Part shown: positions 1 to 64,000 of the stretch, in pieces
How positions within the stretch are numbered: the first letter of the stretch is position 1
How the letters are laid out: the number at the start of each line of letters is the position of its first letter
Source of the DNA: Leptogorgia sarmentosa
Lineage: Eukaryota
Length of the DNA: 64,000 nucleotides
Direction of reading: 5' to 3'
Assembly: GCA_964658305.1 (NCBI GenBank)
Contig: OZ210885.1
Location: 6,510,001 to 6,574,000 of the forward strand
The notes under the pieces: generated by a model
Seen by the model: only the letters and a program-made list of their open reading frames with translations
Database searches by the model: none
What the model was told of the DNA's origin: nothing
Made by a program: the position numbers and the translations under genes

Positions 1-886
1 GGAAGTTGTTGGGTGATGTCTGAGGTTGGGTCAACGGCCACCGATTTTGTCAGATGATCTTCAGGCAATCCATCACACAAGCTGGAGTTCTCAACTAACG
101 ACAGAAGTTCCTTAACCCCCTCACCTCTAATTGAACGCTTTCTCTCAGTGTAAATGGTGTGATCCTCTGGCAGGGGCCAATGGAATACCATAACAGTGAA
201 TTCCAATGCTGAATTTACACTAACAGTGTATTTGGCAATACTGTGAACACCATCACACAACTTAAATTGCATGTTACTGTTTTCCACTTTTTCGGATTCC
301 CATGGGGCAAATGACTCTTCATCTAGCTGTTCTAGCAACGACAACGACGACAAAGCAGAAGTAGATGGTTTAACTTCGGCCAGGAGAGGGGTTCGTACCA
401 GGGTTCGCCGTTCCTTTGTCTCTATTTCATGGCTTCTCTTCGGTAAATTTTCGGTCGGAACGCTGCCAGTAACAAGAATTTTTCTTTTTGGATCTAAAGA
501 TAGGTATAAATATTTGCGTAAGAGACATATTAACATTCGTATAAACACTATAAAGAGTTCTTTGCTCTACGACGTCATGTGGTCATTGTGCCATGTCGCA
601 TTTGAATATCAAGCGCAAATATCAACTCAAACTTACTTGTTAAAATGCAATCTGGTTTGAATTGCAGCTCGCAAACATAGAGATTGCTCGCCTCGATATG
701 TTTCTTTAACTCCGCCGTCAATTCTCTTGTTCGCAATATTAGACGAAGCCATTCTTCTCTTGCTTTTGTCTTCAATGCAACAGTATGTTCGCTATCGTCA
801 TTGCGAGTAGCCAGTATTTTGAGCAAAGAAAGCCTGTGTTTTTGGCTTGTTGGGCAGCCAAAAAAGGTGCAATTACGCCCAGGCAT
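1..886 (-). CDS. THAP-domain transposase-like gene (P/THAP9-like), 5' part; exon 886-637, intron 636-494, exon 493-<1
   Basis: Exon 1 has CTFFGC...W...VCELQF. A GTAAGT donor at 636 and TTTAG acceptor at 494 join in frame to PKRKILVTGSVPT (THAP AVPT box). The frame stays open to the window edge. Confidence 0.7.
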
Positions 887-1087
887 GTATTTAAGAGTTC
901 AACTTCAATTCAAACAGTGCCAGAACAGAGTGATTTTCTCGAAGAGATTGTAAAGCCGATTTGTGTCGCTGTATATAATATAGCTATAAATATCGATGTG
1001 CAGTGTTGAATGATGAACAGTTCGCATCACGTGACACTTATAAACAATGAACAATAACATATTTGTCACATGACCCAGCTAGCCTAA

Positions 1088-1109
1088 CCATCTAGGTCTA
1101 CTAACCGTG
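1088..1109 (-). mobile_element. Probable terminus of the upstream THAP/P-like element (CACGGTTAGTAGACCTAGATGG)
   Basis: CANRG-type end ~220 bp upstream of the THAP ATG. The partner end would lie outside the window, so it cannot be verified. Confidence 0.35.
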
Positions 1110-1521
1110 GTTACACAGTATATATACAGCAATGACATATAAAAGTCATTCGGGATGATGAGCATTCGGAGGTTAATATTGGTTGACCGTACAATGGATA
1201 AGCAGCTTCGACCAAGATCGCACGTTACCCGTGTTATTGTTTTCTTTCGTCATTCTTAGTTCCTACAATACATGTTCTTGTACGTCTTGATGTAAATGGC
1301 TTAGGTCTAGTTCTGCAATGTAATTGGTTTATTGGGCTTAGCTACAAAATGATGACTTGAAATTTGCAGTATATATGTACTAATTAATAAAATGACTTGC
1401 TATCAAAGTCTTTGGTCTTATATGTATCCAATTTTTCACACCATTCTTCCATTTTCTCCTCCCGTAGCAAATGGGGCTTTATATTATATAATTTAATATA
1501 ATATATAATTTTGAAATAATT

Positions 1522-1550
1522 TTCGCCGGCGCTGGCGAAGTAAAGCCTAG
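1522..1550 (+). mobile_element. Helitron-type 3' terminus
   Basis: GC-rich near-palindrome TTCGCCGGCGCTGGCGAA (1522-1539) followed by CTAG (1547-1550) and then T, the canonical Helitron 3' end. Confidence 0.55.
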
Positions 1551-2199
1551 TTTCTATAAGGTCGCTAGCTGTCGCTCGTTGTTTCTGTGCAAAGTTCCAG
1601 CGACGCTAAACGACAGGAAGAAACACAAAACGACAATGTCGCTGTGTTTAATTCTAGGTATAGCATTTCTTCAGAATAAACACCGCACATAACAACACTA
1701 GAATTTTGTGTACCAGAACAGCCTAGACAGGTAAATTTGCAACCTTTTGCTTCACAATTTGTCCACAATACCAAAATATTAATAATAACCGGTGCTTAGA
1801 ATTGCTATTTCTTAGCTTTCTCACAAATTTCTGAAGAGTCTTCTGAGCGAATTGCGTAATGCAAGTGTAAAATTGTTAAAGACGATAATTTTACAATACA
1901 TTTAGACAGATATGCATTGGATTCACTGCGTTGATTCATAGAACGAAAAATCACGAAGAAAGTTCTGGGACAGGAAACATTTCAGGTAAGTTTGTTCACG
2001 TTGTCGTATTACAGAAAGCAAAGAACAGACGGTTTCAAAACACGAATCAAATGACTTCGATTCCGTGTTTATTCACACGGAAATTTGATAATACTAACTA
2101 GGCCAGAAATTTGTCTTTAAGTCGTTTAATTCCTATGCTGGCAATTTATGCTTAGAACCGGGAGGCCCGAGTTAGAATTTATAACATGTATAATAATTA

Positions 2200-2314
2200 T
2201 ACTGCGAAAAATAGCTGTGAAAGACAAAAACAATAATATCTGAAAATTGACATCGCGTTGCTTAACTGGTAGCCAGTGTTGAGATTTTAACAGAGGCGTA
2301 ATGTGTTTGAACAT
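2200..2314 (-). pseudogene. Non-LTR retrotransposon (L2/CR1-like) ORF2 C-terminal fragment
   Basis: Peptide FKHITPLLKSQHWLPVKQR matches the HITPxLxxLHWLPV C-terminal motif of L2-group RTs. Confidence 0.55.
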
Positions 2315-2974
2315 TCATACATTAAACATTCATAAACATTCATCAATTTATCAAAAACCAAGCGCTGTAATTCATACAATCCTCCATGCAGCCTAAAAGC
2401 TATGAACCGTGGTTATTTGTAGTTATTTTATCTTAACACATTAGTATCACTATCCGATCTAAAAACCAATCCTTGGTTCTTGCGAGTGGCTTAAATAACT
2501 GCAGGAATGGCTCGGGCTGAGTGAAACCCCCTAGTGCCAGGGAGTTGCCTGACAAAACCTCTCTTCTCTCTTTTTTATCTTCAGTTTTTCCAGCTGTATT
2601 GGTGCAAGCACTTGTTAATTCCCACTCCGATATGCCATCGTACAGTCTACAAAACAACTGCATCTCACCTGAACCTGATAACAAATTTGCGAAAAGATCA
2701 AAAGTTATTCCTACAATGAAAGTTAACGATTGTATTCTTGACAGGCTATGCTGTTATAGATTTCTCGGTTTATATATCTGGATACAGACCATGACTTAAA
2801 GCGGATGACAAACACAGAAATTGTTCTTAGAAAAGCAGCTAAACGGCTATAGTTTTTAAACATTCGCGACAGCTAATATGGTTGTCTTCTGAAGGTCAAA
2901 AACGGAAAAACGTATTTGACTTCAAGCTCGAAAATAATACTGGTGTGTAATATTTGATCTCACTTCCCCGGTAG

Positions 2975-5140
2975 TACTGGTGTACAAACAGTATACTTGC
3001 AGTCTAGGACATCAGGAAATAAGTGCAGTTGATATTGACATTTTACAACAAATTGATAACTGCAACATACCGTTCGTCTTAAGTCATAGGTCAGGTTTCA
3101 CAAACAGGCTTGTCCATTATTTGGAAGAGTTACTAGACACAGGACTAAGCACAAATCAAATTTGCGAAGTTATTGGACGCTGCTACAGAAAAGCTTACTA
3201 CGAAAGGGCACAACGTTATTACCATGATTATAACATCGCAAAACACATTGGTATTATTACATCCAAACTTGAACACAAGTTTCCCAATTTTGAAGAAAAA
3301 AATTTAACCATGTGTCGGACATACACTCGTTGGTGGTGCTATAACCTCTAAATTTAAGTCAGAAGAGAAACTTTACCAGCACTTTTTTTCAACAATACCT
3401 GCTAAGTGGATTAGCTGCGATCACACATTTAAAGCTACTTCGAATATTGGGTACTTACGTGAAAGCGATAGGAAGTGGGTTAAATTATTTCAAAGCCTAT
3501 TTTGCGTTTTAAATGATAAGGGAACAGTTTTACAATGGAAATTTACTGAAACAGAAGGAACATCAGAGCTCGAAAGTCTTTTCCACAAACTGTCACGATG
3601 ATTTGCAAAACAGAACATTGTACTTGACGGAATATTCCTAGACAACTGCTGCAAATGGACGCAATTCTTAAGCAAATATTTCCCTGGAGTTCCTGTGAAA
3701 TTAGATATTTTTCATGCTGTGCAACAATTGGTGAGGCTAATACCAAAACGATCCAAGTATTCATCAGATATGTCAAAGGAATACGGCCTTGTTTTTCGCC
3801 AGCCCGGAGATGTTGGAGATGTTGGAAAACGACGTTCCTCTCCATCTCCCTCACCACATGTGGTCTTGAGAAACCTTGAAAATTTTCGTTCCAAATGGAA
3901 TTCTATTAAAACTTCATCCGGTGTAGGTTTGAAACGCCTATTGTAGTATTATAATAGTTCCTTGTGTACGTATTTGTTTGTTGGTTAAGTACACATAATA
4001 ATATAGTTAATTTGATTTATACCTCGACGGAAATACCTGCACCATATGTTCGCGATAGGTTAGATAGCGTGAGGCAGTATTGTTCTGAACGTGTTAGAGT
4101 AAAGACGTTAATCTCTGCAAGTTATTTGAAAAGACATTGCTATATATTTCCACATCGCTACTAGTTTGGTACAAGTGTAAACCAAAGTACGTAAGTTTGA
4201 TATTACTATTTGTTGTTGTTTATTTAGTTTGTTAATGACATTGACATTGCTGGTTTTGTATGTTGCATGCTTTAACCTTAGTATTAAGTAGTTCTATTTT
4301 ACTGTCGTGTTTCAGTTCGAACCTACAATATCTACAATATCTACAATATCTACGATATCCACAATATCGACAGTATCCACGACCAATCGATCTATACGCC
4401 TGACCTACAAGTCCCACATCGTGTTACGTTGAACAATTATTACCTTTGTCCTAATACCACTTACAATTGGCTACAATACGTTGCGTGACTTGTACAAGGG
4501 CCTTTGTTATATGACTTTGTTTAAATGTTTAATTAAACTGTGTATCGTAAACAGATTTGGTCCAATTGTTGAGTTTGAGTATTCACCTGTACCCTTGCAA
4601 CCCCTGTGGCTCCTATATTTGGCAACTGGGAGTTACATCCGGTACAAGTATTTTGACAAAAGATATGCTAAAACAAATAAGAAACATAAAGCTACACGTG
4701 AATAGAGGTTGTTTGTCAAATATACCAGTTGGATGGGGAACAAACAGGAATGAAAGGTTACATAGAGACTTAATCGCAACCAATCGGATAGGGCTCCCTC
4801 TATTGTACACAAAAATGTTTAGAATGTTTTACAAACTGGGACAAGAGAATGAGCAAAATAGAGGAGATGAAAGTTGAAAGGGGGCGAGGAAGTCAAGAAA
4901 CGGAATACAGGGGGGATTTAGAATGCTTTCGAGTAGAAAAATCGTTAGAAGATATAGATGGAGATTATGACAGTGTACAGACACGAAGGTGTAAAGCTCT
5001 TGAAAATTTTTCACATGAGCAAATTGATGAAATTTTTAATGGTCTAGTTACATTACGAAAAAACCTCGAGAGCATCTCTGAAAGTGAAATTTTTGAATAC
5101 AACTACACAGAAAAAAACTCAATAAAGAAAAGTGCGACTT
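2975..5140 (+). pseudogene. Degenerate DDE transposase with a DxxH motif (Mutator/ISL3-like, unclassified)
   Basis: Motifs across frames: WISCDHTFK (~3410), IFLDNCCKW (~3635), VKLDIFHAVQ (~3700), GTNRNERLH (~4740). Stops and frameshifts are present. Confidence 0.55.
4322..4380. repeat. 9-bp tandem repeat (CTACAATAT-like), ~6 copies
   Basis: Seen directly in the sequence. Confidence 0.8.
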
Positions 5141-7323
5141 AGTCACTATTTTGCATCAAGGGTTGTCATTTTGGAGATATCTCAGAAGATTTGTGGGAAG
5201 ACAAAAGGACGCTCCCATATGGAGGAGCATTCAAAACATTCGTTCAAGAACTGACAATCAAATTCATCGACCAAGAAATCAATTCTGTTGCAAGCCAGTG
5301 GGGATGCGAAGTTGTTGAGTGATGCTGCACTTAGAGTAATAAACCACGATAAGTTTGATGATTGGTGTTGGCAAGCTTGGACAATATATAACAACGTGAT
5401 AGACCTGATTTTAGAATATGAATTTTTATGCATTTTGCCAATACAACAGGTAGAAAAACAAATGAAGAAAAAAAACTCTGATTACATTGAACTACATCAA
5501 CCACTAATGTAGCCAGTTATATAATAGTTATCCCCAACCACGGCGCAAGGGTAATAATTCCGCATAGCGAGTCCAAAGTTACTCGTTTTGGCCGCCATCT
5601 TGGGTCATGGTGCATCGTAGGTTATCACTGATCTTTAAAATATAGCGGACTATCATGAACAGCCAAGTAATACTTTATGCCGATTGGTCAAATTCAAAAT
5701 TCGCTGTTTAACTGACACTTTGATGTTGAAAATGAGGGTCCTCCTCAAGAACCCGTTATGAATGCTAATGCCAGTGTTGAGGAATTAGTTTTAGGAAATG
5801 GTAGCACATCATTCATTCCTATGCGCCAACGACAGAGAAAAGACAGAACTGCTATACAAGATGCAGTTAATGAGGTTGACCCTTTAGACTGGCCATCAAC
5901 TGAAGGTAATGCTGTGAATGAATTTAAAGCAGATGGACTTGCCAGCATGGCATTTCCTACATTGTTTCCGTACGGCAAAGGTGACCCAACAAACAGGGCA
6001 AGACAGCATAGTGTAAGTTTGACAGAAGCATTTAAGCACTTAGTGAAGTTTGAAGAGAGGCTTGAAAATGGTAAGTTTGAGTGGCGGTTTGCTTCTCACC
6101 CACGGTTCGCATATTAGGTGTTGAACATGAAACAGCATCATCAGTTGTTGTCACAGGCAAACATTTACTTGCATCAGCATCCTGCAGATGCAAACATGTC
6201 GATGGAAGAGCTAAAGACAATGGTGAATTCTATGAGTGCAAATCAGATGGTAAATCGTTTACAACGGTATGTGTCAAAAGTGCAAGGTACCAATCAGTAT
6301 TGGTATCAGCGACTCCAGGAATTGCTGGCTCTTATTGAGCAGAAAGGCTGTCCTACTTTTTTCTTTACTTTTAGTGCAGCTGACATGCATTGGCCAGATT
6401 TGCAACGACTGTTGCAGAATAATGAAGATGCAAGCAGGTCTGAGCGAGCACAAGCAGTGATTGACAATCCACACCTGACAGATTGGTTCTTCAAACAGCG
6501 ACTTGAAGAGTTTATTAGACGTTGGCTTGAAGGTGTTATGGATGCTCAATGGTTTTGGTATTGATTTGAATACCAGGCCAGGGGAAGTATTCATGCCCAT
6601 AGTTGTGCAAAGTTGAAAAATGACCCTGATATTTGATTGTTACATAACATAGCAAGCTTAGCATTTTTAGAGAATGAGACAAGTAGATTTGATATGTCAC
6701 CTGATGATTTTGAATTCTTTTGCCAAGATATAATAAGGGAGGGAGAGGATGCTGAGGAATTACTAATACGGTAAGAACCAACTGTTTTACACACAACTAT
6801 CATGTCCAAAACATTTAAATCATGCTGATAATGCAATTTAATTGGCTGCCAGCACTGATTTTAAAACCTGTTTTTAATTAGTAAATCTATTAATTGAATG
6901 TTTACTGTGATAAGGGGCCAGGGTATAATTATAGAATACCCCGCGTCGAGAAGGTGTAGAATAATATGGCTACCGGCTACGTGGCAACGTTGTAAGATTT
7001 ACCCCAACAATTTCGATTATATGAAAACCCCTTCAATATACAACTGATTTTCCACAGGGGCATGAACATTTCAGATGCAAACAAAGTAATGTGGATTTAA
7101 TTTTAAATAAGGTCAAATAACAAATTACTTATCATTGTAAGACTGATTATAGGCCAAGTTGTTAAATACATTCGCTCGGTTATTATAAGCACAATAATAA
7201 TAAGTTGGAGTTCATTCGTACGTTTATCGTGGTTGCATAGGTGAACCATGCATGCAATGGCTTGGATCATGACATGTATATTTTGTCTTTTCTACTGATT
7301 TAAAAATGACAATTTGCGGAGTT

Positions 7324-8481
7324 CTATTTCATGTTTGGATTATAAATCTTTTTAATATCCTCGAGGAAAACCGAAAACAAATCTTCATCTTTATGAATGT
7401 ACCTCCATATAAATTCGGCTAAATAGTAGGAATAATGATATTTTCGTCTTCCGTGGGTTGGGAATGCGGCTTTCATTTGTTTCCAATGTCCTTCTATTTT
7501 ATTTGTATGGTCGCCGTCCTCATTTTTAAATTCCTGTGAATGATTTACTGTCTTATGAATATAACCGTGCTTTTCAAGGTTTATGTAACCCTTCCAACAA
7601 TCTGAGATTATAACAGATTCTGGAGCGATCCATTTCTTTATTATGGTTAAGAGTGTTTTTTCTGATCTGTCTTCAACTGTGACAAGAAAGCACTTTCTCG
7701 AATCTTCTTCTATTCCTCCAAAAATCCATTGACCCTCGACATAATGGGCCTTATGGTACTTACGTTTCCCCACTTTCGATTCATCAATTTGAACTCGTTT
7801 GCCTTTGCCACCAATTTGTTGACTTTCCTTCCCAATTATTACAACGCATACTTCTCGGGAAAACATAAACCAATCGACTATGGTATTTGTAGACAATCGT
7901 AGTTGAGTGATTATTTGGTCTTGTGACAAACCATTCGACCACCAATAAGTAAACTGTACAACTTCTTCTAGCGTTAGATTAGTTTTGTCGAACCAGGTAT
8001 TCTCCCTTATGCTTTTCTCTATTCTATGGCGCTTGATTGATTTTGTACCTCGGCATTCGAACTTGTAGCCATCTGATCTATCTGCACATTTTGTCCATTT
8101 CATGACATTTCCACAGCTTCGACAAATGGTCTCTTTAGTAATCAGACCAATTTCATTTAGCCATTCAATTGTGGTTTCTTTGTCTGCTAAATAGTTTTGC
8201 TTCAGTTCATCGTAAGTTAATGTTGCTTGTTTGTTTTCATTGCGGTTGTAGCTGCTTTTGTACAGAGGTGGTTGTGTACACTGTGTACTCTTGGTTTTTA
8301 AAGAGAGAGCAGACGTTCCAGCTTGTGATGCTGTGTTTCGGGTTCGTTTTACTGTATACATTTCGACATACAGACTTTTGTTAATCTGGTGAAGCTTATT
8401 AAGTTTGTACTTTGGATGAAAATGTATGTAAATTATTTCAGTCTTTTGTTCTATGACATTGCTCTCAGACTCGTTCGACAC
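7324..8481 (-). CDS. Merlin/ISXO2-like DDE transposase
   Basis: Zn ribbon CRSC...FEC; QIDESKVGKRKYH, IISDCWKGY, VNHS, HTNKIEGHW. Uninterrupted 385-aa ORF. Confidence 0.92.
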   Translation of the reverse strand: MSNESESNVIEQKTEIIYIHFHPKYKLNKLHQINKSLYVEMYTVKRTRNTASQAGTSALSLKTKSTQCTQPPLYKSSYNRNENKQATLTYDELKQNYLADKETTIEWLNEIGLITKETICRSCGNVMKWTKCADRSDGYKFECRGTKSIKRHRIEKSIRENTWFDKTNLTLEEVVQFTYWWSNGLSQDQIITQLRLSTNTIVDWFMFSREVCVVIIGKESQQIGGKGKRVQIDESKVGKRKYHKAHYVEGQWIFGGIEEDSRKCFLVTVEDRSEKTLLTIIKKWIAPESVIISDCWKGYINLEKHGYIHKTVNHSQEFKNEDGDHTNKIEGHWKQMKAAFPTHGRRKYHYSYYLAEFIWRYIHKDEDLFSVFLEDIKKIYNPNMK

Positions 8482-8685
8482 AATGGAGAAGAATACAGGT
8501 TCTATCTTGAGGGCAATATCTTCGTGAGATTGTCGTGTTCAATTGGTTATCATGTGTACATAAGTGTAGCATGATGAAAGCCATGTATAATAAGTTAAGT
8601 CTCGTCTACAGAATTTTTTTGTACAAATACATTCATTTACATTTTCATTCGAATTTCAGCAAGTGCGATCCAGTGCATGTGCTGA

Positions 8686-10006
8686 ATGTCTTCCTCCAAA
8701 CTGATAAAAATCAGCAAGCAGCATGAGAATACTTGGTCTCAGCTGCATCGCAGACTGATTTCTATTCCCGTATCTTACCAAGATGTATTTCCACAAGACG
8801 TTTTCAAATTTATACGCAACCAAGCGTTATCTATAAGTTCTTCTATCGGCTACATAATTCCTTGTCTGTTAACAACCACCGCGTTTGTGTCTGGTATGAA
8901 CAACTCAGTAATTGCGTTATCTGCAGAACACGAGATGCCTTTGAATCTATATACCATTGTAGTTGTTTTCGGGAGAGAGATCGTCATTCAGATATGCCAC
9001 GGAATCAACAAGAGAAATCTCATCAAATGTGCCCTTTTCTATAGTGGGTTCGACTCAGGTTCCTTTCGCCGTTCGCCTGATATGTCGTATGGACCAAGGA
9101 CATGGTCTTTTGGACAGATTTCTTGTTTGGTTTCCGGTTTGTTTTCGTCCAACGCCACAGGAAACAGAAGATGCCAAGGCGGCAGTTGAAGAAATTCCGT
9201 TAAAGTCATTTACTGATGTATTCATAGAAATGTATAATTTACATTTAGATAGAAAGGAGTTTCATTTCTCCAGCGGTGCAAAAGAAATGATAGATAGTCT
9301 GAATGCGGATTTCATTAAAGCAGTTAATGATGAGGAGAAGGCGACCCTCCGCCAAAGTCCAGGCGCGTTGATCTGTTACAGAGAATATCGGTATCTTTGC
9401 ATATTCTTACGCATGTATTGAGCTGTCTCATACGAGGTCGAAAGCCAAGATCTCCGCCGAAAGATGTAAGTGCTGAAACTGTGAAGAAAGCATTGATACT
9501 GCTGGAGTATGTGGAAGTACAGAAGCAAATAGTAATTGATGTGAGTATGTTATTTATGATTTTGGTATTTGGTCCGCTCACTTCATATGCAAACTTATTA
9601 TTAGTTTATAGATGAAATTACAACAACGTGTGTTGATGGAGCAAAACCCCAACCAACATTGGAAAATGTAAAGGTTGCAGTTCTTCTATTTCCTGGTACA
9701 GTAGTGACAAAACGTGCCTTCAAACAATCGGCGCCAAGGAAAGTCCGTGGGATTGCCGATTCGGAATTTGTTAATGCACTCGAGAGCCTGGAAAAAGAAA
9801 ATTGTGGCGTCGTTCTAAAGGTACACAGTTCCAAACATTCGAGCAAAGAAACGATTGTCTTGGTGAAAACTAAAGATCTTCCGGAGGCTGTTAATTATGT
9901 TGATAAGAATGAATATTATAAGAAATATGCTTTACCTCTGCATAAGGCGATATCGGAATCTACGAAAGTACAACTGATGGAAAAAGGACTTCTTACGTGT
10001 GATTAA
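8686..10006 (+). pseudogene. DUF3987/YfjI-like P-loop ATPase-related gene, internally deleted (intron ~9541-9611)
   Basis: NLYTIVV is followed directly by LFSGE..., FSIVGSTQ and GLLDRFL. The Walker A region expected after NLYTIVV is missing at a frame break near 8963. Confidence 0.55.
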
Positions 10007-10169
10007 ACTAATTGACATGTTGAGTGAATGTTGAAAAATTAGGTTAATTACTTCAGTCAAGTGTTCTGGATTTAATTACCTTACTGGTCTTTAAGTGAAA
10101 GAGAATTAACATTTAGTTGCGATTTGATTACCCATACAAAATTGAAAATAAATAATGGTTGATTTTTGT

Positions 10170-10310
10170 TCCAGTTAGGGTTCAGTTGGTTAGGGTCAGT
10201 TTTAGGGTTGGGGTTAGAACTATGGTCAGTATTATGGTACGCTTATGGTCACTATTATGGTTAGGGTTAACTTAAGTTAGGGTTAGGGCAAGTGTTTGAG
10301 TTAGGATTAT
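10170..10310 (+). repeat. Degenerate TTAGGG-rich tract
   Basis: Several GTTAGGG/TTAGGGTT units interspersed with TATGGTCA units. Confidence 0.6.
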
Positions 10311-10419
10311 GGTCACTACTGTTGTACAATGATTGTGCTATGTTGTTGTAAAGGTCAATTATTCTTTTTAATATACAGTCACCTATAGACTATTGCAAAT
10401 CCAGAATCAAGGCAGTAGC

Positions 10420-10530
10420 TAGGGCCATGTCGCAATGTTTCCGCGTAGCCATGTTGCCAAGTAGCCACGTGGCCACGCAGCCACGTAGTCATGTAGCTGC
10501 GTAAACATGTCGCGACGTAGCCACGTAGCC
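10420..10530. repeat. 9-bp subterminal tandem repeats (GTAGCCACG-like) of the Merlin element
   Basis: About 10 degenerate copies next to the right TIR; reverse-complement copies at 6968-6990. Confidence 0.75.
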
Positions 10531-13500
10531 GGGGGAAAAAAAGTAATGGCTTATGGTTGCGGGGTATTCTATAACTATTCCGGGGCCAGTTACACAATGC
10601 CAAATATATTTGTAGTATAACATCGAACGATCAAAACCGCTATAAACCAATCTGAATCTGTGGTCAGTCGCCTTTAGATTAGACTATACTACTGCATAAA
10701 TCATGTAGAATAAATATTGCCCAGAAAATAGATTCACCAAATAATCCGCTGCCATTTGGCTACAATTCCTGCGTAAATTAAGGCCTTTGAGTGCGCTGCT
10801 CTGTTGATGTTATAAATTGTTACATTTTGTCATGAATGAACTTGTAACAAGTACATGGTTAATGTAAACAAAAATTCCTTTCCAATTTTTACAATGCCTT
10901 AAATTTCCTTGATGTAATTTTCAAGAATTTATGTGCAGAAACCAGACATGATAATAACAGTTGCAAAAATTCATGATATTCATTATCGTCGTCTTGGTAT
11001 TACAGTATCGCATGAATATATTTACTCTTTATTGCTGCTGAATGTCAATAAAGTCTGGCAATAACTGAAATATTTCATTGATTTAAAGGTATGTTGATTG
11101 GCTGGTGACAACCTTCAATGAGGAGTTACCGGACGAAAATTGGAGGTTACCAGAACCTCATCCATCAGCTGTCAGAGCTACAGAGATTGACAATCATGAC
11201 AATGATTACCACAGGTTAGTTAATACAGTAGAACGACACACTAGATGCAGTACTGCTTATTGTTTGAGACGGAAAAGAATGGACCTGTTGGCAGAATGCA
11301 GATTTGGTTTTCCAAAACCAGTACAAAACAAGACAACACTGGAAAAGGAATTGGTAGGTGAGAAGCGAAAACATGTGGAATCTGAGTTGATTACAAGAAG
11401 AAATGATGAACGACTGAATTCACATAATCGGGTGATGCTTGAAAACTGGCGGGCAAATGTGGATTTGTGGTTTGGAAGATACATGACCAAGTATGCTGCA
11501 AAAGGGGAACCCAGATCCAAATCACCATTTGATATATTAAAGTTGACTGTTTCTTCATTACAGAGTAATGATCAAGTGTCTTCTGCTATCAGGAAAGCTA
11601 TGATTCAAGTTGCTGGAGACAGAGATATGGCAGCCCAAGAAACTGCCCATATGTTACTAAGTTTGCCTCTAATAGGATGTTCATTCAGTTTTGTTACTGT
11701 TTGTTTAGAGAACAGTAGAAAGGTTATTCTTGATCCTGAAAATGAAGCAGATAATATACTCCAGAAAACAGTGCTTAAAGACTATGGAGAACGTACAGGT
11801 GTGAAGAGTAGGTATACAGGATTGTCCCAATTAAGTCTGATGCAGTGTGTATCCCAGTACACTAAATTCAGAGTTGAGTTGACCAGACGGAAAAATCCAT
11901 ACATTGTGAGGACATTTCCAAAGGTTTCATCCAATCCTGGTGGTCCAGATTTTGGTAAATACTGTAAGTTTCAGCTAATAAAGTTCAAGCCATGGGAAGG
12001 GGAGCCTTCAAATGCTTGGAATAATGAGGAAGAAAGTAATGATATGTTTATCAGAATGTATGATATGTTTCTTCTATCTGATTCTGCAGACGATTATGTG
12101 TTTAGATATTCAGAGGAAACAGATTTGGTTCATGCTGCACAAAATGGTCAAAGTGACGATGAGCAGAATGATGAGGAAAGCGATGATGAAGGTGATGCTG
12201 ATGCTTTCAACGAGAAGGAAGTTGACAATTGGATGTTGTTATGCAGACTCAAGCAACAATTTCAAGAAGCAGGCAATGAGATGTCAGACAATGAGGTAGT
12301 AGATTGGTTTGAAGAGGTAAGAGCTGTACCTAGGGATTTGTTAAGAGAATCACCAGGATGGATTTATATTAAAAGAAAAGAAGCTGAAGAACTTGGCCAA
12401 CAGTACCATGAAGATCATCTCTGTGTCACTGACCTAGAAACCTTGAATGAAAAACAACGACTAGCTTTTGACATCATCACCTCACACAATGGAGATAATG
12501 CAGAACCTGTTCACATGAATGTGAGTGGAACAGCTGGGACAGGTAAGACATATCTGATAAGTGCGGTAAAGCAGGTATTAGGTGCCCAGTGCATTGTTAC
12601 AGCAACAACTGGAATTGCAGCCTTTAGCATTAATGGTCAAACGTTGCATTCTACTGCTCAACTTCCTATTCGTGAATATAAGGATTTGCAGGGCGACTCA
12701 TTGCAGCGATTACAGTTGCGACTTGAAGAGGTATCTGATTGTAGATGAAATGTCGATGATTGGACATAAAATGTTATCATCACTGGACAATCGATTATGT
12801 GCTGGCACTGGAAAGCAGGATATTCCATTTGGTGGTATGTCAGTAATTTTGATGGGTGACTTTGGTCAATTGCCACCTGTTGGTGACAAGCCTATGTATG
12901 TTACAGGTAGTGGGCCAGTAGTCAGTGACCATGGTCATAGTCTGTACCTGATGTTTGATTCCGTTATTATCTTACAGCAGGTTATGCGTCAGGCTGGTGA
13001 AGACCCTGAGGCAATTGAATTCAGAGGTTTATTGATGAGAATGAGGAATGGTGAAGTGACGGAGGAGGACTGGAAACTGTTGTTACAATTCACTGATCAA
13101 TTTACTGACACCATTCGATTGTACTTTGACAAGAAAAGTGTGGCAGAGTACAATTATGAGAAATTACTAGAGATTGGGCAACCTGTAGCTAAAATTCAAG
13201 CAAAGCACTCTGGTCGTGGTGCAAGTGCAGCAACATCAGATGATGCTGGTGGACTAGAATCTGTTTTGTTTTTATCTAGGAAGGCAGAAGTAATGCTGAC
13301 ATGTAACCTTTGGCCTGAAGTTGGTCTTTGTAATGGCTCTTTTGGAACTGTTGAGCAGTTCTGGTTTGCAGAAAACATGGGTCCACCAAACCTGCCAGTA
13401 GCAGTATTGGTACATTTCCATCGTTATTCTGGTCCTGCATTCCTAGATCAATGTCCAAAGTGTATTCCTGTGCCACCAAGAGTGTTTGAGTGGATGGCAG

Positions 13501-13824
13501 ATGGAAAGCATTTATCCAGACAGCAAGTACCATTGAGGTTGAGATATGCCATGACCATCCACAAGTCACAGGGGCAGACATTAACAAAAGCTGTTGTCGA
13601 TTTGGGCAAAGAAGAAAAAGTTGCAGGATGTACCTTCGTAGCTACGTCCCGGGTAAGATCGATTCATGATATTGTGTTTGAACCAATGACATTTGATCGT
13701 TTAAAGGCAATAGGCAAGAGCAAAGGTATGAAACAAAGATTGGAAGCTGAAGAGTGTCTAAAAGTGTTGGCTGAAAAAACTGTGGAGAGACTTAGTGAAC
13801 GATAAGTGCATGATTATTATATCA

Positions 13825-14030
13825 GCACAGCTATATTGTGCTTCTGAGGTGATTTAGAACACTCACTCAGCACAGATATTGTCATATTGTGCTTCTGAGG
13901 TGATTTAGAACACTCACTCAGCTATTATGCATCTGAGGTGATTTAGAACGCTCACTCAGCACAGATATTGTGCTTCTGAGGTGATTTAGAACACTCAGCA
14001 CAACTATTGTGCTTCTGAGGCGATTTTTTC
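13825..14030. repeat. ~40-bp minisatellite downstream of the Helitron helicase
   Basis: About 5 copies of TATTGTGCTTCTGAGGTGATTTAGAACACTCA. Confidence 0.85.
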
Positions 14031-14523
14031 TGCCTGTTACCTAGCACAATTTTGGAAGTTCTGCCTCCTTAATTGTGTTTTTGAGGAAGGCAAAGATTGG
14101 TCAAAAGGTGCCTGACACCCCCGCATAACCTTTATTGTGTTTCGGGGAGGCTGTTGACATACAGGGACCGCAGAGACATTTTGTTCAGTTAATCTCAGTT
14201 TTCTATGTTCGGTTGATTTAAAGCAAGTATTTTAATGGTTAAATATGCCCCGCCACAAGCTATTCGACTAAAAGACCAAAAGCGTCATATAAAACCCTCC
14301 CGCTTTTGAGAACGCTCCCCAAACAAAATTCGCTCCGTGGTCTCTGACATATTTAGTGAGTAGTGTTGACAATAGAGTATTTCAAAAACAGAAAAAAATA
14401 ACATGTCTTATACTTGTTAAAGAATTAATAAAATTAAAATTATTAAATAGTATTTATCATTCCAATAGATGCAGTAAGTTACTGAAGGGTAAGTTGTTTT
14501 TTTGTCAGGACCATTTTATTGTC

Positions 14524-14572
14524 GTCGCATTACTTGACCCAATGTGAGTAACATTGGGTCAAATAATGCGAC
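14524..14572. repeat. 22-bp-arm palindrome
   Basis: GTCGCATTACTTGACCCAATGT-gagta-ACATTGGGTCAAATAATGCGAC, one mismatch. Confidence 0.8.
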
Positions 14573-14729
14573 AATACGACTAACAGTATTGCAGTTTCTC
14601 ACTTACAGAATTGTTCAATTCACGACGTGAAAGTGGCGTTTTAAAACGAAATTTTATATAGCTCAGTGGAAATGTCCCGTTTGCTCCAACAACTACACGC
14701 GAGACCCCACGCAAAATTAAAACATCCGA

Positions 14730-17218
14730 ATGGCGGGAAAAAATTCTGAATTCAATTCAGACGGGCTGAAGAAGTAAGTTCAAGTATTTGTATAATTAAA
14801 TTATGGTTATTTTTTAACTGATTTTTAAACTTAATCTTCCAAATTATTATTTCACTGTAAATTTGAAGCAAATTGCCTAAACAAACTTTGAATTTTGGTT
14901 CAAATTTTCTTTGTTTTACTCAGTTTTTTTTTAATTATTTAAGCTTTTAGTTTTGCGTCCTTTGAGCTCGAAAACAATCTTTACAGCTAGCTTTTTCACA
15001 TGGTCTATTAACAATTTGTTTAAAAGTTTGTTTTATGTATTTTTCGATATAGAAACATAGAAACGAATATTGAAGGTATGAATTGTTTATGAAAACCTGC
15101 TTAAATTCGAGTACAACCCGTTTTGATAGTTTTATGTCTATTGTTTTATGTCCTATCTAGACGAGTGACTCTTGGGGAAGAAAGTAAGTTGAGAATTAAA
15201 ATACTACTAAAAGAATAAAACGTTGACGTTCTCCTGTTTTATCGTAAAGCACTAATAGTAAAAAAACTAATACTATTTTGTTTTCGTTGTATATATAGCG
15301 GCAGATATAAAGAATGATGATGTACAATCAACAAAACTGAGGCACTACCTAAATACTACATTAATACACAAATGCAGTTCGCAAACAAGCATTAAATTTA
15401 ATGTTATGAAAAGATAGTCTACCAGGTACATTTTTATAAACATGCTGACATATAACTTTTTTATGTTCATGTAGATATTCATGCACAGGGTGGAAATGGT
15501 ATACATTCAATTTACTATTGTTAGCAATTGACAGCTAGATTATGTACTGTAAATGTAATATTTTAGTAGTCTGCAAAAAAGTTTTTAAAAAGAAACAGGG
15601 TTGATGATAATAATTTCTCTATTAGCCTTTGAATTCTATTTCAGGAGAGAATGTTGGGGAGCAGGAACCACCTCCAGTACAAGGCATTGAAATTTATACC
15701 CATATTTACATAAATGTATGTCAAAAGTTCAAATACCCAGATTTTATAGCATTAAATGTGCATATAATAGTGTTTGGTGGTCTCCATGGAAGTTCTAGAA
15801 AAGATAAATGTTAACGGTTTTTCATTATTGGCAGATAATAAAATGGATGAGGATGAAGATCCCCCACTGGGTAGGGTTTATAATAATATCTTGTGTTTTA
15901 ATGATAAACCCAAATCTTTTACTCTCTTCATAACAACACTTACATTTTCTAGATGATGAGTCTGAAAATAGTTTGGATGGTATGTCTTTATGTGCACAAA
16001 AATCCGGAAATACATCTGCATAGTATCTCTACAGATATTAAGAAAAGTTTATTTTTACATGATATAACTCAATCACCATAATAAGATAATGCATCCTTTT
16101 AAAACAAACCATTAAATTCTTCTTCAGGGAGAAATCGTAGAGGTCCTGAGAGACGTGGAAGAGGTATCTATATATTAAAGCATAACTGTTATTAGAATTG
16201 CATTCATATGTATATTAATGTACCCAAATCTTATAGCATATCATAGTTTTGAAAGTCTTCAAGAAGGTTGTAAAAAAGATCAATGTTAATAATTTCTCAT
16301 TATTGCCAGATGAGGATTATGAGGAAGATGACAGGTATGATGAGAATGGACCAGGGAATAGTGAGTTTTAGAATGAATTAATTTGTATATTTTTTACTGG
16401 ATCCCTCCATATACATAGTATCACTAAATTATTAAAAAAGTATATTTCACATAATGTAGCTTTCACATAATGTTGCTCAACATAATGATAATTATTTCTA
16501 TTGGGCCTTGAAAAATTAATGCAACAAAGGTGTATTCTTTTAAACTAACCTTAAATTCTATTTCAGGAAGAAGGCAAGATTGGAGAGGCCCCCAGAGAGG
16601 CCGAGGTATTGTATCTTAATTGTTAAAAAGGACCTTCATTAGTTAATAGACCCATATATACATGTAGGTGTAGCCCATTAGGAGGGATTTTTGATGCAAT
16701 AATGTTACTTTTCCAATTGTAATTTTATACTTGTAAACATACAAGTAATGCAAAAGTTCATGTGCCTAAATTTAGTCAGTTTGGCACATAGTTGTCTTGT
16801 AACTACAAAAATCTGCATCGTACCAGGTATTTACTTTACTGTTGAAAACATCATCTGTTCTAGCCCTAGGGGCCACAGTTCATATTATTAAGCTACCCGT
16901 TTTGCAGGCTTTATTCAGTTCAGGCAGGTCATTGGCTGGTGTAAGTGGCGTGATTCTCGGACAGTTACGTTCTAGCGCCTTTGTTTTTGTGATTTTGGAT
17001 TGTATAGTTGTTTTTTACAAGGCATTCTCCTTTACCAATTTGAAGCTTGAGCTTATAAATAAATTCTTTTAAACTGAGCTAGTAGTGGTTAACTGCTGGA
17101 GAAGGGTTCTCTACGGAACCCGAAGGACCAGAACATCATCCAATATTATCTATTTTGGATTCAGGAGGATGTTACAAATGTGGCTTGCGTGGCCACTATG
17201 CAAGATCTTGTAGATCAA
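14730..17218 (+). CDS. Predicted micro-exon gene: acidic and RG-rich low-complexity protein with a CCHC zinc knuckle
   Basis: Phase-1 symmetric exons 15475-15498, 15645-15683 (GC donor), 15835-15870, 15953-15979, 16128-16163, 16310-16360, 16567-16605 and 17165-17218. The last encodes CYKCGLRGHYARSC. Candidate first exon 14730-14773; the 5' exon chain is uncertain. Confidence 0.55.
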
Positions 17219-17865
17219 GTACGTACAATGCCATATTGATATCATAAGTTCAATGCTCTCTAAAATATAAATTTGAAAAGATGTTGCAATTTCTTAGTTG
17301 TACTTGTATGTCTTATCATGTATTGTTTTTGACATTTACGATTTTGCCCCTGCCCTCCCGAGCAGTCATGCATAGGGTTTATTCCCTGCATGGTATATCA
17401 CAGTATATAGAGTCTCGACTAATTGAATTTTCTTAAATGTGATTACAGATGTCATTTGTTGGATATGCCACGAAAGGGGGCATAACATGATTAAATGCCC
17501 TCTTCGTGGCAAAGGTGGCAGCACCACCAAAATTCATAATTACAACAATTGCACATTTAGCAATGTTAGTCAATAAATTCCTAAATGTGCAATTGTTAAT
17601 TTTCACTGACCAATTGTTATATATATTATTAATAAACTTGTTAAAACATATTAACCTCTGACTATTGTAATTTTCCTGTGCATAAAGCCAACACATTTAT
17701 TTAACCTAACCATAACAGTCCATGTATAAGCCCATCCAAGACCACAACATATATTCGTATTCTTTGAGGCTTATTGTTGGGCCTATGACGATACAATCCC
17801 ACCAAAATCTTAAATTTATCCTCGGCCCTGTATCAAAGCCATATTTGTGATTGGGCATGACAGGC

Positions 17866-18160
17866 TATGGTAGGCGAAATGGTGCAATATTCAAGAAACT
17901 CATTCGCATTCACTAAATTAAATATTCACATTGAACACATCGCATTTTAATTCAAAAATGAGAGTATTTATATTCAACAAAACGCCTTCTTATTCAACAA
18001 AACATTCACATTCAACAAAATCTTATTCACATTCAACAAAATACATAGTATTCATATTCAACAAAACACTATTCACATTCAACAAAATAAATAGTATTCA
18101 TATTCAACAAAACACTATTCACATTCAACAAAATAGAAATATAATTCACATTCAACAAAT
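17866..18160 (+). repeat. Probable DNA-transposon end (TATGG start) with ATTCACATTCAACAAAA subterminal tandem repeats (IS3EU-like)
   Basis: About 9 degenerate 17-26-bp copies. TAY-type terminus at 17866 lies just upstream of the HECT gene. The family assignment is inference. Confidence 0.5.
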
Positions 18161-20124
18161 TAAAATTGTTGTCAACAAATCCCGGAAGCCTTTGTGCGTT
18201 TGTTACCCACTGTCAAATGGCGGATTCCCTTCGCGAAGAAATACGAGCATGTGTCCGAGAAGAACTGCAAAAGATTGATCAAACAAGCAACCAAAGTCTG
18301 GTGCAAAGAACACGCAGTCTAATTGAGGCATCCGCGACATCAGCATCTCAAAATTTAGCCAGAAATGAGTCACTGCGTAATATAAACCCAAGTAGTAGTA
18401 ATAGTCCATTGGCGTTGACGCCACGTTTGTCCAGCAACAAGCGACCAGCAACCTGGACATCCTTTACGATTTACCGGGAAGAAATCTAAGCAGAAAACGA
18501 GCAATGCTGCTACGCCGCAAATAGTTCCAAAGACTGTTTATCTTATTGAAAACGTGGCTTATCAGAATAAATCCGACTATAGTTTGACAGAATATATGAT
18601 CCTTGTCAAAGGCGAGTGTGATCTTAAATCAACATATTCGGAAGACGAAATTCGTTCAGAACTTACCAGTCTGTTTAAAGTAAAACTGCCTCTCATTACT
18701 AAAAAAGATTTCGATTTCGTTAGACGTGACAGTATCACTACTCCTATTGTCAAAGCTGAACATCAGTGGGATTTTAAATACGTTAAACAGTTGTGTGGAC
18801 AAGGGAAACTTTACGTTAGACTAAATGTTATTAAAGATATCCTCGTTGACGATGAAACAGCTGAAGATTCTGATGAAATAATTGAAATTGAAGGTATACA
18901 TGATGAGGTGGCTGCAAATGTTGATGTTGAAAATGTCAACATTTCATTAACTGTGGTTCACATTGATAACAATACGCCTTCGACTTCGGCTGGCCACTCA
19001 TTTTTTGATGAAAGTCTAGCTAATCTGAGAATGGTTTTCGCAGAAGAAGACGAAGATGTAGTTCGAGAGACTCTAATTCGGTATGAAGATCCAGACATTG
19101 CAGCGCACGCTTTGAGTGATGAGTCAACACAAGCACAAGATGAGCCAGTTTCAGAAGTGCTTAAACGGCTAAGAAAACAAATGGGAAGTATAGGGAGTGC
19201 AGAGAAGTTAAAAGTTGATGAAGAGGATTTAGCAGTCGACTTTTTCCAGTATTATAAAAGCAGTTCTTTTGACCCAAAGATACCAGTGAAGATCCAGCTA
19301 AGAGGTCAGCCAGCTATTGACTCTGGAGGTGTACTGAGACAGGCATTCAGTACTGCTTTTACACTGCTTTCAGAAAATGATTTCCTTGGATTGCGATTAT
19401 TCACTGGTCCATCCTGTCGGTTGACACCAGTATACAGTAGCGAGTGTATATTAACTGGTGTCTTTGAAATCATTAGAAGAATGATCAGTCACAGCATGGT
19501 GCAGAATGGTCCTGGGTTTCCTTACTTTGCACCAGCAGTCTATTTATATATTGCCACAGGAAATCTAGAAGAAGCTGTTACCAAAGTGTCTGTTGTTGAT
19601 ATTGCAGATCTTGATCTTGTTGAATTTGTTGCAAAGGTTATATTACATTTTTTCCTAATCTTTTCAAGTTATGAGCTGTTAAAAATGTGCATTCATCATA
19701 ATCCATAGTCTTTCTAGAGGGATTTTAGCCTTATATGTAGTTATGAATGAACCTAAAATTTTGCATTTGAAATTTAGTGAGCCATAATGAGTTTAACAAA
19801 AACACCAAAGAATAATTAAGACTGTTTTGTAAAATATTTCTTGGAACAACTTTCAACTGTGAATTTGTCTGGTATATATTTTTGCACCGAAAAACAGTTT
19901 TATGCAGTTTTTTAGGCCATTTAACAAATTTCTAGTGGCAAAATTTGATGTTTGTCAATTACAGTTCACCTTTCGTTGCAAATTATGCAAATTATTTATC
20001 TGCTTTATCCTCTCACAATACTTGCAAATAACAGAGTAAATAATTATAAGAATATATTTTCCTATTTTAGATTAGAGATGCCCCATCTACAATGCTAAAT
20101 GAAGTCATTACAGATATTGCTAAT

Positions 20125-23100
20125 CAGGGCCGTCGCGACTGGGGGGGGGTGTGGGGGGTGTGACACCCCCCTGAAAAAACGTTTTCGGCAAATGAAAAAC
20201 AATAGGTACTCGAGGAGTGCGTAAGGATTTGCGATTTTGTTAACAATTATGTTGTCACTGCTTGAAGAGAAAAGAAAAACTCAATTTGTAGAAATATTGA
20301 AGATATTTTAGAGTTTTTTTAAAGCAACGTTTGGATCAAAACAACAAACGCACAACAAACTTGTTTTTTATGTTTCTACATTCCGCAACAAGCAATTACA
20401 TGTCCAATGAATACGAATGAAAAATGGAACAATACAGTTCTTAAATTGGAAACACCGCTTTGTTTTTATTTTATGACTCCGCGCTTTGAGTTGAACGAAT
20501 TCGTCTTTCAGTACCTTCCATTTGTATTACTACCACAAGGCAGCCATATATTTCTTCGTTTAACCCAAAGTAAGTGGTACAATGCTTAGTCGTTGGTGTA
20601 TTCTACGAAAATGAGCGGTGTTTTTCCCCGAAAGTTTGCGAATATAAACGAAGAACTATCTATAAACTTACAAAAACCGACGTGTTACTCAGTATTTATC
20701 TTAATAACAAACCCTAATGACATAAGGATTGTGTTTGCTTACGCAAGCAAATTCTTAATAATAGGAGGCTATATATAAAACATCAAGTTAAAGCGAAATA
20801 TTGCTTATTCTAAAAAGAATTGATATCATACAGTTTTAAATTCCCAATTTAGAAGCAGCAATGCAGCATCATAAATTTTACTGCTTACATAAAGTAACCC
20901 TCTTTACCGCTGACCGACCTGTTTTAAATAATGTGATAATTGTGTAAAAATTATCACAATTTTGTAATTTGCATTCACTGATTTGCATTAGTCAATCACG
21001 CGTGAATCTTTTTTGATTTTTGAAAGCAGTATAAAAGTGTAAAAACAGTAAAATGAGTGGCATTTCAGCTTCAAGAAAAAGGCATAAAATTAAATGTTTA
21101 TTGTGTCAAAGAACGTTCGACGACGACTACAGAGTGGAACACAATAAAAAATACCATCCACTGTACAAAAAGGAAAATAAACACGTCCCGTACGAGGTAT
21201 TTGGGGCGGCAAAAAACCCATTTGAAGCAGCTAAAAGGAAGCAAAGCCTGCAGGTATATATATAGATATAGTACTTGTTTTTTGCCATTATATTTATTAA
21301 ATTTTTACCTAAGGCTAGGGGAGAATCATGCGATTTTTTTCACATCTTGGTTTCTATTTTTGGTCATTAATGATTTTTCTGAAGCCTGTAACGTGTACGT
21401 GATTTAAATCAGTGAAAAACAGTCTGAGGTAAGGCAACACCGAACACATATGCTCGTTCTTTTTTAATATAGAAATAATATTTATCGTATATTCTTGCGA
21501 TGTATGGATGGAATCTGTAAGAGCATGTAAAAACTCATTGGCTATTGCAATTGTTCTTATCTCTCTAAGGAGGAAGAAAGCATAGTTAACCAGCCAGTCT
21601 CAGAGACAGAGAAAGAACCAAGGCAACCAGTATCTTTGCCCTCGTTCATAGAATGTGAACAGGCATCTTCACAATTTCAAGAGACGGTTGTTTTGGAGGG
21701 AAGTTGTGACAATAAGGTAAACTGTTCCTAATGCAAAATTGGCATTTTTTTCATTTTTATTTATTTCGAGTACTTACTTTATGTCGCATTTTTTAAGAAC
21801 GAAAAATCAGAAGACACCTGGCTAACCTGTGCAGGCGCACTTGCGTATCTACTCGGCGATTTAGAGGAAGCAAATGCTTTATCGCTGGAGTGCAAAACAT
21901 CAACCTGCCTCAACATAAACGAATTCCTTTCACGAAGTGTTACTATAGCCAACAAAATCCAAGCAAATGCCACCATACTTTTAAACGTATCAGAAAATGC
22001 TTTGCAACGATACGAAGAGCAGGCTGGTGACGTGATTGAAACAGAAGAATGTACAACATTGCCAAGTAGAGATCCTGGCCAAAGATGTCATAAATTGAGT
22101 GCCAATCAGAAAAAATACCTTATTACGCAAGGCCCACAACAACCAAAACTGGCTACGTTTCCGCCCAAGCAAAACATCCCAGCTTCAAAACAAAGACAGT
22201 TTAGCGCGAGCTGGTATGAGGAATATGCGCACCTTGAATATAGCGTATCGAAAGATGCAGCGTTTTGTTTTATCTGCTCCTTGTTCCATAAAGAAGGACA
22301 GGATCCTGCTTGGTGTGAAACCGGTGTTTCAGCATGGGAGAAGATGAAAAGCAGAGGAACAGCAAAAAAAGGAAAACTTGCAGAGCATTTCAGTTCGGAA
22401 AGTCACAAAGAGGCTTTAAGCGCATATGTTAGCTTTTGTTACCCTTTAGGCCACGTAGATGTGATGCTTGACAAAGCTGTACGAAATGCCAAAATTCAAG
22501 AAGCAAAAGACAAACAGGAAAATAAGGAAGTTATCAAAATCTTGCTTGACATTGTCAGAACACTGGCCCATCAAAACATGGCATTTCGAGGTGATGGAAA
22601 GGAAGAGGATGGGAACTTTTGTCAGATCGTAAGACTGGTTTCAAGGCACTGTCCTTTGCTTCAAAGGTGGATAGAAAGCAAGCGATCACGCTCATATCAT
22701 GTCACATACATGTCGCCAGAATCACAGAATGAAATGATTCAGTTACTAGCAGAAGATGTCCGACGTCAAGTAGTGAAGGAAATAAAGGATGCGAAGATGT
22801 TTGGTGTTTCTGCAGATACTACCCCTGATCTGTCTAGAAAAGATCAGTTGGCAGTGGTGTGTAGATATGTAAACGAAGACGGTGACGCAAAAGAACGACT
22901 TCTGTGCATAAAGAGCACTACATCCAAGACAGGCGCCGGAACTGCTGATGTAATCATCACAGCATTGAACAGTCATGCGTTGAACACAAACGAGCTTTGT
23001 TTCCAGTCATATGATTTCACTGCCTCAATGTCTGGTCAATTCAATGGCGCTCAACAAAAGCTTCAGGAGAAATTGAATCAAAACATTCCATACGTTCCTT

Positions 23101-25127
23101 GTCAAGGTCACAGAACAAATACAGTTGTGGAACACAGCTGCGACGCAAGTGTTATCGTGAAAGAAATGTTCAATATCCTCGAAAGTTTATACGTATTTTT
23201 TTCGAGCAGTACTAAACGGTAGGATCCGTAACTAATAATTACTAAATTAATAAATCCTTGTCATTTTTATTTCTGTAATTTATGTTTAGTTCTGCTTGTG
23301 AATAAAACTTAATAAAATGGAAACATTTCTTAAAGTGTCTCCTAAATAATTCTACTTTTGATCTAATATTTATCCTCATCTTAGGCAAGGAGAGTTGGAA
23401 GAAAACATCAAGGGAGTGGAGAATGCCTTAAAGCTGAGAAATCTGTCAAAGACAAGGTGGACAAATCGAGCAGAATCTATACGTGCAGTTTGGACAAGCT
23501 ACAAATTGATAATAAACGCTTTATCCGCCATTCAGAATTCTGGTGACTTTGACAACACCACGAAAGTGGCAGCGAAAGGCCTTTATGATAAAATGATGTC
23601 AATAGATTTCATTTTGTCGATAATGTTTATGAAGAATCTCATGCCATGGATGATGAAATTCATGCCGGTATTGCGTATGCAGGCAAGCTAGGCGGTGATC
23701 CAGAACGACCAGAAGCAGAATTCAATCGTAAACATCGCGTGAGAAGACCACCAAGAAGGATCGATGACAACCCCGACTCGCAAGCGACGCTAACAATGAT
23801 GCAGTTTTACAGGCGTGAATTCAAATCCGTGCTCGAAACGCAAATTGTTCAGTTGGGAGAAAATTTAATTCAGTGCTTTGAGGCGGTTAAGCCACTTGCA
23901 ACTGTGTTGCAACCACCACTAAAGCATCCGGACTTTAAGGATGTCCAAGAACTTGTTAGCCTCTTTCCCTCAAACATTCCAGTGGATCCTTTTGTTTTGT
24001 ATGCAGAATTTGGCAACTTTGTAAGTCATGCTCTGACAGACGAACGTCAGACAAAAGAGAAGCTGGATACCGTCGCTAAAGTGGCCAAACTCTCTGAAGA
24101 TTTCAAATCAGCTTTCCCACTTACCAACAAAGCGTACAGACTTCTCTTGACGGCGCCTGTGACAGTGGCCAAGGATGAGCGAACATTCAGCAGGCTCAAA
24201 CTAATCAAAACATACCTAAGAACGTCAATGAAGGAACAACGATTGGAATCGCTGATGCTTATTTCTTGCGAAAAAGATATTACAAATACCATTGACATTG
24301 ATGCAATCGCAGCCAAATGGGTGGAACTTAAATCTCGAAGAATCACATTTAGATGAGCAAACTTAATTGACTTATAGTAGGTCCGGATAAATTTTACTTC
24401 AGATCTGTTCAATAGTAGGTTATCACAAATTCATAGCCGAAAATAACACTAATCACTGTGCACTAACCACCAATAAAACATTCATTGACATTGTAGTTAG
24501 AAACATTACGCGAAAAGACAAAAGAAGAACATAACTTTGTATATAGGGTGATTTTTTAAGTGCGTCTTTTCTTACAATATATTCCAAATGGCCAAACCCA
24601 ACTGTCAAATATGAAATAACAGTACTTTACCTTTAGTTAAAATACTAACATTATAACAAGTTAAATGCAATGTTATTAATTCTTCTTGACTTATAAGTCC
24701 ACCAAAACTCTCGTAATATATGTCAACGTTAAGATATGTTGTGCTGTGAAATTATAGCAGAAATTAAATGGCCTAACTACTATGCGCTCGGACCGGGCAG
24801 TCCCGGGTGCTTTCAAAGTCAATGATTCAAATGGGAAAACCCAGTTTAATTAATATATCATGCTAAACAACAAATTTAAATGTGTTAAAATATTGTTTTC
24901 TGACCGTCAGAAGTCTCCAAAATCATCCCTTCAAGTAAAAAAATGGCATTTCACAGACCGCAGATTTAAAAATTTTCTGGGGGAGCATGCCCCTAAACAC
25001 CTCGATATTCCTCACGCAAACGGCGCTTGGATCCAGCCTTCGACAGGAGAACCACACCCAAACCACATTTTGTCGGCACATTTTATACTCACACCCCCCC
25101 TGCTTAAACTTCCTCGCTACGGCCCTG
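20125..25127 (+). mobile_element. Full-length hAT transposon (Tip100/ZMYM1-like)
   Basis: TIRs CAGGGCCGTCGCGA and revcomp CAGGGCCGTAGCGA; perfect 8-bp TSD TTGCTAAT (20117-20124, 25128-25135). Confidence 0.95.
21053..24356 (+). pseudogene. hAT transposase (TTF-type zinc finger, DUF4371-like, hAT dimerisation domain), multi-exon, frameshift near 23645
   Basis: LEYSVSKDAAFCFIC, AFRGD, SADTTPD, QSYD, CQGHRTN, SKTRW, ERTFSRLKLIKTYLRTSM. Confidence 0.88.
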
Positions 25128-25739
25128 TTGCTAATGAACCGTCATTTACATACCTGATGCAGGAATGTGGTGATAGTCGCAGACTAACTGTAAGTTTTTT
25201 CTCAAAATGATCATTAAAGAGATGCATTGGAAATTTGGAAACAAATTTTCCCAGTATAGTGGGCTCAAATGTCCAGCTTATGTCTTGTAAAAGATTAAAA
25301 AGCGTTTAAGAGGTGGCTAAGATTTCAGGGTGCTAAATATTTTGTGTGCGGTATCTACAAACAAACTATTGTTACAATATCTGTGCAGAAAATTCTCGTC
25401 TACTTCAGCTTATGTATATGCCGCTGCCAGATTAACCGATCCAAAGAGTAGTGTTTGCTACAGTATCCAAAAAATCACCCCTTAAATTGAAGCTACACCG
25501 CTTCCCCGTTTTTTTGATTTTCTAAAACTGTATCACCTTCCCACTAGCCATATCTAACGTGCAGTTCCTTTTTGTTTTTAGGTCCAAAGCAGGCTCGACG
25601 TTATGCAGACGTTAATCTTGCATGCAACAATTATTAAACACAAAGCAGCTTTAGATAAACTAAGAAAGGGCCTTTCAAATCTTGGATTGCTCAATGAAAT
25701 TGAGAAAAAACCAGACAAGTTTAACTTATGACTTATGAT

Positions 25740-25845
25740 AACTTTAGTCGCGTCGAATGCAATTAAAACAATAGATAATGAGATAACTTGCCTCATTATC
25801 AGCTCATTATCCTTTGTCTGAATTGCATTCGACGCGACTAAAGTT
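25740..25845. mobile_element. Small fold-back/MITE-like element
   Basis: 25-bp perfect inverted arms AACTTTAGTCGCGTCGAATGCAATT plus imperfect inner arms. Confidence 0.6.
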
Positions 25846-26239
25846 CGACGTTTGAAACAGGCCTAATTTATAATACATATTCTATAATATTTGTATATTG
25901 TTTGTTTATTAAGAAATTAAATATTATTCAACTATTATTAAACTTTTGTGCTTTTACTGCGTAGATTGACTTGTGATTGTAGATCGATTCTGTCACTAAT
26001 TATAAGATTACTGCGATAGAAAATACTTTTGTTAAAAAAGATCGTGTTGTGAGTACTATACCTGGAATTTGTGGACGTTCAAGTTTGTAAACCATTGTAG
26101 AATCCACAGTTTATCAACAAGTATATGTCGCCCTCTAACATATAATCCTCTATCCTGACACGAGGTAACCAAGAAATTAACCCACTCACACCCGCGAATT
26201 TTAAGGGGGCAAAACAAAAATCTTATTTCGGGCTACTAA

Positions 26240-26992
26240 AGCCTGGTTCACATATGCCTGCGGTATGCCTGCGACGCACCCACAGCGCACTTTCGCAGGA
26301 GAGAAGGACACTGTAAAATTCTCTACCGCCGATAACCGCAAGTACGAGCTTCCTGTGCTTTCCGCCAAAATTTGGCGCCAATTCGTGGCAAAAATGTTAC
26401 AGCGAAATCAGAAAATAGCAGTGATACTGTCGAATTATGCCGTTCTTTAAACAGTTGTTACGAAATACATTAAAGATAAGCGAGCTAGTTCAAAGAAAAA
26501 GAAAAGAAAAAGACGATTTTGGGTACGGCCTATGTTAATGCAGCGTAAAACCCATGGTCAATTCCATCCATTCCTAACGATGTTGCCACAGCTTGCCATG
26601 CATTGGTTTTTACTTGTTGATTTTTGTATTCTGGATACGACTTATCATATATAGCCCGATAGTTATGTATTGTATCCATTATTGGTTTTTTCAAGTGATT
26701 GAGATTGTCCCTCTTCTTCGTCCGCCATGTTTGCATGAAGCATGCTGCCCGGCGGTGCATCGGAAGCGTGTTCACACATCAAAAATAATAAAAATAATGA
26801 CATAACACACCGCCGCTTAACCGGCTACCAGCCGGGAAAGTTGAACTCCAGTCAACTCTCCCGGCATACCGCCGACAACGTTTGTGACTGCCTGTAACAC
26901 CACCGACAAATCGGCGATGAGTGTTCACATATGCCTGAAGGACACCGCAGGTATAGGTCGCAGGCATACCGCAGGCATATGTGAACCAGGCT
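26240..26992. mobile_element. Internally deleted PIF/Harbinger element
   Basis: ~36-bp TIRs AGCCTGGTTCACATATGCCTGCGGTATGCCTGCGAC and a 3-bp TAA TSD. Contains a transposase N-terminus (KRKRRFWVRPM, +) fused to a MADF fragment (IYDKSYPEYKNQQVKTNAWQAVA, -). Confidence 0.9.
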
Positions 26993-28144
26993 TAATAATC
27001 TCACAATTGGTGACCGGAACGTCCCCATGTCCAAAACGTCCCCAATTACAACAATTGCACATTTGGGAATATAACTCAATAAATTCCCAAATGTGCAATT
27101 GTTGTCACATGTTATAATAAATGTTTATCCACCACTATATCTCGATCTTCCCTGTGGGGGTTTTTTGTTACCATAGTTCTATAATCGTAGCCAAAATCTT
27201 CACTTTAATCCCAATCCTCAGGCCGGTAACATAGCCATGTAATGTTCTTGGGGCAGGCAAGCCATCCGTAAAGCAATTGAGTACAAAATATTTAATGAAA
27301 CACAATACAAATATATGGATATATCATATATGTGCCATCATCACTTTACCCCAGCTCAGCTAAGCCGCCATTGCCTGAGTTGAATTAACAAGTGAGCATG
27401 TTATGAGCTAATGCCAGAGGCCTTTACTATTGTTACATTTTAACTGGGAGTAGCTTTAGCACATCAACAGCGCACTATATGACAGTTATATAATCACAGA
27501 TTTGTATTGCCTATTGGTTCACATTTACTAATTTATAAGAATTATATACATTTCATGGTATATGTATATTGTTTGTTTAATTAACAAAAGAAATATTTAA
27601 CTTATATTTCTATGTGGATGGAGTTGTGCAGCTGATCGAATCTATAACAAATTCGGGTAAACGGCCTGGTAATCACGCTATTACTTTGATACATAAATAG
27701 TTTTAATACAAGATCGTGTTGTGACTTGTGAGTACTTTACCTGTGATTTCTAGATGATAGAACGTAGAATACACAGTTTATGAACCAACATGCTCAGAGA
27801 TTACAGCCACATTCGCCATTTACAAAGAATCCCGAAAACCCTTTTTTACTGTCGATACATAGCTATAGTTTTAGCTATTCTCATTCGCAATTCAGAAATA
27901 CTTTATGTCTGAAAAATCAATCCTATTTGGTATTAGGATGACGTAATCGCAACGAACACTGATACTTTATACTTACGTTATTACATAACTGTGTTGGAGT
28001 GCTTGAGTCGACTTCCCCCGAAGGGGCATTAAAATCGCGAGAGTGGACAGGAGCTCAGGCTACGTAATGGCGGTGTGTGGCGAGGGTTGCTGCATGTATG
28101 TATATCTAGTAATAAGCCAAGTGCATGAGTTAATTCAGTTGATT

Positions 28145-28337
28145 CTTCTTAAAATATATTTTAGGACACTGGTGTTGAATTTAGGTTCATGGTGAAAAGA
28201 GGTTCTTCAGAGGAACTATTGCATATTCCTCTGGAGATAATCTTGGATCCCAACTAATAGGAGGCTTTAAGGAGGGATCTCAAGCACACAGGAAATGCAG
28301 AGAATGCATGGGACTTGCAGAGGAAATTCAAACTAAG
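28145..28337 (+). pseudogene. EnSpm/CACTA-like transposase exon fragment
   Basis: RGTIAYSSGDNLGSQLIGGFKEGSQAHRKCREC followed by a GTAG donor. Confidence 0.65.
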
Positions 28338-28929
28338 GTAGTATAAAATAGACATTTTACTGAAATCTGAAATAGGGATTTAATAAAATATTTGTGAATC
28401 TGTGATTCTTACACAACATTAATGGGCAATTATATTTGTTTTGACATTTTATCCAATCAATTTACAAAGAACAGAATTATGTGTTCCGGTTTGCATGTTG
28501 CTTTTTCATAACTCGAGATTGAAAGGTTGGTCCTCACTTTGATGTACAGGAATTTTAAACAAAAAAAGGAATTGTGTAAGGAATTCCTATTGATATGGAA
28601 TCTGCAAGGAAAAACGGTATTAATAATGGAATTCGGGAGGATATTTTGCATTTGATTCATAAACAGAGAAATTACAAACAAATATCTTTGTTTTACATTT
28701 CTTGGTGGAATCATGCGCTTTCTAAGATGCCTTTTCCAGCTATTTCAAAGCCCTACATGGTTGGTGCACTCAGTGCACCTTTTTTGCAATAATAAATACC
28801 AGAAATTTTTGACACGACTATTTTTTTCTAATTCGTATAATCCACTATCCATGTGTGTTTTTCTGGTTTTCCTTTTATCTGGCAGTGATGTATTAAGACT
28901 GTATATGAGTTTATCTTATTTATTATGTA

Positions 28930-30197
28930 TGGAAATTGATGACATTGATTACCTTGATTCGTCTGAGACAGAAAGTGAAAAGGAAGAAATTCAAACCAGT
29001 AAATCAAGTACAACTTCAAAGCGAAAGCGTGTCGGTCAAAACCAATCTTTTGTAGACAGTTGGTTGACGAACAAAGATTTTAAGGCCTGGCTTTGTAAAC
29101 GAGTGGGATTTTGTAAACGATTTTTCAACACTGAACCCCACAAGATACTGTCGCCGGGTCAAACTCGCTGGCTATAATTAGAAGCCTGTGTCAACCGTAT
29201 CCTGGAACAATATCAGGCTTTACAGCATCACTTCACCCTGGTGGCCAATGAAGATCCAACACACAGCAACGATTGTGTCCTTAGGTCACTTAATAATAAA
29301 TTCACTTTGGCTCACCTCTTAAGCTATCAATTGCAAAGGTTGAATGCTTTCAACTTGCTTTACCAAAGTGAAAGTCCATGTCTGCATTACCTCAAAACTG
29401 AAGTAGAAAGCCTATTGAAATCAATTGCAAGTGATTTCATGGATATCCAGTATGTTAAAAGCACAGATGCTAAAGCTATTGATCCCAGTGATGTCCAACA
29501 TCATGTACCATCAAGACATGTCTACATTGGTGTGGCAGCAACTGCTACCATGCAGGAGATAAAGGATGGTGCAAAACCAGAAGATGTTGCGAAGTTTCAA
29601 CAAGATTGTAAGAACTTCCTTATTGAAGCTATTAATCAGATTAAACGAAGATTTGATGTTGATTCTGATATATTTTGCCTTCTTGAATGCATTTTACCTG
29701 GAAATGCCAGCGCCTTGTTGCCACCTTCCCTATCTCAAGTGTTGACCAAGTTTCCCTTTTTGAAGGAGATTGATCCCACCAAACTCGATTTGGAATGGAG
29801 AGCACATTCGTTTGAGGATAAAATTGCCCCTAATCTTCAATGGACTGAATACTGGTTGTTGATTAAGAATGCAAAGTATCCATCAGGGGAGCCAAGATAT
29901 CCAATGCTTTTAAAATTTATTGAAATTCTTGCATCCTATCCATTCTCGAATGCTGCAGTTGAGAGGGTTTTTAGCATGCTGAAGCTTGTGAAGACCGACC
30001 ACCATTCATCTCTCAAAGCATCTTGTCTTGTGTCTTTGCTGCAGTGCAAGATGGCAATGAAAAACAATAATCTCAAGTCTGCTAGCCTTAAACCTAGTTC
30101 TTTGGCTTTAAAGCTTGCAACAAAACTTAAATCCAGTGCAACAGATGAAGAAGCACAAAAGTTGAAGAAAACATTTCTTGAACAATCATTCTCATGA
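28930..30197 (+). pseudogene. hAT transposase remnant with a large internal deletion
   Basis: SFVDSWL N-terminus is joined to HKILSPGQTRWL*LEACVNRILEQY; C-terminal PFSNAAVERVFS dimerisation motif. Confidence 0.8.
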
Positions 30198-31679
30198 GTT
30201 AGCTGTTAGTCTACATCTATTCAATGTAAATTAATATATTACAATGAAATACTTTAAGATATCTAACTTCGAGGTATCTTACTGTATCTATAAGACTATA
30301 ACGTGAATTGAAGGAATTGTTTCTCCTATTCTCGAATTATAAGAGAGTGGCAAACTAAAATCTCAGGGGACCGACAAAGTATGACTTTTGTTACTTTGTC
30401 TCTTTATTGTTACAAGTTTCATCAACAATGTTCCATGCCGTAGTTTCAATCAATAAAATACACGAAATATTTTTCTGGTAATTATCCTGACAATTTCACA
30501 CAATTTGAGGGAAGGGAATATTTTAAAACTATTTAAATTGAATGTATAACCACCTAGACCAATTTCAAATGGGTCCACTATGCTCTCTTGCATGAGCGGT
30601 TGCAAATGGAAAATATTTTTGCCGCTTTACGTCAGCGAATATTCGATTCCGATTTTGACGTCTTGGACCTGACGTTCTGTATTATGTGCAACTGACATGT
30701 ATGCAGTGGTGTAGCCTTAATATAACACTAAGATCTAAGTTCAAAATTTCAACATTTCAGGTAGCATAATTACTCTAACAAACCTGCGCCAATTTTGAAG
30801 ACGAAACCCACTTCGAAAGACAATAGCCTGAAACAACATAGTAATACATTACTTGCAATATGTCAGCGTGTAGTTTCATTAGAGATAATCCCCACCGTGA
30901 AAGTATTTCAATGTATCGTGAAATTTTTATACATGACTTTTATTTCTCTTGACAAATATTACGAATATGAACAAACAGTGTTTACGACAGGCGTGGGCAT
31001 GTCCCCATGCTGACGTCTCCTCCTGAGACATACATAATTTTGTCACTAATGTCATAAATTAATACAATTCGACGACTATTAAGGAGGGCGTGCCGAGACA
31101 CGACCGACTTGTTGATTCCTTCAAATTTGTCACACCTCACTGCAATTACCTCCCATGGGCGGAAAACTTGGAACATGTTAGGAGTTTCAATAAAATTACG
31201 TCACAAATGTAGTGTGCTATGTGTACGGTTTTTCAATTTTTGAACGAAATCTTATAAACTAGGAGTTACTATCGCAAAGAAAAGTGCTGCCGTTGCGCTC
31301 AAACTTTAAAATCCCGGCTGGGTTATAGAATACCTGTCCACTTTTGAAACAGTGACTTGTTATCATGATACTAAGTCAAAATGATCACGTAATGTAATGT
31401 ATCCGAGTTTTTAAAAAGCCTGGGCAAGATACATTTTTTCGTAATACAATGACGCGAAGTGAAATGTGATATACCCGAGTATTCAGAAAGCAGCGTGTGA
31501 CAGCCTTCGTGATACGATCATACGAAGTGAAAATTATTACCGATTAAGTTTACCACGTTTATATCTCTTTTTTTAATCGCAAGCTCAACATAATAATTAA
31601 AAATGCGATTCAGTGCGCATATTGTGTTTATGTCCCGTTCTTTAAAAAGCAACAGCACGCCAAGTTAGGGAGAAGGTTT

Positions 31680-31746
31680 ACTGTTAGGGTTAGTGTTTAC
31701 TATACTATTAGTAATAGACAGTATAGTAAACACTAACCCTAACAGT
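31680..31746. repeat. 27-bp perfect inverted repeat (hairpin)
   Basis: ACTGTTAGGGTTAGTGTTTACTATACT ... AGTATAGTAAACACTAACCCTAACAGT. Confidence 0.85.
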
Positions 31747-31859
31747 CTATTAGGGCTAGCATTCTGAACATTGCTTCCGTCATTGATGTGTGATCGCCAC
31801 AAATACCAAATTACCCAACCACAACGCATAAAACATTAGCACATCATTAGCATTGGTGA

Positions 31860-32292
31860 TTCTTGAAGCACATGGAGATGCGTGCACAATATAATATCTT
31901 GTTTACGTCCCTGAAGCTTTATTATTATTATTTATTATTCTGACCGCTCCCCTCTTTTAACAAACGTCCCTGAAGCTTAATTATGCCCCCGGATACGACA
32001 AACATCTTTACAGACAGACAGACAGACACATTTCTCGATATCGACAATACATATGATACGCTTGAAGCACATTAGATGTGTGCACAATACAATCTTGTTT
32101 CTGACCACTCCTCTCTTTTAACAAACGTCCCTGAAGCTTAATTATGCCCCCGGAAACAAACATCTTTACAGACAGACACATTTCTCGATATCGACAATAC
32201 ATAACTCGTGTGAAAGACTGGGTCGAGTAGACTCTGGGGAAACCACCGCGTGTCAAGAATAGTGTGCTGCCTCGCTTCGCTCGGCAGCAATA
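31860..32292 (+). mobile_element. Non-autonomous Helentron/Helitron2-like end with internal duplications
   Basis: Duplicated ~160-bp blocks with ACAG microsatellites; terminal hairpin GCTGCC-TCGCTTCGCTC-GGCAGC followed by AATAA. Confidence 0.55.
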
Positions 32293-32309
32293 AGCATAGC
32301 TCAGTGAAT

Positions 32310-32645
32310 GCTACTGATAATACTGACCGAATCAGTCTAAAGGCAAATTGACACATGCAAGCAAGAAATGCAACCTTTCCAAGCAATCTTCATGCCAACT
32401 AAAAAATTTTATTTTAGCAAAAAGTCAATTGATAAATTGACAATTAAGGCTGCTGAATTCCTTGCAAAGAAATTTCATTTTATCCACAACAACCCTAGTC
32501 AGGCAGTGTTGCTACCAAAAGTTTGCAGGCAAAAAAAGGAGACAACCAAATGGCAACTACCAAATTTGTTTGGAAGCATGGTTGTCACCAACCGAGTTCT
32601 ACCAATGGTTTTTCATCTGGGGAGAGACCACCAAATCCAAAAATG
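32310..32645 (+). pseudogene. Fragment paralogous to the C-terminal part of the 51255-53215 gene
   Basis: KFYFSKKSIDKLTIKAAEFL...TTKWQLPNLFG..VVTNRVLP aligns by eye with KFNFSSKRINKLKAKAAQFL...TTKWKLPDLFG..VVTNRVLP. Confidence 0.8.
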
Positions 32646-32771
32646 TAAGTTAGGTTTATAGAATAACAAGCTGTGGTCTTCTCGTTTGCTACTATTGTAT
32701 GTAAAGTCATGTATACCATATGAAATATATATAATTTGTGTACCTCATATTTCCATTGACACTAACACTTA

Positions 32772-33283
32772 TTCCGAAGGTCTGAGGGGTATACGAGATT
32801 TACCCCTCTCAGCCTGGAGCCAGAATTCGTATCCCCCGAAGCGCTGAGGGGGATACGAATTCTGGCTCCAGGCTGAGAGGGGTAAATCTCGTATACCCCG
32901 ACAGACCTTCGGAACAAGGATTTTGTCTATCACCGAGCTATAAGCAAATTTAAATTTCACGAAACAAGTCATACACCTTGTCGGCACTGAAAGTAACCTA
33001 TTCTTCATAGTTTTCAATCCAACGAGCCTTCAAATACGCTCCCAACTTTATATTTGCATCGTTATCACTTTTTATAGTGTTTTTGTTATGCAAATCTTGT
33101 CTTTTCTGCGTTAATTCTTCGTCAGAAATTAGATTTGCATTGTTGTTGGGCGCCATTTTGAATAAATTGCCGGGGGAAAAATCCGTATCCTGCTGGAGCT
33201 CACGCTCACAAAAAGATACGAGATTTATCGATTCTGTTTCGACCAATCAGATTTGTCAATTACTGTGAGGTGATAGACAAAAT
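32772..33283 (-). mobile_element. Crypton-like non-autonomous remnant with a long palindrome
   Basis: ~140-bp near-perfect palindrome 32772-32914; inverted ATTTTGTCTATCACC (32920) and GGTGATAGACAAAAT (33269). Minus-strand MAPNNNANLISDEELTQKRQDLHNKNTIKS resembles Crypton/DUF3504 protein N-termini. Confidence 0.5.
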
Positions 33284-34176
33284 GTGATAAGTTGGAGTGC
33301 AACCATGACAGTCCATTATGGCACATTTATCAAGGCTGTGGACATTACTCATTCCATCTCAAAGGCAACCTGCCAGATATCAGTGCTTGCCCGACTTTTA
33401 AAGCCCTTCTGTAATCTAAGGCAAAAAGCTTCGGCACAACGGCGAACGAGGACTTTGTGGCAACATGTGCAGGCGCAAGACAAATCACCTTTTATTAACC
33501 ATTGTTGGTTGGTAAAATGTTGGCTGTTTAATGATCAAATGTCAAAGGATTGAAATAGATTTGGCTGGAAGAATAAGTTCCCAAGCCATGACATGTGTGA
33601 AAACGTTTCAAAATCCGGATATGTATATGCTGCTTCACTTCCTTCAGAATTGTTACTTCGCATTCGGGGGCGACAAGGAGCGACCGTACGTACGCATTGT
33701 TGGAATGCAGATAATTTCAAAACGACGCGACGAAATGCAAATCCCAATGGTAAATTGTTGACAAAATATATATTTTATAAGATTTCGTAGAAAAATTGAC
33801 GAAAATTGAAAAACCGATCCCCTCTAAGCCTTTATTTATAGAGTGTAATTCTCGTATAAAAATCATATCCAGACCGGATGTAGCGTGAATCTGGACGTTT
33901 TCATTGGCTCAGCGCCAAAATGTCAACAATGCGCTGATTGGTCAAGAACGAAATTCCCCCTTGTTAGTGTGCTCAGCAAAATTGTGACGTCATTTCAACT
34001 TCGACTCAAATTTAATATTTTCACGACCATAATTTCCCCTCTTTATTATCAATTTTCGCACATAATTTGAAATGCGATTGTCCAAAGTTTGCTGAAACCC
34101 ACTGTAGATACGCTAAGGTACATGTAAGACATACAGGTGGTGTTTTGGCTCAGTCTAGGTTTCCAGGTTTGTATTT

Positions 34177-34790
34177 TTGCCTTCAATAAGCTTAATCCTA
34201 CTCACACATGAAAGGTTGCATATTGAAGACTCACTTAATTGTGTTACAGCAAACGAGATGTGCTGCTTGGGTTTGTTTCTGCCGCTTCTGATTGGCGAAT
34301 TCATCGCTGAAGATGATGAGCACTGGAGTGCATATTGCACACTTCTTCAAATTGTGCACATTGTCTTCTCACCATTGATTAGCAAGCAACAAATACCATA
34401 CCTTCAAGTATTAATCCAGGACCACCATGAGGCCTTCAAAGCATTGTACCCTCACGCCTCTATTATTCCAAAAATGCACTACATGATCCACATGCCAAGA
34501 ACAATGTTACGGTAAGTAAACGTGGTATGACATGGTGACACCAACTAGGCATTTGTACTGCCTAGGAAACAGGAAACTAGGTACCTGATACAACCGGGTG
34601 TGCAACAGGAGCACAATTTCTTAATGAATGATTCTTATGTATGAAATTTAATCAAGCTAGTTTTCTGTGTTTTCACGATCTAGTAAAAATCCATTTTTTG
34701 TTACCATTGCAGTTTGGGACCATTGATCAGAATTTGGTGCATGCGGTACGAAGCGAAACATTCGTACTTCAAACGGCTGGCAGTTTCATG
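34177..34790 (+). pseudogene. EnSpm/CACTA-like transposase C-terminal exons
   Basis: LPLLIGEFIAEDDEHW...IIPKMHYMIHMP; intron 34512-34712; then WCMRYEAKHSYFK. Confidence 0.75.
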
Positions 34791-35345
34791 TGATGGATGT
34801 TCTTCTATTACGTCCTGACTCACTATTTCCTCAATAACCCTTGCAACTCGTTCTTTAAGATGGTACAGCACTGGCCTTGGTGGAGTGGCTACTGGCTTAA
34901 CTGACATATCTATATGCAGCTTTACCTGGTGATTTCTCAACTTTCCCAGACCAGAGAAATTCTGTGGGAACTGTTGTAAGATATCATGAAGAGCAGGCTT
35001 ATCGTCCGATTGTATCATTTTCACCGGATGAAAAACATCAGGTATTCTCTCAAACCTGATGATTCCTAGCTGCTTCACTACTTGTCCCGCGAGAACCGGC
35101 TAGCATGGACTGTTAATCATATGGCAGTCCAACAGGGACTGTCGAACTTCCAAAAGTTACAGCACATTTTGCGATGCCTGTGACTGGTATTGCTGGGCTG
35201 TCATATGATTTAATCTTGGCATTTGTATTGACCATTTTCTGTACAAGATTCCATTGTTCAGCTTCTTTTTTCCCACATACACTTATGCTTGCCAGCTTGC
35301 CCCCGTGTCCGCAAGAACAGTAGCGAGACTGTTATTGACGACTAA
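34791..35345 (-). pseudogene. Gypsy-like LTR retrotransposon pol fragment (protease to RT linker)
   Basis: FSGLGKLRNHQVKLHIDMSVKPVATPPRPVLYHLKERV...DVIEE. Confidence 0.75.
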
Positions 35346-35663
35346 CTGAACTACATAAATCTACATATATCACAGATCATGTAGTATATTTGTTGATGGT
35401 TCTTGTTCTGACCTACAAAGGAAACCCTGTTTGTTAGCACTTAATAACTAAAAAAAGTTCATATTAACAATAGCTTACCTGGTGTTTGTGTTATGGGCAT
35501 TTAGTGGCATACACCAAGGTGAATGCCAAGGGGAGCATTTCTCCAAGTTCTAATATCTTAATATTATATAATCCAGATTATATTAGTACATTATCATCAT
35601 AACTTCCAAATGTTACTATATGTAGATTGCTGTATACATTACAATGTAAGGCTACAGATTGCT

Positions 35664-38420
35664 TCAATGAAAGCAATTAACAAGTGCACATACTGCCTTA
35701 TGATCTGAGAAATATGTTTCTAAAATGTGCAAGTTAGCTTGTGATTCTGGTAAATTTGTGAAAATATGATCTATTAATGTCTGATTATCTGTAGTGACAC
35801 TGCACACCAACTGTCTATAGTTATTGCCATTGGTAAAGAAATTATATAAAGGCCTTCGATTGGCTTCATCCAACCAATTTATGTTAAAATCACCTATGAA
35901 AATGTTGAACTGTGAAGTACGTAACATAAGAACATCATTCAATGCATTTAATAGTTGCTGAACAGGAATTCTGGGTGATCGATATATACCTATGATGCTA
36001 ACATGTGGAAGAATCATGACTTTCATAATAGTTATTTCAATTCCATTTACATTATGACAATGTGGATATCCAGGTAAGAATTCAACTCTGCTGAAAACAG
36101 CCATGCCTCCAAAAGGTCTGGAAGTTGAAGAGTGACTGTCATTTCTGAACAAGGTGTAACCATCAATAGCATACATACTATCATCATCAGAGTTCATAAT
36201 TCGTGTTTCAGAAAATATATTGATGTCAGTGTTTGTGAAGTTGAGATCATGTCGAAGAACATCATTAATATGTTTGTGCAATGAACAGGTATTCAGGTAG
36301 CACAACTTGAATGAGACTTGATCTGTCTTATAAATAGGAATAACACTAAGTTTCAGTGCACATTCATTTCTCAAGAATTGCATATTCTAAGTTGTCCTAA
36401 ATATATACCTATCCATTACTGGGGGAAGTTGAAATGCACCATATGCAACTATGCTTACACCCCCAAAATCATTTTTACTCCGCTTGATGTCTTTTAATCT
36501 ATTATTGGTCTGAACATTAAACATTGTACTACCAACCATGGATATCTCATTCAAAAATTTTAGCTTTAAACCACCAAGCTGACACCTCAAAGTGTTTAGT
36601 CTGCTTGAGTCAAGCGCTTTATAATTTTTTAAGGACTGAGATGCTGGTATAACAAATGCATTATGAATTGTGTTGCCTTCAATGTTAAAAGCTGCTTTAC
36701 CAGTTGGTGTAAGCAGTAAAATTTTGACTTGATGAAAATCATCACTGGCTCTAGTATTATAATATTTCAACGCTGCTTGGTATAAACATTTAGTGAGATG
36801 TGATTTCCCAACTCCAGTTCCTCCACTCAGAAAACAATAGAAAGGATTGTCAGAAGTTTTGATTAGATGCAAGACATGATAAAAAATTCTTTTTGTTTGT
36901 TTGTTGAGCTTTTGTACCATAGTTCTATAAACATCATCCTGTTCTTCATGTAATATTAGTTGTTCAGTATTGGATGCTGTTGAAGGAATTCCAAGATCAC
37001 CAGAAAAATCATAGTTTGGATTTAATTGTGGATGAAGGTCTAGTGTACCTTCAGACTCATCTTGACGCTCAACATTTTGTGTTCCTGGGGCAACTAAGTC
37101 ATAGTTGTCAGCGTTATCTTGCATATTATCAAGCTGTTCTTGGATATCATCAAGGTCTTCACTACAAATAGCATACTGTTTCATTTGTTGATCAATTGTA
37201 GTTTTCACTTTTAAAAAGTGCTCTTGATAGGAAGAATAGTTTTTTATTAAATCAGTTGTTTCATTTCTCTATGATGTAAATAGCATGATCAGTTTACGGT
37301 AGTGTTTCTCAGAATCAACTTCCTTGTTGAAACATACACTTCGAATAATCCTAGCTTTAGATCTTTTTATTTTTTAGTTCATATTCTCTTTCCTCCTTGT
37401 CGTCATCATTATCATCATTATCATCCATATTTGTCACCACAGGATAGCTTATCACTATCTAGTTCATTAGTTGGTTTGAATATGGCTTACCAGAACAGTC
37501 ATACCAGGCAGCCCAATCAGCAAGAGATAAATTTTCAAGTTTGGCTGGTCGTTTTGTATAATGCTTTATCAAACCAGATGCATAAACCTCATTGGAATTA
37601 TCTTCCATATGATTTATTTATTTCAATGGCTTTAGTAACTGAACTCTTTCCTCAGGAGGTGAAGTGTTTACAAAGACTACCTGGCAAGATGATTTTCTCA
37701 TAGGAAGTTGCAGTACAATGTAGACTGCTTCTTGTGCACTTATTTCAACATTGTTCAAAAACTTGTTTCCAATGTCTCTTACTTGTTGCTTAATATTGGA
37801 GTTTCCTGCTCTTGCTTCTTCACAAGCAGATCTTAAAAGCTTGCTCATACCTTTTTGTTCCTTGGATATATACGATACAATGTATAGTGCACATGCATAA
37901 ACATCAAGTACAAATTGAATGTCCATGTTAGCTTGCCATGCACTAAGACATGCTGCATTATAATTGTTGATCCTTAATTCATTTGGTTGTCTTTTTAAGA
38001 ACATAGTTGGTGTCTTCAGACTGGATCGATTAGCTAGCAAATACTTTTGATCTGTCAGTTTCAAGTTTATCAATAACTGATCAAATGTAATGTCCTCACC
38101 CTCTTTCATATCATTCAGATGTTGTTTAATAAACTTCCAATCATTTTTGTGTTATTCCAGTTCATTATTATTCATATCAGTATCTAATGGATATAGAATT
38201 GTTGTTGACTTCATTGGTGGTTGTGGGTAATTAAAGCGGCATACAGTTTTTGATTTCTTTCGACAAGTGTGAGAATGGCTGTCTATTTACAAGTGCAAGT
38301 AACTCTGGATTTTCAACTGGTTTTTCACATGTGATTACTTTATCAATGAATGAAACAACATCATAGTCAAAATCTATAGCAAACCTAGGAGCATTTTCTA
38401 ACCATATTAACATAGTAACA
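35664..38420 (-). pseudogene. Helentron Rep-PIF1-APE endonuclease remnant
   Basis: Rep: AWQANMDIQFVLD, YIVSYISK, EISAQEA. Helicase: GGTGVGKS, EISMVG, FQLPPV. APE: LNTCSLHKH, FSET, GDFN, IDHIF, YFSDH. Multiple deletions and frameshifts. Confidence 0.9.
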
Positions 38421-38490
38421 TGCCTAGCACATGTCACTGGATCACGTTGAATTAAGATGCTCTTTTCTTCCCACAGTTGAGATTTTCACC

Positions 38491-38886
38491 ATGGAATCAG
38501 CCACGATTGACACAGTTGAATTCCTGTCCTCATTTCTCGCGTGTATAACCTGTAGTAAGAAAATCCTTTCCCTCGAAGAGCCCGAGTCCATTCCACCGTT
38601 AGTCATCTGTCCACATTGTAAGAGTCGTCAGAAGGCCACTGCATGTCGTCGTCGGGTAAGCGGTAAGGTCTCGGTGTCTGGTGATGACGGATCCCGCGTA
38701 ACAGTGACATTCTTCAAACAGATCCGTCAGTGGTTCCTGAATATCTACAACGCTACCAGGCCCGAATCTCCACCAATATCGTTCTCTTCGTTAGATGATG
38801 CAAGTGACACTTTGCTTCTCCTTTGCGCAGTGGAACTGACATACAAAAACAATGAGAAGTTAGTTGTTGACGTTAATGATATATAA
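38491..38886 (+). CDS. RPA70-C-like OB fold with C4 zinc ribbon (fragment)
   Basis: FLACITCSKKI...ICPHCKSRQ...VSVSGDDGSRVTVTFF. The 5' end abuts the Helentron remnant. Confidence 0.5.
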   Translation: MESATIDTVEFLSSFLACITCSKKILSLEEPESIPPLVICPHCKSRQKATACRRRVSGKVSVSGDDGSRVTVTFFKQIRQWFLNIYNATRPESPPISFSSLDDASDTLLLLCAVELTYKNNEKLVVDVNDI

Positions 38887-40876
38887 AGTAATATACTGTA
38901 AACTTGGAACTTTTTTCAGTAGCCTATATTCATATTTAGTTTTTTTCCTGATGTGAAATGTAAATACTATAACGTTTTTAACATTTTAATTAAACACATT
39001 TTGTTTGTCTTTTGTATAAGGTTGGGTGGTTGATTTCATTTTACTGCAAACTTTCCAAAAAAATTATTAAGCAATTTGTCATCAGTAGCAAAAGCCAAAA
39101 TGTAGCTTGTTGAAAAGGAATCCATGCAACAATGCAAGTATAAATTATTTTAAAATTTCAATGCGACGATCGAATTTTGTCAATTATGTTTGTAGATTTA
39201 TATATTAATAACTAAACGATATATTACAAAACATTAAAACCTAGAACTATACTCAAACATATTTCCTAAAACAGCATGCTGTCCTATCAAATATGTGATG
39301 TAGATAAAACTCTTAAAGAGGGCTGCAACATCCTCTATGTATTTTGTGGTTTTAATCTCCATGCAAATAATGTAAGACAAACTGTAACTCGCTTTCTCGG
39401 CAATTATAAAAGCAGAATAATTTTTTTAAAAAGTCAGTCAGTTAGCAGTAGTCTTTCACAGAACGGTACATAGCAAATTTAATATGTGGCGAGCACACAA
39501 TATTTAGCTCTTTCTGCAAGAAAACCTTGAGGAAGGCAATACTGTGTAGAAGGATGGCCAAACGGGAAAAGCTGCACAAACAGCCGCCAACATGCAGAAG
39601 GTGTTTCAGTACATCGTTTTCCTATGAAAGACAAAGAGCGACTGAACAAATGGACCGCTTTTTTACAAAGACATCGCCCAGAATTTATTCCTCGACAGTA
39701 CTCTGTGCTGTGTTCAATGCACTTTGCCAAATCAGCATTTACAATAAACGTGGAGGTAGCAAAAACGCTCAATATGAGAAGACAGTTACGCTCTGATGCT
39801 GTTCCAACAGTAGATTCGCTAGAAAGCATGTCCACACCAAGTGATTTGAGTAATTGGGATCGCAGGATGGTATGTTTAAAATAATACAAATAAAAACAAA
39901 TTATTCTTATTATATACATTTTCTTTCACACAACCATTTGTTACAAGAATTTCACTTGTCATACTCAACAGGCATTGCGAGAAGTATCTTTAATTATTGA
40001 TCCTGTTGTTGAAACCATTGAAGATTGATCCAACAAAATGATGATGTGCAGGACGCGACAGAAAGTGATACAAGTGAAGTTCCAAATGATACACGAGAAA
40101 CATGCAGTAAGTGCGACGTTCTTGCAAAGAAAGTTCTCCAGCTCCAGAAGAAAATCAATTGGCTAAAACAATCCAACCAGAGGCTAAATGACAGTCTAAA
40201 TTTGGTAGGTATAAATTGATTATATATATATTAATTGGTTAACAGTAATAATTAGCGTCTTCTAACAGGACTTATTGTTAGAACTGTTGCTTACATGACG
40301 GATTGCACTCATTGTAAATTTACACTACTATTCCTACTCATATGTTCAAGGAAAGTGACGAGTCAGATGCTGAGAGTGACGATAATCAATGGTGAACAAC
40401 ATGAGTTGCACGATTTGGATGACGTCGAGGAGATCATTAGAGATCCAGGGGAACATACAGATATTATGTTACAAAAGATACATACATCGAGGATTCCCAG
40501 TCTTGAAACACAGTAAGGTGAGTGGTTAGAGCACATACTGCACTGGAGTTAAAAAACAAAAGCCAACTTATGGAAATATACACCCGATTCTCTTTAGTAT
40601 GGAACCTGTACCTTACCATGTGATGAGCCGAAATTTATTGTGTTTTATGGCATGCTCGTATCGCTGTTCAGCATGATTTGCTTCAATTGCAAGAGTCCAA
40701 ATCCTGAAGTAGATGTCAAGAGGACTGGTTCAATGGCTGTTGTAGCACAATGTTGTTATGAGTGTGTGTGGCAGGAATTTTCAATGGAACAGCCAACCAA
40801 ACATACTAGGAAAATTTGCCGCTGGAAACCTTATGACAAGTTTTGTTATTCTGATGTCAGGTGTCAGCATAAGCAA

Positions 40877-41131
40877 CAATCCTGGTCAAAACATTGGCGA
40901 CACATACTATTTTTCTATGGGGTTTAGAGCAAAATAAAGAACCCTCCCCCTTTCCCCCACCAATCAATGCTGGATGGTGTTGCATAACATGTTTAATGCA
41001 TTTGGCATAGACTCAACATTGTTTTGGGGGCGGAGGGGGTATTTTGACAAGAAAAATTAGACGTTTTATAGTCGAAAACCTCAAAATGGACAACTTTATT
41101 AGAGTGTAGTTAATGGTTTTGGCCAGGATTG
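40877..41131. repeat. Left 255-bp terminal direct repeat with its own TIRs
   Basis: Starts CAATCCTGGTCAAAAC and ends GTTTTGGCCAGGATTG. Confidence 0.95.
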
Positions 41132-41307
41132 TCTGAAAATGATCAAAGTTCCGGCATGCATAAATCGTTGGTTTTACCGCGACTTCTTTCAGGCTTTGGG
41201 AGAAGAAGTTGGTTAAGAACTTTTGGAGTGAATACAATGACGTCACATATTAATTATCTAATTAAATACATCATAAATATAACAAATTTGTAGTACTGAG
41301 ATTAATA

Positions 41308-42391
41308 ATGTGTGGCAAGAGACTTTCTCCAGAAAAGGTTGCATATTTATGGCTTTTGCTGAACGAAAACAAGTGGAATGCGACCGAAATATCTAGGAAA
41401 TTAGAGATATCTCGTTCTTGCATATATAAGTATAAAAAGCGTGGTATATCCGATGCTGACAACAAAAAAATTCACAAAGGAGGGAGACCGAGAAAGCTAA
41501 ATAAAAGAGACATGAGAAAGTTACTAAGGACCCTAAAATTATTGCAAGCACGGGAAGGAACTTTCACATCCAAGAGACTTGCTAAGGAAGCGGGGCTAAA
41601 TCTAAAAAACGTCAGTATGCGAACGGTTCGAAGGGCAATGAACGAAGCCGGTTATAAGTATTTGCAAGCAAGAAAGAAAGGGATACTTAAGAAGACTGAT
41701 CTTAAAAAGAGACTTTCGTTTGCCAAAAAAATGAAAAATGAGCATTCAAATCACGTGTGGCAGAAAGAGAAACTTTTTTCTGGACAGTGTTAGCTTTGCA
41801 TATAAAAGAAATCCTTTTGATCAAGGCAGTTCGCCAAGGGGATGAATTTGGAGAAAGCCATGCGAAGGACTCGACTATGGATGTACAGCAAAAGGAAAGA
41901 AGGAAGGAAGTGGCGGAAAGTTAGTGAAGCTAATGGTTGCCATCTCATTTAGGAAAGGCGTTATAGACTGTGAACAGTATGATAAAATGAGCGGCGATTA
42001 CTTCAAAGGGTACATAAGTCGTAAATTTCCAGAATTATTCCAGAAAGCTGATAAATTCCCCTCCAAACTTTGGATTCAAGATGGATGCCCTTGTCAAAAT
42101 AGTAATGCAGCGAAAATGGCAATGAGTGAATCAGACGCAGATTTGTTATCTATACCACCTAGAAGTCCAGATATAAATCCAATAGAAAATCTATTTCATC
42201 TTGTAAGAAGGGAACTAGACAGACAAGCGATAGATGGAACTATAACGCAGGAAACCTACGAAGAATTTGCGACCAGAGTTATAAACACCTTTAAATCTTT
42301 CCCTATAGAGCGTGTTGATAATATTATAGAATCAATGGATAAACGAATGAGTATGATTATAAGTAGAGGCGGTCAAAGAATTAAATACTAA
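41308..42391 (+). pseudogene. Tc1/mariner (IS630-Tc1) DD34E transposase with one frameshift (~41770) and one stop (~41843)
   Basis: HTH and GGRPRKL; RTVRR; FFLDSVSF; WIQDGCPCQ; SPDINPIEN, with 34 residues between D and E. Confidence 0.9.
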
Positions 42392-43012
42392 TTGTGCGCT
42401 TTTACATATTTTTGTAATAATATAAAGTTATTATGAACTGGGCGTCTAACATATATTAATAATAATCTGTCATTTAGTTACAATGAACATTCATACAACA
42501 CGCTCATATTATTGCATAATTAATTTATTGACGGTGCACCAAAACGTGCGGAAGAAAACGTTCAATATTGTCCTAAACTGTGAAAGTACCAAATGTCAAT
42601 AAAACTGTTCTAAAAGTATTTACAATGCGTATCATAGTGATATATTTTTGGTACGATATTCTGAAATCGTTTGCAAAATCTCAACGGTGCACCATTTTTG
42701 GCACAAAGCAATGCTATATAATTACTGTAGATATATTCTTATGACTGTACGATGCACCAATGGTGCACCGTTGTATGTGTGCGTGATTTTCAGCCGTTGC
42801 ATTATTATTATAATGAGCTTTCGGTATTTTACGGATTGAAACAATATGTTAGTCTTCTAAACTCCTTATAGCATACAAAGTTAAGTGTTCGCATAAAATA
42901 AGCACCATGCATGCAGTAATGCGATATCTATAGATATAGTATAACGAAATTAATAAAATTATTCTTTCATAGGCACTTGCTACATTCACCTAATACTGTC
43001 CTATGCCTAGTT

Positions 43013-44290
43013 TTAATTTTGTTCAATGCACACTAAACATGCAAAGCAACGAGGGCAGGGTTTTATGTCTATCTGTTCATCTTCTGATATTTGATGCGTG
43101 AGTGAGAATACATTCCAACGTACAGACATCATCTCAGTCTCACGCTCATCGACTGTACAACCTGTGATGTACGCCAATCTATACTTGCTGGTCGCAAATA
43201 CCGGCGTATCAGCTTCAAATAAAATATCTTCGGCAAAGTGAGTTTTAGGCGCCGGAAAGTGGACGGGTTCGCCTTCGAGTAATAAGAGCAGGTCATGCCA
43301 AGGAATAATTTTATCATTCCAACGGAAGTTGTTTAAAAATATACACTCAGCTTGCTGGACACCTACCCAAGCAAAAGTGCCGGAAGCAGGATTAGTAAAG
43401 GTGTGATAGATTGCTTTTAAGGGTTTAAGTAGAAACGTTTTACCGCAATTAGCAGGACCAATGAGCATGATGTTTCGATATTTTCCCCGTCCTTTTTGCA
43501 ACAACGTATAGATCGCATTGGCAAATTCTCGTGCTCCTATACCATTCGCTGTTAGAACTTCTTTAGCGCATTCTAACCAACGACCTTCACAGTTCCCAGC
43601 GCAATCGCCTGCTTTAGCTTCTTATAACAATTGCATGCGTGTCTTCTTGCTTCTTTCCAAGTTATCCTTTGCGTTGCACATGTCCCAGGTTGTTTTTATG
43701 ATATGCGCAATAACTTTTGGTTGCCTGTTCATAACAAATTCCGCGAGATCGGATTTTCCTTCATCCTTCTGCTCCCGGGCCAGAGCAAGCAATTCCGTAC
43801 GAGTCTTGATCGACCTAGCTTCAATAATTTCGGACACCTGTAAAGATGTCATCCTCTTTTTTCTTCGACTTTCTTGATGTCGTCTCCTCGCCCTCGCAGT
43901 CAGACTCATCTCTTGCAGTGGCTGTGGCAACACTAGCGGAATCTGTTCTTGGTGGCTCGCCATTCGTCAAGTCAGGATGACCAGGACTCTGTAAATACTC
44001 TGTGTCAGATTTAGTGACGTATTCCCATGCGCTGAAATAGTTGTGATGTACTGATGAAAAATGCACCGAAGCATCGAAATGATCCAACAGAAACCGTTTA
44101 ATTTTTAGCCATCTTTGCTTTCGTTCCAGTTTGATTGCGACATGATAATGCTTGCCACCATTCTCATGATCTTCGAGACAACAACACCACTGTATAACAT
44201 TATTGTCCTTGCTAAACGCAAGGACAATAATAAATAGGTTATTAGATAAACCTGCCTTGTATCGCGCGCTCGAAGACCGTCTGTCGCCAT
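43013..44290 (-). pseudogene. HUH-endonuclease Rep fused to SF3 helicase (CRESS-virus/parvovirus NS1-like), with frameshifts and a stop
   Basis: Motif I YLITY, motif II GGKHYHVAI (44142-44150), motif III YVTK (44010-44021), Walker A GPANCGKT (43436-43459), Walker B IFLNNF, motif C VFATS. Confidence 0.85.
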
Positions 44291-44501
44291 TGCATGAAAT
44301 TTTTCACTTATATTTACTAACACATGTAACCAACTATAATATATCTATTTGGCGTGAATTCAAACATCACTAATCAGGAATAGGAAATAAAGTATTATTC
44401 AACCCATTCTTTTAATTGTCGTGAATTGACAAACGTGACACTAGCGTATCCGATCAGTGTAACTATTCTTTCAATTTGTTTTAAATAATTAAATACATAG
44501 A

Positions 44502-44756
44502 CAATCCTGGTCAAAACATTGGCGACACATACTATTTTTCTATGGGGTTTAGAGCAAAATAAAGAACCCTCCCCCTTTCCCCCACCAATCGATGTTGGAT
44601 GGTGTTGCATAACATGTTTAATGCATTTGGCCTAGACTCAACATTGTTTTGGGGGCGGAGGGGGTATTTTGACAAGAAAAATTAGACGTTTTATAGTCGA
44701 AAACCTCAAAATGGACAACTTTATTAGAGTGTAGTTAGTGGTTTTGGCCAGGATTG
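44502..44756. repeat. Right 255-bp terminal direct repeat with its own TIRs
   Basis: 251/255 identical to 40877-41131 by manual comparison. Confidence 0.95.
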
Positions 44757-45269
44757 AAGGTGTTCCTATTATTCAAGCATTTAGGCTTTTGTACAATTAC
44801 TGGCAGGACATATCATAAACATCAGAACAGGTTCCTGCCGCCCTCTGATAATCTATTGGAAAAACTATCAAAATGCTCTCATGGAACAAGTGAAGAATGT
44901 TAAGGATGCAACATGGTCTGGTGATGGTCGTTTTGATTTGATGGGGCACAGTGCTAAATATGGCACAGAAACCAGTCCAACTGAAATACTTTGATATTAT
45001 ATTTTCAGATTATGTTAATGAAATAAAAAATGTTGTGTTGTCCACTTTTGAGGAAACCTTGGAAAAGGTAATGACTGAATACCAGGAGAATATTCCAGAA
45101 GCATTGAACAGGAGGTTTCCAGATTGGCTCTCCAAAACTGAAGCAATCAAACGCCAGTTAGAAAGAAAGCAACTTCCCTCAACTCCATTGTTCCCTTCAT
45201 GTAAGTTTTGGTACATGCATGCAAACATGTATAGATGGATAAATAGTGCATTCTAAAAATTACAAAGTC

Positions 45270-45725
45270 AAGACTGTCCACGACAAGTATATAAAGCAAC
45301 AAAATAATGAAAAAATATACGCTTGTTTCGTAGACTTTAAAAAAGCATTTAAATCTGGCATGACTGGCATGATGGACTTTTCTTAAAATTACTAGAAAAC
45401 AAAATAGGAGGGAGATTCTATGATTTGATAAAAGATCCATATACCAATACTAGGTGTGCAGTGAAGATATCAGATCATAGAACCCCCTTCCTCTCTTATC
45501 GTAAAGGAGTTCGTCAGGGTTGTGTCCTAAGCCCATTATATCAACGAATTACCACTATTATTTGAAAAATCTACTCCCGATCCTTTCATACTACCAAATA
45601 ACACTGCAATAAGCAGCCTTCTCTATGCCGACGAATTAGTAATGTCATGTTCAAAATCTGGACTCCAAAATTGCTTAGATGTACTCCATAACTGGAGCGA
45701 AAAAATGGCTACTAGAAGTCAATCT
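45270..45725 (+). pseudogene. Non-LTR retrotransposon RT fragment
   Basis: YACFVDFKKAF, KGVRQGCVLSP, SLLYADE. Confidence 0.8.
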
Positions 45726-46574
45726 TAATTTTCGAGCACGAAAACTTCAAGCCAAAATTTGGCTTTGATCAGTTGTTGAAGTCGATAAAATTTAAAACGA
45801 CCGTTGGAACAGTAAATTTCTATCCCCTCACTTTCTAAAATTTGCAATATTTGCGATGGTTTTATAACCTTCTGCCTTCAATTTCACAATCCGCTCTTTG
45901 CTGTGGTGGTTTAACCTTCCCATTTTGAAGTTGTGAACAGCATTTCAAATGGAATTTCCCTTCCCACACTATGACATGCATTCTCGTCCAGCGAAAAATT
46001 TTTATATAGGAATTTTAAAGATTTAAATATAGGAAGAATAACGAAAAAATTAAAAACATGTCAATTCACGTGAACTATTTAGAGTACGACTAAACAGTTA
46101 CTGTAACAACCATTTATTTTATTGGGGCGAGCATTCAACTAAAAAATGTAAACATTTGTATTTGCAATGTTCTTAAAACATCCAACTCACTTTCAATTTT
46201 GCATGACCATTTTTTAAAATTTGAGTCTGCAAAGTTGAATGGGACATGGATTCGATGTGACAATGAAAACTCGAAGCGTTCTACATTGGTTATAAATTTC
46301 TGCGGCTTGTGGTCATAATACTATATTATAAAGTAATTGAACCACTCGCTTTTATCGTACTGTATGTGTTGTAAAGCACATTTGGCAGATCTGCATGGCA
46401 TTCTCAAAAGTAGTGCTGTATACAAATTGCAGAAACCAACTAGCTGATGATGCCGGAGTTAACCAATCAAGCCATCTTGAAGTTGCAATGAACAGGTACA
46501 CGACAGTCTGCTCTATGCAACAATTTCTGGTTTTTAGTGTTAACATTGAATGTTATGTACTAAATTCGCGTTTA

Positions 46575-47420
46575 ATTAAAATGGAAAGGCAATATAATGT
46601 GATAAGAAGGTGGAATCCGACTGACCAACAATGTATTTCCTTGTTAATTATACAAGAGGCAGTAAATGCTAAGCAGACAAGGGACATGCTTTTAGTGTCT
46701 GGTCGAAGACGATGTTTCTTTTATCACTGAAGAAGAAATATTCTGGTTATTTGGAATTGTCCATATCCATTTTACACTGTAGTGAACATAGTCAATAGGA
46801 AACAACAAGTCACCTTAGTGGTATCTTACCATTTACAGTTATTATATGTACTATAGTAAGGAATGTCTCATTTGTTTTTAAGACGGACAAAAACAAGCAA
46901 AGAGACTTGCTTCTTCTGGAAATTTGCGGAAGCTGCTGAAGAAATATAATTCGTCTGCCGAAATCTTACGACAAAATGGCTATAGTGAATTCGTAGATCT
47001 AACATGGGAAGCTGCAAGCGATGTTAGCAACAACATATCCAGCATGAACATTCCAAGTGAAGACGGTATTCCACTTTCAGTTAAAAGAACGGCAGTTGAC
47101 GCAATGAATCTGCTAGAAAGACTAAATGAAGAAGAACAGCATCTCACAAAGGAAATGGAGAACTGTCTTCAAAGTTTCTATTGTTTGTGTAAGGATCGCA
47201 AGAAAAAGATAAATGGCATAAGTGATGGTAACAGTGGTCTCGTAAGAGGTGCATGATCACTTAAGAGAAATCACCTTCATGAAGACCGCATTAACTTGCG
47301 TGTTTCATTTTAATTTATTCTGAGAGTATATTGCAATAGATAACCACGTCTCAAGTTATGTTGAGGAACAATGTCAAATACTCGCTGATTTTTACAATAC
47401 AGACAACGAGGTTGATACAG
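46575..47420 (+). pseudogene. Possible KDZ (Kyakuja-Dileera-Zisupton)-like transposase C-terminal fragment
   Basis: ERQYNVIRRW...DGQKQAKRL...KRTAVDAMNLLERLNEEEQHLTKEM resembles the RxxEExxxLxxEM tail of KDZ proteins. No catalytic core is present. Confidence 0.4.
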
Positions 47421-47489
47421 AAGATGATGTTGAAGATTATGATGATGCTGACAACCGAAGAGACTCCTGACACACTGGTGATACAGTGG

Positions 47490-47839
47490 GTCAAACAAGT
47501 CTTTAAGATAACAAGTCTTTTCACAAGTTATTGGAACAAGTTTGGACAAACTGTAACAAGCTCGAGGGGACTATAAGACTCGTTCCAAGATTGTTCCAAC
47601 AAGACTTATACAATCATGATATAACAATATTAACAATATTGTTACAACTTTTGTTGTTGACTTTGCAGCAATCTTGTGTCAACTAACAGGAGTATCAGAG
47701 TTGTTAAGACAACTTTGTAACAAGCTGGATTTTCCTGCCCAAGTTATTGTAAACTTGGTGACAACTTTGAACACAACTTGTCCACAGCCAACAATTTTCT
47801 TAGTCAAGTTGAACAAAGGTTTTCAGATTTTTACGCGTG
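47490..47839 (-). mobile_element. DNA-transposon end with ACAAG/CTTGT subterminal motifs (terminus CACGCGTAAAAATC on the minus strand)
   Basis: Dense short ACAAG(T/C)/CTTGT repeats ending in TTTTTACGCGTGTA. Confidence 0.4.
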
Positions 47840-48799
47840 TAAGCATCATCAAGTACTTGATGAGTTGATACTGCATGATGTAATTAGTGAATCACCCCCC
47901 GGACAAATTTCAAAATGGTTTTATTAATTAAATCTTTTTTCTTTTCAATTCCCTAAGTTTAGGGTTGGGGTTATTTTTCTAGTTTGCTTTAAATTTTCCT
48001 TAAATAAATAGGTTAAATACCTTCGTAATAGCGACACTAATGACCGAATGCGTTTTTCCTATTAAATAAGGTATAGAGTGTATGTTTTCCGAAAGAGTGT
48101 ATTAGGTAGGTATAAATGTATTGCAAGTTGCTTCGAGAAGAATTGTACAGTGTGTGCATGTTTGACTGTAGATAATTTTGGCAGGTGATCCCCATTTTCG
48201 TTCTGTTGACCATGAGAAAGTTCCTGTTATCCCATTTGAGTAAGGAGAGTTATTTTGTCAGTGTGACATATTAAGTGCGAATTCTTAGAAAATTTGAAGA
48301 CTCAATTAAATTTGAATTTTTTCAAGTGCGAAGGTATGAGCATTTGCTACTGAGTTAGAGAATCCTACACTCTAATGGCAGATTTCTGTACATGCAGATT
48401 AATGAAGTGCTCGTTTAGCCTTTTCAAATATTGACGTCAGTGATGACTTTCCAAAAGTCCTTTTCCCTATTTTAGGACCAATTGTTGTTTTTGACATTTG
48501 AGTGTGGTAGCCAATTCAATAACTTCGGCCAAATGTGAATTGAGAGTTCACAATAAATAAACAGTTCACAATCCCGTTTCCCCCCAAACAACCAGAAACT
48601 AGACCTTATGGTCGATTAAATGACAGCGCTGAGCTCGGTTTGTAATAAGCCAAGGGCCCAACCAATGTTTGTGCCAGGGCCCGCCCCTACTCGAAACTGT
48701 TGTTTAGTGTACCAAGACTCCCAACAAACACTTCAACACACTCAGAATCTATTTATTGATGACAATATCTCTACATTTATAATCTAGCATCAGAGCAAA

Positions 48800-49552
48800 A
48801 AAATTGTTCCAGAATGTAAAAGTAAACAACCACTCATCGAGAAAGACAAACAGCTTGATGACAATATCATCAACAAAGCACAGAAAATCCTGGGAAAGCA
48901 GTTTCCAATGGTCGAGGGTTGGCAAGATACACTTCTCGCTCAAACATTCTCCACTGCTGTTGAAGAGTCTATGCAAATTCATTTTACTGGCCAAAACCAT
49001 TGGGTTTGTTCCACATCTTTTGGTCGATATATACGGGTGTACGACAGCGCAGGTAGCACACAATTAACATCATCCATGGAGGTGCAACTGACAGATTGCT
49101 ACAAGTTGTTAATCAGTGCAAACAAGCTTGAAGTAGAACTTCCACCAGTTCAAGTTCAATTGGGAGCAGTGGATTGTGGTTCATTTGCAATAGCATTTGT
49201 GTACAACCTTGCTGCTGGAAATGACCCATCCAACATGCATTACGACCAATGTAAGAGGCGAGAACATTTGACAAAATGTTTCGAAAGCGAGTCCTTCACT
49301 CCATTTCCCACACAACCGAAGTCTAAAGCTGTCCGATTTCGAAAAGAGTTTGGGTATTGTGAGATTGATTTGTTTTCCCATTGTCTCATGCCAGAGTCAT
49401 TGGATGATATGATCGAGTGTGACTTGTGCGGGAAATGGTTTCACATCAAGTGCAAGAATCTTTCAAAGTTTCCAGAGGAAGATGACAAATGGCTTTGTAA
49501 CGCATGTCAACCCCCAAGCCCAAAGCGATCGAAACATCGAACATATCAGTAA
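48800..49552 (+). pseudogene. ULP1-like cysteine protease plus PHD finger (transposon cargo fragment)
   Basis: NHWV...VYDS...VQLGAVDCGSFAIA triad; MIECDLCGKWFHIKC...WLCNAC. A transposon-like end with GGGGGTCC repeats follows at 49712-49759. Confidence 0.75.
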
Positions 49553-50641
49553 ACATAATATATATATAATTATGTTAGTTATAATTATGTTATATTAGGT
49601 CATATATTATATTATATTAGTTGTTTAAGACATGTAGTAAATAAAAAACAATGTTTTCTATATACATTTGTATGTGTATTTCATTTTTATATGGATAATT
49701 AGCACCAGCTACAAGGGGGTCCAAATCTACAGGGGGGTCCTAATCTGCTGTGACACTGGTAAAAACCTTCTATATGAATAGATTTTGCAATACATCATAA
49801 AGTATGCACGCTTACTAAGTATCCCAAAATAAATTTCTGCTGTCAGAGGAGGGTTGGAAGCCTGTCCCGGCATGCTTTGCACATCATAGATATTATCGAT
49901 TTTTGAGGCGTTCCGTCATTGTTTGACAAGCTTTTGACGTGTTAGAACATGGCGAATTTTCGAACTGTTTGTGGCAACAAAGCTATTGATTTGAATGGAA
50001 GTTATCATCTCTACGTACATTGCATGTCAAAAGAGCGACTAGAACTGGAGGTTGAAGGGATGTCATGTGTAGAACTGAAATGCTGTGAACTTCACGTACG
50101 TTTTGCGGACAGTTTGGACATAAGGCGAATTGCGCTTGGTCGGCGTTAGATCATGGGTGAGATATGCACAAAACCGATACCGCGTCATATATTGGTCAGA
50201 GGTATGCTTTTTGCGTGAAAGCCGTAACATCTGCACGTTCTGCACGCAAATTTTAATCCAGCACTATACGATTCTGATATCTGAAGATGTATTTCTCGCA
50301 GAAGGACCGTTTGGATGCATTCGATGCGCATAAGAGAGAAACCCGTACAGGATGGAGATGTGCGAACTCTAACCCACTCTTTGGTATGTATGTTTATATT
50401 TATGTTTGACATACATTACCATATTTCGCGACACATTGACTATCTGATAGTCATTGATATTCATATATGCGCGCATGTGTATGAATACTTTGTATATTTC
50501 TTCATATAAAACACTACTAAAATAAGATACATGGCCTCAATATATTTGTTTGAATTTATATCTGAAATCTGATCTCTGAATTCCTTTTATTATATTCCTG
50601 ATAATAATACAATTTGCATGTTATTTTATATGTTAGCTAGT

Positions 50642-51063
50642 AAAGGCCCATTAAAAACGGCTTGCACTTTTTCTTCACACAATTTGATTTAATCGCATGA
50701 AAATATGGAGTATGATACAGAAGCTATTCAAGTTTTAAGAAATTTGGTGCACGCTGAGACGAACGTGCAATGTCCGAAAACTGGATTTTGCATTCTTTCC
50801 TGCTTGATTACCGATTTATTTATGCATAATTGGATATTTGCAATGTAATGCCAATGTAAATTGCAAGCTAATTCCCAAAGGTCCGAAATTACGCGAAGAA
50901 CTGCGGAAAATCCATTTTTTTGGACATCGCACGTTCATCTTAGCTTGCACCAAATTTCTTAAAACTTGAATAGCTTGTATATCATACTCCATATTTTCAT
51001 CCGATTAAATCAAATTGTGTGAAGAAAACTATTTTTCCATGCAAGCCGTTTTTAATGTCCTTT
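50642..51063. mobile_element. MITE with ~145-bp imperfect TIRs
   Basis: CATTAAAAACGGCTTGCA...TTCACACAATTTGATTTAATC...GCTATTCAAGTTTTAAGAAATTTGGTGC is mirrored at ~50910-51060. Confidence 0.85.
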
Positions 51064-51254
51064 CAGTAACCACATTTCCCATTCTAAAAAAGTTTGTTTT
51101 TAAAATAAACTTAGTGCTAGATATACCAGAGGGTGTTAAACTACCCAGGCTAACCAAAGTTTAGAAATTTTGAGCGCTCGTTAGTTTAGAGAATGTTTTA
51201 CCATCAGTTAACGTTTTTTTATACACCCTGTAATTTATATTATGGTTTACTCAC

Positions 51255-53215
51255 AGTCGCAAAAAGCTATGGAATTAGTGAACAAGGTCTTGAATCCCTT
51301 GTATATCACTGCCCAACCACAAACTGTGAAACATTAACGAAATTATCTTTCCATCAAAGTCATGTTCTTACCTTCATTGAAGCTGCTATTGAAAATAACC
51401 AATTTATGATTTTCTGTATTGATGACTTTCATAACATCCACACCCACCATCGACCTGAAGCAAAGACACAGACTCGAGCAATCCATATGTCTACATTACT
51501 ACTCAAAGTTTTTCCCAATATTGAAGCAATCCCACATGGACATGATGTGCTACCCAAATCTCCAGTTGAAATTTCAGATGTTAAAAATTATATTTCCAGC
51601 AACCTATCCAATTTGTCAAAAACCTATGTCAAAAATTTGCCTGACTGGGTATTGGCAAAGTATTTTGATCCTGAAGCTGAGAGGCAGAGACTTCTAATTC
51701 ACGATTATCAGCAAACAGAGATAACACTAAGCTTGTGGATAGCACTGAGTTGCCTCTGAAATCATGTGAAGATGTTCTGACAGCAATAAACAAGATGCTT
51801 ACCAGTGGTCTGCAAGTCTACCTCAATCATGTTATTGCTCCTTTTGTTGGTGACTGGCCAATGCAGTTTTTTATTCGGCAACTGGTCTATTCCAATTCAC
51901 CTTCAATACCTGTAGCTCTGAAGAATGTAGTTCCCCTGATTGGCCCAATACACATCTCGAGACGGAATGCCAGGGAATGTGTCCTGCTCATGTTCCATGA
52001 AGTTTTTGCTGATCTGTACACCTTTCTTTTTGGAAAGAAACCTAAGCTGGCTAAGCAAACCATGGCGAACATCTCTCTTGCTTGAAGTCATTTATGGAGG
52101 ATGGACACTTGTGCGGGACATGATTCTGTCAGCCTTTTGTAAATGCAAAGATGTTCAGTATCTCGCACTGTTGAATCTTCTTGATAATTATATACCATTG
52201 GTTCTAAGCATCTATTTAATCATCTTCAAATGCAACAAATACGAGTTATTTCCAGTCCTTACTCCAATGTTGGGTTATGTTTGTGGTGTTCAGGAGACGC
52301 ACTACAACAAAGCACTCCTGGTTATGCTCACCACATTTCTTCACTGGCAAGAAAATGCCACCTCCATGTTTGAAACTGTATGTGAACACCTAGCTGCTTT
52401 CGACGAGTATCCAGTTGAGAACTTCCGCTCAATGTTAAGAAGGAGGACCAAAGAGACTGACACTGCAGAACAAATTGCATCCAAAGCAAAGGAAATAGAT
52501 GCTTGTAACCATGAGCTCCATTCCTTCCAATCAACATTCGTGCCACCTAGAAAATTCAATTTTAGTTCCAAAAGAATTAATAAATTAAAAGCAAAGGCAG
52601 CTCAGTTCCTGACTATTAAGTTCGAGTCACTTTTCAACCATCCTAACCTGGCAGTTCAACAGCCCCGAGTGAAACGGCAACCAAAACATACCACCAAGTG
52701 GAAACTACCTGATCTCTTTGGCGAGAAGGTTGTAACAAATCGAGTGCTCCCACTTGAATTCACATCAGTGGAAAATCCACCCAATCCAAACAGGTAGTTA
52801 GAAAAACAATTCACTACTTTGGCTACCAAGTCACATCACGATAGCTATATATATATATTTATAAAAAGTCTAAGCTTACCTCAAACTTTTTACTATAGAA
52901 AATGTGATTTGCCGGAGTGCACCAAAGTAAACCCAATCTGCAACGTTTTCCCTGGTTGTGGACATTCGTTTCACATTGAGTGCATCCTGCCATACATCAG
53001 TAACTGCCCAGTTTGTGAAGCAACACTGCAGGCAAATGTCGAAGCTTTGGGTACAACAGCAAACAACGCTGTCTTTACACCAGCAACTCACTTCGAGGCA
53101 GATCATCAAAGCGACGAAGAAGGCGAACAAACAAACAAAACGGACGAAGACGACAATGATCACAACAATGAAGAGCCAGAAGATGAACAAAATGAAATAA
53201 TGTTAAACAATTTAA
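51255..53215 (+). pseudogene. Putative DDE transposase (Academ/DUF6589-like) with a C-terminal RING-type finger and acidic tail
   Basis: FCIDDFHNIH, FVGDWPMQ, IGPIHIS, FDEYPVENF; intron 52794-52898; CDLPEC...CGHSFHIEC...CPVC. Frameshifts are present. Confidence 0.55.
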
Positions 53216-53219
53216 TTCG

Positions 53220-55329
53220 GATAATAATAATAATAATAATAATAGTTTATTCACAATTAATCACTATACAAGGAAAAATACATTACTATACAATACAAAC
53301 AAATACGCGACAAATTGTGAAAGGAGGTGGAAGAGGTTATCCCTTTCTAGTCCACCTCCGGAACACTAAGCTAATAAAACATTAACAATGTTGCAATATG
53401 TATAATTAACATATTTTAATTAATTTAAAAAACATGTTTCTTTAGATACTTCTTAAAAGTTCCTAAGTTATCTGCTTCTGCAATATGTTTTGGCAAACTG
53501 TTCCACAAGTTTATAATACGTATAAAAAAAGAGTGTTTATAGCTGTTCAATTTGGCAGGTCTTGTTTTTAGCTTAAAACAATGGTTAGATCTTAATGGCC
53601 TAAATTGGTCGGCAAATATGAAAAGTTCTTGGGGATCTAAACCATTCAGCTTATTAATCGTCTTATAGCATTCACATAGAGATGAGAAAAGCCTTCTTTT
53701 TTCCAATGTTGGCCATTTCAATCTGTTCAACCGTTCATCATATGGCATATCTTTAGCATCGCTACCAAGTGCAAGTCTTGAAGCACGCCGTTGTACTTTT
53801 TCTAGGATGTCAATGTCCTTCTTTAGGTGAGGGGACCACACTGGCGAGCAATACTCAAGTATTGGTCTAACTAAGCTTTTGTACAGTTTAGAAAATAAAT
53901 CTGAATTCTTAGACCCAACAGTCCGTTTAATGAATCCAAGAAGACTGTTAGCTTTATTTGCGCATTTAGTGGCTTGTAAGCTCCATGACAAGTTTGATGT
54001 AATATAAATGCCAAGATCTTTGACCTCAGATACTGTTTTAAGGATGCTGCCACATAATTTATATTCAGGGATTGATTTATCATTCTTTTTTGAGATTTGC
54101 ATCACTTCACATTTTTTAGTGTTAAAGTCTAGTTGTTAGTGTTAAAGTCTAGTGCTCCATTGCTCTAGAGAATATAAATCTTCCTGTAGTACATGCGTGT
54201 CTACATCGGTGTTCTGTAGTACTTTATACACTTTCATGTCATCAGCAAATAATTTGCACTGCGATGTTAAGTTCCGTGTTATGTCATTGATGTAAATAAT
54301 GAATAACACAGGGCCTAAAACCGTCCCCTGCGTTACGCCAGAGAGTACTGGTGTCCAGGATGAATAATTTCCCCGTACTACCACACGCTGTTGGCGATTC
54401 GTCAAAAAGCTTCTCACCCATGATAATAGTGGGTCTCTAATTCCGTATGAATGGAGCTTTAATAATAGACGTTCGTGCGGGACCGAATCAAACGCCTTGG
54501 AAAAATCCAAGAACACAACGTCCGTTGATAGACCACTATTTCTATTGTTTGACCAATCATGAAAGACTGTTAGTAGTTGTGATAGGCAAGACTTGCCTTT
54601 CATAAAGCCAAATTGATCTGGAATAAATATATTCTTAGTTATCCAGAATTCTACGAGATGTTGCCTGACGATTTTCTCACACACCTTACAGGGATATGAA
54701 GTCAGTGACACAGGACGGTAATTATCGCGTTTATCTTTTACACCCTTTTTGTGCAAGGGGATAATATCAGCTTCCTTCCAACTGTCCGGTATCTTGCCTG
54801 ATGAAAATGACAAATTAAAGATCATGCAGAGTGATGCGGCTAATGAGTCTGCACAATTCTTTAAAATCAGTGGGTGGATGCCGTCAGCACCTGGAGACTT
54901 GCGAGGATTTAATTCTTTAAGCAACTGCGCAACTTCATTAGTTGTACAGTGGAGAGAACCGAGGCTATCATCTGCAATAACCTGTGCAAACGTTGGAATA
55001 TTCTCGGTGTTTTCACGCGTAAAAACTGAAGCGAAAAATTTATTCATGCACTCAGAAATATCACTTTCATCGGTTAACGTGTTTCCATTGTCCAATTTAA
55101 TAACTGTTAAGTCATTAGAGCCTCCGCGTTTTGAATTGACATAATTCCAAAAGAGTTTGTGTTTCTTCTTATCGTGCATATTATTTGCCAGGTCCTTCAA
55201 GTAGTCCCAACGGGCCTCGTTACATTTCCTTTTGAGCATGTTGTTTATGCTCTTATATTTCGACCATAAATTGGCATCGTCTCTTGCTTTAGCTTTCTTA
55301 TATAAACGCTTCTTTTTTCTAACGCACGC
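53220..55329 (-). mobile_element. 5'-truncated CR1-type LINE with (ATT)n tail
   Basis: RT motifs KSPGADG, NYRPVSLTS, DFSKAFDSV, GVTQGTVLGP, FADDMK; C-terminus VRPILEY...WSP; 3' UTR hairpin GGAGGTGGA...TCCACCTCC. A 20-bp duplication near 54120-54150 breaks the frame. Confidence 0.93.
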
Positions 55330-57251
55330 TTAAACACCCCCTCGCCTTACTAACCAATTAATGCAACTATATTTTTGGAACACGAAGTACTTCAAAGGCT
55401 GCCTGAGAGCACAGATTAAGAGCACCAGATATGTAACTCCGGCCAAAAAAGCGTAAGGGCTCCGTCACTGCGCATCGCTTGCTGCGCATAGCTTAGCAAG
55501 TGACTTGAGGCATTCACCCCCCCGACAAATTTCAAAATGGCGGGGAATGATCAGGAGTTGAATAACAACAAACATAAAAATAAACTCTTTTTGTGTGCTT
55601 AAAACAGGATTGTGTCGTTAAATCTGCCGTTAAAACTTTCAATGTCACTAGGCGTGTGAGAAAAGTGAGTTGGTGACAATTAATTTGCGATATTTTACAA
55701 TTTTTGTCTTTCGATCGTGATCTATAAATTATAAAAAGCGAACGAAAACAAGTTAAAATGATTCAATATTCCATATAAATTTATTTTTATCACTGAGAAC
55801 TTATTGTATACGTTTGTAACTATTGATGTAAGAGGAAACACCAGTCTCGGATTTTTCTTTTCAATAACATATCATTGTTTACTTTGTTTATTGTTATAGA
55901 AGTGGAAGATTTTACCAGTGAAACAATGAAAAAGTTTACAAAGCGACTGTGCCCCGGCAGTATTGTCGAATATTGACAATTGTTTATAAATTAAATATAG
56001 TATTTGTTATGTTAATACATTTTGAAAGATTAAAAAGTTTTTTTTATGAATTATGTTATTATATTATTAATTAAATTAATTATTATGCAGTGCATTTTCT
56101 TTAAATGATTAACTCATAACCTAGTGGCCTAAAATAAAAGAAAATGCAGGGCCTGTGATGTATCTGCTTAAAAAATGTGTCTGCTTAAGAAAATTGCCCA
56201 CTTTGTCAGGGTTTGACTGTCATATAAAAAATACAATCACACCTTAACAAAGTGGCCAACTTTGTGAATTGACAGTCATATATGGCTAAATACAGGTATG
56301 CACAGGTGAGACTTGGAGTGTTCTATAAATGTCAATGGCTTGAAATAATTGCTGTTAGAAAACTGAAGTGCTAATACATATGAGTAACATGTGTTTCAGA
56401 TTAGAGAAAGATTAGGGTTAAATTGAAATACAACAAAACCTCACTAAACTGCCACTCCAACAATAGACTCCTTAAAATAGGACTTACATTCACTTGCAAT
56501 GGTGCTGGACATGTAGAACATATTTATATGTGATATTTATAATGTATTAGCCATCAAACAACTTTATTTTTCAAGTGGGAAGTGGTGTAAACAGTGGTGT
56601 CACTATTAGTAGTGGTTTGTAAATGAGATATTTACTTTGAGAACAATGGTGCTAAAGTGAGCTATATAATTTTTTTAATCTAATAATAAATGAAAACTTG
56701 TATACTTTCACACATATAAAACGATACAATTTTGGCGGAGACAATAAAATTTTTGTGAAATCATTCATCCGAACTTCAAAGAAATACAATTTTAATATTT
56801 TATACATAGTCAATGTTACATAAAACGATTATTAACGAAACCAAAGGACATGAACAATTGAACGTGGTACAAACTAAAATATTTCAAATATTAAAAACAC
56901 TTTTAAAATTGTATTGTGGAGCATCAAAATATCTTCATTGCCAAACAGTTGAATTATAATTTATACATTTCACATTTAAAAGGATTCAGAACTTTACTCT
57001 TCTATATAAACATTATGTAAGATATCTATATTAATATATCCAAAGAGTTCTGTTAGCTCAGTGGTTCTGTTCAAAAGAATATTTTTGGAAAGCACGTCCA
57101 TTTTTAATTATAATTTGTAAAACCGGATGTAGAAAATCAAAACATGGACAGGAAGTGACGAAGCCGGCGCAAAAATGCGGGTTATTTAAATCACATTGTG
57201 GGATTTAAATGTTTTGCGTGCAACCAAAACAATCTCAAAATAGTATAAATA

Positions 57252-60200
57252 ATGGATGTATTGGAAAAAGAAAACCAAATAACAAAGTGCGGAACAACTT
57301 GGTGCGCAGCTGAAAATTGTTTCAGCAACAAACTATCAGATCCAAATCTATCTTTTTTCCGTTTTCCGAAAAACGAAGATCGGTAAGTTGACGAATGGCG
57401 TACTCGCATCGTTTGTTTTAATACTTTTCATTACAATATCACAGATTAAGAGTCCTCTTAATCTGTGGCAATATGCTATAACCATATATACTTTGACAGC
57501 TATTTAACTAATTAAATGGAAATTTACAGGTTAACAAAGTAGTAGCTTGTTTATCAATTTTCAAAATTTTATTATTTTAGATCAAAACTATGGGCAGTTA
57601 ATAGCAGCAGATATGATTTAGTAAGCAAGGACTCAGTTTATTTGTACAATAATTGCAAATTATGTGCAAAACACTTTTCTGAGTCCTGCTTTCGAAACTA
57701 TAAAAATAACAGGCTTAAGGATATGGTAGTGCCCACAATATTCTCACAAAATCTAGGAGTAAAAAGAAGACTTTTTGACAGTGGTACACCAGGTAATTGT
57801 TCTTAGTAACACAAAATTTGAATACTATGGTCATATAATACCATATCTGAGCATATCAATTGCAGATTGTGAAATACCAACCAAGAAAGTGTCATTAGCA
57901 GGACGACCCAGGATCTTATTTTCACCAAATTACAATGAAGGTATCAAAAGAATGAGGTCAATTTATTGTTTAACTCATAAATAATAAAGTCACATTCTTG
58001 TTGTTGTTGTTGTTGTTGTATTATACTTGGGTGTTGTGTGGATGCACACTAAGAGTAATACCACAATCAATAATGTCAACATACCCTACTTTTTACATTA
58101 GATCCATCGCCAGCAGTATATTGCACTGCAAACACCGACACGACTTCCAGCACAGAAACAGATCCTGCAAATTCAGGTAATACACATTTTAGAAAGGTTT
58201 GTCACAATTACATAGACAGACAATTATTCCCACAATCAATAATGTCAACATACCCTGCTTTTTACATTAGATCCATCACCAGTAGTATATTGCACTGCAA
58301 ACACCGACACGACTTCCAGCACAGAAACAGATCCTGCAAATTCAGGTAATACACATTTTAGAAAGGTTTGTCACAATTACACAGACAGACAATTATTCCC
58401 ACAATCAATAAAGTCAACATACCCTACTTTTTACATTAGATCCATCGCCAGTAGTATATTGCACTGCAAACACCGACACGACTTCCAGCACAGAAACAGA
58501 TCCTGCAAATTCAGGTAATACACATTTTAGAAAGGTTTGTCACAATTACACAGACAGACAATTATTCCCACAATCAATAATGTCAACATACCCTACTTTT
58601 TACATTAGATCCATCGCCAGTAGTATATTGCACTGCAAACACCGACACGACTTCCAGCACAGAAACAGATCCTGCAAATTCAGGTAATACACATTTTAGA
58701 AAGGTTTGTCACAACCACACAGACAGACAATTATTCCCACAATCAATAATGTCAACATACCCTACTTTTTACATTAGATCCATCGCCAGGAGTAAAACAA
58801 ACATGGCTAAACATGCTCTGAAAGTGAGTTTTCAAATACATGAAACACAAATCAATTTATCATTCATACAACATTGCCATGCAAGATCTAAAGTGACAAC
58901 AAACACACCAACAAAGAAGAAATTGCGGGCAATCATCAACAAAAAGGATCAACAAATTCATCGCCTAAAACAAAGAGTCAACTGTAAGAAGTCAAGTAAG
59001 AAATCGAAACAAGAAGCTTTACAGATATTGGAAACAATACTACCCGGCAAAATCTGTGATTTCGTCAAGTCACAAGTTGAGCTACACTCAAACAAATCTA
59101 AGAAAGGAAACAGATATAGCAGTGAAACTAAGGCCTTTTCACTTTCTGTTTATCACATGAGTGGAAAGGCATATAAAGTGATATCAAGCCTCTTCTGTCT
59201 GCCATCAAAGTCGACATTACTCAAGTGGATATCAAGAATACCAAGTTGCCCAGGTCTTACAACTTATGCGATGAATACAATAGCACATAAGGTGAACACT
59301 TTGAGTACTGCAGGAAAACAATGTGTAATCTCATTTGATGAAATTTCCTTGAAGAAAAATTTGTCTTACGAGTCAAATACCGACGAGCTGGTTGGCCTCG
59401 AGGATTATGGCGATGGCAACAGATCTGATTCCTTGGCAACATCAGCCATAGTCTTCATGGCACGTGGCATAATAGATAACTGGAAGCAACCCCTTGCATA
59501 CTACCTGGTGAACGAGGCATGTGACAGCAGCATTGTTAAAGAAAAGCTCTTTGGAATTATAGAGAAAGTAGAAAGCATTGGCCTGAATGTCGTGGCAATC
59601 ATATCAGACATTGGGTCCAATTTCCAAAAGTTTGTCAAAGAGATGGGCATTACACCCGAGAATCCATTTTTTACCTACGGCAAAAAGAAGATCGTATTCC
59701 TTTTTGATACGCCACATATTGTGAAAGCTATCAGAAACAATTTGATTAAATATGACTTTCATTTTGGTACGAAGTTTGCATCATGGAAGGATATTGAATC
59801 ATTTTATCGGATGGATACACAAAATGCAATCCGATGTTGCCCAAAGCTGACAAGACAGCACATATCTCCAAATAACTTTGAGAGAATGAAAGTTAAATTT
59901 GCTACGCAAGTATTGAGTCACACTGTTTCAGCTGGCTTAATGATGGCAGTGAGTGGTGGCTTACTTCCAGCAACTGCAGCAGGAACTGCTGAATTCACCT
60001 CGAAAATTGATGAAATTTTTGATTGTTTGAACAGTTCAACATTTAAGAACTCCAAGGAACTGAATAGACCCATCACAGCTGAATCCAACCATTGTGAATT
60101 CATGAAAAATGCCTCCTTATTTGTTAAACAAATTAGAGTCAAAGATCGGGAAACTGGGAAAGATGTTACATCCACATTGAAGTGTTTACGAGCCTTGCAA

Positions 60201-61016
60201 ATAACTTTGAATGGAACAGTCCTTATATGGAACACCATTCAGCCAGTGGCTAAGTTTTTATGCACGAGAAGACTCAATCAGGATCCGTTGGAAAACTTCT
60301 TCGGGTGCATCAGACAGCAAGGTGGCAACTGTGATACGCCTACCCCATTACAATTTAAGAGAGCATTCAGGAAGTTGTTTTTTGACAACTATTTGCTGCA
60401 TTCAAATGGTAACTGCAGTGCAGATGTAGATGCCATCTTGGTTGGTTACAAGACAACTGGAAAGAATGTCCCGGATGACATTGAAGAGGAACACGAAGTA
60501 TCCCAACCATTCCAGGTTAATGAGTCGGATTATCAGCTCCCGGCAGCCAAGCAAAACCTTTTCATGGAAAATGCTATCACTTATGTTACTGGTTACCTAT
60601 TGAAAAAAAGTTTACAACAGCATCAATGCCAAATTTGTTCTAAAGAACTGGTAAACAATGACCAACTGGACAGTTCGAGCAAACTGTTTACCTATTTCAA
60701 GGCATATGACAACAACAAAGGCCTATTTGGAGGTCTCAAAGTACCCACAGCAGACTTCGTGGAATACATTCAGAAAATCGAGGATCTATTCATGCAAAAC
60801 TTTCCACGTCTTATGACAAAGAATGGAATTGGCAAGCATCTGGTCGATCTACTACCTAGATTCTTTGCTCCCTGCTGTGACCAATTTCCCAGCGAATACC
60901 TCGTTAGACTGTTCGTCCGAATGCGGATATACTACGCAGTCAAATTTGGTAACCGAGACATAAGAAATACAAAGAGGGGAAAGAACAGGAAATTCTTTAA
61001 AGTCACGCACCTATAA
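57252..61016 (+). CDS. P-element/THAP9-like transposase; THAP exons 57252-57382 and 57581-57792, exon 57866-57940, four repeated 75-nt exons, catalytic ORF to 61016
   Basis: THAP motifs CAAENC...FRFP...W...CAKHF...VPTIF; SFDEISL, IISDIG, DTPHIVK, QDPLENFFG. The in-frame junction to the long ORF is unresolved. Confidence 0.88.
57440..57467. mobile_element. 28-bp P-element remnant/excision footprint
   Basis: CACAGATTAAGAG-TC-CTCTTAATCTGTG is the first 13 bp of both TIRs of the host element, flanked by ACAATAT/GCAATAT. Confidence 0.85.
58061..58789 (+). repeat. 169-bp tandem repeat, ~4.3 copies, each unit an intron plus a 75-nt exon
   Basis: TTACATTAG acceptors before 58102, 58271, 58440, 58609 and 58778; CAG/GTAAT donors. 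Confidence 0.92.
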
Positions 61017-62334
61017 ACAAAACAGAACATTGGTAGCTGGTAAAGATTTGTATTGTTATTTCATAATCTATTATAAGCTTTAAAGCTTAAATCATTGAAA
61101 TTTGTATTATTAAATATTACCCATTGTAAATTTAAATTAATGAAGAATTGTATTAATAATCGATTATAAAAATCAAAAGTCAGAATGGCTGAATTTATAT
61201 ATTTACATATTAAAAATTATATTGTTTATAACGTGACACGAATGGAATGTTTTTCTACTATTATGATTTACCTTTTCGCTCAAAAGGCCAGCAGGCAAGG
61301 ATCGTTGCTTTAAACACGATACAAAATCCATCGACATTATATCCCAATCCGATAGGACGCTCATAAGACGTACAACTACATGATCCTGTTCAACTGTTCA
61401 GAAAACCCGACGGGACTAGTTTTTTGGCACCGTTAATATCGTTAAACTTTCCGACATATTCAACTCAAATGCGTTATAAAAACATGCGGACGTCTTCGTA
61501 AATTAGGTTTCTCATGAAAACAGTGAATAAAAAATATATCTACTATTTCAAGTTATATTTAAGTCCACTTTCTGCGTTATTTTAACGCTCCATGCGGTCT
61601 TTCAACTCCTGATCATTCGCCGCCATTTTGAAATTTGTCGGGGGGGTGAATGCCTCAAGTCACTTGCTAAGCTATGCGCAGCAAGTGATGCGCAGTGACG
61701 GAGCCCTTACGCTTTTTTGGCCGGAGTTACATATCTGGTGCTCTTAATCTGTGCTGAGAGGTTGTTGTCATGGCAACACGATCGGAAATTCATATTTCTG
61801 TCATTTTTTGAAAACAGTCGAAATATAAGCTTTAAATCTTTGTTTTATAGGTAGCCCAACGCACGCATGACGTAACATTCAATAGTATAATATGATAAGG
61901 TTGGCAAGTAAACCAGCATATGACTCGCTACCGCTTAAAGCAAGTTGAAAAAATCAACCTCTTGCGAACAAACTTCGATAAAAATAGCAGCCCCTAATTC
62001 TAGGATAATAATACTAAATATGTACAACGTTTTTTGCCAACAAAACGTGTGAAAAAGTCGAAAAAAAACGAAAAGTTTCTCTTAATTTGCTGTGTCTCTA
62101 TGCTGGATGCCTGTTGCCGTGCAAAAATTACCGTTCGAAATTATGAATACGGATCCTATTGGTGGGCTGTTTTGTCGGTTTATTTATAACCAATAGGAAT
62201 GCGTATTGAATCTGATGTGAATCTTCGTCATTCATCACAATACTGCACTAATAACGCTTCTTTTAAGAACCACCAAATCTCAAAAAAGAATAAAAACAGT
62301 TATCTTGATCAAATTTTGTACACGCCATAACTCT

Positions 62335-62860
62335 CCTTTAGGTTTCACATGCATTAGAAATCCTTTAGGTTTCACATGCATTCCCTACATAAGAGGCGTA
62401 TCCGAACAAACAAAATATGTGTTATGTAATGCAGGTGTACTAACAGCATACAAGCCTATGCCAAGTCTGGGTGACATATTTGGAAAGGCGGAAGACAAAC
62501 TAGCAGACTCTGAAATAAAGGGTATCATCTATAAGTTTGAATGCCCAGACTGCCCATTCACTGAGCACAATCCAGGTGTACGGCCAGAAATAAAGTCTGC
62601 AATTAAAGATCATGCAGAAACTACAGGACATGAGACTTCTATGGAGAATGCTAAGATCATAGAGAAAAGAGTGCAAAATACACACAAGAGGCTCTTCCTT
62701 GAATCTCTGCACTCAGTGTTGGACAAAAGATCAACAAATGAACATAAACATTTCCACAATTTACATGCCATTAGTGCAGTCATGTAACGATAATGACACT
62801 ATATAATGTTCTGTCAGCTATAGAACTTTGAAGAAGGTTGCAGTTAGCAGCCGAAAATTC
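62335..62860 (+). pseudogene. Penelope-like element GIY-YIG C-terminal fragment and 3' end
   Basis: IPYIRGVSEQ, KGIIYKFECPDC, SAIKDHAETTGH, KRLFLESLH; the central YIG part is deleted. Confidence 0.8.
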
Positions 62861-63124
62861 AGTATATATTTTATATATAGACAGTATATGAATAGAATTA
62901 ACCACTCATTTTCGATATCTTTATTGCACTAACGTTTTTGCATGTTGCTCTTCAGGTGCTAAGTGTATACTGAATGCATACTAGCACTCCCCATCTTTGC
63001 ATACTAATTACTTCCACCGCCATATAGGTGAGATAACCTACTTGCAAATGCTCTTCCATGCAATGTTCAACATAACATAGCATTCATAGTCGATTCTTGG
63101 AGCCTAAATGACATCTGGGATATA

Positions 63125-64000
63125 AAAAGGTGATGACATGGGCTCATGGACGAATCAAGGAAGACAGAAACTCAAGGGAGTATGGCATAAAAATACGATA
63201 TCTACCGACAATCGTTCACCCATGGAGACCTGACATCGCTGAAAAAGTACTTGGTCTATCTTCAAGATGAGAATGGCGAACTGTGCAGGTACATGTTTGT
63301 GCAATATGTTTTTACAGGAGGAGAAACCTAAGTCACCTTGAGGCAACATGGAAGTCCAAAAAATTACCAGCGACCATACAAAGGAACAATGGCAAGCATA
63401 CTCAAAGCAATTACGGATAAGGACGTAAAACCAAGTGAGGTCATGCACAAAATAATCGAAGAAAGAGGAGGTATTGAACGAGTTGGTTCATCTGGTGAGT
63501 ATCCCTGAAACCGCGGTCAGATCAATCGTGCACGTAATAGCTCAAAAAGCAAAATTGTCTACCACTCGAATGACCCACTGGTGCAGATTTCGAAAGAGCA
63601 ACAACTGGGGAATAAAGCTGATTGGTTTGTCCGAGACGTAAACATATCAAACGAACAGACAATCTTTCTGGCCAACAAGCAGCAACTTCTAGACATAGAA
63701 CAATTTTGCACAAATCCTGAACGAATCTTGTTTTTTTCTATTGATGCAACATTTAATGTTGCGACGTATTTTTTACATTTGCTACGTACCGAAAACCTGT
63801 TGCTGGAAACTAACCAAGGCGTTAACCCCACTGTAAAATACCGCCCAACTACATCAGGTGTCCTTGTGGTTCGCACGGATGGTCAGGAGAATTTATGGAA
63901 AGCGATGTCTAGCGTATTTTCCGATACCATTCACATACGATGCGACATGCACCTTAAGGACAATGTTAAATGCAAGTTGTCTGATCTGAAACTCGATTCT
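63125..64000 (+). pseudogene. MULE/Mutator-like transposase remnant
   Basis: DDMGSW, WFVRDV, QQLLDIEQFCT, SIDATFNV, RTDGQENL, RCDMHLKDN across frames, with stops. Confidence 0.75.

Follow-up and report, generated by a model that had tools for sequence, protein, structure and literature searches.

Structure of the inserted unit

The stretch of DNA analysed here (the window) comprises 64,000 nucleotides of contig OZ210885.1 from Leptogorgia sarmentosa. Within it lies a 3880-bp unit with exact bounds at 40877 and 44756, as claimed in an earlier note made from the sequence alone. The unit carries two convergent genes between long direct repeats and interrupts the gene of another mobile element.

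39531..45000 (right limit approximate), + strand: host element hit by the insertion and not part of it, a decayed THAP-bearing transposase gene (THAP domain, frames on either side)
40875..40876: left copy of the target duplication, AA here and TA in relatives (empty-site joint)
40877..41131, + strand: 255-bp long terminal direct repeat at the left end, bounded by inverted ends at 40877-40892 and 41116-41131 (repeat analysis)
40942..41039: conserved inverted core of the left repeat, consisting of a C-rich tract with a CAATG-box, a spacer, and the reverse box with a G-rich tract
41308..42391, + strand: Tc1-type DD34E transposase gene, broken (domain matches, homolog alignment)
42392..43012: region between the convergent genes, in which inverted iteron-like repeats lie at 42531, 42684-42696 and 42759-42773
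43013..44290, - strand: gene for an HUH endonuclease with an SF3-type helicase (Rep), broken (motifs, Pfam, homologs; fold from the intact relative P0002)
44502..44756, + strand: 255-bp long terminal direct repeat at the right end, likewise bounded by inverted ends and holding a core at 44567-44664
44757..44758: right copy of the target duplication, AA (empty-site joint)

The two end repeats differ at four positions (98.4% identity), and each has its own 16-bp terminal inverted repeat. The inverted repeats at the outer ends of the unit are likewise 16 bp and match at 94%, which is a feature of Tc1/mariner elements. A chance repeat was rejected as the origin of the end repeats. The empty-site joint, in which 40874 is followed directly by 44757, was found in six runs (X1, X2, X4, X6, X7 and X8), which led us to reject an assembly artefact at this locus. 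The joint skips 3882 bases, corresponding to the unit plus one AA duplicate, and the target duplication of this copy is therefore a 2-bp AA rather than TA. The earlier note had stated that removing the unit restores the reading frame of the interrupted gene; the frame is indeed restored, but only by removing 3882 bases and not the 3880-bp unit alone. Its claim that both genes arrived in one insertion is supported. The interrupted gene may be Kolobok-like, a label that draws on its THAP domain (E 1e-16) and a motif. A variant at 41087/44712 is common to both repeats of the window and rare in four runs, which fits copying from one template, although as a single site it was not counted. The earlier description as a two-gene unit holds but omitted the composite-like ends, i.e., long direct repeats with inverted ends as in KolobokP, which are the feature that constrains the mechanism most.

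Two broken genes with conserved relatives

The + strand gene encodes a DD34E transposase, as previously proposed, with an N-terminal bipartite HTH (HTH_Tnp_Tc3_2, E 2.4e-9) and a triad spacing of 34. The same spacing occurs in 108 of 120 homologs, with the other 12 not parsed, and all three DDE residues are kept in 120/120. The best solved structural match is SB100X (Sleeping Beauty; E 1.8e-15). The window gene is disrupted by a frameshift near 41765-41790 and a stop codon at 41843-41845.

The convergent Rep gene contains motif I (YLITY), HYH, YVTK, Walker A, a Walker-B-like stretch and a motif-C-like stretch, with weak Pfam matches to REP_ORF2-G2P, Gemini_AL1 and Parvo_NS1. These motifs had been read correctly from the sequence, but the gene is broken, and YLITY and HYH lie in different frames because of a deletion directly after motif I (about 44222-44234). 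Further defects are a frameshift near 43860, a stop codon at 43622-43624 and a substitution in an invariant Walker-B position. With both genes broken, the window copy is dead. In homologs, Y1 HUH motifs I-III are fused to an SF3 helicase, and the HUH tyrosine (84/84), HUH histidine (83/84) and Walker A lysine (84/84) are conserved. Their Walker B (N-D) and motif C (K, 80/84) are atypical and differ from the SF3 consensus.

A profile search of PDB sequences with Rep found nothing. The fold of the intact relative P0002 matched AAV2 Rep68 (E 3.9e-13) and papillomavirus E1 (E 3.8e-16), at 10-18% identity throughout, and this predicted fold resembles parvovirus NS1/Rep68 and papillomavirus E1 more than it does typical CRESS Reps. 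The fusion of Y1 HUH motifs to an SF3 helicase is a feature shared with CRESS-DNA viruses. Estimates of dN/dS for Rep were 0.16 (L001 versus L004) and 0.16 and 0.085 in two further diverged pairs, and those for the transposase were 0.20 (L001 versus L004) and 0.05 in one further pair, which points to purifying selection on both genes in the diverged pairs tested.

Rep and transposase form a linked lineage

A convergent DD34E transposase follows Rep in 28 of the 29 related loci that extend at least 1 kb downstream of Rep, and the pairing occurs in 22/22 families with room for it. Among 81 Rep loci, all 45 transposase matches lie on the strand opposite to Rep. Gene order and orientation are constant across families at a median Rep identity of about 47%. 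The pairing thus recurs at independent loci, which refutes a one-off capture, and Rep has no ends of its own. Taken together, Rep and transposase constitute a stable lineage. Both ORFs are whole in 11/81 loci. L002 is a whole copy flanked by a TA duplication, and its two 263-bp repeats are identical; L056 shows this family in junction form. Only L002 and the window copy were seen with both repeats complete. Three loci (L058, L059 and L072) retain only part of the transposase, and L080 is a Rep fragment with no transposase. The Rep tree and that of the transposase are only partly congruent (Mantel rho 0.63, p 0.017, n=9), with L032 and L074 changing position. At L089, the flank is too short to judge whether Rep lies beside a close transposase.

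The family is large and widespread in corals and other marine animals: of 7,994 Rep clusters scored, 895 reach E <= 1e-10, and named members come from Acropora, Porites and Holothuria. A sea cucumber gene model, P0001, consists of four near-identical Rep copies in tandem, and accessions from Acropora and Polarella hold hints of tandem Rep copies. Contigs of equal size (3811, 3951, 14921, 13745 and 1693682) occur in the match lists of both Rep and transposase, which is a hint only. Distant transposase loci showed no Rep (0/87), which is a weak control given that most of these loci are bacterial. MAG contigs in GTDB yielded two fragments of Rep and a single close transposase, probably from misbinned eukaryotic DNA; the remaining matches are distant IS630-like genes. 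IMG/VR contained no Rep relative and only 7 distant transposase matches, and 85 matches to the inner-junction pattern in that database had neither gene and were dismissed as chance. The window unit has no capsid-sized ORF, as the earlier note had remarked, and 13 near-unit-length contigs have no extra ORF of at least 150 aa; we rejected an endogenous virus with a capsid.

Junctions, repeat core and iterons

Of 19 complete repeats from 18 loci, 12 have TA on the side away from the nearest gene, and the other 7 have their family's inner flank there. Outer junctions are TA in 12/12, across 8 families, with the AA of the window copy as the exception. The inner ends of relatives have a fixed symmetrical flank, in which 4-6 of 6 bases continue the inverted repeat outward. 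Such an extension is expected if a repeat lying between two stretches of inner DNA truly serves as a substrate. The inner flanks are mostly non-TA; L003, L025 and L039 keep TA, yet their flanks are still symmetrical.

The core box is present in 14/15 repeats, and the full core pattern in 32/81 Rep loci versus 0/172 control loci. Iterons gave 102 matches in 27 intergenic regions versus a shuffle mean of 9.9, and occur in both orientations in 19/27 regions versus 0.7 under shuffle; both the iteron and core patterns were defined after inspecting the same sequences. From these patterns, the repeat core is a candidate nick site or two-way promoter, and the intergenic region is a candidate Rep-binding origin. 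The iterons lie ~1.5 kb away from the repeat core; geminivirus iterons flank the nick site. No CRESS-type nonanucleotide stem-loop was found inside any element scanned (window and 45 loci) using a NANTATTAC-like pattern, the only one tried, and the one match lay outside the element.

Summed contig depth over the repeat is ~3-12x the inner depth, and one X8 contig contains a repeat with other DNA on both sides, i.e., a solo repeat. In X2, depth is ~73 on two long unique pieces and ~350-380 inside the element, values that are contig depths and not copy numbers. Gene order is permuted in twelve loci, and L003, L007, L016 and L074 are terminally redundant. Permuted and terminally redundant contigs may reflect tandem arrays in the chromosome or loops that the assembler made through a collapsed repeat.

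A proposed model for spread through a circular intermediate

The observations to be explained are a layout in which a transposase and a convergent Rep lie between two repeats, a TA target, conserved motifs in the ends, core and iterons, and selection acting on the two genes. We favor, with a probability of roughly 55%, a model in which a one-repeat circle or concatemer is both released and amplified by Rep and then serves as the source from which the transposase excises and inserts repeat-to-repeat units. A circle of the inner part plus one repeat would be released by Rep nicking from repeat to repeat or, alternatively, by recombination between the two repeats, which would also leave a solo repeat. 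Rep would bind the iterons, leading to rolling-circle synthesis of circles and head-to-tail concatemers. The transposase would then bring together the left end of one repeat and the right end of the repeat that follows, excise repeat-inner-repeat and insert it at TA, which would give each new copy two identical repeats. Pairing of both ends of one repeat would instead allow that repeat to move alone as a small non-autonomous element. In geminiviruses, replicational release between repeated origins is established, according to the available text of PMC2585570.

This model is favored by the linkage of the genes, selection, catalytic residues, end flanks, the L002/L056 family, permuted loci, iterons, solo repeats, the P0001 tandem and the geminivirus type of release. 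Counted against it are the contigs, among which no circle, concatemer or single-stranded form was seen, the possible tandem arrays or assembly loops, the lack of a nonanucleotide hairpin, the distance between iterons and core, the atypical Walker B and motif C, the partly discordant trees, the restriction of two-repeat copies to the window and L002, the state of L080, and the post hoc definition of the patterns.

The strongest competitor, which we consider unlikely but well short of negligible, has no free replicon: whole units would be cut and pasted from their TA-flanked outer ends, as in KolobokP, while Rep nicks or re-replicates in place to produce tandem arrays and the two-repeat form. 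KolobokP shares the ends, solo repeats and multimers, and nuclease-induced unequal crossover is proposed for it in the portion of PMC9587614 drawn on here. Tandem Rep copies on long contigs (P0001, and the hints in Acropora and Polarella) are consistent with this route, as are the mostly non-TA inner flanks, which would serve only to shield the inner ends. Tc1 cleavage favors a flanking TA. However, the inner flanks of L003, L025 and L039 are TA yet symmetrical, and protection alone does not predict symmetry; furthermore, a full helicase and iteron clusters seem beyond the needs of a nick. Less probable still is a route in which a single repeat of a Rep-replicated circle transposes replicatively in the manner of IS6/IS26, fusing with the target and doubling the repeat, or in which the circle recombines into a solo repeat. 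Such cointegrate formation predicts what was found, namely a target duplication around a repeat-inner-repeat unit in which the repeats are identical and the inner junction is fixed. The nearest solved relative of the transposase, however, is Sleeping Beauty, which is a double-strand-break cut-and-paste enzyme, and the catalytic residues are all of the ordinary DD34E kind. An IS26 analogy has been raised for KolobokP in the accessible text of PMC9587614.

Two further explanations give Rep a viral role or none at all. That the unit is a satellite or segment of an unidentified virus, packaged by a capsid encoded elsewhere and integrated in genomic copies, strikes us as very improbable: sea anemones harbor circular viruses with papillomavirus-like Reps and capsids as well as integrated fragments, per the consulted part of PMC11071296, and the Rep fold matches AAV Rep68 and E1, but the IMG/VR search, the near-unit-length contigs without an added ORF, and the transposon-type ends and target site argue against it. 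The idea that Rep is passive cargo, captured from a virus by a Tc1 element and without a role in spread, is largely refuted. Decay of the window copy and the incomplete or missing transposases of L058, L059, L072 and L080 would suit it, but Rep dN/dS of 0.09-0.16 in three diverged pairs, invariant catalytic residues and constant gene order at the identity given above do not.

Significance and comparison with known systems

The family could represent a new class of eukaryotic mobile DNA, a proposal to which we give slightly less than even odds. It would be a plasmid-like replicon that lacks a capsid and resembles geminiviruses in its two-way layout, with a Tc1 transposase in the place of the capsid gene, and would form a DNA-only counterpart of LTR retrotransposons whose Rep lineage reaches dinoflagellates. 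Repeat-to-repeat rolling-circle replication would then regenerate identical end repeats, and the DDE enzyme would integrate the product; Rep would stand next to parvovirus NS1 and papillomavirus E1 as a lineage capable of nicking, and the dinoflagellate Rep may partner a different transposase. To our knowledge, cut-and-paste transposons alone cannot increase copy number, and a replication initiator of its own in a stable lineage would give the best-studied of the eukaryotic DDE superfamilies an additional, replicative means of spread. The model also offers a testable answer to the question left by KolobokP of how composite-like eukaryotic elements keep two identical end repeats, and Rep bears on the relation of papillomavirus and parvovirus replicases to circular replicons. 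The mechanism is testable now because natural intact copies exist.

Neither the layout nor the circle-then-reinsert route was found in the literature searched, which left out Repbase Reports and most subscription journals. The earlier suggestion that no such family had been described holds to that extent, but a Rep with a transposase has a precedent in Tuber and the same ends occur in KolobokP, as the available portions of PMC3198968 and PMC9587614 indicate. The geminivirus-like transposon of Tuber melanosporum (Liu et al. 2011, PMC3198968) is a multicopy element that carries transposase ORFs alongside a Rep gene; as described in the text available, it differs in being one fungal family with a geminivirus-type Rep and 37-bp inverted ends only, with no target duplication and no direct repeats reported there. 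DENSOV_HM of Hydra, a Repbase entry known here through the text and a tree label of that article, may be a catalogued member of the window family.

Helitrons and Replitrons share the HUH Rep of a eukaryotic transposon, but in the account given in the cited part of PMC10288648 the HUH protein of Replitrons is itself the transposase, with no helicase or DDE enzyme, the Y2 Rep of Helitrons with its SF1 helicase is likewise the transposase without a DDE enzyme, and most of these elements make no target duplication. Identity with either was rejected based on the separate DDE gene, the SF3 fold and the 2-bp duplication. Like parvovirus NS1/AAV Rep68 and papillomavirus E1, Rep joins HUH, a helical linker and an SF3 fold; unlike parvoviruses, papillomaviruses and RepE1 cressviruses, which occur in sea anemones (PMC11071296, as far as its available text extends), the unit has a transposase in place of the capsid gene. 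It resembles Tc1/mariner elements such as Sleeping Beauty in its bipartite HTH and DD34E domains, short inverted ends and, in relatives, TA duplication, and departs from their usual layout of a single gene and one pair of inverted ends in having a second gene, iterons, a fixed inner junction, and direct repeats at the ends, which bring the inverted ends to four per unit. The closest architectural parallel in the ends is KolobokP (Kojima and Bao 2022, PMC9587614), which, in the sections of the article consulted, has long terminal direct repeats with short inverted ends, solo repeats and multimers, and a DDE transposase with a second nuclease gene in marine invertebrates. The Kolobok transposase, RR..YY ends and His-Me finger nuclease described there are all absent here, where the family instead pairs a DD34E Tc1 transposase with a convergent HUH-SF3 Rep and has CAAT..ATTG ends, a TA duplication and repeats of 150-276 bp.

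Boundaries and decay of the unit in the window

The window is A+T-rich eukaryotic DNA with the following features.

35664-38151, minus strand: decayed region resembling a Helitron, with a PIF1 helicase (E 1.2e-12) and then an endonuclease domain
39226-39301 and 50650-51200: small repeats, probably MITEs, with very high depth in public sequencing runs X2 and X7; the latter is a palindrome of roughly 400 bp
40877-44756: transposon with a transposase gene (plus strand) and a convergent Rep gene (minus strand)
40877-41131 and 44502-44756: direct end repeats of the transposon
45300-45720, plus strand: fragment that, by its motifs, we take to resemble a non-LTR reverse transcriptase, within the tail of the THAP element that the transposon interrupts
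55408-55562 and 61601-61755: inverted pair (155 bp, 98.7% identical, about 6 kb apart), possibly the ends of another transposon
58061-58794: tandem array of 169-bp units with about 98% identity, which overlaps the beginning of an ORF of 811 aa (58581-61016)

The unit is flanked by two 255-bp direct repeats, which differ from one another at 4 positions and each carry a 16-bp inverted repeat at either end, and AA lies on both of its flanks. Contigs from two sets of public runs (X1, X4, X6; X2, X7, X8) join position 40874 directly to 44757, with longest short sides of 50 and 79 letters for the two sets. This joint skips 3882 bases in all six runs, which indicates that insertion created a 2-bp duplication. 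The target is a decayed THAP-bearing transposase gene. The repeats and the empty-site joint bear out the exact boundaries claimed in the earlier note, and the DD34E transposase and convergent Rep that it described are both present, though broken, with two lesions in the transposase and four in the Rep. The transposase gene encodes Tc3-type HTH and DDE_3 domains, and the Rep gene shows weak matches to Rep and Parvo_NS1. At the frameshifts and stops of the window copy, contigs of public runs show other readings. Taken together, we conclude that the feature is real and that the unit belongs, as a dead copy, to a two-gene Tc1 lineage that is large and conserved and has composite-like ends.

The two proteins

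The transposase is of DD34E type, with all three acidic residues invariant across 120 homologs, and its closest solved relative is Sleeping Beauty. The proposal that the Rep combines rolling-circle motifs with an SF3 helicase held: motif I, HxH, the catalytic tyrosine, Walker A and the arginine finger are kept, and Walker B (N-D) and motif C (ending in K) are atypical. The predicted structure of P0002, an intact Rep relative, is confident (pLDDT 92). Its first-ranked PDB match was AAV2 Rep68 (E 3.9e-13), and papillomavirus E1 and parvovirus NS1 headed the viral models, with the first named CRESS Rep only at rank 16; identity was 10-18% throughout these matches. The Atlas listing for the Rep gave cnidarian and perkinsozoan clusters, then Cossaviricota, and Pfam matches across 84 Rep members were weak and mixed. 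Four cysteines of P0002 (residues 246, 250, 428 and 431) are near-invariant (79-84 of 84 members) and possibly form a zinc site linking the linker to the C-terminus. Distant Rep relatives bearing an extra domain form the P0464 cluster of Polarella glacialis, in which eight accessions within CAE8640467-476 lie on one 144,849-base contig, which suggests a tandem array.

Linkage of transposase and Rep across relatives

With the helicase part of the Rep as query, 683 candidates included 324 longer relatives, most of them 430-530 aa in length, with Porites, Acropora and Holothuria among those named; the transposase part gave 279 relatives among 520. Searching with a profile built from 84 Reps, we obtained 895 matches at E <= 1e-10 out of 7,994 scored; in a set of representatives at 50% identity, 925 passed E <= 1e-30. 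IMG/VR contained no Rep relative. A metagenome scan confirmed 139 stretches, of which the best 80 (79 loci) were combined with 2 loci from GTDB. Among these 81 Rep loci (best 80 of 139 plus GTDB), 45 had a transposase match, always on the strand opposite to the Rep, although that of L062 was weak. A convergent transposase was present in 28 of the 29 loci of this best-80-of-139 and GTDB set with at least 1 kb downstream of the Rep, the single miss (L080) holding a Rep fragment, and grouping by Rep DNA gave 52 families, with a transposase in 22/22 with room. Convergent co-occurrence at independent loci, part of the check suggested in the earlier note, was found, and no additional ORF of 150 aa or more was detected among 13 near-unit-length contigs, in keeping with its remark that no capsid ORF is visible.

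Both ORFs are whole in 11 of the 81 loci (best 80 of 139 plus GTDB). Between L001 and L004, dN/dS was 0.16 for the Rep and 0.20 for the transposase; a Rep pair 98% identical gave 0.60, with few changes only. Across nine elements, pairwise identities of the two genes are correlated (rho 0.63, p 0.017), which falls short of strict co-descent because the trees differ in places.

End repeats and target sites

The 19 complete repeats, from 18 loci, measure 150-276 bp, and all start with CAAT and end with ATTG. On the side facing away from the nearest gene, 12 repeats from 8 families are flanked by TA (cTA in 11); the other 7 show the inner flank of their family there. In one whole copy, L002, the two 263-bp repeats are identical and the duplication is TA; within its family, L001 differs in the right flank, and L056 has a single repeat with inner DNA on either side. 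Partial direct repeats occur at both ends of L001, L012 and L028. Inner flanks are mostly AGA and TCT, the window included, and 4-6 of their 6 bases continue the inverted repeat; in three families (L003, L025, L039) the inner junction keeps TA yet is symmetrical. Because the outer junctions of relatives are TA, the AA in the window marks an off-consensus target site. Summed depth was about 3- to 12-fold higher over the repeat than over the inner part in four runs, and one contig places a repeat between unrelated flanks, which points to the existence of solo repeats.

Repeat core and intergenic repeats

All 15 aligned repeats contain a central inverted core, in which a C-rich tract and the box CAATGTTG (in 14/15) are followed, after a spacer of 23-102 bases, by the box in reverse and a G-rich tract. 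The core pattern occurs in 32/81 Rep loci (best 80 of 139 plus GTDB) and 0/172 control loci (1.32 Mb), a count that is partly circular because the pattern was drawn from the 15 repeats. The outer inverted ends differ between families, whereas the core is constant. The core is a candidate nick site or two-way promoter. Between the convergent 3' ends lie short repeats, ACGGT-NN-ACC, in clusters of opposed orientation; this motif, chosen after inspection, has 102 matches in 27 intergenic regions compared with 9.9 in shuffles, and both orientations in 19 of the 27. Their sequence differs from family to family, and Rep-binding iterons likewise vary between families; we consider these repeats putative iterons. 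No NANTATTAC-like hairpin was present inside any element scanned.

A proposed circle model and its rivals

Drawn as a one-repeat circle, the unit has genes that diverge from the repeat and converge on the intergenic region. Small two-way circular viruses share such a layout; here the transposase occupies the place of the capsid. Geminivirus Reps release a unit lying between repeated origins by rolling circle, as described in PMC2585570. On the basis of this layout and precedent, we favor, at a probability of roughly 0.55, a model in which a one-repeat circle would be released from the integrated unit, the Rep would amplify it to concatemers, and the transposase would excise repeat-inner-repeat from these and insert it at TA. 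Such a model would account for the identity of the repeats and the fixed, symmetrical inner junction, and also for solos and multimers.

Gene order is permuted in 12 loci and the contig ends overlap in 4 (best 80 of 139 plus GTDB), which could alternatively reflect tandem arrays or assembler loops. A gene model with fourfold Rep on a 104-Mb sea cucumber contig suggests arrays, whatever their route of origin. Amplification in place, as proposed for KolobokP, would also involve arrays and is the most credible rival, although we consider it doubtful. Integration of a monomer circle by cointegration appears unlikely. That the unit is a satellite is very improbable, and that the Rep is passive cargo is the least plausible reading. 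Separately, in three permuted contigs (L058, L059, L072) the repeat core is accompanied by an incomplete Rep and just the final portion of the transposase, and these contigs are possibly non-autonomous or defective circles; two fold-back contigs (L021, L081) have arms of 147 bp and about 220 bp, and such contigs can be amplification chimeras.

Comparison with known systems

Our literature search found no account of a repeat-bounded transposase with a convergent Rep. Liu et al. 2011 (PMC3198968) describe in truffle an element that combines transposase ORFs with a geminivirus-like Rep and has only inverted ends, and they place Hydra DENSOV_HM near the base of papillomavirus E1; DENSOV_HM may belong to this two-gene Tc1 family. 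Sea anemone cressviruses with E1-like Reps and capsids are described in PMC11071296. If a replicating intermediate exists and Repbase holds no such entry, the lineage would be categorically new. KolobokP has ends of the same kind and different genes (PMC9587614), and in Replitrons and Helitrons the HUH protein is itself the transposase (PMC10288648). By their defining tests, the lineage falls outside KolobokP, CRESS viruses, Helitrons and Replitrons, whereas its catalytic residues, ends and target agree with those of Tc1.

Follow-up and report, generated by a model that had tools for sequence, protein, structure and literature searches.

A Tc1-type transposon with long terminal direct repeats and a Rep-type replicase gene in Leptogorgia sarmentosa

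The element and its insertion site

The window (64,000 nucleotides of Leptogorgia sarmentosa contig OZ210885.1, analysed as a whole and numbered from its first letter) contains a 3.88-kb Tc1-type DNA transposon. Its transposase and Rep genes are convergent and sit between two long direct repeats. The features are as follows.

39531 to 44941, plus strand: host, a decayed THAP-domain transposon remnant (THAP E value 1e-16), outside the element
40875 to 40876, plus strand: left target-site duplication, AA (TA in relatives)
40877 to 41131, plus strand: left long terminal direct repeat, with its own 16-bp terminal inverted repeats (TIRs) at 40877-40892 and 41116-41131
41132 to 41134, plus strand: inner flank on the transposase side, TCT, with the end-adjacent T kept
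41308 to 42391, plus strand: Tc1-type DD34E transposase, HTH_Tnp_Tc3_2 and DDE_3 domains
42392 to 43012, no strand assigned: stretch separating the convergent genes, where GGTGCACC cores recur at 42533, 42686 and 42762
43013 to 44290, minus strand: Rep gene, a fusion of HUH endonuclease (YLITY, HYH, YxxK) and SF3 helicase (GPANCGKT)
44499 to 44501, plus strand: inner flank on the Rep side, AGA
44502 to 44756, plus strand: right long terminal direct repeat, matching the left at 251/255 positions
44757 to 44758, plus strand: right target-site duplication, AA

The two 255-bp repeats are in direct orientation (BLASTN E value 6e-127) and differ at four pairs of positions, 40966/44591, 40970/44595, 41007/44632 and 41113/44738. 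Each starts with CAATCCTGGTCAAAAC and ends with GTTTTGGCCAGGATTG, and the resulting 16-bp TIRs are complementary at 15 of 16 positions. BLASTN found no third copy of the repeat in the window. The inner flanks of this copy mirror each other over 3 bp only, and AA lies outside both ends. On re-measurement the repeats with their four differences and terminal ends, the TCT/AGA inner flanks and the AA outer flanks all proved to be exactly as the original prediction had given them. An internal inverted repeat of a type common across families is present in the left repeat (about 40942-40974 with 41014-41039), and the right repeat, taken as a single strand, has a predicted hairpin (z = -3.0).

The element interrupts the transposase frame of its host, and the frame is restored when the element and one AA are removed. 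By its motifs the host may be Kolobok-type or Kolobok-like; a homologue search with a 52-residue fragment of it found no homologue. In contigs from three of four public runs the flanks at 40874 and 44757 are joined, 2 letters being ambiguous, and a loose end matching this join is present in the fourth; the host element is multicopy, so these empty sites may be paralogues. Together the restored frame and the flank-joining contigs indicate one insertion with a 2-bp duplication, and AA is a true target-site duplication. The target context, AGC-AA-GGT, is similar to the (A/G)GC-TA preferred by relatives. We note that the right outer flank lacks a T next to the end; this copy may therefore have been unable to re-excise, judging by the cleavage data in the available passages of PMC4344528. 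In a 653-letter contig of run X1 (window 41116-41479) the core and the last 16-bp TIR follow 294 letters that do not resemble the repeat; it may represent a divergent repeat or a rearranged copy.

The window as a whole is a dense nest of transposon remnants. A 404-codon open frame at 7324-8538 (minus strand) has an IS1595/Merlin-type DDE domain, and an 811-codon open frame at 58581-61016 (plus strand) has a P-element-type transposase. Two broken Helitron-like regions with Pif1 helicase matches lie at 5716-13805 (plus strand) and 35664-38151 (minus strand); hAT-type fragments, a non-LTR reverse transcriptase and a PHD-finger ORF are found at 21732-24356, 29178-30197, 53425-55329 and 48788-49552.

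The transposase begins with a helix-turn-helix DNA-binding region (HTH_Tnp_Tc3_2, E value 2e-9). The second D and the E are separated by 34 residues in 117 of 120 transposase homologues, the pattern being unmatched in the other three, and the ORF in the window has the same spacing. Its best relative of solved structure is SB100X (Sleeping Beauty, 7e-14). A search of IMG/VR gave three weak, distant matches. In the window copy the gene is interrupted twice, by a frameshift near 41770 and by a stop near 41845.

The minus-strand Rep gene (HUH plus SF3) was absent from the original prediction. In the window it is split over three ORFs by a deletion near 44230, a frameshift near 43860 and a stop at 43622-43624; the nicking and helicase motifs of Rep are retained. 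A model of the close relative P0002 (pLDDT 86.6) matches the folds of AAV2 Rep68 (7.5e-13), papillomavirus E1 and parvovirus NS1 at 11-18% identity, and Rep is predicted to fold like the parvovirus and papillomavirus initiators. A profile search with Rep gave no credible sequence match to a solved structure. No Rep relative was found in IMG/VR, and the single locus obtained from GTDB, which lies in a MAG, has fragments of Rep and lacks a transposase. The family comprises 891 clusters at 50% identity scoring E values up to 1e-30, counted by Rep similarity whether or not they lie within such elements. Named relatives come from corals and a sea cucumber. Among the look-alikes of P0002, one cluster is mostly cnidarian and in another Perkinsozoa is the commonest recorded taxon (5 members of known phylum), so the distribution of relatives may extend beyond animals. 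No capsid gene lies in the core of the window element or in six other cores, and those six have no third long ORF apart from short overlapping frames. The window element has no reverse transcriptase or gag ORF and its ends are CA..TG, not TG..CA as in LTR retrotransposons; there were no Rfam matches.

Relatives and inheritance of the two genes

A metagenome scan confirmed 131 Rep loci, of which the best 80 were kept; one from GTDB brought the set to 81. A related transposase was found at 45 of these loci, on the opposite strand to Rep in every case. It lies beside Rep at 26 of the 28 loci with at least 1.6 kb of downstream sequence and at 38 of the 44 loci of at least 3 kb. Trees were built from the 34 loci where each gene is represented by 200 residues or more, less four near-duplicates and plus the window, giving 31 elements. 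The Rep and transposase trees have 14 of 28 splits in common (shuffled mean 0.2, maximum 3); the other 14 disagree, and shared hosts have perhaps inflated the agreement. Distances of the two proteins are also correlated (Mantel rho 0.65, best permutation 0.40). In the two of six pairs whose synonymous sites are unsaturated, dN/dS is 0.16-0.32 for both genes; both are under purifying selection in these two close pairs. The Tc1 transposase and Rep are thus one inherited unit, a pair that recurs in dozens of related elements, and the whole, from repeat through Tc1 and Rep to repeat, is almost certainly a single co-inherited element. At one locus (L061:962-4184) Rep is uninterrupted and a terminal repeat is flanked by GA on either side, with no transposase match; the locus is possibly a Rep-only derivative.

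The original prediction held that the locus was one composite-like element on a Tc1 backbone and not two MITEs. This is upheld by the single outer duplication and by the direct orientation of the repeats at nine of nine loci showing both inner ends. Two other full-length copies also have the duplicated repeat. L002 is a complete repeat-core-repeat element with uninterrupted ORFs, a TA duplication and 263-bp repeats identical at 263 of 263 positions. L032 is likewise complete with a TA duplication, and its older repeats align with 169 identities, 8 mismatches and 8 gap columns. Many other loci have units bounded by TIRs, about 145-275 bp long and with CAAT..CAAAA-like ends, that adjoin the genes at their 5' ends. 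With a matrix derived from 13 of these unit ends, 70 matches were obtained in the loci and 2 in shuffles. The units share an internal inverted repeat of the form C-rich arm-CAATGTTG ... CAACATTG-G-rich arm. The constant orientation argues against flip/flop, and no rolling-hairpin flip/flop of the repeats was seen at the nine loci.

Both genes are present on 45 contigs, and in 13 of them the order is permuted or the transposase lies upstream. We do not take these 13 as proof of circles, for which assembly collapse of the two repeats is an equally good explanation. One permuted element (L025:228-4789) is opened at a different MITE, which has a 32-bp perfect TIR and a 9-bp duplication, CACGGGATA, on both sides; the two halves of the MITE are in inverted orientation, and the element's one 186-bp repeat (728-913) has inner-type flanks at both ends. 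Elsewhere (L050:639-858) the mirror symmetry between the two flanks of a repeat extends over about 24 bp, far more than other families show. Four copies of Rep, with no difference between them over 347 residues, lie in one gene model of Holothuria leucospilota, and in Acropora millepora neighbouring accessions hold Rep proteins that are nearly identical; these copies, known from proteins and gene models, hint at multimers or tandem arrays.

Ends, repeats and a proposed cycle

A candidate Rep origin is the stretch between the genes, where an AT-rich spacer is surrounded by short repeats that are specific to each family and occur in both orientations. Iteron-like repeats are significant against shuffles in 14 of 26 families, the window included. 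The motif ACG(G/A)NNNAC, defined after looking, occurs 84 times against about 12 expected. Inspection by eye and by k-mers found no conserved nick-site motif, and likewise no conserved loop motif, in the repeats or between the genes, and no clear co-variation was seen between iterons and Rep residues. Replicational release from two origins, one in each repeat, is unsupported: the repeats have no nick motif and the iteron-like motifs lie in the core. The repeated motif at window positions 42528-42775 often reads CAACGG, which we take to resemble a Myb binding site, so a host factor rather than Rep could bind there.

Inner and outer ends, picked by hand with two ambiguous ends and duplicate loci left out, differ in their flanks. 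At the outer ends TA is found in 17 of 19 cases (CTA in 16); AA is an exception, the two non-TA ends being those of the window copy. The TCT/AGA inner flanks are not invariant, a point that the original prediction had put forward for checking. The 40 inner ends have GA in 27 cases, TA in 10 and others in 3, with AGA in 21, the counted ends including related families and so not being independent. The end-adjacent T (3' of the transferred strand) is retained at 39 of the 40. In mariner this T is critical for cleavage of the transferred strand and the next A matters little, and Tc1-like enzymes likely differ from mariner in cleavage, according to the passages available from Dornan et al. (PMC4344528). 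For Hsmar1 a change of TA to TG delays second-strand cleavage, as stated in the part seen of Claeys Bouuaert and Chalmers (PMC2800235). The idea that GA flanks disable the inner ends is weakened by the retained T. Inner flanks also mirror each other within an element: for 14 elements, 44 of 56 comparisons match at positions 2-5 (31.8 when shuffled across families) and 33 of 70 at positions 6-10 (20.9 when shuffled). From these patterns we infer that the inner junctions may be kept as transposase substrates. This would pay only if productive cutting takes place in a multimer, whose ends all have inner flanks.

The two repeats in the window agree at the family-variable sites 40912, 40915 and 41094, and at offset 211 both have T where contigs of four runs (two studies) have G nearly throughout (G depth 2124/2193, 207.5/211, 42.9/42.9 and 27.2/27.2). 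The left-right difference at 40970 is private to the left repeat; the other three are absent among the variants listed. The core differs from other copies at 73 letters in 8,994 (0.8%), a figure from the 16 of 20 listed pieces that lie wholly in the core, with two divergent-variant pieces and two others excluded. Had the repeats been identical at insertion, 4.1 differences would be expected, and four are seen. It is likely that they were identical at insertion and came from one template, a reading that draws on one shared site and one rate coincidence and that gene conversion could mimic. In each of the four runs the summed depth of the repeat clearly exceeds that of the core (by as much as about 35-fold in X1 and 5-fold in X7), and other insertions of the repeat in the run contigs end in TA. 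The solo 255-bp MITEs of the original prediction are thus likely abundant, on the hint of a contig depth that is not a copy number.

The evidence leans towards a cycle in which a one-repeat circle would be multiplied by Rep into multimers, from which the transposase would cut and insert repeat-core-repeat units. The circle would form when the repeats recombine or when the ends of an excised linear element anneal. Rep could then replicate it from the repeated motifs between the genes, giving head-to-tail multimers. The transposase would cut these at inner-type junctions, each unit running from a repeat's left end to the right end of the repeat that follows, and would insert the excised units at (C)TA(G). 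Solo repeats left behind, with TA on both sides, could spread as MITEs. Such a cycle would explain the identical repeats, the fixed inner flanks, the occasional tandem arrays and the existence of solos as ready MITEs. The cleavage rule used in it comes from mariner. An origin from a concatemer or dimer circle had been proposed for this locus from the outset; it gains from the presence of Rep as a plausible engine and from the retained inner T, and the circles and concatemers themselves were not observed in the contig data, which are unable to show circles.

Ordinary chromosomal cut-and-paste of the whole composite would need no free circle, if Rep nicked or over-replicated the element in place and unequal exchange gave rise to the arrays and the alike repeats. 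We consider this rather unlikely. The tandem-array hints, the failure to see a circle and the normal TA at outer ends are consistent with it, and it parallels the induced unequal crossover model described for KolobokP in the available passages of PMC9587614. It offers no reason for the retained T and mirror symmetry of the inner ends, since an inner cut in a chromosomal copy would destroy that copy; a full helicase-nuclease replicase would also exceed its need. In another route, likewise drawn for KolobokP in those passages, a Rep-amplified one-repeat circle returns by homologous recombination into a chromosomal solo, and the transposase spreads only solos and composites. A random solo would not supply a repeat agreeing with its partner at 40912, 40915 and 41094 and in the rare variant, and we find this route improbable even though landing pads are likely plentiful, given the hint from repeat depth exceeding core depth in four runs, and inner flanks are mostly non-TA.

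To the suggestion that the element is an integrated capsid-less satellite or helper-dependent small DNA virus, packaged in trans and using the Tc1 transposase as its integrase, we attach a similarly low probability. The six cores have no third long ORF, IMG/VR gave no Rep relative and terminal flip/flop is not seen, set against a Rep fold like that of parvovirus and papillomavirus initiators, a unit length of about 3.6-4.1 kb and named relatives in both corals and a sea cucumber. That the structure is a chance nest, either of two independent MITE insertions or of a Tc1 element with a captured viral fragment, is largely refuted and would be very surprising: the window is indeed dense with nested transposon remnants and the genes of this copy are broken, but there is one outer duplication, the same gene order and repeats recur across many families, and the trees are congruent.

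Comparison with known systems

By its transposase, TIRs and target the element is a Tc1 transposon. It resembles the Tc1 family (DD34E, for example Sleeping Beauty) in its DD34E transposase with an N-terminal helix-turn-helix, its TIRs and its TA target, and differs in that its two direct repeats provide four ends, where the Tc1 family has two inverted ones, and in its additional replication-type gene. Polintons/Mavericks also combine a DDE integrase with an element-encoded replication enzyme, but are 15-20 kb long with a protein-primed polymerase, capsid genes and TIRs only, whereas this element has 4 kb and two genes. Endogenous parvoviruses and CRESS viruses have the HUH-SF3 initiator in common with it, as judged from the P0002 model; the element has no capsid gene. 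IS26 moves by cointegrate chemistry, which the Tc1/mariner cleavage order would disfavour here. The pseudo-compound transposons and translocatable units of IS26 are similar in having two directly repeated mobile ends and a proposed one-end circle; they are bacterial, their IS encodes the transposase and, in the passages available from PMC9587614, they have no replicase of their own.

In layout the element works like KolobokP. The same source, as far as its available passages go, describes in KolobokP (Kojima and Bao 2022, PMC9587614) a repeat-core-repeat structure, repeats with their own short TIRs, a DDE transposase together with a nuclease as second gene, marine invertebrate hosts, and demonstrated solos and multimers, of which there are hints in the present element. 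The differences lie in the transposase and ends (Tc1 DD34E, CA..TG and a 2-bp duplication here; Kolobok DDD/E and RR..YY there), in repeat length (145-275 bp in the element family, about 450/660 bp in KolobokP) and in the second gene (an HUH/SF3 replicase here, a His-Me homing nuclease there). The geminivirus-like transposon of Tuber melanosporum also has viral-type Rep and transposase ORFs in a TIR-bounded repeat family (Liu et al. 2011, PMC3198968). In the part of that paper seen, it is one fungal family with 37-bp TIRs and a geminivirus-type Rep, with no duplication seen and no long direct repeats reported; our elements form many families in marine animals, in which Rep is parvo/papilloma-like, the convergent layout is fixed and the termini are direct repeats. 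The same passages mention the Repbase elements DENSOV_HM and PIVE. Replitrons and Helitrons are eukaryotic transposons that encode an HUH Rep (Craig 2023, PMC10288648). In both, according to the excerpts available, Rep is the transposase and there is no target duplication; the Replitron has a Y1 HUH protein without helicase, and the Helitron a Y2 protein with an SF1B (Pif1) helicase. The present Rep has a single YxxK motif and a fused SF3 helicase, and is accompanied by a separate DDE enzyme, which accounts for the ends and the 2-bp duplication of the element.

A 2026 review names KolobokP, and its available passages contain no element combining Tc1, Rep and long direct repeats (PMC13565253). 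Full-text literature searches gave no description of such a Tc1 element or of the cycle proposed for it; Repbase, Dfam, subscription journals and supplements could hold entries. Whether these are widespread, undescribed, self-replicating transposons of marine animals, made of two genes for a Tc1 integrase and a parvo/papilloma-like replicase, with direct repeats regenerated each cycle from a one-repeat circle, is in our judgement evenly balanced. If so, theirs would be a DNA-only counterpart of the LTR cycle; they would be the source from which abundant MITEs of corals arise and, lacking a capsid, would link small DNA viruses with transposons of the cut-and-paste kind. Cut-and-paste transposons increase their copy number only indirectly; one with its own replicase would amplify outside the chromosome. 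The element would also be a second, independent origin of the KolobokP-type composite-like layout, and Rep would be the obvious enzyme for the circle-and-multimer model left open there. The reading predicts that one class of short coral MITEs consists of solo terminal repeats. It also calls for caution with annotation, as many coral and echinoderm genes labelled 'parvovirus NS1-like' or 'CRESS Rep' may be transposon cargo and not endogenous viruses.
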